From Candidatus Binatia bacterium (lineage in GTDB: Bacteria; Verrucomicrobiota; Verrucomicrobiia; Limisphaerales; UBA8199), in contig DATMQA010000007.1 of NCBI GenBank assembly GCA_035566895.1, positions 54,395 through 118,394 of the forward strand: a stretch of DNA of 64,000 nt, in the 5' to 3' direction. This document shows, in pieces, positions 1 to 64,000 of the stretch; the stretch's first letter is position 1; each line of letters begins with the position of its first letter. The position numbers and the translations under genes are program-made. The notes beneath the pieces were generated by a model. It saw only the letters and a list, made by a program, of their open reading frames with translations. It ran no database searches and had not been told where the DNA came from.

Positions 1-1
1 G

Positions 2-799
2 AAACTCAAATCCAAGGAGCACGCGCAGGAGTGGCTCGAGGAAGGCGTGGCCCAGCTTAGCGAGTTTCAATCCAAGCTCTATGCCGGCAACCAGTGGGCC
101 CTGCTGCTGATTTTTCAGGCGATGGACGCCGCGGGCAAGGATGGGACGATCAAACACGTCATGTCGGGCGTCAATCCGCAAGGCTGCCAGGTGGTCTCGT
201 TCAAGGTGCCATCGGAGGAAGACCTGAACCACGATTTTCTCTGGCGCACGACCAAACACCTGCCGGAGCGCGGACGCATCGGCATCTTCAACCGCTCCTA
301 TTATGAGGAGGTCCTGGTGGTGCGCGTGCATCCGGAGCTGTTGGCACGGCAGAAACTGCCGCTGCCGCTGTTGACGAAAGGGATTTGGGAAGAGCGGTTT
401 GAAGACATCAATACTTTTGAGCGGCACCTGGCGCGCAACGGCGTGGTGATTCGCAAATTCTTTCTGCACCTCTCGAAGAAAGAACAACGCCTGCGCCTGC
501 TCAGCCGGCTGGAGGAACCATCCAAGAACTGGAAGTTCTCGCTGGCCGATTTGCAGGAGCGGCGGCGCTGGGATGACTACATGCTGGCCTATGAGGACAT
601 GATCCGGCACACGGCCAATCGCCAGGCGCCGTGGTACGTCGTGCCGGCCGACCACAAATGGTTCACGCGCCTGGTAGTGGCCGAGGTGGTGGTCGAAGCC
701 CTGCAATCGCTAGACCTGAAGTATCCGGAAGTAGGCGCGGCCAAACGGCGCGAGCTGGCCACGGCGCGCAAGGTATTACTCGCAAATAAAGGGAGGTAA
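2..799 (+). CDS. polyphosphate kinase 2 (PPK2) family protein, 5' end outside window
   Basis: The frame is open from base 2 (KLKSKEHAQEWLEEGV...). PPK2 blocks LLIFQAMDAAGKDGTIKHV and GIFNRSYYEEVLVVRVH are present. The ORF track starts it at an internal GTG at 47. Confidence 0.85.
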   Translation, partial: KLKSKEHAQEWLEEGVAQLSEFQSKLYAGNQWALLLIFQAMDAAGKDGTIKHVMSGVNPQGCQVVSFKVPSEEDLNHDFLWRTTKHLPERGRIGIFNRSYYEEVLVVRVHPELLARQKLPLPLLTKGIWEERFEDINTFERHLARNGVVIRKFFLHLSKKEQRLRLLSRLEEPSKNWKFSLADLQERRRWDDYMLAYEDMIRHTANRQAPWYVVPADHKWFTRLVVAEVVVEALQSLDLKYPEVGAAKRRELATARKVLLANKGR

Positions 800-813
800 G
801 AAACCTCCAAAGA

Positions 814-1785
814 TCATTGCTTCACCGCGGCAGGAGGCGAATTCGTTTCCCTGACCGGATGCTCCTTGGCTTCGAGATTGCGGGTCAGTCGTTTTTTGAG
901 GTCGAGGTACATTTCATTGGTGACTGCATTAAGATGAGCGTGGACTTCGGTGAAGCGCCCCGCCATGAGCTTGATGCGCGCAAAATGGATATAGACGCCT
1001 TCGCGCTCGATTTCATCATGAGCCAAATGGAGCGCGTTGGTCCAGGCCTTGAGGGCATCCTCGGTGCGCATGGGCTGGACGCCGTAATAACTTTGCGCCA
1101 CATCCGAGGCGAGCGGAAAATTCTCCGGATCTAGCCGCATGGCATTGCTGTAAAGTTCGAAGGCTTTGGCAAAGACCTGTTCCTCGGTGATGCCGTAGTA
1201 CTCCTTGGCATCCGTCCGGAACAGATACACGGTTGTGCCGAAATTATGATAATAGACCGGCTCGAGCGGATTAAGCTGAATGGCTTTGGTGTAATACTCG
1301 AAGGCCTTTTTGACGGAACCGATGTGGCCGTTGATGTTCGCCAGGTTGTTGTAAATGGCCGGGTTATTGGTATCCACTTCCAGCGCCTTTTCCAACTGCT
1401 CCTGCGCAGCGTCCTCGTCCTTGATGTCCCCCAGGAAGCTGGCGTAGGCCACCCGCGCGCGCGAGTGTTTGGGATGGCGCTGCAGAAAATCCTCATAGGC
1501 CTGGCGCACGGGTTCGAAGCGCTTCTGGATGCGCCGCTTCAGCTCGACCGGAGCCACTCCCGCCCCTTTCTCGGCAAACTCGTTGTTCTCGCGAATCCAC
1601 TGGTCCACCTCCGCCTGGGCGGCGTCGTCATCCGCCATGAGCTTCTGAAATTCTTTTTCAATTGAGTCCTTCGGGTCCGTTGCCGTGATGGAAGGGCCTG
1701 TGGTTTGGGGCGTGAGATTGGTGACCACCGCAGGTTGAGTGGCCGCTATCGTGGCGCCCAGAATACCAATAAGAAGATTGCTCAC
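814..1785 (-). CDS. secreted TPR-repeat protein
   Basis: Hydrophobic N-terminus (LLIGILGATIAA) followed by several TPR-like helix pairs (AIYNNLANINGHIGSVKKAFEYYTKAIQLNP). Confidence 0.7.
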   Translation of the reverse strand: MSNLLIGILGATIAATQPAVVTNLTPQTTGPSITATDPKDSIEKEFQKLMADDDAAQAEVDQWIRENNEFAEKGAGVAPVELKRRIQKRFEPVRQAYEDFLQRHPKHSRARVAYASFLGDIKDEDAAQEQLEKALEVDTNNPAIYNNLANINGHIGSVKKAFEYYTKAIQLNPLEPVYYHNFGTTVYLFRTDAKEYYGITEEQVFAKAFELYSNAMRLDPENFPLASDVAQSYYGVQPMRTEDALKAWTNALHLAHDEIEREGVYIHFARIKLMAGRFTEVHAHLNAVTNEMYLDLKKRLTRNLEAKEHPVRETNSPPAAVKQ

Positions 1786-1868
1786 TAGTGAAGACTAGCA
1801 TTGGGCCGGAGCCATTGCCAATCCCCTTCCAAAACACCAAACCCCAAACACCAAGCTCTAGGAAAACA

Positions 1869-1921
1869 CCAAATTCCAAACTTCAAAAGTCTCCGGTTCG
1901 AGGTTGTCGTTTGGAATTTGG
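1869..1921 (-). terminator. 13-bp perfect stem hairpin immediately after the stop of the 1925..3232 gene
   Basis: CCAAATTCCAAAC (1869-1881) pairs with GTTTGGAATTTGG (1909-1921). On the minus strand the hairpin is followed by UGUUUUCC. The 27-nt loop is long for a classical terminator. Confidence 0.45.
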
Positions 1922-1924
1922 CGT

Positions 1925-3232
1925 TTACTCTCCCACCTTGAGCAGGATGCCTTGACCTGGCATCAACCAGAATCCGTCCTTGGCTATTTCGAAGGAGAGT
2001 AGCGCGCCGTCGACGGCGGATACAAGTTTGAGGTTGGCGCCGCTCGATTTGGTTTTGAGGCTCAGGTTGGCGGAGTGCTCGAGGTTGAGATTGACCAGCA
2101 GGGCGTAGGTTTCGGCGTCACGACCCTTGAACTCGCCCACCATCAGAGGGGACGAGCAAGTAACCGTGTCAATGACCTGCCCCGGCAAGAGCGGCAGGCC
2201 ATCCACAACGGGTGGTGAGGAAAAGAAAACACCCGTCGAGGAAAGCCGGCACAGGACCGGGGCGAGGGCCGCGACCTGCCGGTTCACTTCGCGGAGGCAA
2301 CTCCAGGTCGGGGTCTTGTTTCCGGCGGCATCGATTGGAGCGTACTGGTAGCCGCGTCCATAAAAGGTGTACCAAGTCACGCCGCGAAATCCAGCCGCGA
2401 GCGTGGTGTACGCCTGGAGCAAAAGGTTCGCCGGCGAGGGGATGGGGTGTTTGGGTTGGAGTTGATTGGCGGCGACGATGTGCAGATAGGGCAAATGGTG
2501 CTCCTGGGCGACGCGGCGCACCTCCAGCATATTGCGGAAGTAACTGGCCGCCAAACTGCGGTTCTGCAAATCATCAGAATATTGGACCATATAATTGTCA
2601 TAGCTGAGGAGTTGTGGCTTAACGTCGGCAATGAAGCGTTCGAGGTATTCAGTGTAGTTGGTGGTACCAAGCTGTGACCGGTCCGGCGCGCCCAGAGTTG
2701 CGTAGTCGGGAAACAGGTTGATGTAGGCTAGTTTTCCGGGCGCGTATTTCTTGACTGCCGCGACCGCTTTTCCCAACGCTGGAAAATCGCTGAGGCCTGG
2801 CTCGTCCATAATGAAGTAGCCCCTCAAGGCAATGTTCGAGCCGCCGGCCTTGACCATAGCCCGGATGCGGCTATTGATTTCCTCATCGGCAAGGTTCTTC
2901 CATTCGCTCTGGTACTTCAAAGGGAGCACGCCATCACCGGAAGGAAGCAGAAACGCGCCCAGGCCCAGCTTGCGGCACTTGGGCAGGTGCTTGGGCCGGA
3001 CAAAGCCCGCCATGTTGAAATGGCACTCGGCGATGCTTTCTAACCCGTTGACCTCGGAGTCGTGCGCCTTGCCGTCCCAGCCCTCCAGCGGGTCCCAAGG
3101 CAGGATGGGGAAAAATTCAGGCTGCGTGATGTCGCTGGAAGCCAGCTTGTCGGTTGCCTTCGTCGCTGGAAGGAAAACCAGGAGAATCAGGCCGGCCACA
3201 AGGAGGGTGCGCTTCTTCGGGAGGATTTGCAT
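1925..3232 (-). CDS. secreted hypothetical protein, possibly a glycoside-hydrolase-like TIM barrel
   Basis: 435-aa ORF with a signal peptide (LLVAGLILLVFLPATKA). The segment YFIMDEPG...YINLFPDYA resembles GH-type barrels. No firm family assignment. Confidence 0.55.
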   Translation of the reverse strand: MQILPKKRTLLVAGLILLVFLPATKATDKLASSDITQPEFFPILPWDPLEGWDGKAHDSEVNGLESIAECHFNMAGFVRPKHLPKCRKLGLGAFLLPSGDGVLPLKYQSEWKNLADEEINSRIRAMVKAGGSNIALRGYFIMDEPGLSDFPALGKAVAAVKKYAPGKLAYINLFPDYATLGAPDRSQLGTTNYTEYLERFIADVKPQLLSYDNYMVQYSDDLQNRSLAASYFRNMLEVRRVAQEHHLPYLHIVAANQLQPKHPIPSPANLLLQAYTTLAAGFRGVTWYTFYGRGYQYAPIDAAGNKTPTWSCLREVNRQVAALAPVLCRLSSTGVFFSSPPVVDGLPLLPGQVIDTVTCSSPLMVGEFKGRDAETYALLVNLNLEHSANLSLKTKSSGANLKLVSAVDGALLSFEIAKDGFWLMPGQGILLKVGE

Positions 3233-3350
3233 GGCCTCGTTTTATCACACGCAAATACTGGTGTCACTCGCCGGCTCGGGTCCAAAGAGTAAGCCTGCTG
3301 GCAGGGACGAAGGCGCACTCCACACGCTTCGCGCGGTTTGGTAAGACTGT

Positions 3351-4148
3351 TTACGGAAAGGACTGGATTACCGTCAGGTTGGGAGTTCTTCCCGGGGCGT
3401 TGACGAACAAAATGGGTTGAGTGAGCCTAACCGAGTAAGGTGCGCGGACCGGATAAAGCCCGCCTGGAGCCAGGGGTGGCTGGCTTCGCTGACCCGCGCC
3501 GTTTACCGCATCGTCCGAGACGCCGAGCACAGTTCCCGTCACCTCAATCGGCACGGCAGCCGCAGTGTCGGATGGCACAATCACCAGCCCGGAAGCCTGA
3601 CTTTTTGTTTCATTTTTAGCGTCATCGCCGGAGGGTAAAATCAACGGGAGCGCGGGTTCAAACGGAAGGGATGCGGTGGCGGCCAAGGGTTGCGGGCCCG
3701 AAGCGATCTCGAAGTCATGCTCCATCATGGCCGAAATCGCCTCATCGCAAACGCCCAGGTCGCGCAATTGGACGATCTGGTCGGCGCCCAAATTGAAGGT
3801 GCCCGCGGAATCGATGAAAGAAAGCATTACCCGGTCCGGTATGCCGGCCTGCGCCAGTTTCAGTATTTCTGTAAACCAGACTGAGACATAGGGTTTTGGG
3901 GGCACGGCAGCGCGGTTCACTCCGGCAGCGCCCAGGACAGGGGAAGTTGGTTTTGAAAGCAGTGCCGGCGAAACATTTGGCGCTGGCAGAGTCGCATTAG
4001 TCACCGGCGGCCCGGGGTGCATGGCCCCGGTTACATAGAGAGGGTTGGGCGTCGAGGTGGTCTGCTCCTCTTGGGCCGCGCTGGCGGAAACAATCGCCAA
4101 TGCGAGCACCAGCCCGGGAATCCAGCTTGCCAACATTTGCGTTTTCAT
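3351..4148 (-). CDS. secreted hypothetical protein
   Basis: ORF track 3351..4187. The likely start is ATG at 4148 (MKTQMLASWIPGLVLALAIVSASAAQ, signal peptide). Confidence 0.55.
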   Translation of the reverse strand: MKTQMLASWIPGLVLALAIVSASAAQEEQTTSTPNPLYVTGAMHPGPPVTNATLPAPNVSPALLSKPTSPVLGAAGVNRAAVPPKPYVSVWFTEILKLAQAGIPDRVMLSFIDSAGTFNLGADQIVQLRDLGVCDEAISAMMEHDFEIASGPQPLAATASLPFEPALPLILPSGDDAKNETKSQASGLVIVPSDTAAAVPIEVTGTVLGVSDDAVNGAGQRSQPPLAPGGLYPVRAPYSVRLTQPILFVNAPGRTPNLTVIQSFP

Positions 4149-4260
4149 AATGGCCTCATGCTGCTCTGCGCTGCCCGCTACACCCACTGACTCGAAATCA
4201 CCCGGCCATATTCAAAGTCCCCGTGGACACAGGCTTCGAGTCTTCACGGAGCCAGCCGCT

Positions 4261-5142
4261 TCACTTAGTCTTGGGCTTGGGGGGCTTGGGGGGCGGCGGT
4301 TTGCGAATCTCGGCATCGAACGTGCCGGCGACGAAACTCTTGGACTCGTCCGGCAGGGCGATAAACAGCTTGCCGGTGATGCGGCCATTCGCCGCGGGGC
4401 CAAAGGCTATCTTTAGGGCGTAGCCGTTGGGGATGTTTTGATTAACACCTTTGTTCCGGTCGTCGGTCCAATGCAAGGTGACTTTCGGCAAAGGCGGCAC
4501 GCGCTCCGGGGTTACCTCGAGAGTTTTGCCGCTCAATTCCTCTCCCAGCTTGGCGAAGAAAACAATGTTGATGCGCAAATCCTGCGAAGTTCGGCCCTGG
4601 CGCAGCCCAAGGTTCCCACCCTGCAACGAGGCTCGCTCACAAAGAAACCCGCCGCCGTGAATGCTGCCGGCAGCGACCTCATCCGGCACGATGGCATTGG
4701 TCAGGTCCAGGGTCCAACTCGTGTTGGTTGGAACCGGATGCGTTACCAGAGGCACCGCCGGCTTGGCGGCCAGATCATTCGTCACCTGTGTTGTGGACTT
4801 GGCCGGACCGAAAAGTTTGCCGCGCAACAGGAAAACCGCTCCGCCCACACCCAATAAGCAAACCACCAGCAGAACGGCGGGAACAATCGAATGTCGGCGG
4901 GGGGTGAGAACCCCCGAATCGAACAGCGTTGCCGTTGGCAATGGCCGGGGTTTATCGGCCTGCGCAGCCGAAAGGATAAACTTCGAGTCACCGTCGGTGG
5001 GCGCCTGGGGGACGATGATTTTGCGGAAGCAGGTGGGGCATTCCAATTTGGTCCCGCTCGCGCTGGCGGCAGCGGTGATGTGCTGCCCGCAGTTCGGACA
5101 CGCAAATTTGAATTCGCCCATCGGTTTGGCAAACCATTCCAC
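4261..5142 (-). CDS. zinc-ribbon membrane protein, hypothetical
   Basis: N-terminal CPNCGQ...CPTC zinc ribbon, one TM helix (IVPAVLLVVCLLGVGGAVFLL) and a lysine/proline-rich C-terminus. Confidence 0.6.
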   Translation of the reverse strand: MEWFAKPMGEFKFACPNCGQHITAAASASGTKLECPTCFRKIIVPQAPTDGDSKFILSAAQADKPRPLPTATLFDSGVLTPRRHSIVPAVLLVVCLLGVGGAVFLLRGKLFGPAKSTTQVTNDLAAKPAVPLVTHPVPTNTSWTLDLTNAIVPDEVAAGSIHGGGFLCERASLQGGNLGLRQGRTSQDLRINIVFFAKLGEELSGKTLEVTPERVPPLPKVTLHWTDDRNKGVNQNIPNGYALKIAFGPAANGRITGKLFIALPDESKSFVAGTFDAEIRKPPPPKPPKPKTK

Positions 5143-5254
5143 AGCTAGAGCGGGAGGACAATGATTTTTTGCTCGTCATTGCTGCTCGATATGGAATTGT
5201 AATCGTGGTCGCAATTCGCTGGCGATTACGATTAAGATCACAACCAGGATTACG

Positions 5255-6658
5255 ATGAGCAAAAAGACCTTGTCTGTTTCGCGCAGCGGACGCTTTGCCG
5301 GCGCTCCGGCGGCGGATGTAGCGCAGTTCACTGAATCCGTCTCCTTCGATTGGCGGCTCTGGCGCCACGACCTGGCCGGTTCAATGGCCCATGCGCGGAT
5401 GCTCCAGAAGGCGGGCCTGCTCACGCGCGCCGAATGCCGCGCCATCCTTAAAGGGCTGGAGGGCATCTCGAGGGACATTCAAGCCGGAAAGCTTCGATGG
5501 AAGCCGGAACTCGAGGACGTGCACATGAACATCGAGGCCGAGCTGACCCGCCGTGTGCCCGCCGGCGCGAAGCTCCACACGGGACGCTCGCGCAACGACC
5601 AGGTGGCGCTGGATCTGCGGCTGTGGCTGCGCGCCGAGATTTCGGAGTTTCTGGAAGAGATTCGAGCTCTCCAAAACGCGCTGGTCGCCTTGGGCCTGCG
5701 CGAGAGCGAAGTCCTCATCCCTGGCTATACGCATCTTCAGCGGGCGCAGCCGGTTTATCTGGCACACCACCTCCTCGCGTATGTCGAGATGCTGGCCCGG
5801 GATGGCGAGCGGCTGCAACAGGCCAGCGCCCGCACCAACGTGTGCCCGCTCGGCGCCGGCGCCCTGGCCGGCTCGACGCTGCCGCTTGATCGCGAGTCGG
5901 TCGCCCGCTCGCTCGATTTCATTGATCCAAAAGGGCGGGTCCAGGTGGCGCAGAATTCGATGGACGCGGTCAGCGACCGTGATTTCGTCGTCGAGTTTTG
6001 CAGCCACGCCGCTCTGTTAGCGGTGCATCTCTCCCGGCTGGCCGAAGACCTGGTGCTGTGGTCCAGCAGCGAGTTCAACTTCATAAAAATCGACGATGCC
6101 TACACGACGGGGTCCTCGCTCATGCCGCAAAAGAAGAACCCGGATGTCGCCGAACTGGCGCGCGGCAAAAGCGCCCGCGTCATTGGCAATTTGGTCGCGT
6201 TGCTGACGCTGCTGAAGGGATTGCCGATGACTTACAATCGCGATTTACAGGAGGACAAGGAGCGGTTGTTCGATACGGCCGATACAGTGCGGGCGACCGT
6301 TCGCATCTGCACGGCAATGTTGCAGCACACCCGTGCCAATCGCGACGCCTGCCTGGCCGCCGCCCGGGACCCCGCGCTGTTGGCGACAGACCTGGCCGAT
6401 TACCTGGTGCGCAAAGGCGTGCCCTTCCGCCAGGCGCACCACTCCGTCGGCTCACTGGTCGCGCTGGCGGAGCGGTTGGGCAAACGATTGAATCAACTCA
6501 CGCTGCGCGAATTTCAGTCGGTCGAAAAGAAGTTCGCTGCCGATGCCTTGCAAATCTTCGACCTGAAGAAAGCGATGGCTCGGCGAAAGCTAACCGGCGC
6601 TCCCGGAACCGCGGAGGTCAAAAAGCAATTGGCTCGGTGGAAGAAGATTCTGCGGTGA
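5255..6658 (+). CDS. argH: argininosuccinate lyase
   Basis: Full-length 467-aa match to the ArgH pattern (GRF...FTESVSFDWRL, HTGRSRNDQV, GSSLMPQKKNPD signature). Confidence 0.95.
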   Translation: MSKKTLSVSRSGRFAGAPAADVAQFTESVSFDWRLWRHDLAGSMAHARMLQKAGLLTRAECRAILKGLEGISRDIQAGKLRWKPELEDVHMNIEAELTRRVPAGAKLHTGRSRNDQVALDLRLWLRAEISEFLEEIRALQNALVALGLRESEVLIPGYTHLQRAQPVYLAHHLLAYVEMLARDGERLQQASARTNVCPLGAGALAGSTLPLDRESVARSLDFIDPKGRVQVAQNSMDAVSDRDFVVEFCSHAALLAVHLSRLAEDLVLWSSSEFNFIKIDDAYTTGSSLMPQKKNPDVAELARGKSARVIGNLVALLTLLKGLPMTYNRDLQEDKERLFDTADTVRATVRICTAMLQHTRANRDACLAAARDPALLATDLADYLVRKGVPFRQAHHSVGSLVALAERLGKRLNQLTLREFQSVEKKFAADALQIFDLKKAMARRKLTGAPGTAEVKKQLARWKKILR

Positions 6659-7238
6659 TGGAGACGGCCGCATTCAAGAAGCGCATCATGCTGTCGCCGT
6701 GTTTGAGAACTTTCTGTTCCCGCCACCACGCCGGAATGCTTAGTGTATCGCGTTTGGTGTGGCCCAGCACCAACAATCCGCCGGAGGTCAGCAACCGGGG
6801 AAGCCGCGAATCGTCGAGCACTTGTTGGGCGAACGAGGTCGAGCGGCGCCCGATGTTCTTTTCCCCGTAGGGCGGGTCGGCCAAAATCAAATCAAACTGG
6901 GCCGCGGCCGCCGCAAGCTGAGCGATGGCCACAAAAGCGTCCTGCACCCGCACCTGCAACAACGCCGGCGGAAACCCTGCCACTTGGAAATTCTCGCGCA
7001 GAATTTCGGCGTGGCGATTTGATTTCTCGACGCAAACCGCCGAGACCGCACCGCGGCTTAGACCTTCCAGGCTCAGCGCTCCCGTGCCGGCAAACAATTC
7101 CAGCACGCGCGCTCCCGCCACCCGCGCACCCAGGCTGTTGAAAACCGCCTGCTTCACAAGGTCCGGCGTAGGGCGCACCTCGAGACCCTTCGGCACTTTC
7201 AAAATTCGCCGAGCCGCTTTTCCACCGGTGATGCGCAT
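6618..7238 (-). CDS. rsmD: 16S rRNA (guanine966-N2)-methyltransferase
   Basis: MRITGGKAARR..RPTPD.VKQAVFN, ELFAGTGALSLEGLSRGA and the DPPYG motif. Confidence 0.85.
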   Translation of the reverse strand: MRITGGKAARRILKVPKGLEVRPTPDLVKQAVFNSLGARVAGARVLELFAGTGALSLEGLSRGAVSAVCVEKSNRHAEILRENFQVAGFPPALLQVRVQDAFVAIAQLAAAAAQFDLILADPPYGEKNIGRRSTSFAQQVLDDSRLPRLLTSGGLLVLGHTKRDTLSIPAWWREQKVLKHGDSMMRFLNAAVSITAESSSTEPIAF

Positions 7239-7247
7239 AGCATTATC

Positions 7248-7328
7248 TTGTTACAAGGTTACTAGGTTACATTGTCATAGTGGTACTTGTCCCTATGTAA
7301 CCATGTAACGTTGTAACTTTGTAACCAT
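7248..7328. repeat. inverted arrays of 8-bp-period GTTAC / GTAAC words forming a roughly 23-bp imperfect hairpin
   Basis: GTTAC at 7250, 7258 and 7266. GTAAC at 7297, 7305, 7313 and 7321. Arms 7250-7272 and 7295-7317 are complementary at 20 of 23 positions. Confidence 0.8.
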
Positions 7329-7340
7329 GGAACCTGTATT

Positions 7341-9521
7341 TCAAAAACTCACGCGCAACTCGCGTGGACTTGCCTCATTGGCGAAACGGAGCAGAAGCAA
7401 ATGGTCGGCGGCGGAGTAGTCGGGATTGTCCAACGGCCGGCCGGCCAGGGTCACCGAGCGCGGAACTCGGGTCGCACGAATCAAAACGACTGCCGGCGTG
7501 TCGGCTACCCCTTCGACCATCATCGAGAGCGCCTGTGATTCGCTCTTGAGCGGCAGAGCTTTGCAGGCTGAGACCAACACGCGCGGGCGGGTGTCACGGG
7601 CCTGCTCCAAATCGAGCAGAAAACAACGCGTGCCGGGCATGAGCGTCACGTTGGTGCGGACCTGCAAGTCGGCGTCGAACAAATTGACGAAATTTCCTTG
7701 CAGCACCTTCGCCGCGCCGGGAACCGATTCCTCCAGGCCGGCCGCCAGCAGATACGGTCCGCGCCGCAGCAGCAGGTAGTTGGTCTCGCGCCAGTTCAGG
7801 TGCGTTGCGACCGCCGCTTCTTTAGCAGTTCCAAGCAAGCGCAGGTCGCCTTCCGGACTGGTGGCCAATCGGGCCGGGTTCTCCCGCAACCAAACGACAA
7901 ACCCTTTTCCAACCTTCATCGGTTTTCCATCCGCGGCGAAGCTCTTTTCATTGAGCCCGAGCTGCTCGAACAGATGCTCGCGCGGGGTGGCGTAGTGGTG
8001 TCCGCCGCTGTTCCACCATTCCTGGACACGATTGCAAGCATCGGAATCATCATCCACGACGACCAACGCGCCGCCGCGTTTGACCCAATCGGCCAGCGGC
8101 GCGTGCACCTCGGCGCTCAGCGGTTTCATCCCCTGATAGGTGAGCAGCAGCAGGTGAAACGGCTCGAGATAACGAGGAACAGTCAGGTTCTCGAGTTGGA
8201 CCGGGGTGACCGGCATGCCCCGTTTGAGCAACGGCAAGGCCAGGCCATAAATGTGGCTGAGATGCAGATCGCTCGAAGCCGGCTCGCCCCGCTCGAACAT
8301 CAATGAATCGCTCACCAACACGCCCAGGCCGCTGGTGCCGCAGTCCCATTGGACGCGTGGCTGGTTCATATCGTTGAGCGCGTTCATGACGGTTTGCAAT
8401 TCGGTGGCGTAGGCAGGCGGAATGGATTGGCGGGCTCCAGGCTCGGCCCGGCGCGGGTATCGGCCCCGAAAAATGCGCTCCGGCCACGGGGCGACTTCAT
8501 AACGCCAGACCTCCGGTTGCAGCAGCGAGGCCACCAGGGTGGATTCCCAGTTGCGGCGGTAGTCGGCCCAATCATGGTTGGGATTGTCTTCGATCGGGTC
8601 GTTCAGATACCAGACCTGGCGGCCCGTGGAGCGGACCAGGTTCTGCATCGCGCCATATTCGAGGAAAGCCGTTTCGAAGGTGCGCTCGCGAAGCTGCCCC
8701 CGATACAGGTTGGGCGTGCGCGCGGTCCCAGTCCAGACCTGCGCAATGTAACCGTCGCATCCCTCCAGCCGCGCCAGGCTCGATTCCGGGCTGACGATGT
8801 GCCACTGGGCGTAGTTAATCAGGCTGTGGGTCGGGACGTAACAGCGGACATGGCGGCCCGTGCGGCGGTTGAAATCTTGCACGTAATCAAACACCTGCTG
8901 TAGAGCGCGGCGGTAGAGGAAGTATTTGAGCTTCGAAGCGCGCCACTGCGCATCCACCGAGCTGTGCGGCGGCTGCCACTCGCTGCCGTAATAATTCCGC
9001 CATTCGCGTTTGAAAGCGGCCTCGTAACCGTCCTGGACCCAGAACTCGGGTTCCTCGAGGTGAACCGCTTCGGCGCCGGCCTCCAGCGCCTGCTGGATGC
9101 CCACGCACAGGAATTTTCCATAATTGGTGCCGGGGCACATGTAGAAGACGTCCGAACTCTCGCCATGGCGGTGCGGGTTGCCGTTGCGCTCGGTCTGGAT
9201 TTCGTCCTCGTGATTGACCCCATCAAACCGGCCATAGAGATAATCCTGGTATTGTCCCCAGGCGACGCCCGTCATAACGTGGACCCTATAGCCATGGTCG
9301 CGCCAAGAGTTGATGCGGTCCGGGAGTTTGGGGCCAATGCCGTAAGCGATGGCGACATCCGAGCGCAGGTTGGCCCGGCCACTCCACGGCTGGCTGGTTT
9401 GGAAGCACGTGCGCTCGAGGGCCTGCTGCGGGTCGGCCGGCAATGCCAGAGGCGACTCGGCGGCCAAAGTTGGAAAGGCGGCGAACAGGACCCAGGGTAG
9501 AATGCGCAACGAGCAAAGCAT
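7341..9521 (-). CDS. large secreted hypothetical protein
   Basis: ORF track 7341..9560. The likely start is ATG at 9521 (MLCSLRILPWVLFAAFPTLAA, signal peptide). No family recognised. Confidence 0.6.
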   Translation of the reverse strand: MLCSLRILPWVLFAAFPTLAAESPLALPADPQQALERTCFQTSQPWSGRANLRSDVAIAYGIGPKLPDRINSWRDHGYRVHVMTGVAWGQYQDYLYGRFDGVNHEDEIQTERNGNPHRHGESSDVFYMCPGTNYGKFLCVGIQQALEAGAEAVHLEEPEFWVQDGYEAAFKREWRNYYGSEWQPPHSSVDAQWRASKLKYFLYRRALQQVFDYVQDFNRRTGRHVRCYVPTHSLINYAQWHIVSPESSLARLEGCDGYIAQVWTGTARTPNLYRGQLRERTFETAFLEYGAMQNLVRSTGRQVWYLNDPIEDNPNHDWADYRRNWESTLVASLLQPEVWRYEVAPWPERIFRGRYPRRAEPGARQSIPPAYATELQTVMNALNDMNQPRVQWDCGTSGLGVLVSDSLMFERGEPASSDLHLSHIYGLALPLLKRGMPVTPVQLENLTVPRYLEPFHLLLLTYQGMKPLSAEVHAPLADWVKRGGALVVVDDDSDACNRVQEWWNSGGHHYATPREHLFEQLGLNEKSFAADGKPMKVGKGFVVWLRENPARLATSPEGDLRLLGTAKEAAVATHLNWRETNYLLLRRGPYLLAAGLEESVPGAAKVLQGNFVNLFDADLQVRTNVTLMPGTRCFLLDLEQARDTRPRVLVSACKALPLKSESQALSMMVEGVADTPAVVLIRATRVPRSVTLAGRPLDNPDYSAADHLLLLRFANEASPRELRVSF

Positions 9522-9611
9522 GGGAATTGGATGGCCCAAAGGGAGAACGCATTCAAGCATTCATTCAACAGCCCTGTTGACGCTCTTGGTTCAACCTGCG
9601 ACGTTTAGCCC

Positions 9612-9926
9612 GTGCCTGTGGAACTGACATATCCGCACATCTTGAAGGAACCTGGCAAGCCGGCGCGGTTGCAGCGACACGCTCGAACACGCGTGGCCAT
9701 GATCGTGGCGGATTATTTATGGCGCGGGTGGTCGGCCGAGGAGATCGCCCGCCAATACACTTATCTGAATCTGGCCGAAGTTCATGCCGCGATGACTTAT
9801 TACTTCGATCACCGCGAGGAAATCGAGAACGAGCTAATCGCGGAGTATCGAGAGGTTGAGGAATGGAAAAAGACGCACCCGACTCCGCCGTTTCTGGTCC
9901 GACTTAAGGAGCAAGCCAAGCGTTAA
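9612..9926 (+). CDS. DUF433-family antitoxin-like protein
   Basis: RVAMIVADYLWRGWSAEEIARQYTYLNLAEVHAAMTYY is the typical DUF433 core. Its stop overlaps the next start (TAATG). Confidence 0.75.
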   Translation: MPVELTYPHILKEPGKPARLQRHARTRVAMIVADYLWRGWSAEEIARQYTYLNLAEVHAAMTYYFDHREEIENELIAEYREVEEWKKTHPTPPFLVRLKEQAKR

Positions 9927-10273
9927 TGTCTGTCGGCCTCTATGCTGATGTGCATGTTCCACGCCCTGCAATCCTGCAACTGCGGGACCGCAGTGTGGAT
10001 ATCCTCGCAGCGACAGAGGAGGAAACTAACGAACTCCCGGACGACGAACTGCTGACAATTGCAACCTCCCTCAGAAGGGTCCTGGTGACACAGGACATTC
10101 GGTTTCGCGTCATGGCTGAGAATTGGCTGCGAACCGGCCAACGCTTCGCTGGTTTGGTGTTCGCACACCAACGCTACGTGAGCTTCGGCCAGTTGATTGC
10201 TGATCTGGAACTCATAGCGAAGGCGACCGATTCCGACTATTGGCAGAGTCGCGTCGAGCAGCTTCCATTGTGA
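9926..10273 (+). CDS. DUF5615-family (PIN-like) putative toxin
   Basis: The LYADVHVP...DDELL..A....RVLVTQD pattern is typical of DUF5615 partners of DUF433. Confidence 0.65.
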   Translation: MSVGLYADVHVPRPAILQLRDRSVDILAATEEETNELPDDELLTIATSLRRVLVTQDIRFRVMAENWLRTGQRFAGLVFAHQRYVSFGQLIADLELIAKATDSDYWQSRVEQLPL

Positions 10274-11055
10274 ATTCCGATCTTATCGCCCGCGTTCTGG
10301 GCGCCATTCCCAATCGCCTGCAACTGGCCGGCGGCTGGATCGACCAACCGTTTGTCTCCCGCCACAATCCCAAGCCGCCCGGCTCGATGGTGGTGGTGCA
10401 GATCGAGCCCAATTTTCGCCCGATGGATCGTTCCGGCTTCGCCACCGGCACTCGGGCTGTCGCGATGAAGTTGTGGAAGGGCAAACGGCCCAAACGTCGG
10501 CCGGCTGAGCTCACCCGCGAACTTTATGAGGCCGAAAACAAAGGCAAGGCCGAGCCGAGCGGTTCGCAGGACATGATCGGTTTGATTTATCCCGGGATTA
10601 ACCGGCTCGACTATGATTTCAGAATTGACGGCGGGGTATTCCCTTCCCACATCGAGACTCTCGACGACGCGAGCAGCGCGCGCTGGCTGGAAAAGGCGCT
10701 GCACTTGCTTCCGATTGAGCCTCGGCCGGAGGGCTACTGTCCGCTGGGCAAGAAGAATCTCGACCCGAAGTGGGTCGCGCGCCTCGGCCAGTCCGGCCAG
10801 GACTGTTTCTTGGCCATCCGCCGCCGGGATGTCGGCGCGCTAGGCCGCTCGTTCAACCTCACGATGAAATGCTGGGAGACCCTGCTGCCGCATGTCGTCC
10901 GGCATCCGCTCATCAAGGTGGACCTCATGGCCTTGCTGAACGCCTACCAGCGGCGCTACCCGGGAGCAATGTATTCGGGCTGCGGTGGCGGCTACTTACT
11001 GGTAGCTTCAAACGACCCCGTGCCCGGCGCCTTCAAAGTGAACGTCCGGACATGA
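10270..11055 (+). CDS. GHMP-kinase-like protein with a degenerate phosphate-binding motif
   Basis: The GSQDMIGLIYPGIN and YSGCGGGYLLV blocks resemble fucokinase/HddA-type GHMP kinases. Motif II is degenerate (RSGFATGTRA). The start is taken at GTG 10270, which overlaps the upstream stop (GTGA); the track ATG is at 10240. Confidence 0.45.
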   Translation: MNSDLIARVLGAIPNRLQLAGGWIDQPFVSRHNPKPPGSMVVVQIEPNFRPMDRSGFATGTRAVAMKLWKGKRPKRRPAELTRELYEAENKGKAEPSGSQDMIGLIYPGINRLDYDFRIDGGVFPSHIETLDDASSARWLEKALHLLPIEPRPEGYCPLGKKNLDPKWVARLGQSGQDCFLAIRRRDVGALGRSFNLTMKCWETLLPHVVRHPLIKVDLMALLNAYQRRYPGAMYSGCGGGYLLVASNDPVPGAFKVNVRT

Positions 11056-11067
11056 TCTATTTTAACC

Positions 11068-11361
11068 ATGACTTCGCTGACCAACGCGCAAGTACGAGCT
11101 TTCAAAGCTCAAGCCCAGCAGCTCAAGGCCACGCTCAAGATCGGCAAGGAAGGCATTAGCTCACAGTTCCTTGCTGCCCTGGACGATGTGCTGAAACATC
11201 ATGAACTCGTTAAGGTGAAATTTGACGAGTTCAAGGACCAGAAGAAGGAACTTTCCCCGCAATTGGCCGAGAAGAGCGGCAGCTATTTGGTCGCCCGGGT
11301 AGGCAACGTAGTTGTGCTTTACAGGCCAAAGCTGGTCGAGGAGAGGAAACCAGATCGGTAA
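11068..11361 (+). CDS. yhbY: YhbY-like CRM-domain RNA-binding protein
   Basis: LKATLKIGKEGIS..F...D..L..HELVKVKF......VGN..VLYRP pattern in a 97-aa ORF. Confidence 0.8.
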   Translation: MTSLTNAQVRAFKAQAQQLKATLKIGKEGISSQFLAALDDVLKHHELVKVKFDEFKDQKKELSPQLAEKSGSYLVARVGNVVVLYRPKLVEERKPDR

Positions 11362-11392
11362 TCGGTGAAATGACACTAAATCACATTCCCGC

Positions 11393-11421
11393 TTGACATA
11401 CATAGCATTGATATGTATAGT
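11393..11421 (+). promoter_or_regulatory. sigma-70-type promoter TTGACA-17 nt-TATAGT with an overlapping palindrome (putative PadR operator)
   Basis: TTGACA at 11393-11398, a 17-nt spacer and TATAGT at 11416-11421. ACATACAT..ATGTATAG half-sites span the spacer. ATG 11428 lies 6 nt after the -10 element. Confidence 0.6.
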
Positions 11422-11427
11422 AATGCC

Positions 11428-11760
11428 ATGCTTACGAAAGAACTGGTTGCCGCCTCGACCGAGCCGTTGATTTTGTCCCTCCTTTCCGAAGGTGAGAGTT
11501 ACGGTTATGCCCTCATTCAGGAAGTAAAACGGCTCTCCGGGGACAAAATCGAATGGACCGATGGGATGCTTTATCCGGTGTTGCATCGCATGGAAGGCGA
11601 GGGCTGGATCGAATCGCGCTGGGGCCAGGCAGAGAACGGCCGCAAGCGGAAGTACTATTCGCTCAAAAAAGACGGGAAGAAAGCCTTGAAGGAGCAACGT
11701 GGACAGTGGGTCACCGTTTCAAAACTGTTCAAGCAGTTGTGGAAGGAACAATATGTTTAA
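11428..11760 (+). CDS. PadR family transcriptional regulator
   Basis: ILSLLSEGESYGYALIQEV...DGMLYPVLHRMEGEGWIESRW.....RKRKYYSLKKDG. The start is taken at ATG 11428; the track ATG at 11413 lies inside the -10 element. Confidence 0.85.
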   Translation: MLTKELVAASTEPLILSLLSEGESYGYALIQEVKRLSGDKIEWTDGMLYPVLHRMEGEGWIESRWGQAENGRKRKYYSLKKDGKKALKEQRGQWVTVSKLFKQLWKEQYV

Positions 11761-12913
11761 CCTCGACCAGGCAATCGCCCAGTGGCGGCAGCAAATGTTG
11801 TCCGCCGGAATAAAATCTCCGGACGTTCTCGACGAACTGGAAACCCACCTCCGCGACGAAATCCAGCGCCAAATCCACTTGGGCGCCGATGAGCAACACG
11901 CTTATCAAGCCGCGGTCGCCGGCATCGGCCCGGCCGGTGTGCTTAAGGCCGAATTCGCGAAAGTAGCAAGCGGCCACAGCCACCGGCGGCGGACATTCCT
12001 CCGAACCTTTTATTTTATCTCAGCCGCCTTTGTGCTGTTGATCAACACCTGGACCTTCCTGGAATTTGAAATCAGTCCGCTGGCACGAGCCTTGGGAGTC
12101 TCCGCTGTTTCACTTATCTGTTTGTATTTGGCCGGCCTGCCCTATTTGCTCAAATCGCTTCCCGCGGCCCCTTATATCCGGCTCGCAAAAGCAAACAAAG
12201 TGGCCAGCAACCTCCTGTGGCTGTGGCCAATTTGGGCACTCCTGGATGCCGAACACGTTGTTCACCTCGAAATTGGCATTGTTCCAACCATGGTTCTTTG
12301 GTGCCTCTACGCGGCAGTGGCCCTCACCGCCATTGCTTATACTCTGAATGGCCGTTGTCTCCCGCCCGGCGACCCCGGCAGCCCGCCGCCCCCTTTCCAG
12401 CCGCAGCCTCATCCCATCCCGCCGGCGCCACCGTGCCCGCCCGACTTTGCTGCTTCGCTCCCGCCGTCAAAACCGGTTGACCCGATTGTTCATCAATCTC
12501 TGGAACTCGCCTGCGGCGAAGCTTCCCGTTTGGGTCACGACTTCATCGGAACAGAACATGTGCTGCTCGGGGTCCTGAAACTGGCCAAAGGGTCTTTTGC
12601 CAATGTTCTGCGAAACCTGAACGTGGACCGCGAAGCAGTGCGAGCGGAGATCGAGCGATTGGTTTCTCCCGTCCCTGCTCACTCGTCAGCCGCAGCCATC
12701 CCCCTCACTCCTCGCGCCCGGAAAGCTATGCAGCTCGCTGCCCGGGAAGCCAAAGCCCTGGACCACTCCTGTATCAGCGCTGAGCATATCTTTCTTGGCC
12801 TGCTTCTTGAAGGCAGCGGCATTGCCGCGCAGGTGCTCAAAAACCTTGGCCTCCACATTGGAACCACCCGTGAAGAAATACTGCGCGAATTACGCGCGCA
12901 CCCAGGTTGTTAA
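11753..12913 (+). CDS. PadR-coupled four-TM membrane protein with a C-terminal double Clp_N repeat
   Basis: The start overlaps the PadR stop (ATGTTTAA). The order is an N-terminal helical domain, four TM helices, a Pro-rich linker and two Clp N-domain repeats (FIGTEHVLLGVL... and ISAEHIFLGLLL...). Confidence 0.75.
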   Translation: MFNLDQAIAQWRQQMLSAGIKSPDVLDELETHLRDEIQRQIHLGADEQHAYQAAVAGIGPAGVLKAEFAKVASGHSHRRRTFLRTFYFISAAFVLLINTWTFLEFEISPLARALGVSAVSLICLYLAGLPYLLKSLPAAPYIRLAKANKVASNLLWLWPIWALLDAEHVVHLEIGIVPTMVLWCLYAAVALTAIAYTLNGRCLPPGDPGSPPPPFQPQPHPIPPAPPCPPDFAASLPPSKPVDPIVHQSLELACGEASRLGHDFIGTEHVLLGVLKLAKGSFANVLRNLNVDREAVRAEIERLVSPVPAHSSAAAIPLTPRARKAMQLAAREAKALDHSCISAEHIFLGLLLEGSGIAAQVLKNLGLHIGTTREEILRELRAHPGC

Positions 12914-13049
12914 ATGTCGGATTCTGGTGCAAAGGGAAACCAGATAGAAATCGGTCTAAGAGCGTGTAAAAACTGTAGCAGCCGACGTAAGGCTCTGATC
13001 CTATACTAAAGGTGGCAGAAATTTGAGCCTCCTTGCGTCGGCTGCTATA

Positions 13050-14561
13050 ATGGGAATGATTTTCAAACGCGCTCTCAAAGGCTTCATGAAACCGTGTGGC
13101 ACGCTTTTTGTCGCAGTCCTGTTCGGCTTGGCCAGGGCGGCGAATGCCGCCTCCCCGGGCAATGCGCCGCCCTTGCCAATCACCGGGACCCGCATCGTGA
13201 ACGTGAACACCGAAGCGCAACTGCAAACGGCTACAGGGAATCTGCAAAGCGGCGATACGATCCTGCTTGCCGACGGCACCTATAATCTGACCAGCAGCCT
13301 TTATATCAACGGCCGGAATGGAGTCACGATTCGCGGGTCGGCCGGCAGCACGAATGTTGTCCTGGCCGGCAAGGGCATGGACAATACCAATTATGGCAAC
13401 GTCCCCTTCGGCATCTGGTCCAACGGCACCAACACGACCATCGCTCATCTGACCATCCGCGACACCTGGGACAACGAAATTATCTTCAACGCGGGCGCCC
13501 AGTCGCCGCTCGTGTACTGTGTCCGCCTGCTCAACGCCGGTTCGCAGTTCATTAAGTCCAACCCTACTGACGTCAACAGCGGTCTTGGCGTTAATAACGG
13601 CGTAGTCGAGTACTGTTGGTTTGAGTACACCGGCAGTCCGCCAGGCGACCACGGCTCAGGTGTCGGCTACTTCAACGGCATCAGCGCCCATGCGGCGCAA
13701 AACTGGGTTGTTCGGGGGAATCTCTTCAAAAACCTTCATAACCCCGATTCCGCTGCTTACCTGTGGAACCCGGCCGTTTTGTTCTGGCGTCATTCGGTGA
13801 ACACGCTCACTGAGCAGAATACCTTTCTCAACGTGGACCGGGCTGTGGCCTACGGGTTGGACAACACCACGCCTTACTTCGACCACGCCGGCGGTGTCAT
13901 TCGCAACAATTTTGTCTGCCTTATTCCAGGTCTGATGAGCGCTGGTCGCACCGCCGGCTCGGACGGCTCGCTCATTGCCTGGAACTCTCCCGGCACACAA
14001 ATCGACCACAACAGCGTCTTGCTCAACGGCAATGAGTTTTATGCGGTCGAATTCCGCTTTTCCAACACCACCAACGGCACGGCGCGCAACAACCTTGCCG
14101 ACGCACCGATTCACCTGCGCGATAGCGCCACCGCCACGCTCGGCTCAAATCTCGTCACCGCCGTGCCGGGGATGTTTGTCAACTCTGCCATCGCTGACCT
14201 GCATTTGCTGGCCTCGGCAACCAACGCAATCGACAAAGGGCTCACCCTCTCTACGGTAACGAACGATTTCGACGGCGACCGGCGCCCGAGGGGCGCCAGT
14301 TCGGACCTCGGCGCCGACGAGTTCACGACCAACGCACCGCCGCAATTCACTCGCGTGAAGCTGGTGGGCGCCAGTGTGGCGCTCGATTTCACAACCTTCC
14401 TTGGCGAAAGTTATGACGTGCTGCGTGCCGACGCTTTGAGTGGTGCCGCCTGGGGTCTTTTGGCCACGAACCTCCCGGGGACCGGGGCAGCTATTCAAGT
14501 CACCGATACGAACGCGCTCGTCCCCTCCAGCCGATTTTATCGGGCTCGAATATCGCCGTGA
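13050..14561 (+). CDS. secreted right-handed beta-helix protein with a C-terminal FYR-P module
   Basis: Signal peptide, parallel beta-helix-like repeats (NVVLAGKGMDNTNYG..IAHLTIRD), DFDGDRRPRG..DLGADEF, and a tail ending SSRFYRARISP-stop. Confidence 0.75.
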   Translation: MGMIFKRALKGFMKPCGTLFVAVLFGLARAANAASPGNAPPLPITGTRIVNVNTEAQLQTATGNLQSGDTILLADGTYNLTSSLYINGRNGVTIRGSAGSTNVVLAGKGMDNTNYGNVPFGIWSNGTNTTIAHLTIRDTWDNEIIFNAGAQSPLVYCVRLLNAGSQFIKSNPTDVNSGLGVNNGVVEYCWFEYTGSPPGDHGSGVGYFNGISAHAAQNWVVRGNLFKNLHNPDSAAYLWNPAVLFWRHSVNTLTEQNTFLNVDRAVAYGLDNTTPYFDHAGGVIRNNFVCLIPGLMSAGRTAGSDGSLIAWNSPGTQIDHNSVLLNGNEFYAVEFRFSNTTNGTARNNLADAPIHLRDSATATLGSNLVTAVPGMFVNSAIADLHLLASATNAIDKGLTLSTVTNDFDGDRRPRGASSDLGADEFTTNAPPQFTRVKLVGASVALDFTTFLGESYDVLRADALSGAAWGLLATNLPGTGAAIQVTDTNALVPSSRFYRARISP

Positions 14562-14687
14562 CTAGCCCAGCCGCCAGTTTGCTTCAGCAATGCTTTGCGA
14601 AGACCAACGCCAACAAAGGAAATTTCCACTGCTTCCTCTGGCCCAAAATTGTGGGAAATTCATACCCAAAAATCATAAATCCACCGG

Positions 14688-14739
14688 CCCTCTACTATGT
14701 ATGGTGCGACAGACCTTGTCCAACGGTGGACAAGCTGCT
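14688..14739 (+). repeat. 52-nt copy of the core motif of the 37.4-kb tandem units, with an internal hairpin
   Basis: CCCTCTACTATGTATGGTGCGACAGACCTTGTCCAACGGTGGACAAGCTGCT matches 37533-37584 at about 43 of 52 positions (hand count). It contains the hairpin TTGTCC-N6-GGACAA. Confidence 0.75.
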
Positions 14740-14818
14740 TTTGGTCGGTTGCCACATACAATGGAGGCACCCTATTGATCTTGACGCTGACTCGTCTTCC
14801 TGGCCACATTGGGGTCGT

Positions 14819-16144
14819 ATGAAACGACGCCAATTCCTCAAATCCGTTGCGTTCACCGGGGCCGCTGGACTGATTCTTCCCCGCCTAAAGCTTTTCGGCG
14901 CCGATGCGCCGAGCAACAAGTTGAACGTGGCCCTGATTGGAACCTGGGGGCGGGGGGAGGCCCACTTCGGCGGGCTCGCCAGTGAAAACGTTGTCGCTCT
15001 CTGCGACATCAATGAGGAACACCTGGCTTACGGCGCGAGGAAATTTCCGAATGCCAAACAGCATTTCGATTGGCGTAAGTGCCTCGACCAAAAAGATGTC
15101 GAGGCCGTCGTCTGCTGCAGCCTCGACCACACGCATGCCTTTGTCGCCAATTGGTCGATGAACCGGGGCAAGCACATTTACTGCGAAAAGCCCCTGGCCA
15201 ATTCCGTCGAGGAAGCGCGCGTCGTTCGCGCCAACTATCTCAAGAACAAGAACAAGCTCGCCACCATGGTGGGCACGCAGCGGCACGAGTACGAGAATTT
15301 CAATCGCGTGCGCGAGTTGATCCGCGACGGCGCCATCGGCCAACTCCAGGAGGTTTCGGCCTGGGGCGACCGCAAAATTCCGCGCCCGGGCTATCCCGCC
15401 GGCGCCGGCGAGCCCCCGAAGCACATTCATTATGACCTGTGGATTGGCCCCTCGCCGTTCCATCCTTACAGTCCGGAATACTTCAAAGGCGGCCCGGGCA
15501 TGAACTGTTTGTCCTGGAACATGTACTGGGATTTCGGCAGCGGGCAGGTCGGCGACATGGGCAGCCACACGATGGACCTGGCCTGGAACGCGCTGGACGC
15601 CGAACTGCCGGTTTCGGCCGAGGCCAAGGGCGACGCCTTCAACCCGGACGTCACGCCTGTGAAATTGGAAATGCATTTCGAGCTCCCGGCCAATTCCTGG
15701 CGGCAGGCCATCAAATGTTCGTGGTACCAGGGCGGCGCGCTGCCGGAATCCCCCTCCCGCTATATTGACCTCAAGAAGATCGACCACGGGGCGCTCTTCG
15801 AAGGCAGCCAGGGCGCGTTGGTCGCCGATTTCACCACCCGGGCGATTTACCCGCTGCGCAACGCCGACTTCACGTATTACAAGCCGCGCGCCAAAGCCGA
15901 CCTCCTCCCCCCGGTGGGCAATTTCCAGAAACAGTGGATCAATGCCTGCAAAGGCAGCTTGAAGACCTGCTGCGATTTCGATTACGGCAGCAAAATGATC
16001 GAGATGATGCTGCTGGGGTTGGTGGCCTATCGTGCCGGCAGGAAGATCCAATACGATGGCGCCGCCGGCAAAGTGATCGACTGCTCGGAAGCCAACGATT
16101 TCCTGCGCCGGACTTACCGCGAAGGCTGGACGCTGAACGGGTAG
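14819..16144 (+). CDS. Gfo/Idh/MocA family oxidoreductase with a twin-arginine signal
   Basis: MKRRQFLKSVAFTGAAGL (Tat motif), Rossmann segment LNVALIGTWGRG, EKP motif (YCEKPL). The track start at 14558 is rejected in favour of ATG 14819. Confidence 0.85.
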   Translation: MKRRQFLKSVAFTGAAGLILPRLKLFGADAPSNKLNVALIGTWGRGEAHFGGLASENVVALCDINEEHLAYGARKFPNAKQHFDWRKCLDQKDVEAVVCCSLDHTHAFVANWSMNRGKHIYCEKPLANSVEEARVVRANYLKNKNKLATMVGTQRHEYENFNRVRELIRDGAIGQLQEVSAWGDRKIPRPGYPAGAGEPPKHIHYDLWIGPSPFHPYSPEYFKGGPGMNCLSWNMYWDFGSGQVGDMGSHTMDLAWNALDAELPVSAEAKGDAFNPDVTPVKLEMHFELPANSWRQAIKCSWYQGGALPESPSRYIDLKKIDHGALFEGSQGALVADFTTRAIYPLRNADFTYYKPRAKADLLPPVGNFQKQWINACKGSLKTCCDFDYGSKMIEMMLLGLVAYRAGRKIQYDGAAGKVIDCSEANDFLRRTYREGWTLNG

Positions 16145-16171
16145 CAAATCGGTTTCTCTTGAACCGGAGAC

Positions 16172-17608
16172 TCATGCGATTGCAACCTGTTCTTCCTGAA
16201 CTGGAACGGAGATGGGAGGAACGTTACCAAAGAGTGAGATGAGCCCTTCTGACATGGTCGGATGGGCAAAGATGGCGTCCCGCAGCGCGGTATAGGGCAG
16301 TCCCGCAATCATCGCGACCTGCACGGTGGACATGATTTCTCCCGCCTCCACTCCGAAAACGCTGAATCCCAGAATGTGATCACTCCTTGTGTCAACGAGG
16401 GCTTTCATAAAGCCACGGGTTTCGGACAGCGTTCTTGCCCGCAAGACCGCCGCGAGCGGAATTTTCGCCAGACGGTACGCCACGCCACGCTCGTTGGCCT
16501 CAGTTTCGCTAAGACCGACCCGGGCAAACTCAGGCTCCGTAAAGATGCAGAATGGCACTTGCCGTCCGGTGGTCACGCGATTGCCGCCCAGGATATTGTT
16601 GTGCACGATGTGAAAGTCATTCTCCGAAATGTGCGTAAAGTGCGGGCTGCCGGCACAGTCGCCCGCTGCCCAGACATTGGGAGCGGTTGTTTCAAGGCGT
16701 TCATTCACTTTTACGTACCCGCGCTCGGTTGTTTCCACTCCGGCGAGGTCCAGGCCGATACCGTCGGTGTTGGGCGTGCGACCTGCCGCGACCAGCAGAT
16801 GAGTGCCTTCCAGCACGAGTCGCGAGCCTTCGCGGTTAGCGTTCAGTTTCACCGCTTCGCCGGATTTTCCTTCAACGCTAATAATCCGCGTACTCGTGAC
16901 CACCTCGATTCCCTCGTCCCTGAACAGTTCGTGAAGAGCTGCCGAGATGTCCTGATCCTCGCGATGGACCAGGCGGGTGTTGCGATCAATCACGGTGACG
17001 CGGCTGCCAAAGCGGTGCATGGCTTGCGACAACTCAAGGCCGACAAAGCCGCCTCCGAGCACGAGGAGATGTCCTGGAATGCGGTCGAGTTCCAGAGCTT
17101 CGATGTGGGTCAAGGGCTTTGACTCAGCCAAACCTGGAGTAGGATCGATGGTAGCGCGGGTTCCCGTGTTGATGAGGACTCGCTTTCCGCGGATGAACCG
17201 CGTGGTTCCTTCGGCAGAAGTAACCTCGACGGTTTTAGGTCCGACAAAGCGTCCGGAACCCATGACCAGTTCGGCTCCGCTTTTTTCGTATAAATCGAGA
17301 TGGATGTCCACCAGGCTGGTGACCATCTTGCGCTTGCGCTCACGCACGGCTGGCATGTTGATTTTCCAGTTATCTTTGGTGATCCCGAATTCCTCGCTGC
17401 GTCGAAAGTAAGAAGCAACCTGTGCGCTATGGATGATGTTCTTGCTCGGAAGACAGGCGATGTTGGGGCAGGAACCTCCGATATATTTTCTTTCAATGAC
17501 CGCGGTCTTCATCCCCTCTTTGGCCAGGGTCCAGGAGAGCAGTTTGCCGGCCGCCCCGCTGCCCAGCACGAGGAGGTCGTATTCTTCCGGTGAGGTTGGT
17601 GTTTTCAT
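16172..17608 (-). CDS. pyridine nucleotide-disulfide oxidoreductase (mercuric reductase / lipoamide dehydrogenase-like)
   Basis: YDLLVLGSGAAGK FAD fold, redox-active pair CPNIAC, second Rossmann segment LLVLGGGFVGLE, and a C-terminal dimerisation domain containing HPTMSE. Confidence 0.8.
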   Translation of the reverse strand: MKTPTSPEEYDLLVLGSGAAGKLLSWTLAKEGMKTAVIERKYIGGSCPNIACLPSKNIIHSAQVASYFRRSEEFGITKDNWKINMPAVRERKRKMVTSLVDIHLDLYEKSGAELVMGSGRFVGPKTVEVTSAEGTTRFIRGKRVLINTGTRATIDPTPGLAESKPLTHIEALELDRIPGHLLVLGGGFVGLELSQAMHRFGSRVTVIDRNTRLVHREDQDISAALHELFRDEGIEVVTSTRIISVEGKSGEAVKLNANREGSRLVLEGTHLLVAAGRTPNTDGIGLDLAGVETTERGYVKVNERLETTAPNVWAAGDCAGSPHFTHISENDFHIVHNNILGGNRVTTGRQVPFCIFTEPEFARVGLSETEANERGVAYRLAKIPLAAVLRARTLSETRGFMKALVDTRSDHILGFSVFGVEAGEIMSTVQVAMIAGLPYTALRDAIFAHPTMSEGLISLFGNVPPISVPVQEEQVAIA

Positions 17609-17653
17609 ATGATCAGAGAATTTGTTCACAGAATGTTCTTTTGGTTGCCGGAG

Positions 17654-18421
17654 TCATTGCGCCAGGTAGCCGCCGTCCACGGCAATGTCGGTTCCGGTGA
17701 CAAACGACGCCTCCGGAGAAGCAAGCCATACCACCGCAGCAGCAACTTCCTCGGGCGCTCCAAAGCGTCCAACCGGGTGCTGGTTCTCCCACCATTTCCT
17801 GGCGTCACTTTCTCCGTCGCCGAGCATGCGCCCGATCATCTCTGTCTGGATCGTGCCCGGGGACACCGTGTTTACGCGGATGCCTTTTTTGGCGAATTCC
17901 AGCGCGGCGCTCTTGCTCAAGCCGTTAACCGCGTGTTTGCTGGCCACATAAACACCCGCTCCCGCCAAACCGATCTGCCCGGCGATGGACGAGGTGTTGA
18001 CGATCGAGCCGCCGCCATTGCGTAACATGGCTGCCGCCTCGTGTTTCATTGAGAGCAAAACACCTTTCACGTTGATATCGAAAACTGCCTGGTAATGCTC
18101 GGGGGTCTGCGTCTCCGTCGTGAGGCCCATCTGGCCTTCAGTTCCGGCATTGTTAAACGCGATGTCCAGCCGGCCGAAGGTGGCCACGGTCTTATCCACC
18201 AGCGCCTTCACGTCAGCTTCGCGGCTGACATCCGTTTTGACGAACAGGGCTTTGCCACCTCCCTTTTCGATGGTTTCCACAACCGCCTGTCCTTCACTTT
18301 CGCGCCGGCCGGCAATAACGACCTTTGCTCCCGCTTTGGCAAGCGCCAGGGCCGCGGCCTTGCCGATGCCCGATGTTCCGCCGGTGACCACTGCGACTTT
18401 GTTTTCCAGTGAACCATTCAT
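17654..18421 (-). CDS. SDR family oxidoreductase
   Basis: VAVVTGGTSGIGKA, NNAG and the YVASKHAV catalytic motif. The start is taken at ATG 18421. Confidence 0.85.
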   Translation of the reverse strand: MNGSLENKVAVVTGGTSGIGKAAALALAKAGAKVVIAGRRESEGQAVVETIEKGGGKALFVKTDVSREADVKALVDKTVATFGRLDIAFNNAGTEGQMGLTTETQTPEHYQAVFDINVKGVLLSMKHEAAAMLRNGGGSIVNTSSIAGQIGLAGAGVYVASKHAVNGLSKSAALEFAKKGIRVNTVSPGTIQTEMIGRMLGDGESDARKWWENQHPVGRFGAPEEVAAAVVWLASPEASFVTGTDIAVDGGYLAQ

Positions 18422-18556
18422 ACTCAATCCTTTCCTCTTAGGTTTCATTTTTTTCGGCTCCATGCCGTTAACATTTCCCCTATCGCACTGTTCCAGAAAT
18501 CGCTAAAATCGTATGATTCGCTTGTAGTAATCGGATTTGGCGATAAGCTTCCAACC

Positions 18557-19468
18557 ATGGAACTTCGCCATCTCCGTTACTTTGCCGCCGTTGCCCAATA
18601 TTTGAACTACACCGAAGCATCGCGTCGCCTCCACGTTGCCCAGCCCGCAATCAGCCAGACCATCCTCGACCTTGAAGACGAACTCGGTGTGGAACTGCTG
18701 CTCCGCACCAAACGCAGCGTGCAATTGACTGCCGCAGGAACTGCCTTCCTGCGCGAGGCCGAGGAAATCCTGCGTCGTGCCAATGAAGCCCGGCAGCTCG
18801 CCCAGCGAGCGGCGCGTGGCGAGGTCGGCATCTTGGGCATTGGCTTTTTCGGGACCGCCTCTTCCCCGCTCTTGCCGGCGCTGGTGCAAGCCTATCGGCG
18901 CAAATTTCCCAACGTCGAATTGCGCCTGTTTGAGTTGAACCCCGACCAGCAGCTTGCCGCCTTCGACGAAGGCCGCATCGACTTGGGATTTACGCGGACG
19001 CTCCCATCGGACCGTCGCGCGGAATTCGAGGAAGAAGTGGTTTATACCGACCAACTCGCCATTGCGCTGCCCGCAGCCCACGCCCTTGCCAAGCAAAAAG
19101 TCATCCGCTTGAAAAGTTTGGCCGGCGAACCGTTTGTCCAGTTCCACCGCAAAGGCGCCCCTGGTCTGTTTGACGAAGTCATTGCCGTTTGCCGTCGGGC
19201 TGGTTTCTCCCCGCGCATCATCAACGAACCGAATTTTATGGCCACCGCGATGACCTTGGTCGAGAGCGGACTCGGCGTGTCGCTCATACCACGCTGCGTG
19301 CGGAGTTTGAATCGTTCCCAGGTGGTCATTCGTCCAATCGCGCCAAAGTCGGCTCGCATCCCCTTGTGCGTCGCCTGGCGCAAATCTACAAACAACCCCG
19401 CACTGGCGGCATTCCTGGACATCCTGAGAGCCGCGACGCCGGCAATCCGAACCCAAATGGAGAGCTGA
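18557..19468 (+). CDS. LysR family transcriptional regulator
   Basis: MELRHLRYFAAVAQYLNYTEASRRLHVAQPAISQTILDLEDELG. The gene is divergent from the SDR/oxidoreductase operon. Confidence 0.9.
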   Translation: MELRHLRYFAAVAQYLNYTEASRRLHVAQPAISQTILDLEDELGVELLLRTKRSVQLTAAGTAFLREAEEILRRANEARQLAQRAARGEVGILGIGFFGTASSPLLPALVQAYRRKFPNVELRLFELNPDQQLAAFDEGRIDLGFTRTLPSDRRAEFEEEVVYTDQLAIALPAAHALAKQKVIRLKSLAGEPFVQFHRKGAPGLFDEVIAVCRRAGFSPRIINEPNFMATAMTLVESGLGVSLIPRCVRSLNRSQVVIRPIAPKSARIPLCVAWRKSTNNPALAAFLDILRAATPAIRTQMES

Positions 19469-19682
19469 ATTCAGGCTGGTCAGTTGCGGTGCAATGAAGT
19501 GCGGAACGGGAATGCGAGGAGAATAGCTACGAGCGCGAAAATCGCAGTCATGCGTCGTGGGTTCAATCCCGTTGGAATTCATGTTGCCGCCGCGCACGGG
19601 TCTGTTCACCGCCGCCCCTGCGGCTTGATGCTCGTCAAGACAGGCGGATTGTGCACGCTGAAACCGCTGGGGCCCCGGCGCA

Positions 19683-21881
19683 TTACGGCAGCTCGGACGC
19701 GCGGTAGAAACGATATGGGAAATTGCTCGCGCTGGAATCGAGCAGGAAAAACAGGTTGGACGGGGCGACATTTGTGTTTAACGAGAGCCAGTTCGAGAAA
19801 TCCGTCGTCGCTTGGAAGACGTAGGTTTTGCCCGCCAAACCGGATAACTGCGGCTGGAATTGATGGTTGCTCAGATAGGTCCAGGACGTGAACCGCACCG
19901 GCGGCCGAATCGTGAACACACCATTCGTGGCCGCACTGTTGCTAAACCCCGGCTTGAAGGCCTTGGCGGTTACCGTGGCGCTATTCGTCAGGGTGAACGG
20001 CCCCGAATAAGGCAGCGAGTTCGTTGTCGGAATCGAGTTATCCAGCGTGTAATAAATCGCCGCTCCTGGGGTGGCATCGGTGAACGTCACGGTAACCGAA
20101 CTGAAGAATGTGCCGCCGTTTGGGGAAATGACGGGCACAGCCGCGATCGTGGAGCCGTACACGGTCAGTGCCGATTGGCCGCCAACATAGACCTTGCCAT
20201 TGGCAACGACAGGGAAGGTGAACTTGACAGCCTCCGGCCCCTGGTCGCGGCCGCCGGGGGCCTGGTTGCTGTTGTAGAGTTCCGTGGCGAGTTGGGCGGC
20301 ATCATAGGCGTGCAACACCGCCGCGCCATTATATTGCAGGATCCACACGATTCCATTGGCCGCGCCGTTGGCGGAGATGGCAGGTGTAGCGCCGGGATAC
20401 CCGAAGGTGATGGAGGACTGGCCAACGAGCGACAGCAGACCATTGGAAAAGATGAAACTCTTCAGGTTGTCGCCGGCGCCCGCGTAATAGATTTGGCTGT
20501 TAAAGTATGCGGGTGGACCAAATGCCCCATATACCGAACCGACCGCTGCGGGCAGGGTCTGCACGATATTGTCAGTATTTTGATTGAAATGCCCCATATT
20601 ATCCCGATCGAGGAGGTAAATTTTGCCTGCCTTTCCGCAACCCACCAGCAGATGCGGATGCCCGGGGCTGCCGACCGAATCAGGCAGGACGATAACGCCA
20701 GAGGAGCCGAGATCGAGGTCCGAGTTGTTTAAGTTGTTCTGATCAAAGGGGGTGAAGTAATCCACAAGCCTAAGGCCGGGGCTGTTGGTGAGTTTGAAGA
20801 AGGAATCTCCATAGTTCGAGTTCGTAGGGAAGCCACTGGCGTTCAGAGTGGTATCGAAGGTCCCGTTTCCAGTAACGGCGTAAATGTTTCCCTGCCCATC
20901 CGCGGCCGGGCCCCCGCCGCTGTGCCAAATTCCACCGCCGCCTCCATTGGGAGTCGAATTGTAAACCGTAGCCAAGGTGAGAGTTTGGGCGTCGTAGCCG
21001 AGCAGCCAACCGTGAAAAGGCCCGTTATCTCCATGCGAGGCGAACGCGATATAGACGATGCCGTTGAGCAGCAGCAATCCTGGCCGATTCAGTTGCCGCA
21101 GCGCATTGAATTTAACCACCCCGCCAATATTGCCGTCGCCGGTGCCCGGCACCGACGGCCCTGACACGTAGATGTAACTGGTATTAGTGTAGATCGTATC
21201 CGCGATCACCACCGGTCCGCCGAATTTTTCCGCTCCGCTCGTCACGTCCAGCGCATGCAGTCGGTGTACGCAGTGCGTCGCGCCGCTGACAATCTCTTTG
21301 GTCTTGGCCTCGACATAAATGGCGCCGCTGTTCGGGTCAATCACCGGCGTGCTGGTCACGCCAATCTCCGGTGTGATGTCGGACGAGGCGACATCGCCGC
21401 TGGGAACGGTCGTTACTCCTGCGCCATTCAGAAAGCTCACTTTCCAGAGGGGAGCGCCGTCGGCACCGCTGTTATCGTCGGCATCGAAGGCATAGACGCT
21501 GTCATGCTCGGTAACCACGAAGACGACGTTGTGGAGGCCTTTGCCGGGGATCGGAACGTTGGTCAGGACCAGCGGTTGGCCGTAAACCTGGCCGTCCAAC
21601 GCCTGGCTGAAGAGTTTGCCGAAAGTGCTGACATTGATGTTGCCGGGCGTCAGTATCGTTTCGTTGGTGTTTTGGCCTGTCCGCGCGTTGTCGTTGTGGT
21701 AAGTCAGAACTTGGGTTTGGCTGCGGCCACCGACAATGCTCAGGCAAAGCCCGGCGAGCAAGCACAGGGACGGGTTGGGTGAAGTGCATCGCCTGACCGA
21801 CCTAAATCGGCCGAGCCACAATTTGCCGTCATCCGGCACGCGAGAGGTGAGTGTTGAGCTATTCTCGCTCGGGCCGGGCAT
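19683..21881 (-). CDS. secreted PQQ-like beta-propeller protein with a chitobiase-type Ig domain and a C-terminal FYR-P module
   Basis: YHNDNARTGQN...GQVYGQPLV...VFVVTEHDSVYAFDADD (propeller), AAIYYTLDNS..P...S..Y.GPF (Ig), and a tail ending YRFYRASELP-stop. The start is uncertain (ATG 21881; track 22085). Confidence 0.7.
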   Translation of the reverse strand: MPGPSENSSTLTSRVPDDGKLWLGRFRSVRRCTSPNPSLCLLAGLCLSIVGGRSQTQVLTYHNDNARTGQNTNETILTPGNINVSTFGKLFSQALDGQVYGQPLVLTNVPIPGKGLHNVVFVVTEHDSVYAFDADDNSGADGAPLWKVSFLNGAGVTTVPSGDVASSDITPEIGVTSTPVIDPNSGAIYVEAKTKEIVSGATHCVHRLHALDVTSGAEKFGGPVVIADTIYTNTSYIYVSGPSVPGTGDGNIGGVVKFNALRQLNRPGLLLLNGIVYIAFASHGDNGPFHGWLLGYDAQTLTLATVYNSTPNGGGGGIWHSGGGPAADGQGNIYAVTGNGTFDTTLNASGFPTNSNYGDSFFKLTNSPGLRLVDYFTPFDQNNLNNSDLDLGSSGVIVLPDSVGSPGHPHLLVGCGKAGKIYLLDRDNMGHFNQNTDNIVQTLPAAVGSVYGAFGPPAYFNSQIYYAGAGDNLKSFIFSNGLLSLVGQSSITFGYPGATPAISANGAANGIVWILQYNGAAVLHAYDAAQLATELYNSNQAPGGRDQGPEAVKFTFPVVANGKVYVGGQSALTVYGSTIAAVPVISPNGGTFFSSVTVTFTDATPGAAIYYTLDNSIPTTNSLPYSGPFTLTNSATVTAKAFKPGFSNSAATNGVFTIRPPVRFTSWTYLSNHQFQPQLSGLAGKTYVFQATTDFSNWLSLNTNVAPSNLFFLLDSSASNFPYRFYRASELP

Positions 21882-22171
21882 GGTGGCAACATAACGTGGA
21901 GGGATCGGCAAGGCAAGAAAGGTTCCGTTGGGGGCTGGTCGGCGGCGCGGAGACGCCCGGGCGACGAACCACCAGTTCGAGCGGCAGGGCGCCCTGGCGC
22001 ACGCCGCGCATTTTGTTGGAGTGCCAGCCATAGTAACGGACCAAGCAACTGGCGGTTGTCCAGCTTTCTTCGAAGTTGGTTCCAACCTACCGCTTGCAGT
22101 CGTTCTGTGCTATAGTTCCGCGGGTTCAGGGGAAGGCAACAAGTTCGATTGCCGGGGGCGAGAGGCCGACA

Positions 22172-22990
22172 ATGAAAGATTTCATCCACATTGGAATAGC
22201 CGCTGCGACTTGTGCCATCGGAGCCGCTCTTGCACTGTCGGCGGCCACAGCGAGGGCCCAGACGAACCTGGTCGTCAACGGGAGTTTTGAGGCGGGGCCG
22301 GCTGGCCAGGGGAAATTTACGGGCTGGGGGTGGCTTGGTCCCTCGGACAACTTCAGCGACTACGGCGTTATCCAGTCAACAGCTTCTCCCGACGTGGCCG
22401 AGCAGGGCAATTATTACGCCTACTTTCGCGGACATCCGACCGACAATTCGCAGGATTGCCTCGGCACCACCGTCAGTCTGAAACCCGGCGCGCTGTACAA
22501 CATCGGCTACTATCTGGGCACGGACGGCTCGACGCTGGGCACGGGCGCCGCGATGTGGGTGGTGATCGGCACGTCGTTTGGCATCGACCTGAGCCAGGAC
22601 ATCATGTTGACCGCCTATTTCCCAAATTCCTCCAACGCCCTGCCTTACCAGGAGTTCAGCACCAACTACGTGGCCACGACGGCTTCGCCGATCCTGTCGT
22701 TTCACGGAATTAACGCCACCAACGGATTGGCCGCGACCAATGCAATCCTGCTGGACAGCGTGTGGGTGACGTTGATTTATCCGCCGCTGAACCTGAGCCT
22801 GTCCCCTTCCAACCAGCTTGTCTTCACCTGGCCCTACACGAACAGCCCGTACCGGCTGCAAGCCAATGCTTCGCTCACCACCACGAACTGGATTACCTTG
22901 ACGAATGTGCCTGCAAACGCCGGCACGAACAACAGGATTGTGCTGCCCGTGGCTGCGGGCCGTCAGTTTTACCGGCTGACGCTGCCGTAG
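22172..22990 (+). CDS. secreted jelly-roll/CBM-like protein with a C-terminal FYR-P module
   Basis: MKDFIHIGIAAATCAIGAALALSAATARAQ signal peptide, NLVVNGSFE opening typical of DUF642/CBM-like folds, and a tail ending RQFYRLTLP-stop. Confidence 0.7.
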   Translation: MKDFIHIGIAAATCAIGAALALSAATARAQTNLVVNGSFEAGPAGQGKFTGWGWLGPSDNFSDYGVIQSTASPDVAEQGNYYAYFRGHPTDNSQDCLGTTVSLKPGALYNIGYYLGTDGSTLGTGAAMWVVIGTSFGIDLSQDIMLTAYFPNSSNALPYQEFSTNYVATTASPILSFHGINATNGLAATNAILLDSVWVTLIYPPLNLSLSPSNQLVFTWPYTNSPYRLQANASLTTTNWITLTNVPANAGTNNRIVLPVAAGRQFYRLTLP

Positions 22991-23040
22991 CCGCCCCGCC
23001 CTCGTGGGAAGCTCTGCTGCTTTTCCAGCGTGAGTGGCGT

Positions 23041-24435
23041 TCAAGTGTCCTCTAGTTTTCTTCCTCGGCGGAAAAATCTGATCATCAAATATCCGAGCCA
23101 AACCAGCGCCACGACGGCAAAAGCCCTGACCATCGTGCGCCGACGGGCCTCTCGTTGGGCATCCTGGAGCCGTCTAAGGGTTTTGCGCGATTCTGTGTCT
23201 GTCAGTCCAGCCGATTGAATTTTGGCGGCAACCCTCTCTGCGACCTCCAGTGAACCCGGAAATGACTCGTCCGTCCAGAACCGGCGGCTCTTGCGGAAAT
23301 AGCCAGTTTCATCAAGCAGTTCCACCGGAAACATATAGGAGGAGCCTACGGTGTCTTCGTCCATCAGCTTGAATGAGCCGTCGGCGTTTAATGTTTCGCT
23401 CAAGCAGAAGGTTATCATCTGGCGCATTTCCGCGCGCGCGAGTTCACGCTGGTTCTCGCTCATGGATGGCCAGCAGATGCGAAACAGCCGCACCACGGCG
23501 TAGTTGTGGTGATTGGATGGTTTGCCTTCTTCCAGCCAGCCATACGGATACTCGAGCTCTTTGAACGCCAGCGTGGTGCGAATCATCTCCGGAATATGTT
23601 TAAGGTTATTGTGGCGATAAGAGATGATGTGGAATGTCACGCTCAAGTCGGACGTTTTCCGTATCTCGCCGTTCTCTTGCTTGTACCAGGCGCCCCAGTA
23701 ACCCGTCTCCGGGTTCTGCCAATGATCATCCTCATACTCCAGCAACGCCTGCTTCAGCCCTGGAGCGAACGGATAGACATCTCCCAGTTCGCCTTGGATG
23801 AGCCGTTCGATCGCCGTGATGGCGAGGTTGAGTTCGAATCGATTGTCAATCCCCTTATGACGGATATCTGAAATCAGAACCGAGTCCATGTAGTTGCGCA
23901 ATTTCTCCGGGCTGTTGATCCGGTCCAGGAGCTTGAGCGGAAACTTCGGTCGCTCTCCACGGCTGGAGCGGTCTTCGAGCTCCTCCAAAGTTGAATCCAG
24001 TTTCAGGAACCACGCTTCACTGCAATGATCGTAACTGCCATCGGCCTCGACCTGCTCGCGGGCATCCGCCGGATCGGCGGGACGCGCGAGCATTTCGCGA
24101 AGGTCATGCAAGCGCCCCTCGAGGCGCTGCCACTGTGCTGAATAGGTAAGCCACCGCGCTTCGAGGAAAATTTGCCGGGAGCAGGGGGTTGCCCGTCCGC
24201 CTGCCGTTTGACGGGCTAGTTCCAATTGTAACTCCCGCAACTCCTTCGTGTATTGCCGTCGCTTTTCGAGAAATTGAGGATCGAACGCCAAAAAATCCCT
24301 GGTGGTGTCATAACCAAAGAGGCTGCGCGATGCGCCACGTGACGTCGGCGCCGTTTGAGCCTTCGCGTCAAACACGCACAACACCGCGGCCATCGCGAGG
24401 AATTTTACCCATGCGTGCCGGATGGAGCGCGTCAT
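23041..24435 (-). CDS. hypothetical secreted protein with a C-terminal TM anchor
   Basis: Signal peptide MTRSIRHAWVKFLAMAAVLCVFDAKAQ and C-terminal TM FAVVALVWLGYLMIRFF. No family recognised. Confidence 0.55.
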   Translation of the reverse strand: MTRSIRHAWVKFLAMAAVLCVFDAKAQTAPTSRGASRSLFGYDTTRDFLAFDPQFLEKRRQYTKELRELQLELARQTAGGRATPCSRQIFLEARWLTYSAQWQRLEGRLHDLREMLARPADPADAREQVEADGSYDHCSEAWFLKLDSTLEELEDRSSRGERPKFPLKLLDRINSPEKLRNYMDSVLISDIRHKGIDNRFELNLAITAIERLIQGELGDVYPFAPGLKQALLEYEDDHWQNPETGYWGAWYKQENGEIRKTSDLSVTFHIISYRHNNLKHIPEMIRTTLAFKELEYPYGWLEEGKPSNHHNYAVVRLFRICWPSMSENQRELARAEMRQMITFCLSETLNADGSFKLMDEDTVGSSYMFPVELLDETGYFRKSRRFWTDESFPGSLEVAERVAAKIQSAGLTDTESRKTLRRLQDAQREARRRTMVRAFAVVALVWLGYLMIRFFRRGRKLEDT

Positions 24436-24690
24436 GTGCCGGGCAGCTTGGCAAGCTTTCGTGCGTAGCTCAACAGGATTCACCGGAGGCGTCAAACTCC
24501 CGGTCGAGGTCGCGGGGCAACTCAACCGCATAGCCTGGCCGAAAGCTGTCCTGCGCACACCCGACTTCGTGGTCTATGCTGTGGACTTCGAACTTGCGGG
24601 CCTGCGGAAGAACCTGAAGCGAATCTTGTCGCCAGACAAACTGGCCGCCCTCAAAGCTGCAGGCTTGTTTTAAGCACAACAGTAATAATA

Positions 24691-25872
24691 TTACCACGTT
24701 TCGGGGTGGGGCTGGTGATCGTTGTTCCAACGCGAGCGGGCAGGAATGTCCTCGACGATCCAACGCGCCTGGCGGGACCATTGAACGTGGGCGTCGCAGA
24801 ACACCATGTTGGCGCCGCCGGAATGACGCGACGGGACTACGCAGTCAACGCTTCCGAGAGGTTGTTTGTGCCATGGGCTGATAATGGTGCACCAAAGCTG
24901 GCTGGGCAATTGAAGGTCGCCCAGTTCAATCATGTCCGCGGGGCAGGTCAGGGCGGTTGAGCGGATGAAATGGGCTTTGCCGAAGCCGAGGCCAAGGTTG
25001 CTTTCCATGTGAACGTAAATCTGGCTGCTGCCGCCGGCGTCGTAGCCGAAGGAATCGGATTTCAACGATTTGTTCCAGTTCAAATGCGGCTCGTATTCGG
25101 GACACGAGAAGATGTCCGAATGCGGGCCTACGTACGGCTGGATGCGGACGGTCCAGGAATTAGTCGAGGGAAAGTCCCAAGGGAAATGATTGGTGGCGAT
25201 CAGCGCCTCACCGGCACCGGGCAGGAAGCCGAAATCCGATTCATACATCGCCAGGGCATGACCCATCTGCCGAAGGTTATTTTTGCACGTGGTCGTTCGC
25301 CCCCTGGTTTTGGCCGCGGCAAGGCTGGGGAGCAGCAGTGAGGCGAGCAGACCCATGATGGCGAGCACCATCAATAATTCGAGTAGCGTGAAGCCGCTCT
25401 CGGGTTTTTGAGGCGGGTTTTCCGGTTCTCTCGCCAATTGCACGCGCAGCTCGTGAAGTTCTTTGCGCAGCTCGGCGATTTGGCGGGGCATTTCGAGCAA
25501 GGCTTGAGACCGGGCTTCCCGCCGCGCGCGGACAAACTCCCAGCGGTAGCGGAAGACATAGATCGCTGAGAGCAGCAGCGCCGTCAGCGGCGAAAGGATG
25601 ATGACCAAGGCAAGAAGCTTGACGAGCCATTCTGGGAAATTGACCCCGCGGCCCATGGTGAAAAGCGCCAAGGCATAGAGGGCGATAAACAGCGTTGCGC
25701 AACCGGCGGCAACGATGATGGTGATTCGCCGCGCGCGTTTCTCTTGTTGTTGTGCGCCGTCGAGACGTTCGATGACTTTGCGCCGGTGTTCCTCGAACTC
25801 TTTGGAGTTCAGGAGGCTGTCCTGTGCGAAGAGCAAATTGAGATAGTCATCGGACGGTGTGGATTCTTTCAT
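24691..25872 (-). CDS. anti-sigma-position membrane protein fused to a prepilin-type (DUF1559 / H-X9-D) pseudopilin
   Basis: ATGA overlap with the ECF sigma stop. It has two TM helices and a coiled coil, then G|FTLLELLMVLAIMGLLASLLLP at residue 160/161, and a C-terminal HSGGANMVFCDAH motif. Confidence 0.75.
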   Translation of the reverse strand: MKESTPSDDYLNLLFAQDSLLNSKEFEEHRRKVIERLDGAQQQEKRARRITIIVAAGCATLFIALYALALFTMGRGVNFPEWLVKLLALVIILSPLTALLLSAIYVFRYRWEFVRARREARSQALLEMPRQIAELRKELHELRVQLAREPENPPQKPESGFTLLELLMVLAIMGLLASLLLPSLAAAKTRGRTTTCKNNLRQMGHALAMYESDFGFLPGAGEALIATNHFPWDFPSTNSWTVRIQPYVGPHSDIFSCPEYEPHLNWNKSLKSDSFGYDAGGSSQIYVHMESNLGLGFGKAHFIRSTALTCPADMIELGDLQLPSQLWCTIISPWHKQPLGSVDCVVPSRHSGGANMVFCDAHVQWSRQARWIVEDIPARSRWNNDHQPHPETW

Positions 25873-26444
25873 AAACGTTTCCTTTCAACGATGTTGCGCA
25901 GAGCAATCCGGGCATGATACAGCCGGCTTTTTACCGTGCCGGGCAGACAATCCAGGACGGCAGCCACTTCGTGAGTGGAGAGGTCGCGCAGGTAATGGAG
26001 GACAAGGATCTCCCGGTGATGAGGCGGCAGAATTTCCAACGCCTTATGCAAGGCTTCGGCACCCAGGGCGATGTCGCCGTCGGCTGCTGCAGGTTCGCTC
26101 CAGGTATCGACGAGAGACGCAGTGACTTGTTCCTGACGGATTTCGTTGCGCACAAATCGAGCCGCCTTGTGATGGGCGATGCGATAGAGCCAGGCCCGGA
26201 ACGCTTCGGGTATTTGGAGCGATTTCAATCCGCGAAATGCCTCGAGCCAGACTTCTTGATGAAGATCAAGCGCATCGTCAGCGTTTGGGACCAGACGCCG
26301 CAAGTAATAAAGCAGCGGCCTTTCGTGACGATTGAGCAGACGAACGAATGCGTCAGCGTCACCCGCCTGGGCTTCAGAAACCCAGAGGGCTTCTTCGAGT
26401 CGGCCAAGCTTTTGCTCGGGCGAACCTGTTGGGCCAGGATCCAT
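25869..26444 (-). CDS. ECF (sigma-70 family group 4) sigma factor
   Basis: Region 2 (RPLLYYLRRL..DALDLHQEVWLEAF) and region 4 (REILVLHYLRDLSTHEVAAVLDCLPGTVKSRLYHAR). The start is taken at ATG 26444. Confidence 0.9.
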   Translation of the reverse strand: MDPGPTGSPEQKLGRLEEALWVSEAQAGDADAFVRLLNRHERPLLYYLRRLVPNADDALDLHQEVWLEAFRGLKSLQIPEAFRAWLYRIAHHKAARFVRNEIRQEQVTASLVDTWSEPAAADGDIALGAEALHKALEILPPHHREILVLHYLRDLSTHEVAAVLDCLPGTVKSRLYHARIALRNIVERKRL

Positions 26445-26560
26445 CGTTTCTTTATGGTGTCCCGAAGCCGAGCAACGGTTCAAACTTTCTAACACGACAT
26501 TGGGGAATTTGGCGCCTGTTTTCCACCGGTGTGGTATATTGAGCCGGAAGGAGAAAAAAT

Positions 26561-26693
26561 ATGGAACCAAGAATTGATTATACGAAAGTATCTCGAGGGG
26601 CCTTTAAGGCCATGTTCGGATTGGGCCAGTATCTTCGGTCCAGTGGGTTCCCGGAGGGCCTGCTCAACCTGGTGAACCTTCGGGTTTCTCAGT
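26561..26693 (+). pseudogene. N-terminal fragment of a carboxymuconolactone decarboxylase (AhpD-like) family gene
   Basis: IDYTKVSRGAFKAMFGLGQYLRSSGFPEGLLNLVNLRVSQ matches the family up to the point where the conserved (I)NGC..C motif should follow. Similarity stops at about 26693. Confidence 0.55.
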
Positions 26694-27015
26694 TCATAGG
26701 TAAAACCAACGCGATGATTTCAAGTGAGCTCTCAGCAAATCACGGCACTGCTCCAAATCCGTGGCCGACGAAAACTCGCGCTTCGGAACCATGAACCAAA
26801 GTGAACCCCGCGGGTTCCACAGGAAGAACGCCCAGCGATTCTCCAGGTAATACTTGTAAGTCGTCCATGCCAAAAGCCCGCTGGCGTCGCGGCCGGCAAA
26901 TTCGATTCCCTCCCTGCTCAGCGTGACTCGTTCTGGAATCCGGCATTTCTTTTCGGAATGCCACGAGAAGAAAGCGACCAGAAGAAATACGATGGCCAGC
27001 CTTCCGCATCTCGAT
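26694..27015 (-). pseudogene. C-terminal fragment of a YcxB-like membrane protein, without a usable start codon
   Basis: Hand translation of the minus frame not listed in the track gives RLAIVFLLVAFFSWHSEKKCRIPERVTLSREGIEFAGRDASGLLAWTTYKYYLENRWAFFLWNPRGSLWFMVPKREFSSATDLEQCRDLLRAHL-stop. The frame opens inside the response-regulator 3' end and has no ATG/GTG/TTG before the domain. Confidence 0.45.
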
Positions 27016-27537
27016 TCATGAAATATGCTCCAGGGCGGAAACCACCCTTAACTGAGCGCGTTCTGGCCGGGCCGACAACAGTTTTCTGACCACGCAGTGC
27101 AAGTCATTCACCATGAAGGGTTTGCTCAGGAGCGCGTCCACCGGGTTCTCGGCCTCGCGACATGCCCTCGCCGAGGCAGTGATCATCAGGATTGGCACCG
27201 AGGGCGCCAATTGCTTGATTCCAACCGCAAGCTCGTTGCCTTTCATTACCGGCATCTCGAAGTCCGTAATCACAAGGTCAAACTGACCAATGGTGAAAGA
27301 TGTCAGCGCCTCGGCGCCATCGCTGGCCTCGGTGACCTGATGCCCCTCCATCTCGAGCATCATGCGGAGACACGCGCGGATAGACGCCTCGTCGTCGACG
27401 AGCAGTATTCGCCTGCCGCGAACGTCAGCCGGTTCGGCGCTCAAATCGGGGTCAATCCATGACGCTTCGGCACCTCTGGTTTGGCGCGGTTCGAAGGTGG
27501 TTAAAGCGGAATGTCTATTCTCAATCATTTGTTTCAC
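27016..27537 (-). CDS. single-domain response regulator (CheY-like receiver)
   Basis: RILLVDDE, LVITDFEMP, ILMITA and SKPF conserved receiver residues. Confidence 0.85.
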   Translation of the reverse strand: MKQMIENRHSALTTFEPRQTRGAEASWIDPDLSAEPADVRGRRILLVDDEASIRACLRMMLEMEGHQVTEASDGAEALTSFTIGQFDLVITDFEMPVMKGNELAVGIKQLAPSVPILMITASARACREAENPVDALLSKPFMVNDLHCVVRKLLSARPERAQLRVVSALEHIS

Positions 27538-28162
27538 TTCCTGCTCGTGTTGGAGAGAGCCTGGTTGGCTCCGCGCCGTTCACGGCCTTGTCTTCGGCGA
27601 CCTCCTCGGTCGCCATGGCTGCGGAGATGGTTTGCCGGTGAACTCCGAGCTTCTGCGCAGCCAGCGAAATGTTATTGCCCATAAGCTGAACTACATGCCG
27701 GATGTAGTGGTACTTGACCTCGTCCAGCACCAGGACGTCTTCCTCCCGTTGAGGCAGCAGGACATCGGGAGCGGTTTCCAATCGGCCCATCCAGCGTTTG
27801 ACGCGGTTGGCCAGCATGCCGCCCCCGATGTTCTTTTCCAAAAATTCATCCGCATCGGCCAACAGGGCATCCAGCTTCACGTTGTAGGACTTGCCGCTCA
27901 TGACGATTATCGGCATGTGCGCGGACATCGAGCGTGCGGTTCGCACAACTTCACTGGCAACATGGTCCAGAAACCAGTCCACCAGCAGGATCGAAATCTT
28001 GTTTCGCGCCAGGGCCTCGAGCGCTTCTGAAACCGAACTGGCCGTGATGCAGGAAATGCCTTCCGCTTCGATACAGTCAGTGATGTACCGCCGAGAGTCC
28101 TGGTCAGCGTCAACCACCAGCACGCGCTTTCCACCATCGAGTTTTGGTTTTTTCACATTCAT
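27521..28162 (-). CDS. response regulator with a receiver domain and a Fis-type HTH (RegA/ActR-like architecture)
   Basis: RVLVVDAD...ILLVDWFL..IIVMSG receiver, then C-terminal NISLAAQKLGVHRQTISAAM HTH. It overlaps the downstream response regulator by 17 nt. No histidine kinase is in the window. Confidence 0.8.
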   Translation of the reverse strand: MNVKKPKLDGGKRVLVVDADQDSRRYITDCIEAEGISCITASSVSEALEALARNKISILLVDWFLDHVASEVVRTARSMSAHMPIIVMSGKSYNVKLDALLADADEFLEKNIGGGMLANRVKRWMGRLETAPDVLLPQREEDVLVLDEVKYHYIRHVVQLMGNNISLAAQKLGVHRQTISAAMATEEVAEDKAVNGAEPTRLSPTRAGSETND

Positions 28163-28369
28163 TGATGCCTAATGTCTAAGAAATGACCGCAGGAAGCATA
28201 CCAAAGTCGAATTTTTCACTATCTCTGGGAGATCTTGATGAAAAAACCATCAATCACATCAGCGAGCTGTCCAATTGTTGACCAGCATGTGTCCCGTGCA
28301 TGGACACACTGTATGGACAGTGCGCCAGATAACTCACAGATCCAAAACCTGCTAACCCGCTGCCAGAAC

Positions 28370-28556
28370 ATCCGGCGCTGATGATCCGTCAGGTCGTTAG
28401 GACCTCGGTAAACAGGGGTGATTTTGAGTTTTTGATCCGTCAGGTTATCCGTCATGTTATCCGTCAGCATCCGTCAGGACTCGGTAAACACGAGCGATTG
28501 TAAATCCGCAATCCGTCAGGACCCGGTAAACAGGGCTGTTTTTGATGTCCCAGGCA
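28370..28556 (+). repeat. modular repeat element, copy A (ATCCGTCAGG words plus three CGGTAAACA units, 14-nt terminal motif)
   Basis: ATCCGGCGCTGATG at 28370-28383. Five ATCCGTCAG words plus one ATCCGTCAT variant. Three units of the form word + CGGTAAACA + G-rich + T-run. It aligns with the reverse complement of 42581-42758 at about 75-80 percent identity by hand alignment. Confidence 0.85.
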
Positions 28557-28565
28557 GCTTCCCGG

Positions 28566-29276
28566 CTATTCCCACATCTTCACGCGGTTGGGGAGCCCTT
28601 GAGGCCGCTGGCAGCGCGCCGGTGCAGGGATGGGGCGCTGGCACTGCCAGCGGTTCTCACGCAGCAGCAGGAAGCCGAGCGAAGCCGCCAACAGCAGGCT
28701 CAGCACCGCCGGCTCAGGTACCTGTAGGAGCACCTCGGCGCCGTTACCACCCCCAACGCCACTGTAGAGGTACGAGGTGTCCACCTGGTAACCGGGATAG
28801 ATGGAAGAATTGCCTTCGACTATCGCTGGAGAATCGCTGCTGACAAATCCGAAACTGAGGGATTGGCCAGGATTCAACGGCGCACTGGAGGAGGTGAATT
28901 CAATGGAATAGTCGTAGTAATAATAGTAGTTATAGTAGTAACCGGTGATCACGGAAGCCCCCCATCCTGCCGGCGCTTGAGTGCTGGTCGGGGACGAGGG
29001 CAGGAAATTGTCGCCGTTGGGCAGCCAGGCAAACCAAAAAGTCTCAATCGGACTGGTCGAAGAACCCGAATTGTTCAGCGTAATGGTGTAATCGTAAAGA
29101 CCGCCCCCAGCCGGTTGACTGCTGATCTGAGCGCTGGCGCTAATGCCTTGTGCCGGGAGCATGTCGGCCACGCCAAGAACACACCAAAGCAAACAAGCCG
29201 TTTTGAGCGCAGTTAAAAGCGTCCGGCCCTTGCTGGGCCGGGGGCCAATCGGGGTGTTTTTCGCTGTCTTTTTCAT
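28566..29276 (-). CDS. PEP-CTERM domain protein with a poly-Tyr tract
   Basis: Signal peptide, GYYYNYYYYYDYS tract, and C-terminal VPEPAVLSLLLAASLGFLLLR (PEP motif + TM + Arg). About 30 further residues follow the sorting signal. Confidence 0.75.
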   Translation of the reverse strand: MKKTAKNTPIGPRPSKGRTLLTALKTACLLWCVLGVADMLPAQGISASAQISSQPAGGGLYDYTITLNNSGSSTSPIETFWFAWLPNGDNFLPSSPTSTQAPAGWGASVITGYYYNYYYYYDYSIEFTSSSAPLNPGQSLSFGFVSSDSPAIVEGNSSIYPGYQVDTSYLYSGVGGGNGAEVLLQVPEPAVLSLLLAASLGFLLLRENRWQCQRPIPAPARCQRPQGLPNRVKMWE

Positions 29277-29449
29277 GGTTTCCAGTCTGCTTTGCATCAC
29301 GACAAAGCGGGTACTTCTACGTATGAGGGCCGACGCAGGATATTTGTTCCCCGGACAATTTTAAAACACGCCCCGCCCGCCGTCCCTTGCCAACGCGCCG
29401 TTTCATCTTGTTTGACCCGGTGGCTGCCTCCCCCCACCATCCCCCGCAC

Positions 29450-30382
29450 ATGGCGCCCTCAGTTGTCATCGAAACGCAAGCCTTGACCAAAGTCTTTGGC
29501 CCGCAGCGCGCCCTGGACGCGGTCAACCTCCAGGTGGCGCCCGGGGCGGTCGGGTTGCTGGGGCCCAACGGCGCCGGCAAGAGCACCTTCATGAAATGCC
29601 TCCTCCAGCTCCTGCCGATTACTTCCGGCTCCGCCCGGCTCCTGGGACGCGAGGTCGGCCGCGAAGGCCGCGAGATTCGTAAGCGCGTCGGCTACACGCC
29701 CGAGCAGGACTGCCACATCCCCGGCATGGCCGGTTGCGAGTATGTCACCTACTGCGCCCAGTTATGCGGTCTGCCCTTCCAGGCGGCCCGCCAGCGCGCG
29801 CATGAAATGCTCGATTTCGTCGGCATGGGCCAGGAGCGCTACCGCAAAGCGGATACCTATTCCACTGGCATGAAGCAACGCCTCAAGCTGGCCCAGGCAA
29901 TCGTTCACGACCCCGAAATCGTTTTTCTCGATGAACCGACCAACGGCCTCGACCCCAAAGGCCAGGCGCAAATCCTCGAATTGATTCAAAGCCTCTGGAA
30001 GACCTTTGGCATTACCGTCGTCCTCTCCTCCCACCTGCTCCAGGATGTGGACCGCATCTGCGAACAGATCATTATCATCGCCCGCGGTCGCGTGCTGGTC
30101 CACGATACCCTGGAGAACCTCAAGGCGCGCAAGCGTGGTGCCGCCGAGGTGGTCCTGGCCGTCAGCCCGGCGCCGCTGCAAGCGGCCTGCGCCCGGCGCC
30201 AATGGCCGTGCGAGCTGCTGGTCAACGGCCATGTTCGCGTCGAACACAAAGCCGAATCGCTCAACCCGCTGCTGAGCCTCCTGCATGAATTGAAACTGGC
30301 CCCGCTGGAGCTCATTCCCAGCCCTAACGCGCTCGAAGAAACCTTCGTGCAAGCCCTGGAGATTTCCCATGCCGCTGCATGA
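29450..30382 (+). CDS. ABC transporter ATP-binding protein
   Basis: Walker A GPNGAGKST, signature YSTGMKQRL and Walker B IVFLDEPTNGLD. The start is taken at ATG 29450. Confidence 0.9.
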   Translation: MAPSVVIETQALTKVFGPQRALDAVNLQVAPGAVGLLGPNGAGKSTFMKCLLQLLPITSGSARLLGREVGREGREIRKRVGYTPEQDCHIPGMAGCEYVTYCAQLCGLPFQAARQRAHEMLDFVGMGQERYRKADTYSTGMKQRLKLAQAIVHDPEIVFLDEPTNGLDPKGQAQILELIQSLWKTFGITVVLSSHLLQDVDRICEQIIIIARGRVLVHDTLENLKARKRGAAEVVLAVSPAPLQAACARRQWPCELLVNGHVRVEHKAESLNPLLSLLHELKLAPLELIPSPNALEETFVQALEISHAAA

Positions 30383-31439
30383 TACCAGTTACCAGCACTG
30401 GGAGGGCGTCCACTGCGGCTTATGGCATCGCCGTTGGGTCATCGCCCGAAACGGCGTCGCCACTTGTCTCCAAAACAAGTGGATGCGCCACCTCGTGGTC
30501 TTGTGCTGGGTCGGCGGTTTGGTCATGACGGCCCTGCTGTTCCTGGTCGGCCAGCTCCTGGTCGCCGATAGCATCGTCGTCCTGTGGGTGGGCAACTTGA
30601 ATCCGAACCTTCAGAGCTTCGCCCGCATGCTGACCACCTGGCTCGAGCAGCACCCCGAGGTCTCTGTGCGCACGACTCAGGACGTGCTGTTCTTTTACTT
30701 TGCGACTTTGCTGATGCCCATGAGCATCTTCGCCCTGGGCATGGCCCTCCCGCTGCTCATCACCCGCGACCTGGCCAGCAACGCCATCATCATCTACTCC
30801 TCCAAGGCCGTCAGCCGCGGCGATTACTTGCTCGGCAAATTCGCCACCGCGTTTGGTTTGCTGGCGCTGACCTGGCTGGGGCCGGTCTGCGCGGCGTGGT
30901 TGGTCGGCAATCTTCTGGCGCCCGATTGGCGCTTTTTCTGGCATGCCCGCGTAGCGCTCGGGCACGCCCTGGTTTACGGCCTCACCAGCATGTGCCTTTT
31001 AAGCGTGCTCGCCATGGGTGTTTCCGCCCTCTCCAGTAAGGAAAAAACTACGCCCGCGTTCTGGTTTATGTACGATTTCCGTACCGGCCATAAACCAGTA
31101 ACCTCGATGACTGCGCGTGGCTTTGTACACCTCCCTCGGATGGATGGGTGGGTCCTCGGCGGCATCGTCGCCAACATTGCCGCGCACACTCAGCCGTGGC
31201 TGCGGCACGTGAGCTTCACCTTTAACCTCGACCAGGTCGCCCTGGCGGTCTTTCGCCTCGGCGATGACCTCAAGATCGCCCAGGATAATGTTCCGATCTT
31301 TGGCAACATGCTGCGCAACATCCGGCCCGAAACCATGACCGCGCTCAATTCGCCGGCCCTCACCGGCGCGTTGCTGGGCCTGTTGTGCATGGCCGCCGCG
31401 GCTGCCCTGCTGCTGCGCAACCGCGTCAAACCCGAATGA
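30369..31439 (+). CDS. ABC-2-type transporter permease-like membrane protein
   Basis: Multi-TM ORF that overlaps both flanking ATPase genes (operon). Confidence 0.65.
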   Translation: MPLHDTSYQHWEGVHCGLWHRRWVIARNGVATCLQNKWMRHLVVLCWVGGLVMTALLFLVGQLLVADSIVVLWVGNLNPNLQSFARMLTTWLEQHPEVSVRTTQDVLFFYFATLLMPMSIFALGMALPLLITRDLASNAIIIYSSKAVSRGDYLLGKFATAFGLLALTWLGPVCAAWLVGNLLAPDWRFFWHARVALGHALVYGLTSMCLLSVLAMGVSALSSKEKTTPAFWFMYDFRTGHKPVTSMTARGFVHLPRMDGWVLGGIVANIAAHTQPWLRHVSFTFNLDQVALAVFRLGDDLKIAQDNVPIFGNMLRNIRPETMTALNSPALTGALLGLLCMAAAAALLLRNRVKPE

Positions 31440-32362
31440 CCCCCGTCGTCCAGGCCGAGGAATTAAGCCGCTGGTATGGCATTGTCATGGGACTCAACAA
31501 TGTCAGCTTCACCATCGCGCCCGGACTGACCGGCCTGGTCGGGCCCAACGGCGCGGGCAAAAGCACGCTCATCCAGATTATCACCGGCCAGCTCCAGCCC
31601 AGCTCAGGCACCTTGACCGTTTTAGGCCAAGTGCCCTGGAACAACCCACGGCTCATTCAGAGCATCGGCTATTGTCCCGAGCGCGAGGCGGTGCCCAAAG
31701 ACCTGCGCCCGTTGGAATGGCTGGGCGGCCTGGCCTTGCTCTCGGGATTGAGCGGCGCCGCCGCGGCCGGCCGTTGCGAAACCGTCCTGGACAAGGTCGG
31801 CCTCCCGCGCGAGCACTGGTCCAAATCCATGGGCCAGTATTCCAAAGGCATGAAACAGCGCGTCAAACTGGCCCAGGGCCTCTTGCACGGACCCGACCTG
31901 CTCGTGCTCGACGAACCCATGAACGGGTTGGACCCGATGGGCCGCCAGGAAATCGCCAACATTTTGAAAAACCTCGCCGCCGGCGGCGTGAGCATCCTCA
32001 TCTCCAGCCACATCCTTGCCGAGCTCGAATCGCTTTGCCAGGACATCCTCATCCTCAACTGGGGCCGCATCCTGGCCTCGGGCTCGCAGCGGGAAATCCG
32101 CACCGACCTCAAGAATTGGTCGGAGGAATTGTCCATCCAATGCGACGCCCCGGAAAAACTCGCCCGCTGCCTCTTTGACGCCGGCGTCTTGCTCGGGTTC
32201 GACGTCGGCCCCGAGGAAGACTCGCTCCACATCCGGGTCAAGGACGCCACTGCCTTTTACGCGCGCTGGACCGGTTTGCTGCTCGAAAGCGGCGTGACCG
32301 TGCAGGCGATCCGCAGCCAGAGCCGCTCGTTAAAAAACATTTTCGACAAGGTCACCTCATGA
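31436..32362 (+). CDS. ABC transporter ATP-binding protein (second)
   Basis: GPNGAGKST, YSKGMKQRVKLAQ and LLVLDEPMNGLD. ATGA overlap with the upstream gene. Confidence 0.9.
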   Translation: MTPVVQAEELSRWYGIVMGLNNVSFTIAPGLTGLVGPNGAGKSTLIQIITGQLQPSSGTLTVLGQVPWNNPRLIQSIGYCPEREAVPKDLRPLEWLGGLALLSGLSGAAAAGRCETVLDKVGLPREHWSKSMGQYSKGMKQRVKLAQGLLHGPDLLVLDEPMNGLDPMGRQEIANILKNLAAGGVSILISSHILAELESLCQDILILNWGRILASGSQREIRTDLKNWSEELSIQCDAPEKLARCLFDAGVLLGFDVGPEEDSLHIRVKDATAFYARWTGLLLESGVTVQAIRSQSRSLKNIFDKVTS

Positions 32363-33531
32363 CCGTTTCGCCGAACAGCCTCCAGATGCCGCCACCGCTG
32401 CCGGTCGCGCTCGGCAAGCCCCCCGAAGCGCAACCCACGTTCCAGGGCGCGTTGCGCGGCATTTGGCTCTTTACCTGGCGGCCGCAATTGGCCTGGCGGC
32501 GCCTGCCCATCCATTTGCTCGGATTGCTGGTTCTGCCGGCCCTGGTTTATCTCACCGTGCCTTCGGCCGCGCGCTGGTCCGCGCGCCGGGAACCGCTCAT
32601 TGCGCCCCGCGCCCAGGTCAACGAGTTCAGCCGCCGCGCGGCCCGCGCCGGCCATGAGCTCACGTCCGAACAACGCGGCGACCTGCTGCAGATTTTCAGC
32701 GAAGAAACCGCGCGCCTGGACACGCCTTCGAGCGATACGCTTTCCGGCGAAGCCGCCGCCGCGCGCCGGCGCCAGGAAATCAAAGCCGCTTATGACCGCA
32801 TCCAGCACCGCGCCCAGGACGGCCTGGATGACGCCCAATTCGCGCAATTCAAGACCTTTGCCGGCCACGCCAGTTTGTTGGCCCAGCAAAAAGTCAGGCC
32901 CACCTGGGGGCGCACCGAGCCTTTTTACCATTGGCTGGTGGACCTCTACTTTTTCGTGACCCTGCCGCTCCAATGCGTGCGCGCTTGCGGCGGCCTCATC
33001 CGCGATGAATTGCAGGCCGACACGCTGGGCTTCCTCCTCACGCGCCCCCTGAGCCGCGCGCGCTTGCTGGTCCTGAAATACATCGCGCAAACCACGTGGC
33101 TCCAGGCCACGCTGCTGCTCGAAACCCTGCTGCTGTTCGCCGTCGCCGGTTTCCGCCAGCTCCCCGGTGTCGCCAGCCTGCTGCCGCTCTTCCTCGGCGC
33201 CCAACTCCTGGCGGTGCCGGCCTGGAGCGCCCTCGGCGTCTTCCTGGGCCAGCTTACCAAACGCTACATGCCCCTGGCCCTGATTTATGGGCTCATCGTC
33301 GAAATGGGCATCGGCCGCATCCCCACGAATATCAATACCCTCTCCTTGATGCGCCATCTCAAGACCCTGCTGGCCCACGATTCCGGCCTGCAGAGCATCT
33401 ACGAATGGCCGGCTCAAGGCGTGCCGCTGGCAATCGGCTCGCTCCTGTTTGCCGCCGCCCTGTTCCTCACCGTCGCCGCCCTCCTGTTCACCTTCAAAGA
33501 ATACCACCACACCGCCGAGATGCAGAAGTGA
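32359..33531 (+). CDS. membrane protein, putative second permease of the ABC system
   Basis: ATGA overlap with the ATPase. It has an N-terminal TM, a large soluble loop and then about five TM helices. Confidence 0.6.
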   Translation: MTVSPNSLQMPPPLPVALGKPPEAQPTFQGALRGIWLFTWRPQLAWRRLPIHLLGLLVLPALVYLTVPSAARWSARREPLIAPRAQVNEFSRRAARAGHELTSEQRGDLLQIFSEETARLDTPSSDTLSGEAAAARRRQEIKAAYDRIQHRAQDGLDDAQFAQFKTFAGHASLLAQQKVRPTWGRTEPFYHWLVDLYFFVTLPLQCVRACGGLIRDELQADTLGFLLTRPLSRARLLVLKYIAQTTWLQATLLLETLLLFAVAGFRQLPGVASLLPLFLGAQLLAVPAWSALGVFLGQLTKRYMPLALIYGLIVEMGIGRIPTNINTLSLMRHLKTLLAHDSGLQSIYEWPAQGVPLAIGSLLFAAALFLTVAALLFTFKEYHHTAEMQK

Positions 33532-33558
33532 GGGGTGGGTTAAAAAGCCCAACTCCTG

Positions 33559-34155
33559 TCAGGTCATATACGGGGCTCGCATGGCGCGGGAGCGCATGCG
33601 GTTGGCTTCGGGATCACCGGGAAACTCGGCCTTGCTTAGATCGAACTTGAGGTTTCGCTTTAGCTGCTCGCAGATGTCGGCAGCCAGGCAGATGTTCATG
33701 GCGCGACGCATGACTTCAGGATTCGCCACCGTGAGCCGGCGCGACCGGATCGAGTCGAGGAAATCCCGCACGTGGTTCAGCGGGCGTTGTGTCCGGGCGG
33801 TGTAGTCGGCCAGCACTTTTTTGTATTCCTGCAACAGCGCCGGCGATGAGACATCTGGCCCTGAATAGCCGTCGGCGGCGGCGACCCATCCTTCCGGACC
33901 GTCGAATCGCTCACCACAAGCGCCATGCCAGAACTTGCACGGTTCCCAAACCGAGCCGGGAGAGCGGAACAGAACCAGGTTTACGCCGTTGGACAACCGC
34001 GTCACCATCGACGCGTCCGGTCCCTCATACTCGAACTGGATAAAGGACACATTCGTCATATCGAGTCCGGCAAGGGCTTGGGTAACTGAGTGCGCGCCCC
34101 ACATCGCGACGTCGGTAGCGAAATCATAATAGTGATACCACCCTGCTCCGTTCAA
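33559..34155 (-). pseudogene. C-terminal half of a Gfo/Idh/MocA oxidoreductase, lacking the Rossmann domain
   Basis: YHYYDFATDVAMWGAHSV...NHVRDFLDSIRSRR...NICLAADICEQLKRNLKFDLSKAEFPGDPEANRM parallels the C-terminal half of the intact paralog at 14819..16144. The frame opens directly at the stop codon of the LRR gene (34156-34158). Confidence 0.6.
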
Positions 34156-37023
34156 TCAAGGAACCGCTTTCAGCCGGTAAAAGGTCTGCGCCGAACCCGC
34201 GGCCGTCCCGTCGGTCCAGTCTGTGACCCCCGTTGTATTCGCAACCTGGCCAAGAGAACTCCATTCGCCGAGAACGGTCGAGGCTTGCACTTCCAGGCGC
34301 AACCCAGGCGGGCCATGCAGCCGAAGGCGCGGCGCGCCATTCATCGGCGAGACGGGCGGCTCGATCCAAACGGAAGAAAGCGGGACTTCGCGCAGCCTGT
34401 AGAAACGAGCGCCGGAAGAGGCTCCCGCATCTACAAACGTCCGCAATACCGTCGGGTTCGCTATCACCGCCAGCGTGGACCACTCCCCCAGGTTCGTCGA
34501 AACCATCACCGCAAAGAGCCGGCCCGGCATCCCGTGGAGAATCAGCCCGCACTGCCCGTTCCCCGGCCGCCCATCCAACTCCAGCCAGCTTTGGACCGGC
34601 AGCGGCTGTTGCGACTCGGCATAGACGTAAACCCCGCGGTTGGTCAGCGCCTGGAGCAGGCTGAGGTTCGGCGACCCGAGGTTCAAACTCAAATAATTCC
34701 CATTGAGGTTCACGTACGAATTCGATACAACCGCCGGCAGGGTCGCAAGATCGGTAAGCAGATTCCCGCTCACATCGAGGACTTGGATATTTGTCAGGTT
34801 CGCTAGCGCAGAAAGGTTGCTCAGCCAATCGCTTGCCAGGCCAACGGATGAGAGCCGTTGAAGTCCAGCCAGCCCAGCCAGGCTCGAGAGCCGGCAACCA
34901 TTCATGGTCAGGGAGGTCAGATTGGTCAGGCCGGCCAGTCCGTCGCAGTTCGTTACCGGGTTGTCGGACACGTCCAGAGTGTAGAGTGACCACAACCCAC
35001 CCAGTGGACTCAAATCAGAGATGTGGTTTTGACTAAGATGCAGGTAATAGAGTTGGTGCAGTCCGGACAGGCAATCGGCGTTCGTCAGCGACGCCCCCTC
35101 CAGCATCAGCTCTGTCAGATTGGTAAGCTCGCTTAAGGGCGCACAGTTGCCGATGGGCACGAGAGTGAGGTTCAGGTAAGACAAGCTGGTCAAACCCGCT
35201 AGCGGCGAAATATCTCTCAAGGGAGTGCCGGTCAGGTTCAAGTTCTGGAGGCGAGTGAGGTTGCTCAATGCCGCTATATTCGTCACGGCCGTGTAATCGA
35301 GATCGAGCGAGAACAGATTGGTCATCGACGACAACCCCGCGCAATTGAAGATCGGATTCTGGGACAGGGTCAAGTAGTTCAGGTTCGTCAAACCGGATAA
35401 GGGCGTTAGGTCGCTGAGTTGGTCCCCGTACAGGCGCGCATAGTTCAACCGGCTCATTCCGGCGAGGCACGCCGCGTCCATGGTGCCGGCATTGTCCGCG
35501 ATCAGAGTCTGGAGATTCGTCAGGCCGCCCAGGCCGGAGCAGTTGGTGATGGTGTTTTGGCTTACCGTCAGAGAAGTCAGGCCGCCCAAACCGGCCAGTG
35601 GCCCGAGATCCCCGATGCGGTTTCCGTAAAGGTTAAGGCTGCTCAGTTGGGTTAACCCTGCGAGCCCAACGATGTTCGAGAGCAAGGTTGAATTAAGGCT
35701 CAGGTTCACCAGGTTCGTCAGCCCAGCCAGCGCCGCGCAAGTGCCAACGGGATTATCGTCGGCCATCAGCGTTTGCAGCAGCGTTGCTCCCGCCAGCGGA
35801 CCAAAGTCGCCTATGTTTTGACCCGATAAGCTCAAAGCCGTGAGTTGGCTCATGCCCGCCAGGCAGTCGATATTGGTAAGCGCCGGCACAGGCGGAGGTC
35901 CTCCTGGCCGAATGATGGTGGGAAAGGCGTAGGCGTGGGTCAGATCCAGGTTTGTCAGCCCGGTCATCCCAGCAAGCGCCGAACAATCTTGCAGGAGGTT
36001 CCCATTGAGGATGAGGTTCTGTAAATTCGTCATTCCCGCCAGGGGTGACACATCCCAGACTGCCCTCCCGGTCAGGTTCAGGGAAATGAGCCTGGTCAGC
36101 CCGGAAAGGCTCCCCAGCGCGAAAGCCTTCGAGGGGTCGGCTGATTGCGGGCCCAGCAGCACGGGGGCTCTGCCATACGCGTTCAAATTGAGGTCGCTCA
36201 GGTTGGTCAACCCCGCCAGGGGCGCGCAATTTGTAATCGCGCTCCCGGCCAGATTGAGCATTTCCAGGCGGAACAGCCCCGCCAGCGGGAAGAAGTTGGT
36301 TATTCCATTGTATCGCAGGTCTAGCCACCGCAGTTCGCCCAACGCGGCAATCCAATCGAGGTTCGTTATCTGACACCCACCGAGGCCGAGATTCGTCAGG
36401 TTGACCAGGTTGGCCAGGGCGGTGCCGGTTGTAATCGGATTGCCGCTAAGGTCCAGGGATTGCAAACGGCTCAACTGCTGGAGCGGAGCGACGTTGGTCA
36501 CCTCCGTGCCCGCGAGACCCAGGCGGACCAGCGCTTGCAGGTTTGACAGGCAACTCGGATCCTCCAAAGGGGCCGCACGACCGAAGCGGGGCAAAATCGG
36601 CAGGATCGGGTATCCTAAAAGCTGAGCACCATACGGGTCCTTCAGGTCCAAACTTGTCAGGTTTGTCAATCCCGACAACGGAGTGTAGTTCGTTGTCGCA
36701 TTTCCGCTGAGGTTCAGGTTCGTCAGCCCTGTCAGTCCCGTTAGTGGCGCAAGGTCCCCCGCCGAATCGTTGCTTAAGCTCAGGCTTCCCAGATTTCTTG
36801 CCCACTCCAAGCCGGACAAACTCCTGATCCCGAGATTCGAACCGTCCAGACCGGTCAATAGGTTCAGGTCATTCGTGGTGAGGACCCCGGTCGGCTTGTT
36901 CAGCGCCGCCCGGACCGCCGATTCAAGCCTCCCATCCGCAAACTGCACCTGCGCCTGCCCCAAAGCCGTGCCGGCCATCCCGGCCAGAAAAGACAAAACC
37001 AACACGCGGCTCAAAGTTTTCAT
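34156..37023 (-). CDS. secreted leucine-rich-repeat protein with two tandem C-terminal FYR-P modules
   Basis: Signal peptide, then about 30 LRR units (L.GLTNLT.L.L..N.I.D..PLAGL), then ...ARFYRLREVP and ...QTFYRLKAVP-stop. Confidence 0.85.
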   Translation of the reverse strand: MKTLSRVLVLSFLAGMAGTALGQAQVQFADGRLESAVRAALNKPTGVLTTNDLNLLTGLDGSNLGIRSLSGLEWARNLGSLSLSNDSAGDLAPLTGLTGLTNLNLSGNATTNYTPLSGLTNLTSLDLKDPYGAQLLGYPILPILPRFGRAAPLEDPSCLSNLQALVRLGLAGTEVTNVAPLQQLSRLQSLDLSGNPITTGTALANLVNLTNLGLGGCQITNLDWIAALGELRWLDLRYNGITNFFPLAGLFRLEMLNLAGSAITNCAPLAGLTNLSDLNLNAYGRAPVLLGPQSADPSKAFALGSLSGLTRLISLNLTGRAVWDVSPLAGMTNLQNLILNGNLLQDCSALAGMTGLTNLDLTHAYAFPTIIRPGGPPPVPALTNIDCLAGMSQLTALSLSGQNIGDFGPLAGATLLQTLMADDNPVGTCAALAGLTNLVNLSLNSTLLSNIVGLAGLTQLSSLNLYGNRIGDLGPLAGLGGLTSLTVSQNTITNCSGLGGLTNLQTLIADNAGTMDAACLAGMSRLNYARLYGDQLSDLTPLSGLTNLNYLTLSQNPIFNCAGLSSMTNLFSLDLDYTAVTNIAALSNLTRLQNLNLTGTPLRDISPLAGLTSLSYLNLTLVPIGNCAPLSELTNLTELMLEGASLTNADCLSGLHQLYYLHLSQNHISDLSPLGGLWSLYTLDVSDNPVTNCDGLAGLTNLTSLTMNGCRLSSLAGLAGLQRLSSVGLASDWLSNLSALANLTNIQVLDVSGNLLTDLATLPAVVSNSYVNLNGNYLSLNLGSPNLSLLQALTNRGVYVYAESQQPLPVQSWLELDGRPGNGQCGLILHGMPGRLFAVMVSTNLGEWSTLAVIANPTVLRTFVDAGASSGARFYRLREVPLSSVWIEPPVSPMNGAPRLRLHGPPGLRLEVQASTVLGEWSSLGQVANTTGVTDWTDGTAAGSAQTFYRLKAVP

Positions 37024-37353
37024 CCCAGATTAATCCTTCGTCATTGGCAGGCCGACATTATCAGCCTCACGAATTCAGTCAAGCAAGAACAACCAAACTC
37101 TGGACCCCTTCGTCCGGGAGCCGCAAAGTCCCGCCAGGGACGCTCGACCATAGCCCACCCGTTTTCAACGGTGGGTACCCATGCGCCCGAGGACCAAGTC
37201 CCTTCAGGGACGGCAGAGCGCCGAGAGATTGATGAGCGCCCCTTGAACGGAGCGAGCGAAAGCTTTCCTCGGCAGAATGCGGCGTTCAATTGGCGGAAGT
37301 TGACAACGGATGCTCTGGCCTTATTCGGCATGGGGGAGCGCGGGGTGCCGCTG

Positions 37354-37651
37354 AAAAAAAATTTAGGGTTAAAAAACGTTAAAAACCGCTAAAAAAGGTT
37401 AAAACCGCGATCGCGGCCATAATTTGGATAGGGCGGCGGCGAGGAGCAGGAAAGGTGACACGGGGGGCTGGGCTTTCATGTTTGCTTTGTACGGTTTTCT
37501 GTTATCCGGACCGGCCGCGGTTGGCGACACTGCCCTCTACTATGTATGGCGCGACAAAGGTTGTCTGACGGCGGACAAGGCGCTGGGCCGGGTCTTCCTT
37601 GAGGGGATGAGCGGTCCGGCGGCGTCTCGTGCTCGGAGTGAAATCGGCGCG
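37354..37651 (+). repeat. 297-bp tandem non-coding unit, copy 1
   Basis: A-run + ATTTAG + four GTTAAAA-type words, then a conserved core (GCGATCGCGGCCATAATTTGGAT...GGTGACACGGGGGGCTGGGCTTTCATGTTTGCTT...CCCTCTACTATGTATGG...GGACAAGGCGCT...GGTCCGGCGGCG). Confidence 0.85.
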
Positions 37652-37922
37652 AAAAAAATTTAGTGTTAAGAAGTGTTAAGGAGTGTTAAGAAATGTTAAG
37701 GCTGCGATCGCGGCCATAATTTGGATGGAGGCGGCGGCGAGGGGCAGGGAAGGTGACACGGGGGGCTGGGCTTTCATGTTTGCTTGTAAGGTTTTCTGTT
37801 ATCCGGGCCAGCCGCAGTTGGCGACACTGCCCTCTACTATGTATTGTGCGACGAAATGTGTCTGACGGCGGACAAGGCGCTGGTCCGGGTCTTCCTTGAG
37901 GACACTCAGCGGTCCGGCGGCG
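37652..37922 (+). repeat. 297-bp tandem non-coding unit, copy 2
   Basis: Same organisation with different words (four GTGTTAAG-type words). The core is highly similar to copy 1 but carries a 1-bp indel, so no reading frame is conserved. Confidence 0.85.
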
Positions 37923-38050
37923 CAAATGAGCCGTGTTGGGACAAGGTTCGGCGGCAGCACGCGACTGAGAAGGCTGCGGTCTCGGGAGATGAGATGCCCA
38001 AAATCTGGAGAGTGGGGGGTACGCGATGGTGCGGAGCACCTTCATTTGAA

Positions 38051-38100
38051 CTCGGATTTAGTCCGATTTAGTCCGATTTAGTCCGATTTACTCGGAATAG
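38051..38100 (+). repeat. decamer tandem array (GTCCGATTTA x3 perfect, plus two degenerate flanking units)
   Basis: CTCGGATTTA GTCCGATTTA GTCCGATTTA GTCCGATTTA CTCGGAATAG. It is followed by a GGGGTGACGGCCCGGGAGGGGG segment resembling the GGTGACACGGGGGGCTGGG core of the two upstream units. Confidence 0.85.
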
Positions 38101-38601
38101 GTCAGAGCGCGGGGAAAAGGGGTGACGGCCCGGGAGGGGGTGGGGGTGGGAGTACCCTCGTGGAGCCGGCACAGCGGCACAACCTGCATTTTACCGAGAG
38201 ATTTTTGAAGGCCGAGCCGGCACAAATGGCGGCACAACCCGTCACAACCCGGCACATTCTGGTCTCAAGCGGAAACAGGGGAACAGGCCGCAAAGGGGTA
38301 CCTGGAGGAGGATTTCCTGGACACGTTCCGGCGATATATTCCGAGGTCGGAAGTGGAGGCGCTAGAGGCGGACCTGGCGGAACGGACGTGATCCCCAAGC
38401 AGGAACATTATCTCAACCGAATGGCGCGTTCAGGATACTGCTCTACGTCACGCGTTGAGCAGTTGGCTGCTTAACTTCCGCCATACGCTCTGCGAAGGAG
38501 GATGGTAAATGGCACCTGGATATTCGACTCACTATTGATGTGGCGAGTCGCAGATCCAGGCCGGCTGCCGAATCAAGTCAGGATAAAAACTGAACGGCCT
38601 T

Positions 38602-39180
38602 ATGGGTGACCTCCTTTCTCCGTCAACCTTCAAACCTTCGGAAAGCTTGCCTACTTCAGAGTCCAGCCTTATTCTGGCTACTGTGCACGCAAAAGATCCG
38701 ACACAGGCCGAGTTCCGGAAAGCGGTCGCGCGGTTCGGGAACCCTTACAGGTTCGTTGAGCTCGATGAAGACGGTTTCAACCCTCAACCGCCGACGTTGG
38801 AACAACAACGTGCCTACCTTCGAAAACTTGAAGACCCATACGCCTTCCACGGCATCTTCGACTTCGAAGACGGACAAGCTCAGCCGACTTGTGCTCAATC
38901 CACTCCCGCTGATAAGACAGTCCCCACAACCAGGCTGCGAGCCTCCCTCGATGAAGTTCTGAACGCCTACAAGCCCTACATTGCTCGCTCAGAATGGAAA
39001 AAAGTTACTGACTACAGACCCGAGTTTCTCTTTGAAGCCCAGCGCGACCCTGCTCGCGCGGCACTGATCCTGCATAAGCTTGAGCAACTCAAATTCAGCC
39101 TGATGCCGGGTGAAAAGGTGGAGTTTAATCGTGCTCCTGCGGAGCGAATCGTTAGCCAGCTTAAGAAACTTCTCCGCTGA
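38602..39180 (+). CDS. hypothetical protein (no recognisable domain), upstream partner of the ImmA/IrrE protease
   Basis: 192-aa ORF located 5 nt upstream of the next gene. No HTH is evident. Confidence 0.55.
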   Translation: MGDLLSPSTFKPSESLPTSESSLILATVHAKDPTQAEFRKAVARFGNPYRFVELDEDGFNPQPPTLEQQRAYLRKLEDPYAFHGIFDFEDGQAQPTCAQSTPADKTVPTTRLRASLDEVLNAYKPYIARSEWKKVTDYRPEFLFEAQRDPARAALILHKLEQLKFSLMPGEKVEFNRAPAERIVSQLKKLLR

Positions 39181-39185
39181 GGCCC

Positions 39186-40073
39186 ATGGCACGTGTTGCA
39201 AACGCCGCTCTTTTCCGGGCGCTCTCAAGACAGGCGGAAGAGCTCGGCCGCAGAGCGGGCGGGAACCAGCTACCTGTCCGCTTGCGTCCTTTGGCAGAAA
39301 AGCGCCGAATCACATCCGTCGAGTTCCAGCCCCTCTTGGTTGATGCAATGCTCACGACCCATCCAGGTGGGTTCCGGGTTTTCTTCAGCTCCGATGGCCG
39401 CGATCCGGAGGAACTTAAGCGGAAATACCACTCTGAGGAGAGCAACGGCCTTTTGCCTACCAGGCTGCGGTTTTCGTTCGCTCACGAGCTTGCGCACACC
39501 CTGTTTTACGATCTGGCACAACCAACACCCGAACTCGCCAAACGGTTCAGAGCTGGAGGGGGGAAGAACGAGCTCGAAAACCTCGAGACAAGTTGCAACC
39601 GACTCGCCGCCAAGCTGCTCCTGCCCGCCGCCCTCGTCCGAAATGAGTTAGGAAAGGCCAAGGTCCTCACCGCGGAATTCCTAACTGCGCTCGCCCAAAA
39701 GGCTGGTGTCTCCATTGAAGCCCTCATCAGGAGGCTCAACGAGCAGGACCAGCTTCTGGTCGCCCCATTTTTCCCTATCTGCATTCTCCTGCTCGATGGA
39801 GAGGATGGATGTTTCCGTGTCAAAGCACTGGCTACATGTCCAGGCTTCCGTCTCGCCGAGCGCCTTCTTAAAATTAAGCAAGGACAGGCATGGGAGCTGA
39901 ATGATGCCGACGGGCACTCGATTGAAGCTGGTTGCATTACATCTCGAGAAGTGGCCTTTCCAGCCGACTCATCACGCCGCAGCAAGCGTTTGCGTTACCG
40001 GTATACCCAAGCACCAACCGGGCGGGGAGCACGGTCGTTTATAATGACCTTCGAAGAAATCTTGCCGACCTAG
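39186..40073 (+). CDS. ImmA/IrrE family (COG2856) zinc metallopeptidase
   Basis: FAHELAHTLFYD (HEXXH) followed by E.SCNRLAAKLLLPAALV, the typical ImmA second motif. It has an additional C-terminal domain of about 130 aa. Confidence 0.75.
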   Translation: MARVANAALFRALSRQAEELGRRAGGNQLPVRLRPLAEKRRITSVEFQPLLVDAMLTTHPGGFRVFFSSDGRDPEELKRKYHSEESNGLLPTRLRFSFAHELAHTLFYDLAQPTPELAKRFRAGGGKNELENLETSCNRLAAKLLLPAALVRNELGKAKVLTAEFLTALAQKAGVSIEALIRRLNEQDQLLVAPFFPICILLLDGEDGCFRVKALATCPGFRLAERLLKIKQGQAWELNDADGHSIEAGCITSREVAFPADSSRRSKRLRYRYTQAPTGRGARSFIMTFEEILPT

Positions 40074-40213
40074 CTGCCACAGCTCACCCGGCGTTCGGCA
40101 GAGAACTTTGGCTGGGTCGCATTTGCGCCGTGTTGCCAAATCGGATTCGCTCCCGGTGGTCAGTAATCCGTGTTCAGTATTCGGGCGGCGCGCTTGGGCC
40201 GTTTCGAAACGCA

Positions 40214-40243
40214 ACCGCTAATCGACGCTAATGGACGCTAACC
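40214..40243 (+). repeat. decamer array (CCGCTAATCG ACGCTAATGG ACGCTAACCA)
   Basis: Three consecutive 10-bp units sharing CGCTAA. Confidence 0.7.
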
Positions 40244-40430
40244 AAGTGAATTCTCGCCAGGGTGATTGCGGCCCAGCTTGCCTGGCAGGGCTCAGCCAGG
40301 AAAGAAGATTGCCGTGCAGACGCGTCCCGCATGAGGCGGAACGTGATCAGTTGCACAGATTCCCAAATCTGCGGGAGTGCCTCGATGACCCCTTGACCGA
40401 ACGATGGGTGACTCCTTCTCCTTTGTGACG

Positions 40431-40486
40431 GGGTCAGTGGCGCAGATTTGCGTATCGTTATGCGAGTCTGCGCCACTGACCCTTTT
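40431..40486 (+). terminator. 16-bp perfect inverted repeat hairpin followed by TTTT
   Basis: GGGTCAGTGGCGCAGA (40431-40446) pairs with TCTGCGCCACTGACCC (40467-40482), then TTTTCC. The U-run is only present when read on the plus strand. Confidence 0.6.
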
Positions 40487-40594
40487 CCGGTTCTTCAAAA
40501 TCATCGAGGAAACGCCCGTTCTTAATTTTTCAACTCGGCATTATCTAGGCATTATCATGACGACTCGTGGTTGATCCTGTCAAAACCCGCGGAG

Positions 40595-41593
40595 TTACGG
40601 TGACAAATCCCAAATCCGGATTGTTGTATCGCTGCTCCCGCTCACCAAATGCCTGCTATCCGGTGAAAAGGCCAGCGAAAGGACCCAATTGGTGTGGCCG
40701 CTGAGCGTCCTCACGAGCCTGCCGGTTGCCAAAGCCCACACCTTGATGGCCTTGCGCGCCGTTGCGGCCAGAAGCCTTCCGTTCGGAGAAATCGCCAACC
40801 CACGGCAGTTGTCGCCGGTGTCGAACTCGCGCAGCGGCCGCCCCGTGCCCGCCTCAAGCAAAGCAACCTTTTGTTGGGTAGTTTGGTAAGCCACCGCCGA
40901 GCCGTCCGGCGTTACGGCCACGCTCCAAACCTGTTCGTCCGAACGCATCCACCGCTTGAGGCCGGTCGGCAGATCCCAGAGCGTGACATCACCCGCGGAC
41001 GCGAACCCATTCCCGGCCCCACTCACCAATCTCTTGCCATCCGGCAAAAACGCTACGCTCAACACCAGTTGGTTGGTGCTGCCAACCAGAGTATGCACCA
41101 GGGCACCGGTAGCCACGTCCCACACCCGCACGGTCCGTTTTGAATCGCCCGAGGCCACCTGCCTCCCGTCGGGCGAAAAGACGGCTCGGGGGATGGCTTC
41201 CGTCTTGCCTTCCAGCAGCCGGACCACCTCGCCGGAGTCAGGTCGCACGAGTTTCACCCCGCTGTCCGTGCGCAAGGCCAGCAATTTGCCATCCGGCGAA
41301 AAGGCCGCCGAGGTGTCCCATTCGTTGGTTTCAAGCACGCGGATGGTCCGTCCGGTTGCCGCGTCCCATAACCTCGCCGTTCGATCATCGCTGGCACTGA
41401 CCACTATCCGCCCATCGGGCGAGTAGTCGGCGAAAGTGCTTCCCGTGTGCCCCCGGAGAATGAGTGAATTCGTAATGGTTACCTCGGCCGCAGCGGTACC
41501 GCTTAAGCCACATGCCAGGGAGCTCGCGACCAGCAGAAAGCTCGGAAAGCATTTCATAAGTAACATCATCCAAGCCGCAGTTGAAGTTGTCAA
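40595..41593 (-). CDS. secreted WD40-repeat beta-propeller protein
   Basis: Signal peptide and about seven WD40-like blades (GHTGS...SPDGR..VSAS.D.TARLWD). Confidence 0.85.
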   Translation of the reverse strand: MTTSTAAWMMLLMKCFPSFLLVASSLACGLSGTAAAEVTITNSLILRGHTGSTFADYSPDGRIVVSASDDRTARLWDAATGRTIRVLETNEWDTSAAFSPDGKLLALRTDSGVKLVRPDSGEVVRLLEGKTEAIPRAVFSPDGRQVASGDSKRTVRVWDVATGALVHTLVGSTNQLVLSVAFLPDGKRLVSGAGNGFASAGDVTLWDLPTGLKRWMRSDEQVWSVAVTPDGSAVAYQTTQQKVALLEAGTGRPLREFDTGDNCRGLAISPNGRLLAATARKAIKVWALATGRLVRTLSGHTNWVLSLAFSPDSRHLVSGSSDTTIRIWDLSP

Positions 41594-41695
41594 AGAGGAG
41601 CGCGCGTGAATTTATATACAAATTCTCCGGGGGGCAGTCTCGCACACCCGGGCATTGGCGTTGACGGAATTGAGCGACGAAGAGAAACCCAGCCC

Positions 41696-42316
41696 CTAAG
41701 GCACCACCAAAACAATGTAAAACCTCATCGCGCCCGAACGCGTCGAGTCGAACGCCGATACGTTTGTTCCCGTGCCGGTTAACGGAGCGCCCAGCGGCTG
41801 CCAGTTCGTTCCCGCCAGGTTCGTCGACCATTCCACTTGGTACCTAGTGTTCGTCACGGTCGGAAACGAAATCTCGACTGCCGGGAATATGCTCGGCGTC
41901 GGCCCGGTAGCGGTAACCACGTCCAACTTCCCGGACCATTCGGAAAGCGAACCCGTATTGCACCCGCCGATAAAACCCTCGGCTTGGAGCTGGAGCAGAT
42001 GTGAACCGTGCGCGACCGGCCCGAGATTAAACCAGCTCGACGCAGCCCCGGGCACCAGGATTTCCGTCTCCGCCCGCTCCTGTCCATCCACAAGGAAATG
42101 GATGCGAATGTACGAACAGTCCGCCGCTGGCGCTGTATATCGCGCGGTCAGAACCCCTGAGGTCCGCACCGGCTGGTTGAACGTGTTGCTGCAGATCTCA
42201 CCGTAACCCGAACACGATATCGCCGGAAGGGCGTAGGTGTTGGTCGTCGTCTGGGCCGACGCGGCAGCAGCGCAAAAAAATGCGGCCAGGGCAAGGCTCA
42301 ATGAGTTGGTTTTCAT
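41696..42316 (-). CDS. small secreted protein with a C-terminal FYR-P module
   Basis: Signal peptide MKTNSLSLALAAFFCAAAASAQ. The tail is YQVEWSTNLAGTNWQPL...GAMRFYIVLVVP-stop. Confidence 0.7.
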   Translation of the reverse strand: MKTNSLSLALAAFFCAAAASAQTTTNTYALPAISCSGYGEICSNTFNQPVRTSGVLTARYTAPAADCSYIRIHFLVDGQERAETEILVPGAASSWFNLGPVAHGSHLLQLQAEGFIGGCNTGSLSEWSGKLDVVTATGPTPSIFPAVEISFPTVTNTRYQVEWSTNLAGTNWQPLGAPLTGTGTNVSAFDSTRSGAMRFYIVLVVP

Positions 42317-42568
42317 GGCGGGTATCAGTGTCAGTGCGCTGCAATTTCGCGGCGGTCAGGATTTCGTGGCAGGAAATATTCCCGTCAGATCCTGATTCAT
42401 TTCAACATTTTCGTGCGAAGGAAACTTTCCCTCAAGGGCAAAATAGGTGGGCCAACTGATTCGCGTTCAATAAGTACCCGTGGCTGGCGCGCGGAGCCAC
42501 GGCTGGCAAATTATCAGGGGGAAAAACCTGCCCGCTGGTTCCCACCACCTCGATCACCGTCTCTGTTT

Positions 42569-42758
42569 ATCCGGCGCTGATGCCTCGGACATCAAAAACA
42601 GCCCGTGTTTACCGAGCTTGTAACGACCTGCACATTCAAGATCCCTCGTGTTTACCGAGCTTGTAACGACTGTAACGGATCGTTACGGATAGTGTAACGG
42701 ATAAAAAGCGCAAAAATCGCCCGTGTTTACCGATGTTGTAACGACGTAACGGATCAAA
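42569..42758 (-). repeat. modular repeat element, copy B (ATCCGTTAC / GTCGTTACAA words plus three CGGTAAACA units)
   Basis: The reverse complement aligns with copy A over about 180 bp. The same 14-mer ATCCGGCGCTGATG is at 42569-42582. Confidence 0.85.
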
Positions 42759-43008
42759 GGGGGGGTGCTATATACATATATACCTATACCCCTCACGTCA
42801 CCTTGGCTGGCTTTGTCCATCTATCCCAAACTGTAACTAACTGCGACCAACTTCGACCAGGTCCCGGTAGCCGCTCGGTAGGTCCTGGAAGCCCCTGGTA
42901 ACCCCTGGTAGGTACCTAAAGCCTTCCCCTCATCCGTCGCCCCCCCAAGCATTCCTCAGTAATCCCGACCAGTCCCGACTAATCCTGGGTTTCGAAATAT
43001 TTTTTTCA

Positions 43009-43057
43009 GACTGTGGACTGTGGACTGTGGACTGTGGACTGTGGACTTTGGACTGTG
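43009..43057 (+). repeat. heptanucleotide tandem repeat (GACTGTG)x7, with the sixth unit GACTTTG
   Basis: Read directly from the sequence. It ends 75 nt upstream of ATG 43133. Confidence 0.95.
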
Positions 43058-43132
43058 GCCGGCCCCCAGGCTTGCGCTTTCCTAGCCCCTGGTTCAAAGT
43101 CAATTTCCATTGTTGAAAGGGTGTGCCTGAAT

Positions 43133-44275
43133 ATGAATTCTCCGGCCTGGTTTGAAGTGGGCGACGTGGCGTCAATCCCGTCCCCGGCGCTGCTGCTCTA
43201 CCGCAGCCGCATCGAGGAAAACCTGCGACAGATGGTCGCCATTGCGGGCGAGCCGGCGCGCCTGCGGCCTCACATCAAAACTCACAAGCTCCCCGAGGTG
43301 CTCCAACTGCAGCTTGCGCTGGGAATTACCCAATTCAAATGCGCCACCCTGGCGGAAGCAGAAATGGCCGCGCGGGTTGCCGTCCCCGATTTGCTGCTGG
43401 CCTACCAACCCGTTGGGCCAACCGTTGAAGGCATCGCCGCGCTGGCCAGGGCTTTCCCCCGCACGCGATTCTCCGTTCTCTGTGATGACGCCGGCGCGCT
43501 CCAACATTTGTCTAAAACATGGTGCTCCTTGCGCAGCGCCAACGATAAGAAAACCCGGCCCCAGCCCGGCCTCGAAGTCCTGCTTGACCTGGACGTCGGC
43601 CAGCATCGCACCGGCGTGCCTCCGGGCGAGAAAGCGGTCGAGCTCTATCGGTTGCTGGCTTCCTTGCCGGCAATCAAACCGGGAGGCCTGCACGCCTATG
43701 ACGGCCATATCAGCAATCCGGACCCGGCGGAACGAGCCGCAGCCTGTGACGCCGCCTTTGCGCCCGTGCAAGCCTTGCGCCGCCAGTTGACCGCGGCCGG
43801 CTTGCCCGTTCCACGTGTGGTCGCGGGCGGAACGCCCACGTTCCCCTTTCACGCGCGCCGCCCAGATGTGGAGTGCAGTCCGGGCACCTGCGTTTTGTGG
43901 GATGGCAGTTGCGCCGCCAACGTGTCCGAGCTGCCGTTCCTGCCGGCGGCGCTCGTGCTGACCCGGGTCATCAGCAAGCCCAGCTCAAACCGGCTTTGCC
44001 TGGACCTCGGCCATAAGGCGGTCGCCGCGGAGATGCCCCAACCGCGAGTCCAGTTCCTGAATCTGGAGAATGCCACGCCCGTCACGCATAGTGAGGAACA
44101 CCTGGTGGTGGAAACACCACACAGCGGAGAGTTTAACCTGGGCGACTGCCTCTATGGCCTGCCGCGCCATATCTGCCCCACCGTGGCGCTGCATGCCGAG
44201 GCCGTAGTGATCGACGGTGCAAAGAGTGCCGCGCGTTGGCGGGTAGTCGCGCGCGCTCGCCAGCTAACCATCTAA
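43133..44275 (+). CDS. D-threonine aldolase / D-serine dehydratase-like (DSD1-type) PLP enzyme
   Basis: An alanine-racemase-N-like fold with the PLP-lysine context RLRPHIKTHKLPEV, plus a C-terminal HSEEH..V motif region. The start is taken at ATG 43133; the track start at 43013 reads through the heptamer repeat. Confidence 0.7.
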   Translation: MNSPAWFEVGDVASIPSPALLLYRSRIEENLRQMVAIAGEPARLRPHIKTHKLPEVLQLQLALGITQFKCATLAEAEMAARVAVPDLLLAYQPVGPTVEGIAALARAFPRTRFSVLCDDAGALQHLSKTWCSLRSANDKKTRPQPGLEVLLDLDVGQHRTGVPPGEKAVELYRLLASLPAIKPGGLHAYDGHISNPDPAERAAACDAAFAPVQALRRQLTAAGLPVPRVVAGGTPTFPFHARRPDVECSPGTCVLWDGSCAANVSELPFLPAALVLTRVISKPSSNRLCLDLGHKAVAAEMPQPRVQFLNLENATPVTHSEEHLVVETPHSGEFNLGDCLYGLPRHICPTVALHAEAVVIDGAKSAARWRVVARARQLTI

Positions 44276-44829
44276 ATCGAGGTCTCCAGAATTTTTCCGA
44301 TCCGTTCCACCGTATTCCACGTCCGAGTGGTGATCTTCCTGCCGAACTGCTTCTCCAGCACCTTCATCAAATCGCTGGTCCCACCGTTGGCCGAAACCTC
44401 GACTACGCTGCAAAGTTCACCTTCTGAAACCCGCACGGTCTCATACCCCGGCCCTTTCAATCGCTCCGAAACTTTCAAACCGCCGTCCACGCTGGGCGGC
44501 AAAAACGTGACGTGCAGCCTGGTTTGTGCAGTCACCTTGGTTTTCTTGAACGGTTTGGACGCGACAAGAACGTTAATTTGTTCTGCGGTACGAACGATCA
44601 CGGTTATGTCGAAGCCGAACCTGGTTTTGAGCTTTTGCTCTATTTTTGTGGTAAGAACAGCCGGGTTCTTTTCTGAGGTTTCAAACACGACATTGCCACT
44701 GGCCAGGACGGTTCGGATGTTCGCAAAGCCAAGCGAGGCAAAGGCCTTTTTCAAATCATCCATGCTGATCAGCGTGTTGCCCCCGACATTGATGCCCCGC
44801 AGGAACGCAACATAGGCCGACGATTTCAT
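44272..44829 (-). CDS. DUF1697 family protein
   Basis: YVAFLRGINVGGNTLISMDDLKKAF..LGF..IRTVLASGNVVF. The start is taken at ATG 44829. Confidence 0.8.
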   Translation of the reverse strand: MKSSAYVAFLRGINVGGNTLISMDDLKKAFASLGFANIRTVLASGNVVFETSEKNPAVLTTKIEQKLKTRFGFDITVIVRTAEQINVLVASKPFKKTKVTAQTRLHVTFLPPSVDGGLKVSERLKGPGYETVRVSEGELCSVVEVSANGGTSDLMKVLEKQFGRKITTRTWNTVERIGKILETSI

Positions 44830-45189
44830 CGGGAGACGATAGCCGAAGCAGCCCATAGTATCCAGGCCGTGCCAATAAGGCGGATGGCGTTGGCAAACAG
44901 GCCGGCGTGCGCCCGGGCAAGCCGGGTGGGTTGTGACCCGGGTTTGCCCCCCCAAATCGCGGGCTCGAATGCCGCTTGGGTCCGGGTCAGACGGTAATCC
45001 GTCCCCCAAACCTCACCCTCTGAAACCCGGATGGCCTCAAACTCGGTGCCTTTCAGCCATCGTAATGCCTTGCAGACGAGGCCATTAGGCCGCTGATGAG
45101 CTCAGTTGACATGGGCATTCCGCCGAAGAACACGCCATAGAGCGGCCTTGCATGTTTGGACAGAGATATGCTGCTAATCAGGTCGAATT

Positions 45190-47109
45190 ATGGCCAATAA
45201 AAGCATCTTGTTGGCGGTCGCGGACCGTCTGACATTAGTTGACATTACCCAGGCTCTAGGCGCCGGGTGGGAAGCGACCTCGGTTTCCACCGAGGCAGAC
45301 GCCTTTGCACAATTGGAAAAACGCTCATTCGATGCGCTGGTGGTGGACTTCAACCTGGGCTCACCCGACGGCAGCGAGTTGCTGAACCAGGCAATGGAAA
45401 AGCGCCCCGAAACACCTGGATTCTTGCTGGCCTATGAAGCGGATTTGGCGCTGGTCGCTGCGAAAGTTGTGGGACCGCACCAAATCCTTCCCAAGCCTAT
45501 CGAGGCCGCTTCCCTGAAAAGCAGGATCGAGAATGGCGTGGCCCCGGACGATTCGAACTCCAACCAAAGCGGAAGCGAGCCGGCCACCGGCGTCGGCGCC
45601 TCACCGGCATTCCCGCCCGTCTATTCCGAGGTGCTCAAGGCGCTCGACTCGCCGGACGTTACCAACGACCAGGTGGGAGAAATCATCGCCCGAGACGCGG
45701 CGCTGACGGCTGAAGTATTGCGCCTGACCAATTCGGCGTACCTGGGTTTGCCGCGCAACCTCACCGACCCGGTGGAAGCGGTGGCCTCGCTGGGGCTGGA
45801 GACAGTCAAAACGCTGGTGATGGCCCTGCGATTCCTGGCCGAGCACGGCCAACTGAAACCCGGCTATTTGTCGCTCGAGCAAATATGGCAACACAGCCTG
45901 AACGTGGGGCAGATCGCCCGAGACTTGGTACTGTTCGAGACCAAGGATCGAACGCTGGCTTCGCAGGCGCTCGCGGCTGGGCTGATCCACGACCTCGGCA
46001 AGGTGGTGCTGGTCTTGAACTTCGACGATTTGTACGGACGCATCCACTCCCTGGCGCGCAAACAACCCGTTTCCCTATCGGATATTGAAAAAGAGATGTT
46101 TGGAGCCAGCCATGGCGAAATCGGAGCCTGCCTGGTGGGAATGTGGAACCTGCCCAGCGCCATCGTCGAGGCGGCTGCCCTCCACCATGAGCCTCCCCTG
46201 GGCGAACAGCAGCAGCTTACTCCGCTAGCCGCCGTCCACATTGCCAATGTCCTCGAACACCAGCTCCGGCCGAGCGACCAGGGCCTGATGGTGGCGCCTG
46301 TAATCAATGCCCCCTTCCTCAATGAGTTAGGGCTGCTCCAACGGCTACCGGTGTGGCGGGCCGCCTTTGCCAACCGCAGAGCTGCAAACCCCGATCCGGA
46401 GGCCGAGTCGGGCGAGACAAATCAATGGGGAGCGACGATGCTTTCAACCGCGACGCCGTCACGGACAGCGAATCAACTGCCGGGACCCGCCGCCGCAACA
46501 CGCACCGCCACCTCGGGGAGTGGTGACGAAGAGCCGGCGGTTCATGCTTCTCGCTACCTGCAGGGGCACTGGGTTTCCGCCGGTATTGCCGCCGGACTCC
46601 TGATTTTACTCGCCCTCTGGTTTGGAAAAGAAACCGAGCTCAACCCGAACGAGCCCGTTTACGCCCGGACGCCCGTCTCTTACGAGGCGCCTGCAGTTGT
46701 CTTCTCGACTCTGCCGCGAGAAACGGTTCCACCGCGAGAAACGGCTCAACCGGTGGCAGAAGTCAGACCGGCCATGGATGTTTCAGAGGAAGCATCGGCA
46801 ACGAATGTGTCATCCGCAACCGTTCCCGAGCCGGAGATTTCCCGGCCCGCGCCCGAGCCAACCGCCGTGGTTGCTCCCCCGGCGACTGTTACCAACGTCC
46901 CGCCCCCCACCGTGGCGCCAAAGGAACCACCGCCGCCGGAATTCCGACTAACCGGGATCATTTATACTGTTGGCCGTCCTTGTGCGATCATGAACGGCAA
47001 AACGGTGTACGTTGGGGACCACATCGACGGCGCAACTGTGATCAGCATTGGACGGACCAATGTGACGCTACACAAGAACGGCCAGCGCAAGACTTACGCC
47101 CTGCGTTAA
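45190..47109 (+). CDS. receiver-HDOD signalling protein with a Pro-rich TM-anchored C-terminal domain
   Basis: Receiver-like N-terminus (ALVVDFNLGSPDG), HDOD core (LTAEVLRLTNSAYLGLPR...HDLGKVVL), a TM helix, a Pro-rich spacer and a small C-terminal beta domain (GIIYTVGRPCAIMNGKTVYVGD). Confidence 0.7.
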   Translation: MANKSILLAVADRLTLVDITQALGAGWEATSVSTEADAFAQLEKRSFDALVVDFNLGSPDGSELLNQAMEKRPETPGFLLAYEADLALVAAKVVGPHQILPKPIEAASLKSRIENGVAPDDSNSNQSGSEPATGVGASPAFPPVYSEVLKALDSPDVTNDQVGEIIARDAALTAEVLRLTNSAYLGLPRNLTDPVEAVASLGLETVKTLVMALRFLAEHGQLKPGYLSLEQIWQHSLNVGQIARDLVLFETKDRTLASQALAAGLIHDLGKVVLVLNFDDLYGRIHSLARKQPVSLSDIEKEMFGASHGEIGACLVGMWNLPSAIVEAAALHHEPPLGEQQQLTPLAAVHIANVLEHQLRPSDQGLMVAPVINAPFLNELGLLQRLPVWRAAFANRRAANPDPEAESGETNQWGATMLSTATPSRTANQLPGPAAATRTATSGSGDEEPAVHASRYLQGHWVSAGIAAGLLILLALWFGKETELNPNEPVYARTPVSYEAPAVVFSTLPRETVPPRETAQPVAEVRPAMDVSEEASATNVSSATVPEPEISRPAPEPTAVVAPPATVTNVPPPTVAPKEPPPPEFRLTGIIYTVGRPCAIMNGKTVYVGDHIDGATVISIGRTNVTLHKNGQRKTYALR

Positions 47110-47499
47110 GCAAGTGATTGTTGTAAACGCAAGCTGCGGAGGTTCTTTTTTCGAGGACAGGACCGACAGAATCATGGCAGGACAGAACCATAACACGTAG
47201 AATTGCTGCGGAATGCTTTCTCCACAGGACTGGCTTGAGCGCCTCAGAAAAACCAGCGGAGGCCAACGCAAAACAGGCCGCAAGTGAGGGAGCCGAGACC
47301 AAGAACAACATCGCCCGGAAGGCGTTTCTGAGGAAGCTCGATCCTCATATACAAAACTTCACTGCCAGGCACTTCGGGTTTAGGAATTGGAATTTGGAGC
47401 TTCTCTGGAGCCTGGTGGATGAAGACAGCATCGAGCGAAGGAGCTACCTGGCGCACAGGTAAAATTGGAAATTGGAAACTGTCTCACCTTCGCGTAAAG

Positions 47500-49095
47500 A
47501 TGTCCCCCGTGAAGCATAAGCCCGCACCACCACTAAAACCGGCACCCTCCGCCCTGCCTTCTGCCCCTGCTCTCTCGAAGGGCCTGCGGCGCTACTTGTA
47601 CCTGACGGCGGCAACGACGGGGGCCGCCATTATGATCGTCGAGATTCTCGGCGCCAAGATGCTCTCGCCCTTCGTCGGCCTGTCGCATTTTGTGTGGACG
47701 GCGCAGATCGCTGTGACGCTGGTGGCGCTGGCCACCGGTTATTATGCCGGCGGGAAACTCGCGGACCGGGCGCAAGGCCTGGTGTGGCTTTACTGGGCCA
47801 TCCTGGGAGCCGCCGCTTACCTCGGCCTCACGGTGCTGATTTGCGAGCCGGTGGCCTATTGGTGCCTGGATTTCAACCTGGCGGTCGGTTCGTTATTGGC
47901 TTCGGCTATTTTGTTCTTTGTTCCACTGGCGCTGCTGGCCATGACGGGCCCGTTCCTGGTCCGCGTCATCACCACGTCCGTCGCGAATGTGGGCGGCAAC
48001 GTGGGACGGCTAACCTCCACAAGTACCATGGGCAGCTTCGCCGGGACGATGTGCATCGGTTATGTGATGATCCCGCTGCTGCCCAATTCTTTTACGATGT
48101 GGGCGACGGCGGGAGGCCTGATCCTGGTGTGCGCGGGCTACTTTGCCATCTTCCACGGCAAACCCACCGGGCCGCTCCTGGCTACTCTGGCGGTCGTCGT
48201 GGCGGTTGGGCTCGGCGCTTACCGCGAACAGGCGAGCCCATACCGCTATGTTATCGAGCTGTTCCGCGGCAATTCTCATTTCGGCAAACTCCAGGTCGTC
48301 GACCGCCTCGACGGCTCCTGCCGCTATTACCTGAACGACAATTTGGTCCAAAACACTTACGACCCTGAGCTCAAGCAGAGTGAATCCTCCTTCACCTACT
48401 TGCTTGCCGGTCTCGCGCGCGCCTACACCACCAACATCCATGACGTGCTCTGCATCGGCCTGGGTGTCGGCATCGTGCCGATGGATTTTGCCCGCCAGGG
48501 AGCCCAGGTGGATGTCGTCGAGATTAATCCCGCCGTCGTGCCCGTCGCGGTGAAGTTCTTCAATCTCCACCCCGAAAGGCTCCGTCTGACCATCGATGAC
48601 GGGCGCCATTTCCTGAATCGCTGCCAAAAAAAGTACGACGCGGTGGTGTTGGACGCGTTTCTGGGGGATTCCTCGCCGTCGCATTTGCTGACCCGCCAGG
48701 CCTTCGCCTCCATCCGCCGTGTGCTGCGCCCCGGCGGCGTGCTGGTCATCAATACCTTCGGCAACCTCGAACCCGGCCGCGACTTCTTCACCGCCTCGCT
48801 GCACAAGACCTTAAGAGCCGTTTTTGCCGGCGTGCGAATTCACACTTGCGGCAATGGCGGCATCTTCTTCGCAGCGACCGACCGCCCCGAGCCTGAGTTT
48901 GTTCATCCGCCGGACCTTTCGGGCGTGCACGAGGATGCCCGGCTGGATACCCAAAGCGCATTTGGCAACCTCGTGACCACCGCCCCCGAGAGTGGCCGCG
49001 TCCTGACCGACAATTATAACCCGGTCGAGTACTACGACGCCAAGAACCGCGAAGACACCCGCCGCCGCCTGGCCATGCGCGCCAAGGAAATGTAA
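47500..49095 (+). CDS. membrane-fused spermidine synthase-like (class I SAM-fold) protein
   Basis: About seven N-terminal TM helices, then VLCIGLGVGIVPMDFARQGAQVDVVEINPAV...YDAVVLDAF. Confidence 0.7.
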   Translation: MSPVKHKPAPPLKPAPSALPSAPALSKGLRRYLYLTAATTGAAIMIVEILGAKMLSPFVGLSHFVWTAQIAVTLVALATGYYAGGKLADRAQGLVWLYWAILGAAAYLGLTVLICEPVAYWCLDFNLAVGSLLASAILFFVPLALLAMTGPFLVRVITTSVANVGGNVGRLTSTSTMGSFAGTMCIGYVMIPLLPNSFTMWATAGGLILVCAGYFAIFHGKPTGPLLATLAVVVAVGLGAYREQASPYRYVIELFRGNSHFGKLQVVDRLDGSCRYYLNDNLVQNTYDPELKQSESSFTYLLAGLARAYTTNIHDVLCIGLGVGIVPMDFARQGAQVDVVEINPAVVPVAVKFFNLHPERLRLTIDDGRHFLNRCQKKYDAVVLDAFLGDSSPSHLLTRQAFASIRRVLRPGGVLVINTFGNLEPGRDFFTASLHKTLRAVFAGVRIHTCGNGGIFFAATDRPEPEFVHPPDLSGVHEDARLDTQSAFGNLVTTAPESGRVLTDNYNPVEYYDAKNREDTRRRLAMRAKEM

Positions 49096-49213
49096 TTGCC
49101 CGCAAGATTGAATTTGCCAATCGTCCCAATTCTCCCTACGTTGTCATCGTGGTAACCGACTTGGGCACAACGACGACGATTTAGCGTTCATCCTCAACGC
49201 GGATGAACGCCAC

Positions 49214-49246
49214 GCCTCGATCTTCACCTTCGAGGCTTTTTTATTT
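49214..49246 (+). terminator. rho-independent terminator
   Basis: GCCTCGA-9 nt loop-TCGAGGC followed by TTTTTTATTTAT. It lies 119 nt after the stop of the spermidine-synthase-like gene. Confidence 0.8.
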
Positions 49247-49349
49247 ATGATTTCAGCCACAGAACAACACGCACGCACAAAAAGTGGGAACTCCCACTAC
49301 TGCGCTTTTTCTTTGTACTCTTTGTGTTCTTTTGTGGCTAAAAGCTTTT

Positions 49350-51410
49350 ATGGAATCGAACGAACAACAACCTGAACGCAAATCCCTCGACCAGCGCCAC
49401 CGGATGAGTGACATCGAGCGCCTGCGCCATTCCTGCGCCCACGTCATGGCCACTGCCATCCTTCGCCTCTGGCCTGATGCCCAGTTCGCCGCTGGTCCCC
49501 CCGTCGAAAACGGCTTTTACTATGACGTCGAACTGCAGCACCGGATCACCCCAGAAGATTTCCCATCGATCGAGGCGGAGATGAAACAGGAAATCAAAGC
49601 CAACCATGTCTTCGAGAAACAAATCGTCACCCGCGAACAGGCTATCAAAGACTCCGAGAGCGGACGGCTCGGCGCACTTGCCGAGCGGCCAAACCATCCG
49701 AGCAAATTCAAACTCGGCAACCTGGCTGATATCCCCGAAGGCGAACCGATTTCCTACTTCAAGAACGGGGATTTCATCGACCTCTGCGCCGGGCCGCATG
49801 TGATGCGCACCGGCAACATCGGTGCGTTCAAACTCACCAGCGTCGCCAGCGCCTATTACAAAGGCGACGAGCGCAACCCGCAACTCCAGCGCATCTACGG
49901 CACCGCCTTCAAGAACAAGACCGAAATGGAGGCCTATTTCAAGATGGTCGAAGAGGCCAAGCGCCGCGACCATCGCAAAATCGGCCAGGAAATGGGCCTG
50001 TTCACGATCGACCCGGATTTCACCGGGCCGGGATTGCCGCTCTGGCTGCCCAAAGGCGCGGCGATCTGCGAAGAATTGGAAAAACTCGCGAAAGAAACTG
50101 AGTTCGCCGCCGGCTATGTGCGTGTGAAAACCCCACATATTGCGAAGGAAAAGATGTATCTGACCAGCGGACATCTGCCGCATCTGTATGCAGAATCGAT
50201 GTTTCCGCCGATGGAACTAACTGAAGAAGGACCACTGTATCGAGCAAACGCGAACCTTTCGAAAGACATGGATCAACTCGTGAAGGAACGTTTACTTGGC
50301 ATGGCGAAGGATATTGAAAAGCAAGTCAAAGCCAAAGTTGGAGAGAAGGAAGGAGAATGCTCCGAAGATTTGAGCAAGGAGCTCGAGCAAAACTACGTTC
50401 AGCTCAAAGGAATTTTGTCCGAAGAGAAGATTGCTACTGACCGCTATTACCTCAAAGCCATGAACTGCCCGCACCACCACCGCATTTTTGCGGCAGAGCC
50501 GCGCAGTTACCGCGATTTGCCCTTGCGCCTCGCGGAATACAGCACCTGCTACCGCTACGAGCAGTCCGGCGAACTGTTCGGCCTGATGCGCGTGCGCTCG
50601 CTCAACATGAACGACGCGCATATCTATTGCACCCCGGAGCAATTCGCCCAGGAATTCAACGCCGTCAACGAGATGTATATCAAGTATTTCAAAATCTTCG
50701 GCATCGACAAATACGTGATGCGTTTCAGCACCCACGACCCGTCCCGCCTGACCGGCGACAACGCCAAATTCGTCAACGAACCGGAACTCTGGAAAAAAAC
50801 CGAAGAAATGGTTCAGCGCGTCCTGGACGATAGCAAGATCCCCTACATCAAAGTGCCCAACGAGGCCGCCTTCTACGGCCCCAAGATTGACGTCCAGGTC
50901 TGGAGTGTCATTGGCCGCGAATTCACCCTGGCGACCAACCAGGTCGATTTCGCCGTGCCGAAACGTTTCGGCCTGGTCTATCGCGACAAAGACAATACCG
51001 AGAAAACCCCGCTCTGCATCCATCGGGCGCCGCTAGGCACCCACGAGCGGTTCATCGGCTTCCTCATCGAACATTATGCCGGCAACTTCCCGCTCTGGCT
51101 CGCCCCTGAGCAGGTGCGCGTCCTCACCATCGGCGAAGAAGAGCCGCTGGTGAACTACGCCAAAGCCATCGTCATGGAACTGCGAGCCAACATGGTCCGG
51201 GCCGAGGGCGATTACACGAACGACAAGATCAATGGCAAAATCCAGCAAGCCGAGGTGGCCAAGGTCCACACCATGCTGGTCGTCGGCCCGCGCGACATGC
51301 AAGCTGGCGCGGTGAGCGTTCGGGTCCACGGCAAAGGGAGCTTGGGAGCCAAACCGCAAGGGGAAGTGGTGGCCGACATCCTGGCCTCGATTCGTGAACG
51401 GCGGCCCTGA
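49350..51410 (+). CDS. thrS: threonine--tRNA ligase (no TGS domain; large insertion in the catalytic core)
   Basis: Editing-domain HSCAHVMA, RDHRKIG, MNCPHHHRIF, motifs 2 and 3, and an anticodon-binding domain. The start is taken at ATG 49350. Confidence 0.9.
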   Translation: MESNEQQPERKSLDQRHRMSDIERLRHSCAHVMATAILRLWPDAQFAAGPPVENGFYYDVELQHRITPEDFPSIEAEMKQEIKANHVFEKQIVTREQAIKDSESGRLGALAERPNHPSKFKLGNLADIPEGEPISYFKNGDFIDLCAGPHVMRTGNIGAFKLTSVASAYYKGDERNPQLQRIYGTAFKNKTEMEAYFKMVEEAKRRDHRKIGQEMGLFTIDPDFTGPGLPLWLPKGAAICEELEKLAKETEFAAGYVRVKTPHIAKEKMYLTSGHLPHLYAESMFPPMELTEEGPLYRANANLSKDMDQLVKERLLGMAKDIEKQVKAKVGEKEGECSEDLSKELEQNYVQLKGILSEEKIATDRYYLKAMNCPHHHRIFAAEPRSYRDLPLRLAEYSTCYRYEQSGELFGLMRVRSLNMNDAHIYCTPEQFAQEFNAVNEMYIKYFKIFGIDKYVMRFSTHDPSRLTGDNAKFVNEPELWKKTEEMVQRVLDDSKIPYIKVPNEAAFYGPKIDVQVWSVIGREFTLATNQVDFAVPKRFGLVYRDKDNTEKTPLCIHRAPLGTHERFIGFLIEHYAGNFPLWLAPEQVRVLTIGEEEPLVNYAKAIVMELRANMVRAEGDYTNDKINGKIQQAEVAKVHTMLVVGPRDMQAGAVSVRVHGKGSLGAKPQGEVVADILASIRERRP

Positions 51411-51501
51411 GACCCGAGTTCCACGCTCAATCGAACTGGAACTCGTCGTCTATGCGGCTTTGAATGCGCCGTGTCTCGTGTCGCAGCCAGTTCGCCGCTT
51501 T

Positions 51502-51541
51502 GCAGAATACAATTCTGCGATACAGCAGATTAGAAATCTGC
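51502..51541. other. two adjacent near-identical 7-bp-stem hairpins between convergent genes
   Basis: GCAGAAT-aca-ATTCTGC (51502-51518) and GCAGATT-aga-AATCTGC (51525-51541). No T-run follows. Confidence 0.6.
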
Positions 51542-51598
51542 GCTACTTCGTCTCCTGCGGCGTTTGAGGTCTTAAAGCAGCTCCCGACCGCCGCCATG

Positions 51599-52243
51599 TC
51601 ATGGCACGCTCAGCCGATAAAACCGGCAGGGGTACTTTGACGCGTCCATGTCGGCGTACACCAGCAGGCTGTTGGTCCCCGTATTGGTGGTGCAAATCGT
51701 CGTCCATACCGGCGCGCTCAGGTTAGTGGCAGCCTGGATACAACATGGCTGCCCGGGCGCGCTGGGGAGGACGATACACATGCCGCCGTTCGCCATCCGG
51801 GTGACCCCGGGACACAGCGTGGCAACGTCCAAAGTACCCGTGTTCGTTTGCTGATTCGGGCTTCCTCCGTCCGCAGCGAGGACACTGAAAGGACTGGGTC
51901 CCGGGGGTGTCGTACTGGTAGTGGAGACGACCAGACTGGCGGTGGCTGAAGTGATTGGTTTGCCGGTAAATTTGATGGGGTTTGGAGAAAAGGCGGCAGT
52001 TGCTCCCGCTGGCAGACCTGCGGCGCTCAAATAAATCTCCATTTTGCCGTGGCCAGTCCTGGAGACCGTCACAACAAAGGTGGCATTACTGCCCTGGAGA
52101 ATCGGGTCCGGCGATTGGGGGCCGACCGTCACCGAAGTGAGAATCGGATCTGCCAAAGCGTTAGCGCCGAAGGCGACCAGCACTGCGAGCGCACCGACCA
52201 AAGATCTCCGGACTGTCTTTTCAGGGTTTTGCATATCTTTCAT
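51599..52243 (-). CDS. small secreted Ig-like protein with a C-terminal FYR-P module
   Basis: Signal peptide. The tail is IQAATNLSAPVWTTI...KYPCRFYRLSVP-stop. Confidence 0.7.
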   Translation of the reverse strand: MKDMQNPEKTVRRSLVGALAVLVAFGANALADPILTSVTVGPQSPDPILQGSNATFVVTVSRTGHGKMEIYLSAAGLPAGATAAFSPNPIKFTGKPITSATASLVVSTTSTTPPGPSPFSVLAADGGSPNQQTNTGTLDVATLCPGVTRMANGGMCIVLPSAPGQPCCIQAATNLSAPVWTTICTTNTGTNSLLVYADMDASKYPCRFYRLSVP

Positions 52244-52634
52244 AAATTCTGAATTCTGGTATTAAGGTATGGTCAGTTTGGGATACCGCTATCGGGCCGA
52301 ACCCCGAACCTTTTCCCGGTGAATCGCCAGACACAGTCCAGGGGAATCCCCGGGTACCTTAACCTTCGGCGCGTCTGGCCGTATCCTTCCCGCGCGCCCG
52401 GGTGTAACTCGCAAGGTCAGTCTTCCGTCTGTGGACTCAACAACAGCGCGCGCCCGTCTGGATTTATGCGGATAAACAGAATCGTCCTAAGCAAAAATAT
52501 GGCGCTGGCTCAAAAGGTTAAAAAGCAGGCCAACCAGCGGCGCTTCGTCGTCGGCTCCCTGCCGGCCATTCCGTTTGAGATTGTGGAATCGCCTTGAGTT
52601 TGCGCCGGCGTTCCGGTATCGCAAGTCTGAGGCA

Positions 52635-53636
52635 ATGATGCGTCTCGTTCAACTCAAGCATCCTGTGCATGGCCGGCGCGTCGCCCTGGTAGACGGGAGC
52701 CGCTTGTGCCTGCTGGACGGCCCAGAGTCAATTTATCGCTTCGCCGAACTCGCCGTGGTTAACCGCGATCCTCTGGCCCAGACCGTCTCAACTGCATGCT
52801 CGGCAGAGTGGCTGGATTACGAACCGGTTTATCGCGGCCAATCGGATTGGCGCCTGTTGCCGGCCTTTGACCATCCCGACGAACCGGCGCGCTGCCTGGT
52901 CACCGGCACAGGTCTGACTCACAAAGCCAGCGCCGCGAATCGCCAGGCCATGCACAAAGATAAAGTAGCACCCGTCACCGACAGCATGCGCATGTACGAG
53001 TGGGGCCTGAAGGGTGGCCAGCCGGCGCCAGGAAAAATCGGCGTGCAGCCCGAATGGTTTTACAAAGGCTGCGGCGCGATCCTGCGCGCCCATGGCGAAC
53101 CACTCGAAGTTCCGCCCTTTGGGCTTGACGGTGGTGAGGAAGCCGAAGTGGCGGGGGCCTACTTTATCGACCCGTCGGGCACGCCGCATCGGGTGGGGCT
53201 GGGCCTGGGCAACGAGTTCTCCGATCATAAAATGGAAGCGCAGAACTACCTTTGCCTCGCCCATTCGAAATTGCGCACCTGCGCTCTTGGCCCCGAATTG
53301 CTCATCAACCCGGACTTTGGCGACGCGCGCGGCACGGTGCGCCTGTGGCGGAGCGGGGAGACCGTTTGGTCCAAGCCGTTCGCAACCGGCGAGACGAACA
53401 TGTCCCACACCCTCGCCAACCTCGAGCATCATCATTTTAAATACCAGGCCCACCGACGACCCGGTGACGCCCACATTCATTTTTTCGGGGCGGATGTGTT
53501 CAGTTTTGGCGAAGGCATTGAATTGGCTGACGGCGACGTTATGGAAATCGAATTAGCTGGCTTTGGCCTCGCGTTGCGCAATCCGCTTCGCATCGACCGG
53601 TCCGAACCGCGCTGCGTCGAGGTGAAACCGCTCTGA
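52635..53636 (+). CDS. FAH-fold protein (GguC/AraD1-like)
   Basis: The MMRLVQL...G.R.ALVDG opening and overall length resemble the GguC/AraD1 subgroup. This is a recollection-level match only. Confidence 0.45.
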   Translation: MMRLVQLKHPVHGRRVALVDGSRLCLLDGPESIYRFAELAVVNRDPLAQTVSTACSAEWLDYEPVYRGQSDWRLLPAFDHPDEPARCLVTGTGLTHKASAANRQAMHKDKVAPVTDSMRMYEWGLKGGQPAPGKIGVQPEWFYKGCGAILRAHGEPLEVPPFGLDGGEEAEVAGAYFIDPSGTPHRVGLGLGNEFSDHKMEAQNYLCLAHSKLRTCALGPELLINPDFGDARGTVRLWRSGETVWSKPFATGETNMSHTLANLEHHHFKYQAHRRPGDAHIHFFGADVFSFGEGIELADGDVMEIELAGFGLALRNPLRIDRSEPRCVEVKPL

Positions 53637-53640
53637 TGCA

Positions 53641-54366
53641 TCACGCATCGCGCTCCCTTTTCTGCGCGACCGCCGTCCAACCCAGCGTCAGCGCGTCGTG
53701 CTTGAGATGGCAGTCGCACCAGAGGAAGAAGCGGTTGATGGCCCATCTCAGCGGCCGGGCGGACACCGGCTGGATATGTTGCACCACTTGGCCCAGGTAA
53801 ACATAGGAGCGGCCCCGGTTGAAAAGCCTCTTCAGTTCCAGTCCGCTTTCGTTGACCAGGTGCAGCAGGCCGTCATAAGGGTAGCGGAAGAAATCATGAG
53901 GGACCTCGTGCCGCGGCCAATACAGCGGTGTGCTCAAAATCAAATGCCCCCCGGGCCGAAGCGTGCGCTGCATTTCGCGCAACGCTCGGAGCGGGTCGGG
54001 CAAGTGTTCAAGGACTTCCGTGCTTACGACGGTGTCGAACGAACCATCCGGGAAGGGCAGTTCCAACGCCGAGCACACCACTTCCGGCTGCGATCGGTCC
54101 GAAAGGTAATCGGTCCCAATATATTTGGTGGCGCCGGCGAAGAAGGTCTTTTCATACGGCCGACGCCCGCACCCCACATCCAGCAGCGTCCCTTTGACGA
54201 AAGGGGCGCATTGCCGCAAGGAACTCTCGAGCATCAGCATCGTCAGATAAGTCGTGTGCCAGTCTGGAACCGAGCACTGGCGTTCCCCGGGCAACCTGTC
54301 GAGCGGATGTTCGGCCAAAGGATGAGCGGGCGTGCGGGGCATGTTGCGTGATGCGTGAAAATGCAA
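53641..54366 (-). CDS. class I SAM-dependent methyltransferase
   Basis: LLDVGCGRRPY motif I and the Methyltransf_11-like block DTVVSTEVLEHLPDP. Confidence 0.8.
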   Translation of the reverse strand: MHFHASRNMPRTPAHPLAEHPLDRLPGERQCSVPDWHTTYLTMLMLESSLRQCAPFVKGTLLDVGCGRRPYEKTFFAGATKYIGTDYLSDRSQPEVVCSALELPFPDGSFDTVVSTEVLEHLPDPLRALREMQRTLRPGGHLILSTPLYWPRHEVPHDFFRYPYDGLLHLVNESGLELKRLFNRGRSYVYLGQVVQHIQPVSARPLRWAINRFFLWCDCHLKHDALTLGWTAVAQKRERDA

Positions 54367-54367
54367 T

Positions 54368-55303
54368 TCAGGTTCGCCGGAAGTAAGCGTAGATGCTGCT
54401 GCCCCAACGGGGCAGGAGAAATTTCATTCCGGTCTTTCGGTAGAAGATTGAGAGCGCTTCGAGCACCGCGGGTCCTCCCAGCCGTCCTGGTTTGCCTAGC
54501 ACCGGTGCGAGCTGGTTGTGGACTTTCCAGAAATGAGTGATTTCCGAGCCTAACAGCCTGTCGCCACCGCTCTCGATCAGCGTCAATTGCGCGGCGCGGG
54601 CGCTTTGCTCGAAATCCTGCAGGCGCCAGCGCGTCAGATGATGCGGCGGCCATTGGTGAGGGTCCCATGGAACCAAACGGAGGACGCCATTGGCCGAAGG
54701 CACCGCAACAGAAATGAGGCCGCCTGGCCCGAGCCGCGCTGCCGCTTGCCGAAGAAGTGGGACCGGTTCCGGAACATGTTCCAGCACCTGAAAAAGTGTG
54801 ATGAGGTCAAACCCCTTCACGCCGGGTTTCAACCCATCAAGCAATTCGCTGAAGACCTGGTGCCCCTTTGCCCGCGCCTTTTCGGCGGCGGCCCCGTTCA
54901 ATTCCAAGCCCCAGGTTTCGCAGCCGGCCTGCCGTGCCAGATCAAGGAAGATGCCGCTACCGCAGCCTACGTCCAGCACCCGCCTCAGCCCGAGGCGCCG
55001 TGCCAGGCGCAATGTCCGCCCAAACTCCGGCCGGTTTTCGACAAAGTACTCGGCGTGCTCCAGTTCCTTGTAGAACGCCTCGTTGCCGGCGAGCGACGGC
55101 TCGAAGAATTCAAATCCGCAGCGCTCACACTGGCACGGCTCGATGATGTACTCCGGCGCGATCTTGCCCCACGCCGCGGCGCTAAAATCCCGTCCCACTG
55201 CCCGCCACAGCTTTCTCAATTCCTCGCCGCTGAGCTGTTCGACCGCCCGCGACTCGGGATGTGCGCAAAGGGGACAATTACAGCGGTCAATTTGAGATGG
55301 CAT
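54368..55303 (-). CDS. class I SAM-dependent methyltransferase with an N-terminal zinc ribbon
   Basis: CPLCAH...CERCG, then VLDVGCGSGIFL and FDLITLFQVLEHVPEP. Confidence 0.8.
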   Translation of the reverse strand: MPSQIDRCNCPLCAHPESRAVEQLSGEELRKLWRAVGRDFSAAAWGKIAPEYIIEPCQCERCGFEFFEPSLAGNEAFYKELEHAEYFVENRPEFGRTLRLARRLGLRRVLDVGCGSGIFLDLARQAGCETWGLELNGAAAEKARAKGHQVFSELLDGLKPGVKGFDLITLFQVLEHVPEPVPLLRQAAARLGPGGLISVAVPSANGVLRLVPWDPHQWPPHHLTRWRLQDFEQSARAAQLTLIESGGDRLLGSEITHFWKVHNQLAPVLGKPGRLGGPAVLEALSIFYRKTGMKFLLPRWGSSIYAYFRRT

Positions 55304-55364
55304 TACGGAAATCAGCGGATACGGACCAGCGTTTACATTTCGTCATGAGCGCAGTCCGATTGGG

Positions 55365-55994
55365 TCAAACCCTTCGGCACGCCCTGAACCCGCGGAACAA
55401 GCAGAACAGCACAAAGGCGTGGAAAGCAACTCCCAACCAGCTTTGCGTCAGGAGAAAGATTAAGCCGTCCAAAGCAAAGAGCACCATGCCAACGATGAAG
55501 GCCCATTTATGAGCTTTGTTGGCAAAAATGCCGAAGAGCACAAATACCCCTGCTGCCAGAAGGTCAAGCAGCAGCGCCACTATTTTTCCACCGCCATCAA
55601 CAGTACTTCCGAACTCGTCAATTACCTGGGTAATCCCCAAGCCAACGATGAACCTAATGGGCATGCCGATAAACGCCGTAATCGTGTTGACCAGCGACAA
55701 CACTGCAACCACGTAAAACCAGGACGCGCCGGATTTCACATGCGCCGCCGCTCCGGGGGCCTTGCGCACCACCGTTCCCTGGGCAGTGTTCGCCACCGGC
55801 ACGGAAGCGTCTATGTCAAAGAGTGGTTGCAGTTCGGTAAAATCGGCCGCCGCTGCCCAGCCTTCCATATCGTTGCGTCTGACGCCCGCCTGCGGTTGCA
55901 AACGCCCCTCGCGCACCCATCCGCTGAGTTGCTTTAGTGACGCCGGACCGTACTCCTTGCCATCGGCTCCCTGAACCATGTAGGTAAGTTCCAT
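55365..55994 (-). CDS. GYF_2 (DUF4339) domain membrane protein
   Basis: GADGKEYGPASLKQLSGWVREGRL.....V......W..A.DF.EL followed by four TM helices. Confidence 0.65.
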   Translation of the reverse strand: MELTYMVQGADGKEYGPASLKQLSGWVREGRLQPQAGVRRNDMEGWAAAADFTELQPLFDIDASVPVANTAQGTVVRKAPGAAAHVKSGASWFYVVAVLSLVNTITAFIGMPIRFIVGLGITQVIDEFGSTVDGGGKIVALLLDLLAAGVFVLFGIFANKAHKWAFIVGMVLFALDGLIFLLTQSWLGVAFHAFVLFCLFRGFRACRRV

Positions 55995-56078
55995 AATGGC
56001 TCGGTTTATATCAAAATCCCTGATGCTTCCGCAATTCAAAAGCGAGTGGGCAATGGCTCCTTCGTTGAGCCTTTACGG

Positions 56079-56441
56079 CTACCCGACTCGGAACGAGATC
56101 CGGGCGATGAAATCCCGGCCGAAACTGTGCTGCAGTCGGTCGAGGATTTCCTTGCGGCGGTAGCGAACGATCTCGCTAAGCCAAACGCTGCTATCCACCG
56201 TGACGAAGAGCGTGCCATTGCGCAGGCCGGTCGGTTGCGCGTGGCCAACGATGTTCGGGTCCAGCAGGTTGTTCCAGACCTTCACCACCTCCGCCTCGAC
56301 GCGGCGGCGGTCCATCCGCAATTCCGAAAGCACCGCGGGCAGCACCGCGCTCACCTGCCGGGCGCGCGCGGCCTGGGCTTTTTCCAGCGGAGCTAAATCA
56401 ACCCTGTGCCACTGGGCAAACACACGCTGCTTCGGAGTCAT
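56079..56441 (-). CDS. DUF721 (DciA-like) protein
   Basis: VWNNLLDPNIVGHAQPTGLRNGTLFVTVDSSVWLSEIVRYRRKEILDRL is the DUF721 core. Confidence 0.7.
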   Translation of the reverse strand: MTPKQRVFAQWHRVDLAPLEKAQAARARQVSAVLPAVLSELRMDRRRVEAEVVKVWNNLLDPNIVGHAQPTGLRNGTLFVTVDSSVWLSEIVRYRRKEILDRLQHSFGRDFIARISFRVG

Positions 56442-56681
56442 TTTTCCGGGGCCGCGCGGCGGGATGAAACGATAGGGAGGAAGCATGGGCGAGGAACGGC
56501 GTTGATCAGGCCCCGGCCAGGCGTGGAACCAAATCTGAATTCCGAACTTCCACATCTGCAGTGGCAGAATGATTACGACAGAATGATCCTCGCCTCACCG
56601 TCGTGCCATTCAATGCTTCTTCCTCGATCATTCTGCTCAAAAGGCTCGTTGCGTTCTTTGCGTTCTTTTCCGGCCAACAAC

Positions 56682-57740
56682 TCACCCACCGATGCAACTC
56701 ATTGTTCTGGCCGGCGGAACAAACTCTGGCTCGCCGATGTGGTGGCGGTCTTCTTTTTGCAGCACGACCCCCTTGAGCCAGGCATTGAGGTCTTCGTCCG
56801 AAGTCCCATTTCGAAGCCGTGTGCGCAGATCGTGCTCGTTCACGCTAAACAGGCATGTGCGGATTTTGCCATCGGCGGTGAGCCGGATGCGATTGCAATG
56901 CCCGCAGAAAGGTTCACTCACGGGCGCAATCATCCCAATCTCGCCACCCATGTCACCAAAGGCCCAGCGTTTCGCCGTGGAGGACGGATTGTCGGCAGGC
57001 AGCGGACGCAATTCAAACCGGGCTTGGAGCCGCGCGAGGATCTCCCGCGCCGTCACCACCAATTCCTTGAGCCAGGCCCGGGCGGAATCCAGCGGCATGA
57101 ATTCAATAAAACGCATGCTCAGGGAGCGTTCGCGGGCAAACTCTGCCAGGGCTTCGATTTCATGATCATTAAGGCCGCGGATAATCACCGCGTTCACCTT
57201 TACCGGATGAAAGCCGAGCTGTTGTGCCAGAGTGATGCTGTTGAGAACCTCCGCCAGCCCGTCGCGGCCGGTGATCTTTTTGAAATTCGCGCGGTCCAGC
57301 GAATCGAGGCTGAAACTGACGCGGCGCAAGCCAGCATGGCGCAGCGCCTGCGCCTTCTGCGGAAACAAAAAGCCATTGGTCGTCATCGCCAGGTCGGTAA
57401 TGCCCGGGATGGCGGCCAGGCGCGCGACCAGTTGTTCGGCATCCTGACGCAGCAGCGGCTCGCCGCCCGTAAGCCGAATTTTCCGGATCCCCAGGGAAAC
57501 CGCCATGCGCACGACCCGCTCGATTTCTTCGAAGCTAAGGATGTTGGTTTTGGGGACCCACTGCTGCGCGATCGGCGCCGGATTCGGCAGGTGTGCCCAA
57601 TGGCCCCGGTAAAAATTTTGCGCTGCCTCCGTTTCCGGCAGGCAATAGAGACAACGAAAATTGCACCGGTCCGTAACGCTCACCCGCAAGTCCCGCAAAA
57701 CGCGGCCATGCGAATCGATGAGCAGATCGGCTCGGGTCAT
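56682..57740 (-). CDS. moaA: GTP 3',8-cyclase (molybdenum cofactor biosynthesis protein A)
   Basis: LRVSVTDRCNFRCLYCLPE radical-SAM cluster motif and the C-terminal CGHCNRIRLTADGKIRTCLF cluster. Confidence 0.95.
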   Translation of the reverse strand: MTRADLLIDSHGRVLRDLRVSVTDRCNFRCLYCLPETEAAQNFYRGHWAHLPNPAPIAQQWVPKTNILSFEEIERVVRMAVSLGIRKIRLTGGEPLLRQDAEQLVARLAAIPGITDLAMTTNGFLFPQKAQALRHAGLRRVSFSLDSLDRANFKKITGRDGLAEVLNSITLAQQLGFHPVKVNAVIIRGLNDHEIEALAEFARERSLSMRFIEFMPLDSARAWLKELVVTAREILARLQARFELRPLPADNPSSTAKRWAFGDMGGEIGMIAPVSEPFCGHCNRIRLTADGKIRTCLFSVNEHDLRTRLRNGTSDEDLNAWLKGVVLQKEDRHHIGEPEFVPPARTMSCIGG

Positions 57741-58540
57741 TTGGCCGGCGGCGAGTTGGTCGCCTCGGCGCTGCCCGTCAGGGGCGGGATGACTTTAACC
57801 GAACCGTCGGCGCTGACTTCCACATTAAGGTCGTAGGCAGGCTTGGTCGTTTTGGCGGCCACCTGCTGGACCGAAGCGCCTTGCATGAGTTGCTGCGCGC
57901 CTTTTTGCTCGGCACGCGCGAAGAGGCCCTGGCGAATCCACTCGAGGCGACGGGAGATGTTCAGTTCCTCTTTGAGTTTGGCTACTTGCGCGCGCAGGAC
58001 GGTCAGGTCGTTGAACTGCCGTTCCAGTTCAGCCTTCTCCGCCTCGAGGCGCTTGAATTCTTTTTCCAAAAAGGCCTTATCGCCTTCTGACGCAGCCAAC
58101 TTCTTCTCGGTGTCCGCAATCTGAGTAGTCAGGTTGGTGATCGCGCTGCTTAAGTCGTGAGCCTGCTGGTCGAGTTGCTGGTTGTCGGTCTCTAATTCGT
58201 TGATTTTGGCGTTCTGCTTGACAATCTCCTTCTTGCTGTCTTCGAGCGCTGTCTGGGTCACCGCGAGGTGATTAGAGGTATCCACCAGGTTGGAGGAAAG
58301 GCCGTTGCTGATCTCATTGAAAGCTTTCTTTTGGGTTTCCATGTCCTTTTCGAGGATGGCGGCCACTTGTTTTTGCTCATCGAGTTTGCCGCTCGTGCTC
58401 ATCAGGTTGTTGGATAAGCCGAGAATGGTTTCGGTGTCTTTCGCCTTTTGGTCGCCGGCCTGCTTCTTGATCATGATGGATGCAATCCCCAATCCCAGAC
58501 AGACTACCACCAGCACAATTACTCCAATTCGGTTTTTCAT
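57737..58540 (-). CDS. membrane-anchored coiled-coil protein
   Basis: N-terminal TM (IGVIVLVVVCLGLGIASIMI) followed by a long heptad-rich region. It overlaps the moaA start by 4 nt. Confidence 0.6.
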   Translation of the reverse strand: MKNRIGVIVLVVVCLGLGIASIMIKKQAGDQKAKDTETILGLSNNLMSTSGKLDEQKQVAAILEKDMETQKKAFNEISNGLSSNLVDTSNHLAVTQTALEDSKKEIVKQNAKINELETDNQQLDQQAHDLSSAITNLTTQIADTEKKLAASEGDKAFLEKEFKRLEAEKAELERQFNDLTVLRAQVAKLKEELNISRRLEWIRQGLFARAEQKGAQQLMQGASVQQVAAKTTKPAYDLNVEVSADGSVKVIPPLTGSAEATNSPPAK

Positions 58541-58850
58541 AGTGGCTTTTAACATGCCGGGTGCGCCGCAATTTGGCAAGTGGGAAGAAGATAAAAAACA
58601 AAGCGGGAGGGATCATGTCGGGACAAATCACACATCCGATGCAGCCAAGGATCAGACCTCTACACGGCCCGGGACATAAGGTCTTTCGCAGGCCTCTAAA
58701 TGATTCTGTCCTGCCATGCTTCTGTCATTTGGCTGTCCTTTCAGATTACCCCTTCCTTGACAATTACGTTAAAGCTTATGCCGTCACTCCCTCTCCCCGC
58801 TCCGTTCCCTGCCGTCTTGCTAAAAGCTCCGACGCACCTACATTGGAGGC

Positions 58851-59528
58851 ATGAAGATACCGCGCGAAGTGCCGGTCATGACCCTGCCCAATGCGACGCT
58901 GTTCCCACAGGCGTTGCTGCCGCTCTATATTTTCGAGCCGCGCTACCGGCAGATGTTGGCTGATGCCCTGCACTCCAACCGCATGTTCTCAGTCGCGATG
59001 CAGAAGCCGGGAACTGGACGCGAGACCCCCTCGCCCGTCGCTGGTTTGGGCTTGATTCGGGTTTCCGTAGGCCACCGGGACGGGACTTCCCATTTGATTT
59101 TGCAAGGCCTTGCCCGCGTGGAACTTGAGGAGGCCATCCGCTATAAGCCGTATCGCATCCAGCGGATCCGTCCTTTGCATACGCCGCCTTGTGATAACGT
59201 TAAGGTCGATGCTCTGGTAGCCAAAGTCAGAGAACTGCTGGAAGAACGCATTCAGTTGGGCTTGCCTTTTCCTTTTCCGGTGATGTCACCCGGCCAAAAT
59301 GAGAGCAGCCAAACCCCACCTTCCTTTTCGCCAAAAGAGATTCTAAACTACCTGGATTCCATCACCGATCCCGAGCAGGCGGCAGATTTGGTCTCCTGTG
59401 CGGTCTTGCCCGGCGCGGCGGAACGGCAGTCAATCCTCGAGACGGTGGATGTCGAGGCTCGCCTGCGCCGGCTGATCCACTTTTTGCTGGCGGAAATCCG
59501 AAATAAACGGAAACGTGAGCAGCCATGA
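58851..59528 (+). CDS. LON substrate-binding (Lon N-terminal) domain protein
   Basis: LPNATLFPQALLPLYIFEPRYRQML is the characteristic LON-N opening. Confidence 0.8.
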   Translation: MKIPREVPVMTLPNATLFPQALLPLYIFEPRYRQMLADALHSNRMFSVAMQKPGTGRETPSPVAGLGLIRVSVGHRDGTSHLILQGLARVELEEAIRYKPYRIQRIRPLHTPPCDNVKVDALVAKVRELLEERIQLGLPFPFPVMSPGQNESSQTPPSFSPKEILNYLDSITDPEQAADLVSCAVLPGAAERQSILETVDVEARLRRLIHFLLAEIRNKRKREQP

Positions 59529-59953
59529 GTGAAGCGCACCTTCCAGAACCTGCTCCGGGCGACCTGAGCCGCGAGGAAATAATGTCGGCCCTCTTCGCGC
59601 AATTGGTCATGCAGCAAGCGAATATGGCGATGATGCTCCTGGGCAAAGTCCCTCACCCCGAGACCGGCCAGGTTATCAAGGATATCGACGCGGCCCGGTT
59701 ATTCATCGATCAACTCGAGATGCTGGAGGTCAAAACCAAGGGCAATCTCAGCAACGAGGAAGCCGGGTTGCTCAAGCAGAGCCTCATGAGCTCGCGCCTG
59801 GCCTTCGTCCAGGCGATGGACTCACCCCAACCCCAAGGCAGCCCCAAACCGGCCGAACCCGCTTCACCCCCGCCATCCGCACCCGCCGCTGACCCAGCCC
59901 AGGCAGCCGCGGCCGAGGACGATCACCGCAAGAAGTTCAGCAAGAAGTACTGA
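59525..59953 (+). CDS. DUF1844 domain protein
   Basis: LFAQLVMQQANMAMMLLGKVPHPETGQ...DIDAARLFIDQLEMLEVKTKGNL. ATGA overlap with the upstream gene. Confidence 0.75.
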   Translation: MSEAHLPEPAPGDLSREEIMSALFAQLVMQQANMAMMLLGKVPHPETGQVIKDIDAARLFIDQLEMLEVKTKGNLSNEEAGLLKQSLMSSRLAFVQAMDSPQPQGSPKPAEPASPPPSAPAADPAQAAAAEDDHRKKFSKKY

Positions 59954-59954
59954 A

Positions 59955-61151
59955 CTATTTTCCCTCCGGCTTGATTGCTGGATGGCCTGCGGGCAGCGCC
60001 GGAACATCCGGCATCTCTTTCGGTTTCAACTGTTCGTCGAGGATCTCCAAGCCGACCTCTTTCTTCAGCTTTGCGACATAAGCCGGAAGCTGCTTCTGAA
60101 GCTCCTGGGTGCGAAGATTCTCCTGGAGAATGGCGGAGAGTTTGCGGAAAGAGCCCGCGTTCTCCTGGGCCGCCTTGCTAAGGCTGTTCTTGATGAGCAC
60201 GCCGGCGGGTGTGAACGTCACCTCGTCGTCCAGCGCGGCTTTCCTGGCGGGTATCTTTTCGCTCAGCTTGATGATGTGGTAACCGAACTGGGTCGTCACG
60301 ATATCGCTGACTTCATTTGTCTTAAGCGCGAATGCCGTCGTCTCGAACTCATGCACCATTTGGTTGCGCCCGAAGAGGTATTCGCCGCCTTTATCTTTGG
60401 AGCCGGGGTCTTCGGAATATTCTTTGGCCAGCTTGGCGAAATCCTCGCCGCCGCGGGCCCGCTTCAGCAGGTCGTCGGCTAGCTTGCGTTTGGCCGCTTT
60501 CTTGTCCTCAGCCAGCTCTTTGTTGGTGTCCAGGTCGCGGGTGCTTAAGAGGATATGGCTTGCCCGCACCAATTCCGGTTGCTCGAACTTCGAGGGGTTC
60601 TCCTCGTAAAACTTTTTGATCTCCTCATCGGTTACATTGACCTTGAGCTCGCGCTCCAGCGTCGCTTCGGCCGTGCATTCCTGGTTCATTTTGACGATAA
60701 ATTCCTGCTGGCTAGTGCCAACGGCGCTTAATTGCCGGTTCAGGGCTTCCTCACTGCCTGCTCGAGTTTTGATTTCATCCAGGCGTTTGGTGCTGACTTC
60801 TTTGCCTTTGGCTTTGTCGGCCTCGTTGGCCTTGGTTAGCAGCAACTGGATGCGGATCAGGTTCTCCAGCACTTGCTGCTCGAGCATCCCCATGTGCTCG
60901 GGCGGAATGTTCTGGCCCCGCGCCGCCGCGGTCGATTTGATGCTGATGAGTGTGTCATCCAATTGGCTCCTCTTGATTTCCACCCCTTTGCCTTTGGCGA
61001 TAACGCTGTCGCCAAACAGGTCCGTCGGCTTGATGCTGGGCTTGGCTGCCGCTGCCCCATTGGTTGGGGCCGGGGTATCCGCCGTCGCGCTTCGGGCGGC
61101 GAGGGTTCCCGCCGCAAGCAGCAGGACAACTAATTTCGTCATTTTTTTCAT
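59955..61151 (-). CDS. peptidylprolyl isomerase (SurA/PrsA-like parvulin)
   Basis: Signal peptide, chaperone-like helical region, and a parvulin core (VRASHILL...DKGGEY...FGYHIIKL). Confidence 0.85.
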   Translation of the reverse strand: MKKMTKLVVLLLAAGTLAARSATADTPAPTNGAAAAKPSIKPTDLFGDSVIAKGKGVEIKRSQLDDTLISIKSTAAARGQNIPPEHMGMLEQQVLENLIRIQLLLTKANEADKAKGKEVSTKRLDEIKTRAGSEEALNRQLSAVGTSQQEFIVKMNQECTAEATLERELKVNVTDEEIKKFYEENPSKFEQPELVRASHILLSTRDLDTNKELAEDKKAAKRKLADDLLKRARGGEDFAKLAKEYSEDPGSKDKGGEYLFGRNQMVHEFETTAFALKTNEVSDIVTTQFGYHIIKLSEKIPARKAALDDEVTFTPAGVLIKNSLSKAAQENAGSFRKLSAILQENLRTQELQKQLPAYVAKLKKEVGLEILDEQLKPKEMPDVPALPAGHPAIKPEGK

Positions 61152-61179
61152 AAACATGCCTGTCAATAGTAACAGAGGC

Positions 61180-62778
61180 TCAGAGTTTGACCACATTAAC
61201 ATTGCGGATAGCAGGATCTTTTTGCAGCTCCTCCAGCACCTCCGGGGGCGGCACGCTGTCCAGGTTCAGCACGGTCAACGCATGCCCGCCAGCCTCATCC
61301 CGGCTCAAATTCATATTAGCGATATTGACCTTGTGTCGGCCCAGCAGAGTCCCCAGGTAACCCACGATGCCGGGACGGTCTTTGTTTTCGAGGAGCAGCA
61401 CCACCCCGGAGGGAACAATCTCGGTCGGCCGGCTGAACAACCGCACAATCCGCGGGTTGTCCGGCGAACCGAAAAAAGTGCCGCCGGCGGAAATCACTTT
61501 CTCCCCATCGGCGAAGACCTGCACGTGAAGCCACTCGTTGAACGTTACCGGCTCATTCGAACGCTTCTCCTCGACCGTCAAGCCCAGCGTCGAGGCAATG
61601 CTGCGCACATTGACGTTATTAAGGTCCTTGACCGACGCGCGCGACAAAAAGCCCAGCAGGATCGCTCGCGTGACCGGGTCCGTGTTGGGTAATTCCTGGG
61701 CCTTGCCGCCATACGTGATGTGCAGCCGGTCCGCCTGCGATGGCGCCAGTTGGGCCAGCAGTTTGCCCAGCTTCTCACCCAGCGTGAGATAGGGTTTCAC
61801 CTCCTCGTAGGTCTTGGCATCGAGATAGGGCAGGTTGACGGCGTTGCGCACCTCGCCGGTGAGCAGGTAACCAGCGATGACTTCCGCCACCTCGATACCG
61901 CACTTCTCCTGCGCTTCCTGCGTGCTGGCTCCAAGGTGCGGCGTCAGCGTGATCGCCGGATGTTTCCGGAAGGGATGCTCGGCCGGCAGCGGCTCAGAGG
62001 CAAATACGTCCAAAGCGGCGGCGGCGACTTTGCCGGAGTCCAGCGCGGCCAGCAGGTCGTTCTCGACGATGATCTCCCCCCGCGCGCAATTCACCAGACA
62101 CACTTTGGGCTTCATTTTGGCAAACGCCGCCGCGTTGAGCATCCCGCGCGTCTGCTCCGTGACGGGCATGTGCACGGTGATAAAATCCGCGACCCGATAG
62201 ACCTCATCCAGGTCGCCGGCCAATTCAATCCCCAGTGCTCGTGCGCGGGCTTCCGTTAAAAAGGGATCATAAGCCACGACCCTCATTCCGAACGCGACCG
62301 CCCGTTTCGCCACCTCGCTGCCGATGCGGCCCAACCCCAATACGCCCAAAGTTTTCCCAAAAAGTTCGGCCCCTTGAAATTGTTTCCGGTCCCATTTGCC
62401 GGCCGTCATCGACGCATAGGCCTGCGGCACCTTGCGCGCGAGGCTCAAAATCATTGCGAACGACAACTCGGCCGTCGAAACGGTATTACCTCCGGGTGTG
62501 TTCATCACCACTACGCCGCGCTCGGTGGCTGCAGGAACATCGACATTATCTACGCCCACGCCCGCTCGCCCCACCACGCGCAGAAGCGGGGCCGCCTCGA
62601 TGAGCTTCCGCGTCACCTTGGTCTCGGACCGCACCACCAGCGCCACGGCGTCCTTTACCACGGGCACCAATTCCGCCTCGGTCAACCGCTTGGGCAGAAC
62701 CAGCACGTCGAATTCGGGCCGCTGCTGCAAAAAAGCAATGCCTTTTGGCGAGACAGGGTCACACACCACGATCTTCAT
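61180..62778 (-). CDS. serA: D-3-phosphoglycerate dehydrogenase (long form with ASB and ACT domains)
   Basis: MKIVVCDP..., [16 protein letters not shown] fold, the catalytic R/E/H region, and a C-terminal ACT domain ([23 protein letters not shown]). Confidence 0.92.
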
Positions 62779-62955
62779 AAAAAGAGGCCGGAGTCTAGGG
62801 AAAGGGTGGGCATGGGTCAAATCAGTAATCGGTGAGCAGGGGGAGTAATCAGTAATCAGCAGGCAATAATCACTGGACTTCCTACCTCACGACTTCGTAT
62901 TTGCCGTTGATGCAAATTCCCCAGGAGCGAAAGTGAGTGGCAATGGGAGCGCTAA

Positions 62956-63711
62956 TTAACCTAGCGCCTCTTCCACCGCCGGCGGAAAAACTTCCCCAAC
63001 GTCGCCTTCGATTCTCAGGGTGACTTCGCTCAAATCATCGTGTTCCGTCGGACCGCGATTGATGATGACATAAGGAGCACCCCGGTTGGCCGCGATCAGG
63101 GGAATATTCGCCGCGGGATAAACCGAAAGGGTCGAGCCTAGCGCCACGACCAAATCCGCCTGGCCGGCAGCTTCCTGCGCCTGCTCCAAATCCGCGTTGC
63201 GCAGGTTCTGGCCGAAACTGATGGTTGCCAGTTTGAGAAATCCGCCGCATTCGCACACCGGCGGGCGGCGGGTTTTGCGGAAATGCTCAAAATGCGGCTC
63301 CGGATCCGAGAGCTGGCCGCAGGCCTGACATTCGACCAGGGAATTGGTGCCGTGCAATTCAACCAAACGCTCCGCCGGAGTGCCGGCGCGCGCGTGGAGG
63401 CCGTCGATATTTTGGGTCACCACGGCCAGCACTTTGCCGGCCTGTTCCAGGCGCACAATCGACTCGTGGGTCGTGTTTGGGCGCGCGGCCCGGAAGACCG
63501 GCCAACCTTCCAGCTTGTAATCCCAGTGCTCGACCCGTGCCGCCTCCGACCTCATGAAATCGTGATAATAAACAGGCTGGCGCCGTTTCCAGACTCCGTC
63601 CGGCCCGCGAAAATCCGAGATGCCGCTGCCGGTGGAAATTCCCGCGCCGGTGAAGAGGAGCATTTTTTGTCCGGCGTTGAGCAACTCGACCAATTTCTCT
63701 TGTTCGCGCAT
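62956..63711 (-). CDS. cobB: NAD-dependent protein deacylase (Sir2 family)
   Basis: FTGAGISTGSGISDFRG, QNIDGLH, zinc cysteines C..C / C.C, and GSTLSVYPAA. Confidence 0.88.
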   Translation of the reverse strand: MREQEKLVELLNAGQKMLLFTGAGISTGSGISDFRGPDGVWKRRQPVYYHDFMRSEAARVEHWDYKLEGWPVFRAARPNTTHESIVRLEQAGKVLAVVTQNIDGLHARAGTPAERLVELHGTNSLVECQACGQLSDPEPHFEHFRKTRRPPVCECGGFLKLATISFGQNLRNADLEQAQEAAGQADLVVALGSTLSVYPAANIPLIAANRGAPYVIINRGPTEHDDLSEVTLRIEGDVGEVFPPAVEEALG

Positions 63712-63846
63712 AGCTGATTTTCGGTCCAAATCAGGCGGTAACCAACAAAAATCCCGCCTCGCTCTGAGTGCGAGACGGGAACCCACAACCAACGTAATCA
63801 GACGCGATGGAGCGACCGGAGGTTTCAAGGATTTCCAGCGCCCCTT

Positions 63847-64000
63847 CTACCACCCTTCGGTTGTGAGTTGTCCGTCCACAAGCCGCCAAATCCCGCGCCC
63901 GTTCCGATTTTGCAATTCAACCGGCAGCGTCGCGTCCGGGAAATTCTGGAAACAGAGCGGCCGCGCGAAGCGCTTAATGGCGGCTGTCCCTACGGAGGTG
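63847..64000 (-). CDS. 3' end of an unidentified gene whose start lies outside the window
   Basis: The minus-strand frame is open to the window edge and ends ...GIWRLVDGQLTTEGW-stop at 63847-63849. It is not in the ORF track because no start codon lies inside the window. Confidence 0.35.
   Translation of the reverse strand, partial: TSVGTAAIKRFARPLCFQNFPDATLPVELQNRNGRGIWRLVDGQLTTEGW

Follow-up and report, generated by a model that had tools for sequence, protein, structure and literature searches.

An ECF sigma factor gene overlapping a conserved in-frame fusion of a two-helix membrane protein in anti-sigma position and a DUF1559 pseudopilin

The 64,000-nucleotide stretch of DNA analyzed here (the window), probably from a Verrucomicrobium, encodes, directly behind an ECF sigma factor gene on the minus strand, a 393-aa precursor (24691..25872) in which a module with two transmembrane (TM) helices is joined in frame to a DUF1559/HX9DG pseudopilin. 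This arrangement is real and conserved, and as far as sequence data can tell, it ties pilus-subunit biology to gene control in a manner not yet described. Pairs of ECF sigma and anti-sigma factors make up one of the major classes of signal-transduction systems in bacteria, and the DUF1559/HX9DG proteins rank with the largest paralogue families in Planctomycetes and Verrucomicrobia. The best reading overall, to which we give an even chance of being correct, is a three-part module of sigma factor, anti-sigma factor and pseudopilin. Profile searches of the window found only this one sigma factor, 2-TM module and pilin.

The sigma factor gene (25869..26444, minus strand; 191 aa) starts at the ATG at 26444 and stops at a TGA within an ATGA (25869..25872) that also holds the start of the 393-aa ORF, an overlap reported in a preliminary description of this DNA and read directly in the sequence here. 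Sigma-2 and sigma-4 were the only domains recognized (Pfam Sigma70_r2, 55.8 bits, and Sigma70_r4_2, 48.2 bits, both above cut-off; TIGR02937, 79.9 versus a cut-off of 42.9), and sigma region 3 had no Pfam match. This size (~190 aa) and domain content are those of ECF (group IV) sigma factors. All NCBIfam equivalog and subfamily models that would name an ECF group scored below their cut-offs (the best being PRK12518, 105 versus 208, and TIGR02989, 87.5 versus 124.55), and the nearest solved structure is that of E. coli sigma-E (1or7). Gene callers in independent assemblies agree with the 191-aa call, and the ATG at 26444 was preferred to the start of a longer ORF at TTG 26570 because a conserved promoter occupies 26456-26483. 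As the sigma stop lies within the next start, translation of the 393-aa ORF is probably coupled to that of the sigma gene.

The promoter (26456..26483, minus strand) reads TTGAACC-N15-GACACC, with TTGAACC at 26477-26483, a 15-nt spacer, GACACC at 26456-26461 and 11 nt to the sigma ATG, and is predicted to be an autoregulatory ECF-type promoter with a GAAC-type -35 and a short -10 element. The pattern TTGAACC-N15-RRCACY was found 5' of the sigma gene in 9/9 related loci (with the window, 10/10 fused-clade sigmas). Across 710 kb of window and loci, it was restricted to sigma-upstream sites, and its only exact match in the window was at 26456..26483; no additional sigma-dependent promoters were found in this DNA. 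The wider family carries related TTGAACC...CGAC motifs. A promoter-like site with one mismatch inside the fusion ORF (25785-25811) was not kept in relatives and was rejected as a chance match. The interval between the fusion gene and the 505-aa ORF that lies downstream of it showed no terminator-like site and an unremarkable RNA fold. The 505-aa ORF itself was not conserved at other loci.

Hydropathy analysis of the precursor identified three hydrophobic segments (hydropathy window centres at residues ~58-65, 88-100 and 167-179). Residues 1-49 (25726..25872) comprise N-terminal cytoplasmic helices with the motifs LLAQD and EKRARR, and are followed by a TM hairpin (residues 50-106, 25555..25725) made up of TM1, a short periplasmic loop and TM2. 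Next come a charged, basic helix in the cytoplasm that bears the FRYR and PRQIxELR motifs (residues 107-148, 25429..25554) and a disordered linker ending in G160 (residues 149-160, 25393..25428), both also on the minus strand. Mean K+R counts in 22 homologues were 9.9 for residues 1-49, 0.4 for the loop (residues 73-82) and 12.7 for residues 107-160, which supports a predicted N-in/out/in topology in which the G↓F site faces the cytoplasm, as the preliminary description had proposed. The loop is nearly free of charge and carries a W/F-P-E/D-W motif. Mean pairwise identity was 0.43 for residues 1-49, close to that of the pilin globular domain, and 0.46 for residues 107-148; the former are the candidate sigma-binding part. 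The linker, with a mean pairwise identity of 0.12 and a length range of 5-31 residues, may represent the C-terminal tail of the 2-TM protein plus a former prepilin leader.

The pilin half consists of the alpha1-N helix (residues 161-185, 25318..25392), which forms TM3 and includes E165 (Glu+5), and a periplasmic DUF1559 pseudopilin body (residues 186-393, 24694..25317). Both the prepilin site and the DUF1559-like body of the preliminary description were recovered by profile matches above cut-off, namely N_methyl (residues 157-180, 28.1 bits versus 21.2), TIGR02532 (residues 159-181, 25.7 versus 16.3), SBP_bac_10/DUF1559 (PF07596; residues 186-249, 45.9 versus 23.3) and HX9DG (TIGR04294; residues 347-365, 30.4 versus 19). 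With an SBP_bac_10 domain and an H350...D360-A motif, the pilin half belongs to the DUF1559/H-X9-DG family. The H350-X9-D360 motif (24793-24825) was taken earlier for the end of the protein; beyond it lies a C-terminal tail, RWNNDHQPHPETW (residues 381-393, 24694-24732), a motif common to relatives. The pilin half is not a GspG orthologue, as the GspG equivalog TIGR01710 reached 53 bits versus a cut-off of 88.85 and matched the N-terminal helix region (residues 159-242) only.

An AlphaFold2 (AF2) model built from a 149-sequence alignment had a pLDDT of 89.4 for the 393-aa protein and was used in place of an earlier run with 22 sequences (pLDDT 59.9). Helices were predicted at residues 8-21, 24-75, 81-148 and 163-214, values below 50 were confined to residues 1-3 and 151-157, and most of the pseudopilin body (residues 186-393) exceeded 90. 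A Foldseek search of the full-length model against the PDB gave no match at E ≤0.001, with long-helix proteins dominating the list, and a profile of the 2-TM module against PDB sequences returned only coiled-coil/TM noise. Pfam and NCBIfam searches of the fusion found no anti-sigma domain (zf-HC2, RskA, RseA_N, FecR or similar).

The two halves meet at ESG↓FTLLE (G160, F161, E165; in its longer form ESG↓FTLLELLMVLAIMGLLASLLLP). This has the features of a class III signal (Gly at -1, Phe at +1, Glu at +5 and a hydrophobic helix of ~21 residues), and in alignments with mature chains from the PDB (GspG, PilA and geopilin), F161 falls on residue 1. A motif search over 57 fused homologues, which allowed G/A/S/C at -1 and fixed F+1 and E+5 in the pattern, found G at -1 in 36 and A in 21, and A is also common at this position in ordinary DUF1559 prepilins. 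In the 22-sequence alignment, F161, T162 and E165 do not vary (for F+1 and E+5, conservation is shown there only), and K or R occurs at -7..-2 in 49 of the 57 proteins. Judged by this pattern of residues, the prepilin site of the fused proteins is under selection. In place of a short hydrophilic leader, 160 residues with two TM helices precede it, and we know of no description of cleavage at a prepilin site so placed. Leaders of known prepilins are hydrophilic and 6-26 aa long (PMC4471445). Glu5 is dispensable for cleavage and needed for assembly (PMC4471445); its strict conservation is thus an argument that the pilin part continues to serve as a pilin. Pfam searches of 32 window ORFs found no gene for type II secretion, a type IV pilus or a prepilin peptidase.

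The fusion itself proved to be kept in relatives. Fused homologues, of which 57 were collected, cover 100% of the query at 33%–89% identity, and an identical 393-aa protein is present on three contigs, at least two of which come from separate samples. A homologous ECF sigma gene lies directly 5' in every fused locus with upstream DNA, while other neighbours vary. Across 25 loci with enough upstream DNA, the sigma gene was directly 5' in 24, and overlaps between the sigma gene and the next gene in relatives were 4-23 nt. Its +1 position, co-conservation and translational coupling thus place the 2-TM module where an anti-sigma factor is expected.

The same placement, proposed in the preliminary description for the N-terminal part, is found among proteins that have no pilin attached. 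A profile of residues 1-160 collected 181 cluster representatives, mostly stand-alone proteins of 130-160 aa (full-length stand-alone 2-TM proteins, n = 103; median 148 aa), and FRYR and PRQIxELR are kept throughout them. Residues 1-~150 thus belong to an unnamed family of stand-alone ~148-aa proteins encoded directly after ECF sigma genes. Database annotations of this family are only hypothetical or mis-named, and a Pfam scan of 10 stand-alone relatives found no anti-sigma domain, only coiled-coil/TM noise. In the four contexts with both an upstream sigma gene and downstream DNA readable (L084, L086, L087 and L088), the stand-alone 2-TM gene directly follows the ECF sigma gene, and no pilin gene was found in the downstream DNA read.

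Other relatives encode all three parts separately. Unfused sigma/2-TM/prepilin operons were found at L009, L090 and the P0050 contig, and the L007/P0133 lineage is truly split, its two parts lying in different frames with a 14-nt overlap. These unfused and split forms have prepilin leaders of 9-20 aa, and their genes overlap by GTGA/ATGA or 14 nt. Pilins of the unfused operons are the closest non-fused relatives of the fused ones and interleave with them in a neighbor-joining tree, which we treat as rough because P0061, near the fused pilins, is an ordinary pilin with no sigma gene. P0058 and P0061 both nest near the fused pilins in this tree. The split lineage indicates that covalent linkage is not essential. 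In a further protein, P0154, this 2-TM module leads into a third TM that has GFASQK and lacks Glu5, and the C-terminal domain is an unrelated one.

We interpret these data as an autoregulated ECF module of Verrucomicrobiota that would consist of the sigma factor, a ~150-aa membrane protein in anti-sigma position (two cytoplasmic helices at the N-terminus, then a 2-TM hairpin and a further cytoplasmic helix) and a dedicated DUF1559/HX9DG pseudopilin, the last two being translated here as one 393-aa precursor. In a first step, a housekeeping prepilin peptidase would cut G160↓F161, giving a 160-aa anti-sigma factor and a mature 233-aa pseudopilin. Since these products correspond to the two proteins that relatives encode as separate coupled genes, the cleavage is better viewed as maturation than as sigma release. 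The sigma factor would then be held at the membrane by the two cytoplasmic helical parts of the 2-TM protein. In the third and least certain step, the pseudopilin, made 1:1 with the anti-sigma factor, may bind the TM hairpin through its alpha1-N helix and supply an input, from the periplasm or the pilin pool, that is missing from the hairpin protein. Exit of the pseudopilin by filament or pseudopilus assembly, or a ligand-induced change, would loosen the hold of the anti-sigma factor, and freed sigma would re-induce the operon from TTGAACC-N15-GACACC.

The pseudopilin is probably the membrane and periplasmic input of the anti-sigma factor. The more specific proposal that it acts as the signal, such that the 2-TM protein reads, via TM contacts, ligand occupancy of the pseudopilin or its removal from the inner membrane by a machine building a type IV filament or pseudopilus, is offered tentatively and may well prove wrong; under it, the fused precursor would pair each new anti-sigma factor with one pseudopilin. 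Several points weigh against the three-part module. The 2-TM module, a putative sigma binder, has no Pfam or PDB similarity to anti-sigma domains; the pseudopilin could simply be the output gene of the sigma factor; sister systems with no pilin (L084 and L087) suggest that the pilin is an add-on rather than part of the core; and neither a precedent for cleavage behind two TM helices nor, among the 32 window ORFs searched, a filament-machine or peptidase gene was found.

The second of these points forms the most serious competing explanation, which we consider rather unlikely. Here, the 2-TM protein would still be the anti-sigma factor, the pseudopilin would be a sigma-induced cargo gene with no regulatory role, and the fusion would be a neutral by-product of a 1-nt indel at the overlapping stop/start, tolerated because the peptidase separates the products. 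The sole sigma-dependent promoter found drives the pseudopilin, as this explanation would have it, fused and unfused forms interconvert, a single indel suffices to fuse a GTGA/ATGA overlap, and stand-alone 2-TM relatives occur without a pilin. However, coupling or fusion sets a 1:1 ratio with the anti-sigma factor, which fits a complex partner better than an output protein, and the fusion has been maintained across 33%–89% identity, with one lineage seen split among otherwise fused genes. Moreover, the 2-TM protein itself lacks a periplasmic domain. By established Rosetta-stone reasoning, recurrent gene fusion is indicative of physical interaction between the products, and the fusion seen here may hint at such an interaction.

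It is less probable still, and in our view quite doubtful, that the precursor is never cut and works as a 3-TM anti-sigma factor, with alpha1-N as its third TM anchor and the DUF1559 body as an attached periplasmic sensor. P0154 illustrates that the 2-TM module can bear other extracytoplasmic domains, and in one ECF group, the putative anti-sigma factors have three TM helices (PMC7826278). Nonetheless, G or A at -1 (57 proteins) and F+1, T+2 and Glu+5 (22-sequence alignment) are kept although a mere anchor would not need them, and the signature decays once the pilin is replaced, as in P0154. In addition, a disordered, exposed linker precedes the site, and in relatives this pilin is made from its own gene, as a short-leader prepilin.

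The preliminary description had suggested that sigma-factor sequestration could be linked to prepilin-peptidase processing or to pseudopilus assembly, as a form of regulated proteolysis. In such a model, the prepilin peptidase cut, or its regulation, would free the sigma factor in the manner of regulated intramembrane proteolysis (RIP), here by an aspartyl peptidase. The link between sigma factor and pilin stands, and genetically it extends beyond the fusion to the unfused operons; the peptidase as sigma-releasing protease is very unlikely. The candidate sigma-binding helices are indeed followed directly by the site, on the cytoplasmic face, and a new C-terminus (...ESG) might, speculatively, act as a degron. 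Yet product 1-160 would retain both TM helices and all conserved cytoplasmic parts, and it matches stand-alone and unfused proteins that, by implication, must be active inhibitors in their own systems. RIP anti-sigma factors have a single TM that is cut within the membrane once the extracytoplasmic domain has been removed, which frees the sigma-bound fragment, whereas this protein has three TM segments and the predicted cut leaves a 2-TM membrane fragment. Unfused operons allow no such cut even though the module is otherwise the same, and the known role of prepilin peptidases is in constitutive maturation (PMC4471445).

That a sequencing or assembly frameshift joined two ORFs, or that the ORF is not translated as one protein, both raised at the outset along with an internal start at Met-128, is almost certainly wrong, since the different frames and 14-nt overlap of the L007/P0133 lineage stand against 57 in-frame fused homologues, the identical protein on three contigs (at least two from separate samples), amino-acid conservation across both halves and the lack of any conserved internal start codon (position 128 is I/L/F in relatives, and L004 has zero start codons in the 40 codons before F).

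Under the three-part module, the closest counterparts on the sigma side are the proteolysis-regulated pairs RseA-sigmaE, RsiW-sigmaW, RsiP-sigmaP and RsiV-sigmaV, in which a sigma factor is likewise paired with a coupled membrane protein that has a cytoplasmic N-terminus. A GAAC-type autoregulatory operon promoter is common to both, and the sigma factor is nearest in structure to E. coli sigma-E. RseA-type anti-sigma factors, however, have one TM and a sensor domain, whereas here there is a 2-TM hairpin without a periplasmic domain and no recognizable anti-sigma domain. The extracytoplasmic part is instead a pseudopilin joined via a prepilin cleavage site, and the predicted cut, at the cytoplasmic face, would leave the sigma-binding part membrane-bound.

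On the pilin side, the fusion shares G/A↓FTLxE, an alpha1-N of ~21 residues and Glu5 with type IV pilins, GspG, PulG and PilA, but its 160-aa leader with two TM helices contrasts with their short hydrophilic ones, and unlike the type IV pilins and pseudopilins compared, its gene lies outside a secretion or pilus cluster. As a member of the DUF1559/H-X9-DG family of Planctomycetes and Verrucomicrobia, the pilin half shows the same Ala/Gly at -1. Ordinary family members are stand-alone prepilins with no sigma factor nearby, whereas the fusion adjoins one. Planctopirus limnophila alone carries 68 paralogues of the family, of which two are essential (PMC10632474).

The closest precedents for the proposed mechanism are PilA-PilS/PilR of Pseudomonas aeruginosa, PilA-PleC/PleD of Caulobacter and the minor pilins acting on FimS/AlgR. 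The inner-membrane pilin pool is sensed via the pilin TM helix, by a membrane signalling protein that adjusts transcription, in the PilA-PilS (PMC6058289) and Caulobacter PilA-PleC (PMC7196804) systems. The sensors of the PilS, PleC and FimS systems are histidine kinases, whereas the mechanism proposed here would act through an ECF sigma/anti-sigma pair, and in those systems, pilin and sensor are never fused or translationally coupled. A similar logic, by which the state of a filament machine is reported to a sigma factor via the fate of its anti-sigma partner, applies to FlgM-sigma28. FlgM is the soluble anti-sigma factor of sigma28 and is exported at a checkpoint of flagellar assembly; it differs from the present protein in being soluble and itself exported, belongs with another sigma family and machine, and has no homology to it. 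The literature searched contained neither this 2-TM family at the anti-sigma position nor a link between an ECF pair and a pseudopilin.

A DUF1559 subfamily tied to a sigma/anti-sigma pair offers a tractable experimental entry to this family. Nature provides, in the precursor, a test of whether a whole membrane protein is tolerated as a "leader" by prepilin peptidases, and the fused, coupled and split forms of one module provide a ready comparative series. If the pseudopilin does act as the signal, three firsts would follow: an ECF sigma pathway under the control of type IV filament subunit dynamics, a natural substrate of prepilin peptidase whose "leader" is polytopic and 160 aa long, and a way into the function of the very large DUF1559 family.

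The 191-aa ORF running from ATG 26444 to TGA 25869 on the reverse strand contains Sigma70_r2 and Sigma70_r4_2 as its sole domains, and therefore encodes an ECF sigma factor. Its stop codon, as read from the sequence, lies within an ATGA that also holds the start codon of the 393-aa fusion ORF (25872-24691, reverse strand). The fusion protein matches four domain models, every one above its curated cut-off: N_methyl (residues 157-180), TIGR02532 (159-181), DUF1559/SBP_bac_10 (186-249), and HX9DG (347-365). ORF reading and domain matches thus bear out the preliminary description of an ECF sigma gene overlapped by a 393-aa ORF with a prepilin site. The cleavage motif is ESG↓FTLLE (G160, F161, E165), and F161 aligns with residue 1 of the mature GspG, PilA, and geopilin chains. 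Hydropathy indicates three TM segments, and mean K+R counts in 22 homologues are 9.9 for residues 1-49, 0.4 for the loop at 73-82, and 12.7 for residues 107-160; together these place the cleavage motif at the cytoplasmic face, as originally proposed. The AF2 model, based on a 149-row alignment, is confident (pLDDT 89.4) and comprises helices 8-21, 24-75, 81-148, and 163-214 and then a body rich in beta structure, with disorder confined to residues 1-3 and 151-157.

The fusion is real and conserved. A protein search recovered about 45 full-length relatives (33-89% identity, 100% coverage), and 57 fused proteins were collected when the representative search was included. Mean pairwise identity was 0.43 in the N-terminal helices, 0.46 in the cytoplasmic helix, 0.60 in alpha1-N, and 0.48 in the globular pilin, compared with 0.12 in the linker before the pilin (5-31 residues long). 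The probability that a sequencing or assembly error joined two ORFs is negligible, as the identical protein occurs on three contigs, at least two of them from separate samples (JGI metagenome, Logan SRA assembly), and homologues are fused in frame with conservation through both halves. An independent internal start at Met-128, also raised previously, was rejected because this residue is replaced by I, L, or F in relatives, and no in-frame start codon within the 40 codons before Phe+1 is conserved across them (one related locus, L004, has none at all in that stretch).

The motif TTTGAACC-N15-(G/A)(A/G)CAC(C/T) precedes every sigma gene of the fused clade and, in its strict form, was found solely upstream of these genes in 710 kb (window plus related loci); wider relatives carry TTGAACC...CGAC variants. 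The window's copy (26456-26483, reverse strand) lies 11 nt before ATG 26444, which sets the true sigma start at 26444 in preference to the ORF beginning at TTG 26570. A motif search found no second promoter target within the window. A one-mismatch copy (TGAACT-N15-AACACC; 25785-25811, reverse strand) near the start of the fusion ORF, in its first 30 codons, is probably due to chance, since no such site occurs at the matching position in relatives.

Downstream of the fusion, a gene at 23041-24558 (reverse strand; maximal ORF of 505 aa, with calls of 450-464 aa elsewhere) encodes a protein that matches no Pfam family, starts like a signal peptide, and has a TM helix at its C-terminus. No terminator-like site was found between the two genes, and other loci do not conserve this gene beside the module. 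Two overlapping response-regulator genes (27016-28162, reverse strand) lie shortly upstream of the sigma promoter; one product (173 aa) consists of a receiver alone, and the other (213 aa) combines a receiver with a weak Fis-type HTH. No histidine kinase gene neighbors them. Further genes encode a 244-aa protein (28566-29300, reverse strand; no Pfam match) with a Tyr/Asn-rich stretch (YYYNYYYYYDY) and, some 20 residues from the C-terminus, a PEP-CTERM-like sorting signal (VPEPAVLSLLLAASLGFLLLRENR), and a 955-aa leucine-rich-repeat protein (34156-37023, reverse strand; LRR_4, 193.7 bits), an unusual size for a bacterial LRR protein. A secreted-looking 800-aa protein with CHB_HEX_C_1/Fn3_assoc (19683-22085, reverse strand) and a divergently encoded, secreted-looking 304-aa protein without a Pfam match (22076-22990, forward strand) end in similar motifs (PYRFYRASELP in the former, RQFYRLTLP in the latter) that may represent a common sorting tag.

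When a profile of residues 1-160 was searched against 1.84 billion cluster representatives, 181 proteins matched, including about a dozen fusions (383-430 aa) and more than 100 stand-alone proteins (103 full-length, median 148 aa). The latter follow the plan of N-helix, two TM helices, and cytoplasmic helix, and terminate at the position that the pilin site would occupy. Upstream sigma and downstream DNA were both readable in four stand-alone contexts (L084, L086, L087, and L088); in these, the 2-TM gene begins within the 3' end of an ECF sigma gene (product 41-45% identical to the window's), and the available downstream DNA contained no pilin gene. Across all loci, 24 of the 25 module genes with sufficient upstream DNA directly follow a sigma gene. 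Given that it has no match in Pfam, NCBIfam, or PDB and is labeled hypothetical in public sources, the 2-TM module forms an as yet unnamed family that takes the classical anti-sigma position and, we infer, binds sigma.

One module protein (P0241, 318 aa) has a Ser/Thr kinase domain (Pkinase, 116 bits) on the N-terminal side of the module (profile positions 22-141), indicating that kinases, too, use the module as a membrane part, reminiscent of known ECF-kinase pairings in Planctomycetes. P0154 (388 aa) carries a third TM helix after the module, with a degraded prepilin-like start (YGFASQK) that lacks Glu5, and then a C-terminal non-pilin domain, partly of low complexity; this is an alternative extracytoplasmic partner for the module. 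P0245 (266 aa) joins an ECF sigma factor and the beginning of the module in one ORF, either a read-through or fusion, or a gene-calling merge over the overlap. Locus L092 carries a weaker module paralog (1783-2505, reverse strand; profile 29-150), convergent to a fused sigma/module-pilin operon and an orphan with no sigma gene in front. Second, unrelated pairs of ECF sigma and putative anti-sigma genes lie no more than a few kb from the module in L001 (1368-2614, zf-HC2 type) and L090 (4541-6106, a sigma gene and then 169-aa and 150-aa ORFs).

The module comprises a sigma factor, a 2-TM protein, and a pseudopilin; fused, coupled, and split versions exist. The unfused pilins most closely related to the pilin half (46-50% identity, common RWNNDHQPHxETW tail) are encoded in three-gene operons and not as ordinary DUF1559 genes scattered elsewhere. 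In L009, sigma (2959-3543), 2-TM (3540-3971), and prepilin (3968-4702) genes occur with a GTGA overlap, and the prepilin leader and site read MKTGSLNSGQTSG↓FTLTE. L090/P0056 has the same layout, and P0050 encodes sigma, a 152-aa protein, and then a pilin. The split form in L007/P0133 has a 14-nt overlap and an AGGAG located 7 nt upstream of the ATG; its leader reads MVANNRRNG↓F. In an approximate NJ tree, unfused operon pilins are intermixed with fused pilins, and no sigma gene was found near more distant DUF1559 pilins in the contexts examined. The pseudopilin link predates the fusion, and a single-base indel suffices to fuse the frames at a GTGA/ATGA overlap.

Sequence conservation indicates that the class III site is maintained in fused proteins. 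When the search motif had F+1 and E+5 fixed and permitted G/A/S/C at -1, the 57 fused proteins carried G (36) or A (21) at -1, and 49 had K or R within -7 to -2; F+1, T+2, and E+5 are invariant in a 22-sequence alignment. Among ordinary DUF1559 prepilins of the same phylum with short leaders, -1 is more often Ala than Gly (A 38, G 19), and the fused site therefore fits local peptidase specificity. Berry and Pelicic describe prepilin leaders of 6-26 aa, a critical -1 residue, and a Glu5 needed for assembly but not for cleavage (PMC4471445); its retention argues that the pilin part still acts as a pilin. In P0154, where the module is joined to a non-pilin domain, the prepilin motif is lost (GFASQK).

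We propose that prepilin peptidase would cut between G160 and F161, yielding the two proteins that have separate genes in unfused operons, such that cleavage would represent maturation. Cytoplasmic helices 1-49 and 107-148 would retain sigma at the membrane. The pseudopilin, made 1:1 with the putative anti-sigma and repeatedly fused to it, is probably its partner, and would equip the 2-TM protein, whose own periplasmic loop is only ~5-10 residues, with a pilin-type TM helix and a domain in the periplasm; inhibition may be relieved once the pseudopilin leaves the membrane or is altered by a ligand. Pilin TM helices have precedents as signals to membrane sensors, namely, PilA-PilS (PMC6058289) and Caulobacter PilA-PleC (PMC7196804). 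Taken whole, from peptidase maturation through sigma retention to pseudopilin partnership, this chain has about an even chance of being correct. That the pseudopilin is merely cargo, the output of the sigma factor, is a distinctly weaker prospect, given the paired production and repeated fusion. An uncleaved 3-TM sensor is unlikely, since the fused proteins keep their cleavage site, although the ECF re-classification lists one group with putative 3-TM anti-sigma factors (PMC7826278). Still less probable is the original suggestion that prepilin peptidase releases sigma: product 1-160 would still contain the TM pair and every conserved cytoplasmic part and would match the putative stand-alone inhibitors, so the cut should not be what frees sigma. 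The proposed link to pilin biology holds, whereas the peptidase as releasing protease does not. Three TM helices and a predicted cytoplasmic, non-releasing cut likewise set the fusion apart from RseA-type regulated proteolysis.

The fusion shares the working arrangement of ECF sigma/membrane anti-sigma pairs but lacks any known anti-sigma domain. Its C-terminal half is a DUF1559/HX9DG pseudopilin and not a GspG ortholog (53 bits versus 88.85), and it has the class III prepilin motif without the short hydrophilic leader. No published link of DUF1559 or pseudopilins to anti-sigma factors was found in the literature searched, although a prior ECF Hub listing is possible. The fusion brings to ECF signaling a dedicated pseudopilin and, in the anti-sigma position, an unnamed family; the pseudopilin would act through the putative mechanism proposed here.

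Follow-up and report, generated by a model that had tools for sequence, protein, structure and literature searches.

Interspersed mosaic repeats of a bacterial genome carry subfamily-specific word sets on a conserved scaffold

RESULTS AND DISCUSSION

Two inverted copies of one element in the window

The window analysed in this study is the whole 64,000-nt stretch C7:54395-118394, which belongs to contig C7 of a 6.5-Mb assembly (227 contigs, 59% G+C). It contains two copies of a modular non-coding element, copy A at 28370-28556 on the + strand and copy B at 42569-42758 on the - strand, and both sequences were confirmed at these coordinates. Copy A is next to a response regulator gene (REC plus Fis-type HTH, 27521-28162) on the minus strand that is divergent from A, as the preliminary description of this DNA had proposed. 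Copy B was correctly placed upstream of the gene at 41696-42316, but the gap measures 253 bp and not about 270 bp. The two copies are mutually inverted with their heads outward, and between them are two ABC-transporter sets, genes for an LRR protein, an M78 peptidase and a WD40 protein, and genes of unknown function.

An alignment of about 180 bp at 75-80% identity had been proposed between A and the reverse complement of B, and the computed alignment agrees, with 76% identity over 179 bp (E 1.2e-24; MAFFT, BLASTN). The similarity runs through the words, the CGGTAAACA motifs and the spacers and so extends beyond CGGTAAACA alone. Each copy has three units made of words, the CGGTAAACA motif and a T-rich stretch, and the earlier word counts were reproduced as well: A has five copies of ATCCGTCAG and one of ATCCGTCAT, and the reverse complement of B has seven words of the ATCCGTTAC / GTCGTTACA type (CGTTACA type).

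In copy A, unit 1 (28384-28434, + strand) consists of the words ATCCGTCAGG and TCGTTAGGAC, the motif CTCGGTAAACAGGGG and a T-rich spacer. Unit 2 (28435-28510, + strand) has four phased words with spacings of 12, 12 and 10, arranged as ATCCGTCAGG tt ATCCGTCATG tt ATCCGTCAGC ATCCGTCAGG, followed by the motif CTCGGTAAACACGAG and a spacer. Unit 3 (28511-28556, + strand) has a single word followed by the motif CCGGTAAACAGGG and a T-run, after which a decayed unit 4 begins. The sequence that ends A had been taken for a degenerate version of a terminal repeat, but it is A's own decayed fourth unit. Copy A covers positions 37-212 only of the family model and is therefore 5'-truncated, and its scaffold is the most diverged in the family (75-81% identity to other A-type copies). 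We regard copy A as an old, 5'-truncated family member.

Copy B is a complete member. Read along the minus strand, it begins with a G-rich upstream part (42795-42920) in which a conserved GGGATAGATGGACA...GTGACGT block is accompanied by variable phased word arrays of the GGTCGCAGTTA and TACCAGGGG types, and these arrays show mosaic sharing with other copies. The head follows at 42759-42794 (GAGGGG, the TATAGGTATATATGTATATAG palindrome and CACCCCCCC; minus strand), and its G-run/C-run stem shows up in the fold. Units 1-3 (42583-42758, minus strand) hold the seven CGTTACA-type words and three CGGTAAACACG motifs, and a degenerate unit 4 (GCATCAGCGCCGGATAAACAGAGACGGTGATCG) lies at 42540-42582 on the same strand.

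The 14-mer ATCCGGCGCTGATG occurs exactly at 28370-28383 (+ strand), where it forms the left junction of A in place of the head of other copies, and at 42569-42582, within the degenerate unit 4 of B. No third site was found in the 6.5-Mb genome. The two exact matches had been reported before as an inverted pair. Both are on the + strand, however, so they form a direct repeat and not an inverted one. To the left of copy A, family homology amounts to the 14-mer alone, and nothing further was matched. In B, the degenerate unit 4 (GCATCAGCGCCGGATAAACAG) is homologous to the GCATCAGGGCCCGGTAAATACGG unit of other copies and family homology continues past the 14-mer, which argues for a rearrangement joint specific to A and not for a family terminus. 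The 14-mer may be a rearrangement or template-switch joint.

This direct repeat bounds a 14.2-kb segment (28370-42582). A 48-codon ORF at 28235-28381 (MMKKPSITSASCPIVDQHVSRAWTHCMDSAPDNSQIQNLLTRCQNIRR) has its stop codon inside the first 14-mer and GGGAG before an internal ATG at 28238. A + strand ORF at 42413-42580 ends at the other 14-mer, also in IRR, and is otherwise unrelated to the ORF at 28235-28381.

Anatomy and genomic setting of the family

Searches with BLASTN and an nhmmer profile found 17 copies in the genome, so that the element is multi-copy as had been suspected. All 17 are outside long open frames, and coding is ruled out because the indels among family copies are not multiples of three. 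The 17 copies are 210-500 bp long, and alignment with their flanks gives a directional element of about 350-510 bp. A complete copy starts with variable G-rich arrays of phased short words and a conserved GGGATAGATGGACA...GTGAGGGG block. This is followed by the head, which consists of a G-run, a TATA-rich palindrome and C7 (TATAGGCATATATGTATATAGTA, then C7 and TTTG), and then by three to six units, each of which has 1-4 words, YCGGTAAACACGRG and a T-rich spacer. The words read YCGT plus 4 nt and are phased at 10-12 bp, and the CGGTAAACACG motif is invariant. The units are co-oriented and in tandem. There are three of them in B- and C-type copies and up to six in A-type copies, in which the distal ones are decaying. 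The number of words in unit 2 varies (five in the copy on contig C205, for example), and the upstream modules are shuffled among subfamilies. The head is present in 16 of the 17 copies, copy A being the sole copy that lacks it. At four loci there are two co-oriented tandem copies of differing subfamilies.

The copies have no neighbour protein in common at E<=1e-10 in an all-against-all BLASTP comparison of the flanking ORFs. The neighbours are diverse and include glycosidase-like secreted proteins, a restriction enzyme, response regulators and a MarR-like protein. The orientation of the elements relative to flanking genes is not fixed and can be convergent, divergent or tandem. Element orientation also shows no trend with replication polarity, as it matched the local GC skew in 8/17 copies. 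One tandem pair, of an A-type and a C-type copy (C7:45034-45575), adjoins a gene at C7:44000-44820 that codes for a BsuBI/PstI-type restriction endonuclease HTH-domain protein. The gene lies about 9.5 kb ahead of the window.

Word types are inherited with the scaffold

Three word types were found among the 17 copies: CGTCAGG (n=8), CGTTACA (n=7) and CGTCACA (n=2), here called A, B and C type. When a tree is computed from the scaffold columns alone, the B-type and C-type copies each form a supported clade and the A-type copies make up the rest. As the word type follows the scaffold tree, the word is a subfamily character that was inherited by descent. Slot-specific variants were inherited too, such as CCGTAACG at slot 4 of B copies. 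The preliminary description held that the word had been homogenised separately in each copy. A conserved scaffold with a differing word was indeed found, but separate homogenisation was not, as the word is inherited by subfamily.

Words rank among the best-conserved segments within a subfamily. Word identity is 0.92-0.96 within the A type and 0.85-0.93 within the B type but only 0.41-0.68 between A and B, whereas the head, motif and spacers hold 0.78-0.92 identity between types, and the head and motif alone 80-92%. Words that are kept within a type and diverged between types make the pattern expected of specificity determinants. Additionally, the scaffolds of orthologous units (u1-u1, u2-u2, u3-u3) are more alike than those of paralogous units, so that the words at about seven separate slots were switched jointly while the units themselves were not homogenised. 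Seven slots are very unlikely to have acquired the same substitutions independently, and the joint switch is taken as evidence that the words of each element answer to one trans-acting specificity. The words recur at about one helical turn, with a spacing of 10-12 bp in A and B and of 8-14 bp (mode 10-11) across all CGT-word arrays of the genome.

Sister families and related elements in other genera

There are 82 motif units in the genome that have CGT-words nearby. A sister element of the CGTCCC type is 124 bp long and is present in 13 copies with only scattered differences (C10:3972; C69:379 and 74176; C85:32684 and 20776; C96:37639; C110:15047; C118:1122 and 2640; C142:17305; C174:5366; C221:77020; C224:3679). 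It is built of GGGGGGATAGGGGGTACCTTGGGGGTGTACAG, two copies of CCGTCCCA, CCGGTAAACACGGGC, a spacer and four more copies of CCGTCCCA. Two smaller sister families in the genome carry their words in the opposite orientation, so that the complementary word is on the motif strand (TTGGGACGG vs CCGTCCCAA).

The best protein relatives are Pedosphaera, Limisphaerales and Verrucomicrobia MAGs at 60-70% identity. Related elements were also picked up by BLAST in other genera of the family, at least six in number. The element-positive relatives were G001, G008, G009, G018, G021 and G022, and the other 34 relatives compared were negative. The words seen in other genera include CGTAACA, CGTCCC, GTGTCCC, GTCACCG, CGTCCA and CGTTAAC, and G001 has one three-unit CGTCAGG element. 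Close versions of the CGTCCC type occur in G001, G009 and G021, and its core hardly changes among genera that share only about 60-70% protein identity. In the relatives the same words are found direct and inverted (CGTCCCGCGGGACG, CCGTCCAGTGGACGG), as expected of half-sites on duplex DNA.

The exact head-plus-unit pattern was absent from 185,579 species genomes, and the exact two-unit pattern was present in the element's own genome only, among 251 genomes searched across the order. A search for empty sites covered 169 verrucomicrobial loci (0.8 Mb) of a flanking gene, whose nearest relatives have at most 70% protein identity, and no element was seen in any of them. The sole identical contig, from a Logan assembly, breaks inside B. 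The same strain is present in SRR7101595 and in JGI 3300050821. Plasmids and phages gave no match to the elements, and a single viral match was rejected as a chance match within coding sequence. No description of these elements was found in the literature.

Docking platforms as the favoured reading

The data presented here lead us to favour a reading in which the elements are amplified platforms of candidate recognition sites for type-specific binding factors, probably acting on duplex DNA, and we put the chances of this reading at about even. It is the best fit to the type-specific words, the invariant motif, the spacing of about a helical turn, the direct and inverted use of words, the T-tracts and the avoidance of structure. 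Each element would be a multivalent docking platform of a single specificity. One factor common to all types would recognise the invariant CGGTAAACACG motif, and each word type would have factors of its own (for CGTCAGG, CGTTACA and CGTCACA in this family, and for CGTCCC and others in the sister families). The readers would be sequence-specific nucleic-acid-binding factors, most probably proteins on double-stranded DNA. We infer that the words are binding sites and that the substrate is DNA rather than RNA. The words GTTACA, GTCACA and GTAACA resemble what we take to be the half-sites of OmpR-type regulators. Arrays of protein-binding sites had been mentioned in the preliminary description as an alternative to a mobile element. 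That alternative is now the preferred one and is plausible, and the phased word spacing fits it. What was called a coordinated word swap would be a specificity switch in the founder of each subfamily, followed by amplification, and the copies possibly spread via recombination into repeat-rich intergenic islands. A search for a cognate binding protein gave no candidate, and no convincing operator-like word pairs were found outside the elements near candidate regulator genes.

A wider version of this reading, which we consider distinctly unlikely, is that the elements make up a two-tier cis code in a soil Verrucomicrobia family (Pedosphaera/Limisphaerales-like). A scaffold (head plus CGGTAAACACG motif) and interchangeable 7-8-nt words (YCGT+4) would be read by paralogous, specificity-switched factors, dozens of elements would serve as addressable chromosomal docking platforms, and the founders of new subfamilies would have arisen by concerted rewriting of all word slots. 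If this were true, the platforms could serve in nucleoid organisation, insulation or regulator titration, for example.

Repeat DNA without a host function as a rival reading

One rival to docking platforms holds that the elements do nothing for the host and are selfish or neutral repeats, a BIME/BOX-like mosaic in repeat-rich intergenic islands. On this account, which we judge to be improbable, the copies would have been spread by recombination or by a trans-acting enzyme, and the uniformity of the words would be due to concerted evolution in a founder copy. The setting agrees with it, as there are 1,801 short tandem arrays in 993 islands genome-wide, the studied elements sit within array-rich islands, and their flanks are mosaics of short arrays common to several subfamilies. 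The tandem arrangement of differing subfamilies at four loci and the decaying fragment that is copy A point the same way. The high copy number and the patchy distribution among genera, with widely different copy numbers, likewise fit a selfish element without host function. However, words that are best conserved within a subfamily and slot variants that are inherited give no sign of ongoing homogenisation, and the scaffold units were not homogenised when the word changed. The near-identity of the CGTCCC-type core across genera with about 60-70% protein identity also counts against this rival. Word uniformity could in principle have come about via an unknown conversion process instead of selection, but a selfish or neutral mosaic accounts less well for the pattern of word conservation than binding platforms do.

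A possible function at the RNA level

The elements might instead be non-coding RNA genes or RNA-level cis elements, and we see this as an unlikely explanation too. Transcripts would begin close to the head, where TATAGT precedes the C-run, the small hairpins with U-runs would be leaky terminators, and the C-rich word arrays would bind an RNA-binding protein, load Rho or act as repeated seeds. A TATAGT/TATATA hexamer does lie 7-10 nt before the C-run in the element's own genome and in G022, G008 and G009. However, no sigma-70-type promoter was found by a scan, and there is no obvious -35 element. The units all carry, in one orientation, a hairpin and then a T-rich stretch, and one B unit passes a terminator scan. 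Stems of 3-5 bp (most of them 3-4 bp) are probably too weak to terminate transcription, and the CGTCCC family has no T-run. The 7-nt loop of this hairpin, GTAAACA, is invariant in all 82 units, and a short stem with an invariant loop suggests sequence recognition rather than structure.

Some features of the stems speak for RNA. At one stem pair there is a compensatory exchange between U-A and C-G (8 vs 6), and T-G pairs outnumber C-A pairs in the stem (21 vs 5), which mildly favours RNA on the top strand. However, RNAalifold predicts a consensus fold of very low stability (-11 kcal/mol for 220 columns). All four representatives are less stably folded than their shuffled versions (z +0.5 to +2.0), and the top strand is C-rich and unstructured, with weak hairpin and T-run modules. 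Having less structure than shuffles is what would be expected of a single-stranded binding platform, and the complementary word on the motif strand in the sister families is a further point for RNA. The inverted, palindromic word pairs in relatives suit duplex DNA better. A search of 12 loci against Rfam 15 gave no relevant match at E<=1 (one chance miRNA match had an E of 0.48), and in the window nothing reached the gathering score. Given this null result, the weak RNAalifold fold and the folding worse than shuffles, a structured RNA was rejected.

Mobile-element readings

It is very improbable that A and B delimit a single 14.4-kb mobile element as its inverted ends, of the Tn7/Mu type with multiple transposase sites, or that they are attL/attR-type arms, with arm-type integrase sites, of an integrated island. 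The outward heads of the inverted copies, the ImmA/M78-type gene inside and the 14-bp direct repeat that bounds 28370-42582 would agree with such a structure, and arrays of 10-bp direct repeats by bendable AT/T-tracts and a palindromic core presumably resemble attP arms and multi-site transposon ends. However, the genes between A and B include no transposase or integrase, and a composite transposon or island was rejected for lack of recombinase genes inside. The remaining 15 copies are on other contigs or unpaired and have unrelated neighbours, and the tail of B passes through the 14-mer into family-homologous sequence, which leaves no junction at that place.

A MITE-like non-autonomous transposon with ancestral terminal inverted repeats of about 14 bp (ATCCGGCGCTGATG ... 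CATCAGCGCCGGAT), as first proposed, is the least probable of these readings, since, although the elements are small, non-coding and multi-copy and the 14-mer is exact, confined to the A and B sites and loosely matched in complement by the right end of A, the two 14-mers are direct on the + strand, the 14-mer is missing from the head end of all 16 other copies (B carries it within unit 4), the element is directional, shared terminal inverted repeats and inverted flanking arms are lacking and the elements are not dyads, no target-site duplications are visible in flank alignments, where the boundaries are mosaic and not sharp, and no related autonomous element with matching ends was found, the one RAYT-like Y1 transposase locus inspected having different flanking repeats.

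Comparison with known repeats and site arrays

The preliminary description called the element MITE/BOX-like. The comparison with BOX holds for a modular, non-coding, multi-copy element, and the comparison with MITEs does not. Like BOX of Streptococcus pneumoniae and the BIMEs of enterobacteria, the elements are multi-copy, intergenic and non-coding, are built of few module types in variable number and lie in either orientation. The modular build with variable internal modules is therefore shared, but there is no sequence relation, and the stable stem-loops that define BOX and BIME modules are lacking here, where folding is worse than in shuffled sequence. What sets this family apart is a subfamily-specific 7-8-nt word at about seven slots on a conserved scaffold, and we know of no counterpart of such a word set in BOX or BIME. 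The subfamily-specific word set is the unusual and testable feature of this bacterial interspersed mosaic repeat.

CGTC-tagged REPs are palindromes of 20-40 bp with an 8-9-bp stem, a 4-5-nt loop and a CGTC tag, and form head-to-head dimers (PMC3733652). The elements are like them in being short and intergenic, in that many of their words have CGTC by a small palindrome and in having no dedicated transposase (PMC3733652, Di Nocera et al. 2013). However, unlike CGTC REPs and REPINs, the elements have stems of 3-5 bp, an invariant 7-nt loop and tandem units without dimers, and they do not qualify as CGTC-tagged REPs. A RAYT/REP link was also rejected, as Y1 transposases were present in all 15 relatives checked, with or without elements. 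The RAYT-like Y1 transposase gene at C198:1600-2260 of this genome has its own inverted repeats (CACCCCGCTTCAGCGGGGTG... / GAAACCGTTGAAACGGTT...) and is a separate REPtron-like unit that is unrelated to the elements.

The element flanks and the 1,801 tandem arrays resemble the STRR or heptamer repeats of cyanobacteria, Xanthomonas and Beggiatoaceae in being intergenic with a period of 7-12 (PMC4692102, PMC4679880). The elements themselves differ from these repeats in that their words alternate with a conserved non-repetitive scaffold and the unit has been dispersed as a whole, over its full 210-500 bp. Iterons, the parC/parS-type centromeres of RHH proteins and tor/pho boxes (OmpR/PhoB-type) likewise have a 7-8-bp core that is directly repeated 3-4 times every 10-12 bp, sometimes inverted and by T-tracts. 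However, each of those arrays is confined to a single promoter, origin or centromere and lies close to its cognate gene, whereas here there are dozens of dispersed arrays with no linked gene and several specificities on one scaffold.

Dispersed intergenic repeats are common in bacteria and few of their readers are known, and in this family the informative part has been narrowed to a 7-8-nt word. Arrays of the A, B, C and CGTCCC types that differ only in the word are ready baits for the binding factors of an uncultured, repeat-rich lineage. The same approach may give a clue to the abundant short word arrays of Verrucomicrobia and perhaps to the STRR repeats of cyanobacteria. If there is no reader, the family would still be a clean case of concerted evolution in a new kind of mosaic repeat.

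Other repeats of the genome

The genome as a whole (G000) is rich in short tandem arrays. The periods of the 1,801 arrays found by TRF peak at 7 (443 arrays) and 10 (253), and their words are many, among them AAACGTG, AAAGTCC, AAACACC and ATCATCC. This array load seems unusually high for a bacterial genome. One such array, of the heptamer GTCCACA, lies at about 43000-43130 in the window, and the ORF at 43013-44275 (D-serine dehydratase-like, Ala_racemase_N) begins within it (translated DCGLWTVDCGLWTV). Homologues of this ORF align only from residue ~40, so the start codon is probably further downstream and the array non-coding.

The window also contains tandem 297-bp non-coding units at 37354-37922. 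They belong to a dispersed family with matches on about 15 other contigs and gave no Rfam match. Their design is the same as that of the elements, with A8TTTAG, four unit-specific words (GTTAAAA vs GTGTTAAG) and a conserved core of about 230 nt.

Small genes of the PF05635 type (S23p / four-helix-bundle) were found at eight loci over the cut-off, and seven of these were inspected (G000 C131:70165-70479, C16:10732-11043, C179:3617-3934, C107:8859-9170, C117:37261-37989, C10:58497-58778 and C69:163025-163255). In most of these seven cases one heptamer array stands on both sides of the gene, the two sides being inverted relative to each other, as in GTCCACA...TGTGGAC or TTTTTGA...TCAAAAA.

Follow-up and report, generated by a model that had tools for sequence, protein, structure and literature searches.

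The PEP-CTERM sequence is an anchor signal associated with EPS, and the C-terminal domain (CTD) of T9SS cargo is an Ig-like β-sandwich of seven strands in a 3+4 arrangement. PEP-CTERM is a short tripartite signal composed of a PEP motif, a TM helix, and a basic cluster, and the interchange of tails among homologues is accepted as supporting evidence for C-terminal sorting signals (PMC3237569). The T9SS CTD, as an Ig-like sandwich, requires its extreme C terminus for function (PMC11285876). We examined a C-terminal module, termed here the FYR module, that recurs on exported proteins encoded in a 64-kb stretch of soil verrucomicrobial DNA (the window).

Seven copies of one module in six ORFs

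The window contained seven copies of one module of ~68 to 74 aa, spread over six ORFs and following the pattern …Y.VQASTNL..W…D…RFYR(L/A)xx(x)P-stop, with Pro and then the stop codon as the end of all six ORFs. The proteins and their modules were located as follows.

34156..37023, minus strand: ORF for an exported LRR protein of 955 aa, with a predicted signal peptide (MKTLSRVLVLSFLAGMAGTALG), an LRR array, and two FYR modules
34159..34380, minus strand: FYR module, terminal copy (b) of the LRR protein (HMM alignment 884-957 of 957); ends ...QTFYRLKAVP, stop codon at 34156-34158
34381..34602, minus strand: FYR module, internal copy (a) of the LRR protein (HMM alignment 810-883); ends ...ARFYRLREVP, with copy b directly after
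13023..14561, plus strand: 512-aa ORF with a predicted signal peptide, a parallel β-helix passenger, and an FYR module
14337..14558, plus strand: FYR module of the 512-aa β-helix/choice-of-anchor-Q-like protein (HMM); ends ...SSRFYRARISP
19683..22085, minus strand: exported protein with a CHB_HEX_C_1/Fn3_assoc domain (aa 655-719) ahead of the FYR module (Pfam CHB_HEX_C_1, 6.2e-17; hydropathy)
19686..19904, minus strand: FYR module of the 800-aa ORF (HMM alignment 736-808 of 808)
22076..22990, plus strand: 304-aa ORF with a predicted signal peptide (MKDFIHIGIAAATCAIGAALALSAATARA), a CBM-like/weak choice-of-anchor-C passenger, and an FYR module
22784..22987, plus strand: FYR module of the 304-aa CBM-like protein (HMM); ends ...GRQFYRLTLP
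41696..42316, minus strand: ORF for a 206-aa exported protein with a signal-peptide-like N terminus, a passenger of unassigned family, and an FYR module
41699..41899, minus strand: FYR module of the 206-aa protein (HMM); divergent motif ...MRFYIVLVVP
51599..52243, minus strand: ORF for a 214-aa exported protein with a signal-peptide-like N terminus, a passenger of unassigned family, and an FYR module
51602..51805, minus strand: FYR module of the 214-aa protein (HMM); ends ...CRFYRLSVP

A preliminary description had counted seven copies in six ORFs, and this count was confirmed by leave-one-out HMMs and by an HMM built from database copies. The module boundaries given by HMM envelopes lay within about 20 nt of those drawn at that time. 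When leave-one-out HMMs were run against all 947 six-frame segments of the window, every held-out tail was the best nontraining match (E values of 1.1e-3 to 1.6e-9), and hence the similarity between the modules is not due to chance. The HMM derived from 583 database copies recovered exactly the seven window copies, with E values of 1.5e-9 to 1.3e-19, and nothing further. The leave-one-out and independent HMMs agree, and the FYR module is a real homology family.

Searches of Pfam-A and NCBIfam detected no match on the tails of the six window proteins or on 34 isolated modules, which bears out the earlier view that the module is not a named sorting signal; it is an uncatalogued domain, absent from both collections. 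No published account of the module was found in the literature on the motif, on Limisphaerales/Pedosphaera, on C-terminal sorting in Verrucomicrobiota, or on choice-of-anchor proteins. The family comprised 67,028 representatives at 50% identity (E ≤ 1e-3), with hardly any occurrence outside Verrucomicrobiota MAGs (Limisphaerales/Pedosphaera/"subdivision 3"). Across this wider family, no residues other than W, F, and Y were near-invariant.

Carriers made up 6 of about 50 window genes and were scattered amid housekeeping genes. Their passengers had been regarded as unrelated, and the best pairwise BLASTP match among them indeed reached an E value of only 0.1. In the LRR protein (Pfam LRR_4, 1.8e-58; LRR_8, 1.1e-27), an exact copy of which was present on a 152-kb JGI metagenome contig, module copies a and b were 49% identical. 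The β-helix protein, for which gene callers put the start at MIFKRAL to give 501 aa, had weak NCBIfam matches to TIGR03805 and choice_anch_Q, the latter at 23.9 bits and below the cutoff of 25; some of its orthologues are labeled "choice-of-anchor Q domain-containing protein" by NCBI. The 304-aa ORF matched TIGR04362 (7e-6) and CBM_4_9 (0.19), each under its cutoff, and no Pfam or NCBIfam match was obtained with the 206-aa protein. A Pro-rich linker was present upstream of the module in window proteins. As judged by hydropathy and inspection only, the N termini of all six proteins combined a basic N-region with a hydrophobic core and a small-x-small site, in keeping with the signal peptides previously assigned to them. 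The listed start of the 800-aa ORF is probably too far upstream, with hydropathy placing the hydrophobic signal core at aa 107 to 118.

Position of the module and selection on the chain end

The position of the module was determined in 1.08 Mb of unannotated DNA from 67 genomes, scanned in six frames without gene calls by use of an HMM-consensus query, in which 92 module ORFs were found. A stop occurred within 10 aa after the module in 81 of the 92 ORFs (88%), and 88% of the module ORFs had a single copy. Tandem copies (two or more) were present in about 12% of the genomic ORFs, with arrays reaching 9 to 10 copies. Exclusively internal or N-terminal copies were detected in 10 of 92 ORFs (11%), and a Laminin_G_3, MauG, or 356-aa domain came after these nonterminal copies. 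The preliminary description had the module always at the extreme C terminus; the bias toward that position held, but the tandem arrays and the 10 ORFs with internal copies only did not conform to it.

The chain ended 4 to 5 residues past FYR in 77% of 237 terminal copies. The last residue of module ORFs in the 1.08-Mb sample was Pro in 68% and Gln in 16%, compared to 7.7% and 6.3%, respectively, in control ORFs, and ranges of 61% to 68% Pro and 14% to 16% Gln were obtained for the wider family. Internal copies had Pro at position +4 or +5 in 8% or 17% of cases. Among the 120 orthologues listed for the β-helix protein, the W, FY, and terminal P were conserved at a frequency of at least 0.9, and the majority-residue frequency was 0.62 in the tail versus 0.90 in the passenger, with the terminal Pro at 0.91. 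These results indicated that the terminus of the module is under selection, the terminal Pro being held while the tail drifts. The terminal Pro that had been described as constant is enriched and well kept among orthologues, but it is a preference, not an invariant, with Gln in second place.

A DNA-level artifact as the source of the terminal Pro was rejected: the residue was encoded by each of the four Pro codons, each of the three stop codons occurred, and stop usage resembled that of the controls. The terminal Pro could, counter to a tag reading, merely shield an essential last strand from exopeptidases. Internal copies retained the conserved core (W, D, and RFYR) nearly as well as terminal copies. 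The RFYR motif therefore marks the fold and not the terminus, and its interpretation as a terminus-specific signal was rejected.

Avidity-based binding modules typically occur internally and in tandem, as the FYR module does in arrays of 2 to 10 copies. It is possible, though less likely than not, that the FYR module is a lectin-like or envelope-binding β-sandwich, which would tether its protein noncovalently to the cell's own surface glycan, LPS, exopolysaccharide matrix, or a common environmental polymer; its function would be analogous to that of SLH, GW, LysM, CWB2, and C-terminal CBM modules, with export across the outer membrane by a general route. Conserved aromatic or charged residues (Y24, W35, D53, R62, F63, Y64, and R65), which were kept equally in internal copies, would suit such a role. 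A binding domain would, however, have no reason to stop 4 to 5 residues past its last conserved motif or to be subject to selection for a terminal Pro or Gln, and in 88% of carriers there is one copy only, at the very end.

Exported cargo and interchange with PEP-CTERM

With respect to the favored reading of the module as a sorting or anchoring tag, copies had been placed on exported rather than cytoplasmic proteins, and this was overwhelmingly but not exclusively the case. Signal-peptide-like N termini were detected, by a crude heuristic, in 59 of 81 module ORFs versus 275 of 727 controls (p = 2e-9). The passengers were typically characteristic extracellular cargo and included enzymes (subtilases, sedolisins, a pectate lyase, GH44, and nucleases) as well as cupredoxins, BspA-LRR proteins, Ig/FN3/cadherin arrays, and choice-of-anchor Q proteins; choice_anch_Q was found on 3 of 81 carriers (best E value, 2e-36).

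The module resembles PPC-like domains in size (~70-aa β-sandwich) and in its C-terminal placement on secreted hydrolases, including subtilases and sedolisins, and the Pro-rich linker ahead of it would also fit a cleavable C-terminal pro-domain, which would aid folding or keep enzymes inactive in transit (e.g., through type II secretion) and be removed later. This explanation is highly improbable, as most carriers are nonenzymes (LRR proteins, small binding proteins, and arrays of Ig/FN3 domains), tandem copies do not fit it easily, and a Pfam PPC match was absent.

The sorting-tag reading was favored by a comparison of neighboring paralogues. At four loci (L045, L047, L051, and L038) from four genomes, which constitute the evidence for the swap, neighboring paralogues ended in either a PEP-CTERM tail (VPEP, TM, and basic segments) or an FYR module. 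The passengers of these swapping paralogues were HpiC1-like and 35% to 48% identical, and the junction was the same in both forms, after ...WD(F/L)DNVRL. In the HpiC1-like family, the FYR module was present on 118 of the best 120 homologues listed. Genuine PEP-CTERM tails were also present on other proteins of the same genomes as the FYR carriers. Overall, the FYR module can stand in for a known sorting signal, PEP-CTERM. Replacement of PEP-CTERM at the same junction would also suit the alternative mode of anchoring that a binding module offers.

Predicted fold and profile comparisons

AlphaFold2 confidently predicted the FYR module to be an autonomous six-strand β-sandwich of about 68 residues. 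For copy b of the LRR protein, the model had a pLDDT of 87.5 and six β-strands, the last of which spanned F67 to V73, with Pro74 as the final residue. Foldseek matches of this model were generic Ig/FN3 sandwiches only (best E value, 0.03; TMq ≤ 0.69), with TMq values of 0.45 to 0.57 and E values of >0.1 against FN3/Tencon. A divergent FN3 domain was rejected at the sequence level, since hhalign against nine genuine FN3 domains adjacent and upstream gave a probability of 0.2%.

The T9SS CTD was absent among the top 50 Foldseek matches listed, and its models (PF18962/TIGR04183) matched neither the six proteins (cutoff, E ≤ 1) nor the 34 modules (cutoff, E ≤ 10). As a positive control, a Chitinophagaceae protein was recognized by PF18962 in the same Pfam scan (5e-15); the hhalign probability for the FYR module and the T9SS CTD was 0.2%. 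Weak Chitinophagaceae matches were rejected as a link to T9SS, as they came from an internal domain that happened to be identical to the consensus peptide NGTFTFTD; the CTD at the end of the proteins concerned is a genuine PF18962 domain with no relation to the FYR module.

The weak resemblance to CBM32/discoidin, which would favor a binding module, was a partial match of 50 residues to Paenibacillus CBM32 chains (E values of 0.016 to 0.018), and F5_F8_type_C_2 matched 1 of 34 modules (E value of 0.14). No sequence match to CBM32 or F5_F8 type C extended across the whole FYR domain, and the lack of a match to any CBM or lectin family, by sequence or by fold, counts against a binding module.

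Generic fold matches, the presence of the domain in internal positions and in arrays, the identical conserved core of terminal and internal copies, and the faster evolution of the tail than of the passenger could all be accommodated by an Ig-like structural domain without a targeting role. Such a domain would be a lineage-specific, easily duplicated C-terminal stabilizer or spacer, with Pro as a cap against carboxypeptidases or PDZ-type tail-specific proteases. We consider this unlikely. A spacer with nothing beyond it at the extreme C terminus lacks an obvious purpose. A shared function is indicated by the terminal position in 88% of ORFs, by the exchange with PEP-CTERM in the same position, by the frequency of carriers (six in the 64-kb window, with roughly one more per 40 kb in other DNA), and by their confinement to exported cargo of the surface type.

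Genes in the neighborhood of the module

In the window and at 67 loci, no conserved neighbor gene and no candidate machinery for the FYR module were found. The sole family recurring near FYR genes, at 13 loci, was that of the ubiquitous PAS histidine kinases, and a conserved neighbor gene as the machinery was rejected on these grounds. T9SS machinery genes (PorK/L/M/N, Sov/SprA, and PorU/V) were absent from the 64-kb window. Tandem arrays, internal copies, and the absence of homology to known sorting domains run counter to a tag reading.

Proposed function

The preliminary description had interpreted the module as a sorting or anchoring tag. The C-terminal bias, the conserved Pro, the exchange with PEP-CTERM, and the extracellular cargo support this interpretation, whereas the tandem and internal copies and the failure to find machinery do not. 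The FYR module makes a good candidate for a new tag that would sort proteins to the surface or anchor them there, and we tentatively favor, as a plausible reading, a folded C-terminal envelope-sorting tag of Limisphaerales/Pedosphaera-group Verrucomicrobiota. A binding or retention module accounts for the observations nearly as well as a secretion signal does.

For such a tag, the steps that we infer are recognition, translocation or attachment, and cleavage, if any. The N-terminal signal peptide would bring FYR proteins into the periplasm, where a putative machinery would then recognize the domain at the C terminus. The last strand, RFYR(L/A)xx, would extend to the penultimate residue, with Pro or Gln capping the free end, and the machinery would either move the cargo across the outer membrane or fix it on that membrane. 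The module might, in a possible but less than probable form of this scheme, be the cargo signal of an undescribed outer-membrane secretion or surface-attachment pathway, a T9SS analogue of independent origin. In each genome of this lineage, which would count among the most abundant bacteria of soil and fresh water, the pathway would serve cargo proteins numbering on the order of a hundred or more, and the free Pro/Gln-capped last strand would contribute to recognition.

Verrucomicrobiota of the Limisphaerales/Pedosphaera type degrade polymers in soil, peat, and fresh water, where they are abundant and, for the most part, uncultured. We know of no account of how their large extracellular proteomes are exported or displayed. 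One uncatalogued domain marks a large share of the extracellular proteins of this lineage and occurs in tens of thousands of metagenome sequence clusters. A Pfam-style model of the domain would be of immediate use, both for better annotation of "hypothetical proteins" in their thousands and as a practical means of predicting which proteins of the lineage belong to its secretome or surface proteome. If a dedicated machinery reads the tag, phylogenetic profiling with the FYR HMM would offer a direct way to find a new system of bacterial secretion or sorting; if the module binds the surface instead, it would represent a new anchoring chemistry for the diderm envelope.

Comparison with known systems

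FN3/Ig-like domains share the predicted fold class of the FYR module, and its Foldseek matches include Tencon, FN3, and Ig, but it has no Pfam fn3 (PF00041) match, one predicted strand fewer, and a chain that stops with the last strand. SLH, GW, LysM, CWB2, and C-terminal CBM modules are likewise often C-terminal and often tandem, have varied extracellular passengers, and have conserved aromatic and charged residues, which are functional in those modules; they differ in having no sequence or fold match to the FYR module and in needing no precise chain end. The PPC domain (PF04151) is also a ~70-aa β-sandwich at the C terminus of secreted proteases, but there is no sequence match and FYR carriers are mostly nonproteases.

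The PEP-CTERM/exosortase signal (TIGR02595) is similarly C-terminal on exported proteins, occurs in the same genomes, and uses the same junction on paralogous passengers. In contrast to this signal, the FYR module is predicted to be a soluble, all-β folded domain without a TM segment or hydrophobic helix.

The proposed scheme would resemble the T9SS C-terminal domain of Bacteroidota in logic, and the two are not homologous. Like the type A CTD, the FYR module is, by prediction, a folded β-sandwich (~70 to 80 aa in T9SS) and not a tripartite peptide. Both lie at the extreme C terminus of diverse Sec-exported surface or secreted cargo, have numerous carriers per genome, and diverge strongly between carriers, and the conserved chain end of the FYR module parallels that of T9SS, which is functionally important (PMC11285876). 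The FYR module differs in having no sequence or profile relation to the CTD, six predicted strands instead of seven, hosts in Verrucomicrobiota and not in Bacteroidota/FCB, and copies that are also tandem and internal. In the choice-of-anchor families (NCBIfam NF041518 and others), passengers pair elsewhere with different C-terminal sorting signals, and the FYR carriers include such passengers.

Seven homologous C-terminal modules in six predicted proteins

Six ORFs in the window ended in a module of about 70 residues with an RFYR(L/A) motif (the FYR module), and in each the chain closed with a proline.

Module genes in the window
13023-14561, + strand, module ORF with a beta-helix passenger, Pro then stop
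19683-22085, - strand, module ORF with a CHB_HEX_C_1 domain, Pro then stop
22076-22990, + strand, module ORF with a CBM-like passenger, Pro then stop
34156-37023, - strand, module ORF of an LRR protein with two tandem copies, Pro then stop
41696-42316, - strand, module ORF of a small protein, Pro then stop
51599-52243, - strand, module ORF of a small protein, Pro then stop

The tails shared only 21 to 28% pairwise identity, with 49% between the two copies of the LRR protein. In a leave-one-out HMM analysis of 947 six-frame window segments, every omitted tail was the best nontraining match (E values of 1.1e-3 to 1.6e-9), and a second HMM, trained on 583 database copies, matched the seven copies (1.5e-9 to 1.3e-19) and nothing else in the window. 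The two analyses agreed with the preliminary description of seven related tails in six ORFs, including the tandem LRR pair, and establish homology of the tails despite their low pairwise identity.

The passengers, the parts N-terminal to the module, had been described as unrelated, and this was borne out by BLASTP (best E value between them, 0.1). The LRR passenger was a Pfam LRR_4 array (1.8e-58) and that of the 19683-22085 protein contained a CHB_HEX_C_1 domain; weak matches were detected to beta-helix/choice-of-anchor-Q models (13023-14561) and CBM/choice-of-anchor-C models (22076-22990), and the passengers of the two small proteins had no Pfam-A or NCBIfam family match. Hydropathy and inspection indicated signal-peptide-like N termini in all six carriers, as had been claimed. 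In the signal region of the 214-amino-acid protein (51599-52243, -), the stretch TVRRSLVGAL is similar to a twin-arginine (Tat) motif; the signal regions of the other five looked Sec-type. For the divergent genes 19683-22085(-) and 22076-22990(+), the longest ORFs overlapped at their 5' ends (22076-22085), with hydrophobic signal cores at residues 107 to 118 and 41 to 52, respectively; their true starts probably lie downstream of those listed.

The window, part of a 152-kb metagenome contig, was ordinary chromosomal DNA (ArgH, ThrRS, PPK2, RsmD, ABC transporters, an ECF sigma factor and a DUF1559 pseudopilin), among which the module genes were dispersed without clustering. GFO/IDH/MocA-family oxidoreductase ORFs followed two module genes on the same strand: the start of 14558-16144(+) overlapped a module-gene stop at 14558-14561, and 33559-34155(-) abutted another at 34155/34156. 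Only the C-terminal portion of the GFO_IDH_MocA_C2 model aligned with the latter ORF, which may be truncated. At 24691-26570(-), the ECF sigma factor gene adjoined a DUF1559/N-terminal-methylation (type II pseudopilin-like) gene, followed at 23041-24558 by a gene for a 505-amino-acid protein with a C-terminal transmembrane helix and basic tail, an arrangement typical of PVC bacteria and with no relation to the module.

Fold and family identity

No Pfam-A or NCBIfam model covered the module in the six full proteins or in 34 isolated modules searched at E values of ≤10. The Pfam negative is meaningful because the same scan detected a genuine T9SS CTD (PF18962, 5e-15) on a control protein. No description of the module exists in Pfam-A (2025), NCBIfam r20 (2026), the PDB or the literature open to searching. 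The family consensus was LLSLARLSNGQFQLTLTGTPGQTYVVQASTNLANWTTLGTNTAATNGTFTFTDPNAANFPQRFYRLVE, with the highest information at W35, F63, Y64, R65, Y24, R62 and D53.

A confident AlphaFold2 model (34-sequence alignment; pLDDT, 87.5; pTM, 0.74) comprised six beta strands, the last of which, FYRLKAV, reached the penultimate residue, leaving proline final. Foldseek searches of the PDB returned only generic Ig/FN3-type sandwiches (best E value, 0.03; TMq, ≤0.69), and a PDB sequence search returned only a partial CBM32 resemblance (0.016). This lay at positions 13 to 63, over the CBM32/discoidin core of 4zy9, 2rv9 and 4zxe ('v.L.w....sY.iQvS.d...nW.tv.t.t.g.G'), and could reflect convergence or very remote kinship. 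Profile-profile comparison detected no relation to the T9SS type-A CTD (probability, 0.2%) or to genuine FN3 domains directly upstream in related proteins (0.2%). The view that the module is no named sorting signal survived the Pfam-A, NCBIfam and T9SS comparisons. It is unlikely to be a generic structural domain, and a PPC-like pro-domain is very improbable.

Family size and taxonomic spread

When 1.84 billion cluster representatives were searched exhaustively with HMMER, 67,028 proteins matched at E values of ≤1e-3 and 9,696 at ≤1e-10, the best-scoring having 2 to 10 tandem copies. Scanning genomes with the consensus yielded 67 loci, nearly all from MAGs whose titles read Verrucomicrobiota, Verrucomicrobiia, Limisphaerales, Pedosphaera or "subdivision 3", and named database matches were likewise Verrucomicrobia. 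Titles of some scan loci (L003, L014, L017, L019, L029, L039, L055, L045 and L052) and other records (P0267 and P0289), such as uncultured Bifidobacteriaceae, Akkermansia muciniphila, Holophagaceae and Candidatus Acidoferrum/Angelobacter, conflicted with Verrucomicrobia-type contig content; mislabelling or misbinning of public MAG records is the probable cause. Three Chitinophagaceae proteins (L065:7658-10705, L066:4633-7635 and L068:1276-4302) were rejected as carriers, having matched the consensus peptide NGTFTFTD by chance; they are of about 1,000 amino acids, combine Big_5 domains with a genuine T9SS type-A CTD and served as the CTD-detection control.

Position of the module and selection on the chain end

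Distances from module to next in-frame stop were measured in six-frame translations of 1.08 Mb of loci, which avoided gene-calling bias. The module had been thought always to be extreme C-terminal. This held for 81 of 92 module ORFs (88%), with a stop within 10 residues (within 5 in 75), but ten ORFs had internal copies only, followed by Laminin_G_3, MauG or an unassigned 356-amino-acid region. One copy was present in 81 ORFs, two in nine, four in one and five in one. A gene cluster conserved in five genomes (L034, L043, L048, L054 and L059; e.g., L054:6080-11245) had two PEP-CTERM genes directly upstream of a protein of about 1,020 amino acids, with two internal modules at about residues 500 to 665 and then the 356-amino-acid region, which ended in YRTxTxWxxLxP and had no match in a Pfam scan. 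A small-protein family (L002, L004, L007, L011, L019, L020, L028, L030 and L050) consisted of a signal peptide, one FN3 domain (GVTYYFAATxYDxxGxES) and one module, which may be the minimal family architecture.

Proline as the invariable last residue held for 6/6 window proteins but not for the wider sample, in which 55 of 81 terminal-type proteins ended in Pro and 13 in Gln, compared to 7.7% and 6.3% of 521 control ORFs. In a second sample, made up of 237 terminal copies and 286 internal ones, 77% of proteins ended 4 or 5 residues past FYR, and Pro occupied +4/+5 in 30%/57% of terminal copies versus 8%/17% of internal copies. Among the 120 orthologues listed for the beta-helix protein, the mean majority-residue frequency was 0.62 in the tail versus about 0.90 in the passenger, and W, F-Y and the terminal Pro were each at ≥0.9. 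Every Pro codon and every stop codon was in use at the terminus. The terminal enrichment and the retention of Pro in a drifting tail mean that the chain end itself is under selection. The RFYR/W/D core, by contrast, is a fold signature, because internal copies conserve it almost equally.

Cargo and interchange with PEP-CTERM

By a crude heuristic, signal-peptide-like N termini were present in 59/81 module ORFs and 275/727 control ORFs (p = 2e-9). Passengers of the 81 carriers included fn3, Ig/I-set, Peptidase_S8, sedolisin pro-domains, cadherin-like and Big domains, GHL10, nonspecific endonuclease, Laminin_G_3, cupredoxins, MauG-type haem enzymes, pectate lyase, GH44, BspA-type LRR, DNRLRE and choice-of-anchor Q (2e-36), a set that is typical of surface or secreted proteins.

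PEP-CTERM-type tails numbered 15 in the loci of the same genomes and none in the window. At L045, L047 and L051, adjacent tandem paralogues had a common signal peptide and an HpiC1-like passenger of about 210 amino acids ending in WD(F/L)DNVRL; this was followed by VPEP, a transmembrane helix and basic residues in the upstream paralogue and by the module, ending in QRFYQARQLP, in the downstream one. At L038 the paralogues were arranged likewise (48% identity over 239 amino acids). Among the best 120 matches to this passenger family, 118 had the module, and 105 of those ended in Pro. Tail interchange among homologues was used to support the GlyGly-CTERM, LPXTG and PEP-CTERM signals (PMC3237569).

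Possible function and comparison with known systems

The suggestion of a sorting or anchoring tag was favored by the terminal bias, the selected chain end and the PEP-CTERM interchange but not by the tandem and internal copies, and conserved-neighbor searches of the window and 67 loci detected no candidate partner or machinery. Tentatively, the module could be a folded C-terminal sorting or secretion tag, which would set the envelope destination of exported proteins. A noncovalent surface- or matrix-binding anchor, acting in retention or binding, is somewhat less likely; the tandem and internal copies and the aromatic/charged conserved core would fit it equally well, and the Pro cap might then do no more than keep exopeptidases or tail-specific proteases off the last strand.

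The module falls in an already known class, that of lineage-specific C-terminal domains common to otherwise unrelated exported proteins; its new features include the formation of arrays and the capping of the terminus by Pro or Gln. As a sorting tag, it would in its logic most resemble the T9SS CTD, an Ig-like sandwich that depends on its extreme C terminus for function (PMC11285876). The two may be alike in fold, yet they are not homologous and occur in different phyla.

Follow-up and report, generated by a model that had tools for sequence, protein, structure and literature searches.

The closest described counterparts of the repeat family reported here are composite interspersed repeats of other bacteria. 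BrickBuilt of Porphyromonas gingivalis consists of a leader, 23-nt tandem subunits and a tail and occurs in about 19 intergenic copies, which have small inverted-repeat ends and were shown to carry promoters (PMC4596501). BOX of Streptococcus pneumoniae is built as boxA-boxB(n)-boxC and clusters with RUP and SPRITE repeats (PMC10969869). Units of 7–10 nt are known from the cyanobacterial STRR and other long simple-sequence repeats (PMC4692102). The family described below appears, by analogy of its design, to be a further instance similar in kind to BOX and BrickBuilt, set apart by an exchangeable cassette of 10-bp words.

The window (the whole stretch of DNA that was analysed, 64,000 nucleotides) belongs to a soil Verrucomicrobium assembly of 6.5 Mb in 227 contigs. 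In it, a non-coding spacer of 1.6 kb holds a tandem repeat between a minus-strand gene ending at 37023, which encodes a 955-aa leucine-rich-repeat protein, and a divergent gene starting at 38602; the ImmA-type gene pair by the tandem has a match to Peptidase_M78. Tandem Repeats Finder (TRF) places the repeat at 37355–37922 (period 297, 1.9 copies, 87% matches, 1% indels, score 901), bearing out the two 297-bp tandem units proposed when the DNA was read from its letters alone (the sequence-only reading). Direct reading and TRF likewise show an A-run plus TTTAG at the start of each unit, followed by four words, which are 10 bp long. The 1-bp indel reported between the units (GCTTTGTACGG versus GCTT-GTAAGG) is present in the alignment, together with a further one (GGATAG-GGCGG versus GGATGGAGGCGG), and the listed ORFs do differ between unit 1 and unit 2. 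The unit borders had been drawn from A-run to A-run but are better drawn from 5' module to 3' module, which is what the tandem period in the window spans. By TRF, the word arrays extend over 37368–37404 in unit 1 and 37662–37700 in unit 2 (AGTGTTAAGA type). The features are the following:

14687..14739 (C7:69081-69133), plus strand: 5'-truncated family copy, 3' end only (BLAST and nhmmer).
37354..37366, plus strand: A8 run plus TTTAG of unit 1, the 5' landmark, read directly and kept in nearly all full-length copies in three genomes.
37367..37404, plus strand: word array of unit 1, four GTTAAAAAAC-type decamers with a 20-bp super-period (TRF period 10 x3.7, period 20 x2.0).
37405..37416, plus strand: palindrome of unit 1, CCGCGATCGCGG, with the family consensus CCGCGATAGCGG (sequence and alignment).
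37417..37472, plus strand: GC-rich variable segment of unit 1, GGCGGCGGCGAGGAGC...GGTGACACGGGGGGCTGGG, where other copies can have an insert (short and long forms in a 20-copy alignment).
37473..37550, plus strand: conserved core of unit 1, CTTTCATGTTTGC ... GTTGGCGACACTGCCCTCTACTATGTATGG, the best-conserved block across genera (85–91% identity).
37551..37579, plus strand: invariant 3' module of unit 1, GCGAC-N7-GTCTGACGGCGGACAAG, including the palindrome TTGTCT-GACGGC-GGACAA; present in every copy.
37580..37608, plus strand: 3' extension of unit 1, GCGCTGGGCCGGG..., common to some copies of this genome only (flank alignment).
37609..37651, plus strand: 5' module of unit 2 (optional in the family), GAGCGGTCCGGCGGCGTCTCGTGCTCGGAGTGAAATCGG, carried by 7 of the 11 flank-aligned copies of this genome.
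37652..37663, plus strand: A7 run plus TTTAG of unit 2 (direct reading).
37664..37701, plus strand: word array of unit 2, four GTGTTAAGRA-type decamers (TRF period 10 x3.9, period 20 x2.0).
37702..37713, plus strand: palindrome of unit 2, CTGCGATCGCGG (sequence).
37771..37847, plus strand: conserved core of unit 2 (unit alignment and core tree).
37848..37876, plus strand: invariant 3' module of unit 2 (sequence and module pattern search).
37907..37922, plus strand: stub of one more 5' module, CAGCGGTCCGGCGGCG, at which the tandem ends (sequence and flank alignment).
37995..38275 (about), plus strand: copy of a second dispersed family, outside this one, with its word array at 38055-38090 (genome-wide BLAST).

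The element is a mosaic of separable modules, non-coding and about 230–300 bp long. In the orientation of the plus strand of the window, it can begin with an optional 5' module (GAGCGGCCCGGCGGCGTCTCGTGG..GGAGTGAAATCGG), whose sequence differs in the second main carrier genome, G018, and which is missing from most copies there. A run of A7-9 and then TT(T)AG follow, leading into 2–5 words of 10 bp each, all types of which have GTTAA or GTTAT as their core, and into the palindrome CCGCGATAGCGG. Next come GTGGAYGG..GGCGGCGGCGAGGA, an optional GC-rich insert of 40–60 nt found in some copies of both genera, and the core proper (CTTTCATGTTTGC-TTGTACGGTTTTCTGTTTTCCGGGCCGGTCGCGGTTGGCGACAGTGGCCTCTACTATGTATKGYGCGAC). 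After seven variable bases the element closes with GTCTGACGGCGGACA(A/G)G, so that the invariant end is written GCGAC-N7-GTCTGACGGCGGACA. In the flank alignment, similarity continues past this end for an extra 15–35 nt in some copies of the window's genome and then stops.

With a leader (the A-run), variable tandem subunits (2–5 decamers) and a tail (core and 3' module), the element shares with BrickBuilt the leader/spacerless array/tail order, a comparable copy number, the intergenic location, the narrow host range and the variable number of internal repeats. In contrast to BrickBuilt, it has words of 10 nt (with a 20-nt super-period) and neither terminal inverted repeats nor a recognisable promoter, and the two have no sequence similarity. 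As in BOX, the structure is modular and mosaic, the number of middle subunits varies, the copies are intergenic and they adjoin other families (an Acido-Lenti-1-like repeat, and the second family at 37995–38275). In BOX, the two ends are complementary to each other and form a long stem-loop, whereas our element shows no excess folding, and the complementary or inverted-repeat ends with a stable fold that mark BOX and BrickBuilt were not found in it. Like REP/BIME (RAYT) and IS200/IS605-derived elements, ours lacks terminal inverted repeats and target duplications, has a short imperfect palindrome beside one invariant end and occurs in genomes with Y1 genes. However, REP/BIME usually number in the hundreds, with a short imperfect palindrome as the repeated unit, while here there are only about 25 copies and the two ends lack similar hairpins. 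Finally, the likeness to STRR lies in a small set of short words that recur as tandem arrays at many intergenic positions within one genome, although STRR are bare arrays and here the array is one module in a longer conserved element.

The sequence-only reading had offered a choice between a candidate structured RNA and an unclassified repeat, and the second label was the right one; nhmmer and BLAST reveal a dispersed family with many homologs. With the core of unit 1 as query, BLAST gives 28 matches in the window's genome, and an nhmmer profile built from nine copies gives 25, about 12 of them near full length. They are found on contigs C7, C8 (two), C37 (two), C88 (three), C91, C22, C69, C65, C146, C56, C14 and C1, the remainder being fragments; tandems are found on C7, C8, C37 and C88. 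Of the 40 relatives searched, two are carriers, both from other genera of the same family: G018 (GenBank MAG DATMRF01), with at least 14 copies, and G022, with one divergent match; the family was not found in the 38 others. The reading had allowed for there being no additional homologs, which is clearly not the case given the 25 matches here and at least 14 in G018, or for a known IS/MITE end, to which no match appeared. A pattern scan over one genome per species returned only G018 besides chance 19-mer matches. The contigs retrieved from metagenomes belong to the same two organisms and come from the same soil samples, with 4–5 further copies besides; the metagenomes Ga0210408 and Ga0210409 contain both carriers. 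The collections of viral contigs and plasmids that we searched held no match to the element. The 3' module taken separately has 20 matches at ≤2 mismatches in the window's genome, and singles or pairs in 36 of 400 other genomes of the order; almost all of these have 2 mismatches, and their count is only somewhat above the reversed-pattern control. The family is absent from those 400 genomes and, in these searches, is confined to two or three genera.

In a tree of the 3' core, the two units of the window are sisters, and since they are each other's closest relatives in the core, a local duplication is indicated. The sisters nevertheless differ in their words, with an A-type array in unit 1 and an AAG-type array in unit 2. 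These had been described as unit-specific words, but they are not unrelated, having the GTTAA/GTTAT core in common, and each array type recurs nearly unchanged elsewhere in the genome. The arrays of the copies on C69 and C65 are identical to each other and about 2 positions away from that of unit 1, the array on C37 is near-identical, and all contain the odd third word CCGCTAAAAAA; the cores of the copies sharing this A-type array are only 80–88% identical. Similarly, the array of unit 2 is the C88 array with two words permuted, and the copies in G018 all carry GTGTTAAG(C/G)A words, the same array type as unit 2. At one orthologous locus (C69 here, C10 in G018) the flanks are conserved on both sides and the element is kept, with four A-type words in the window's genome versus two AAG-type words in G018. 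Near-unchanged arrays on diverged cores, together with the change of array at an orthologous locus, show that the arrays move as cassettes, by recombination or gene conversion.

The decamer module is one case of a genome-wide property. TRF run on the entire genome identified 1,175 non-overlapping short arrays (≥2.8 copies), mostly intergenic; periods 7, 8, 9 and 10 account for 481, 137, 138 and 188 of them, respectively. A few array words recur at dozens of loci, arrays of periods 8–10 are about 70–95% intergenic, depending on the period, and the numbers of arrays in tandem, divergent and convergent spacers are roughly proportional to spacer length. Taken alone, the element adds one more bacterial interspersed repeat family, from an uncultured soil organism. 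Cassette exchange on a constant scaffold and more than 1,000 arrays make this group of Verrucomicrobia suited to studying the origin of such arrays and their possible recognition by proteins, questions that also attach to the cyanobacterial STRR and similar repeats.

The 3' end is the part that persists when copies are eroded. The 5'-truncated copies, 27 to about 120 nt long, have lost their 5' side to differing extents and all retain GCGAC-N7-GTCTGACGGCGGACA; the minimal copies of 27–43 nt contain the palindrome, and the genome has only 16 exact GTCTGACGGCGGAC sites. On C88 a 5'-truncated copy starts directly at the GGACAT closing a full copy, and one related metagenome contig has an 800-bp block in common with C1 that stops at the 3' end of the element. 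On balance, we lean towards the view that the family is a DNA-level mosaic interspersed repeat, locally duplicated, with its modules reshuffled by recombination between copies, and that the invariant 3' end and the phased words are probably protein recognition sites. Such an element would act and spread as DNA. Its invariant 3' end (GCGAC-N7-GTC-TGACGGCG-GAC) and the small palindromes would be the putative recognition sites, and the 10-bp-phased GTTAA words a putative multi-site docking or bending array. Copies would be multiplied by local duplication and recombination between them, perhaps also by trans-mobilisation from the 3' end by a recombinase.

The last of these steps is weighed down by the absence of inverted repeats, target duplications and an empty site. 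When the first and last ~50 nt of six copies with the 5' module were compared, no terminal inverted repeats stood out above shuffles (12–98 of 100 shuffles did equally well), and no target-site duplications were seen in the flank alignment or listing. An empty site was not found, as the left and right flanks of the G018 and G022 copies map to different contigs of the window's genome; the sole usable synteny is the C69 locus, where both genomes have the element. The family is small, non-coding, multi-copy and mostly intergenic, as a MITE should be, but with neither terminal inverted repeats nor target duplications a canonical MITE is rejected. Of 41 relatives, 39 have Y1 (IS200/RAYT-type) transposase genes, carrier genomes (all of them) and non-carriers equally, and such ubiquity makes their distribution uninformative. 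The hairpins on either side of the Y1_Tnp gene on C198 (the one inspected of two in the genome) have the core CCGTTTCAACGG; this hairpin belongs to the Acido-Lenti-1-like repeat rather than to our element. A RAYT/REP link was rejected on these two grounds, the ubiquity of Y1 and the different motif bordering the inspected gene. Y2 (IS91-type) genes exist in the window's genome, while no Y2_Tnp match was found in G018 despite its at least 14 copies, a phyletic pattern that does not fit an IS91-type origin, which was also rejected. None of the nhmmer matches lies on a contig with Y2 genes or with the listed Y1 gene, and the distribution of Y1 and Y2 transposases identified no partner enzyme.

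How are the copies placed relative to genes? With neighbours called by a crude codon-usage gene caller, about half of the copies have a gene start on their 5' side and the other half a gene end, and the same is true of the 3' side. Distances to genes range from 2 to 2,000 bp, the functions of the neighbouring genes are unrelated, and convergent genes border two of the matches, one a near-full copy on C88 and the other a fragment on C221. The element thus occurs in every kind of spacer and in either orientation without bias, so that its position upstream of the ImmA pair, which the sequence-only reading had put forward, is not a specific one. Since orientation and distance are not linked to genes, the element is not a leader or operator of the ImmA-type pair.

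The identity of the core between genera (85–91%, with flanking proteins at about 45–75%) speaks for either constraint or recent exchange between two organisms sharing soil. Together with the persistence of the element at the orthologous locus, it suggests purifying selection, and hence a host function over mere selfish spread, which tells against our favoured reading. The family could then be a cis-acting protein-binding platform of the host, with the GTTAA decamers and palindromes as operator or architectural sites kept by selection. A nucleoid-associated protein or a ring-forming regulator, for example, would occupy them, and the copies would organise or regulate the DNA around them. We regard this as unlikely. 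In its favour, the core and 3' module are highly conserved across genera and at the orthologous locus, the words are strictly phased at 10 bp around a conserved GTTAA core, several short palindromes are present, and the arrays are more uniform than the cores. However, a platform of this kind is hard to reconcile with copies that keep no fixed distance or orientation to genes, sit even between convergent genes and have functionally unrelated neighbours, or with word type and number that change freely at an orthologous site. In addition, the family is limited to two or three genera and the partner protein was not found.

A more speculative proposal, which we consider quite unlikely, is a portable docking site with an exchangeable "address". 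The scaffold, that is, the palindromes and the invariant 3' module, would be read by one protein and the decamer cassette by interchangeable sequence-specific partners, and swapping the whole array would re-address the site. The array swaps between sister copies and at the orthologous locus would be such re-addressing events. The second and third repeat families in the window follow the same design of a scaffold with swappable words. If true, the docking-site proposal could point to a general, undescribed system of these Verrucomicrobia that writes, copies or reads intergenic word arrays.

Could the element instead work as RNA? That the copies are genes for small non-coding RNAs, or that one strand of the core is transcribed into a structured RNA, seems to us improbable. 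Many small RNA families are multi-copy, sometimes tandem and intergenic, with a conserved core, and our element looks the same in being multi-copy, sometimes tandem, intergenic and independent of orientation around a conserved core. The consensus fold of the plus strand (-9.7) is below all 100 column shuffles (minimum -9.2), and one copy contains an ORF-less group II intron on the opposite strand, which would fit transcription of the intron strand. The candidate structured RNA of the sequence-only reading was nevertheless not supported by a match in Rfam, by folding energy or by compensatory pairs. Rfam gave no match in the window at gathering score and none inside the element at 20 related loci, where only the group II intron and Acido-Lenti-1 were found, both adjoining it. 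A permissive scan (E ≤ 10, 36900–38700) had no match overlapping the units, only a weak one to Acido-Lenti-1 (E = 0.005), which lies at 37127–37175 on the minus strand and thus upstream of unit 1. Compared with dinucleotide shuffles, the minimum free energy of unit 1 has z = -0.46 on the plus strand and +0.17 on the minus strand, that is, no excess folding. The consensus fold of 20–25 copies (alifold) is weak and retains three tiny hairpins; two or three hairpins of 3–6 bp are all that the copies have in common, and no predicted pair in the 25-copy alignment is altered on both sides. The 3' hairpin that had been cited in favour of RNA shows single-sided changes only in that alignment, and the proposed CCGGRCC/GGTCCGG pairing has its partner in the optional 5' module, which is missing from most copies of the second genus. 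We found no sigma-70-type promoter in the element, and its terminator-like sites are at shuffle level, leaving no intrinsic terminator. By eye, the TGGCAC-like stretch, which short-form copies lack, has no sigma-54 motif (GG-N10-GC) with proper spacing and no ECF-type motif. The large middle segment, moreover, is prone to indels.

We also give little credence to the idea that the copies are relics of attachment or recombination sites of integrative elements, in which TTGTCT-GACGGC-GGACAA would be the core site of a recombinase, homology would end at this palindrome and the word array about 190 bp away would provide the arm-type sites. The similarity between copies indeed ends at or shortly past the palindrome, and the 800-bp block that the metagenome contig has in common with C1 stops at the 3' end of the element. 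The att arms of heterobivalent integrases combine direct repeats with an inverted-repeat core, which our element may resemble by analogy. Against this, no integrase or cargo genes adjoin the copies and host genes begin 24–330 bp from the 5' side, the 5' boundary is sharp too, the unit being only about 250 bp, and viral contigs and plasmids had no match. A small protein or type I toxin-like family on the reverse strand (ATGAAAGCC..., 25–45 codons, in tandem like the LDR of E. coli) is very improbable and largely refuted by frame inconsistency: most copies do have an ATG-led frame and the word array supplies TAA stops in all three frames, but the frame shifts between copies to give at least three C-termini, has its middle in the indel-prone segment, differs between the two units of the window and is preceded by no Shine-Dalgarno-like motif visible by eye. 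More generally, the element has no conserved reading frame, the only recurrent one being this reverse-strand ATGAAA frame, which stops in the word array. For annotation, this means that ORFs called over the element are spurious.

The mosaic repeat that we favour is not the only dispersed family in the window. The degenerate third unit that had been placed at about 38044 aligns with units 1 and 2 at chance level only and is instead part of the second family, which has about ten copies in the genome. Its word array varies by copy (CGGATTTAGT, CGGAATAACT, CGGATTAAGT or GGTGCTACAAA) and its core is rich in CCG[G/T]CACA words. The elements at 28.4 and 42.6 kb, whose likeness in design had been noticed from the letters, do resemble this one in that respect and form a third dispersed family.

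Some copies have further repeats beside or within them. The second family follows unit 2, and an Acido-Lenti-1-like repeat lies on the other strand 100–180 nt from the 5' side, both at the window locus and at the two C8 copies. The copy on C146 is split by the ORF-less group II intron, which is about 770 nt long; an association of the family with such introns was rejected, as this is a single event and the intron is otherwise unlinked to the family.

The word array downstream of the tandem 297-bp pair belongs to a second dispersed repeat family, of which about 10 copies were found and which is laid out as a variable array of 10-11-bp words (CGGATTTAGT, CGGAATAACT, CGGATTAAGT or GGTGCTACAAA, differing by copy) and, after it, a conserved core in which CCG[G/T]CACA words are repeated:

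37995-38275: window copy of the second dispersed family, with its word array at 38055-38090

What the sequence-only reading took for a third unit of the tandem is instead part of this copy, and the decamer array described as bracketing the ImmA module is likewise assigned to the second family. A third dispersed family is represented in the window by an inverted pair:

28370-28556 and 42569-42758: the two copies of the third family, showing a CCGTCAGG/CCGTTACA word swap

This family is found on about 13 contigs, often with several copies grouped, and therefore a 14-kb mobile segment bounded by the pair does not have to be assumed.

Arrays of this kind are abundant throughout the genome, with 1,175 non-overlapping short tandem arrays in total, including 481 of period 7, 137 of period 8, 138 of period 9 and 188 of period 10. 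Most of them lie in spacers, with tandem, divergent and convergent spacers all represented, and dozens of loci share identical words (AAACGTG in 61 arrays, AAAGTCC in 43 and AAAAATC in 34). Examples from the window are:

7250-7338: short tandem array
28435-28478: short tandem array
38055-38090: short tandem array
42671-42703: short tandem array
43009-43058: short tandem array

They resemble the cyanobacterial STRR repeats and appear to be new for the group to which this genome belongs.

A further repeat, similar to the Rfam motif Acido-Lenti-1, occupies 6-7 sites in the genome, with two copies scoring above the Rfam gathering score:

37127-37175, minus strand: window copy
C8:48893-48939 and C8:49562-49608: two sites on another contig
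C72, C167 and C69: sites on three further contigs

Since contig C198 has a Y1 (RAYT-like) transposase gene that is flanked on either side by this repeat's hairpin core CCGTTTCAACGG, Acido-Lenti-1 may represent in this genome a REP-type DNA repeat rather than an RNA.

One copy of the element, the dispersed repeat that includes the tandem pair, is interrupted between ...TAGTAGAGGTC and CACTGTCGCC by a group II intron, identified by Rfam matches to group II D1-D4-7 and to domain V/VI:

C146:51390-52163, strand opposite to the element: ORF-less group II intron of ~770 nt

Directly 3' of the element, a non-coding stretch (GGGGTTGACCGC...GGGTGCTTACCC...GCTCGTTCCTCGC...CAATCCCTTCGGGATTG) is kept at the orthologous locus in three organisms:

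C69:61225-61340: this genome
L040, on contig C10 of G018: relative from another genus
L109: third organism

In L109 a segment of ~21 nt (GGTAGCTCGTTCCTCGCAACC) is inverted, with short inverted repeats on either side, and part of the stretch is repeated on contigs C182 and C119. G018 (MAG DATMRF01), which also carries the element, and the window's genome are assigned to one family; the GenBank name of G018, 'Candidatus Acidoferrum sp.', is an Acidobacteria name and looks wrong.

Downstream of the tandem, one ORF stands apart from its neighbours in codon usage:

39186-40073: ImmA/IrrE-type ORF with a Peptidase_M78 match

It falls below the codon-usage threshold set for this genome, while the neighbouring genes are above it, a hint that this ORF is unusual in composition or of foreign origin.
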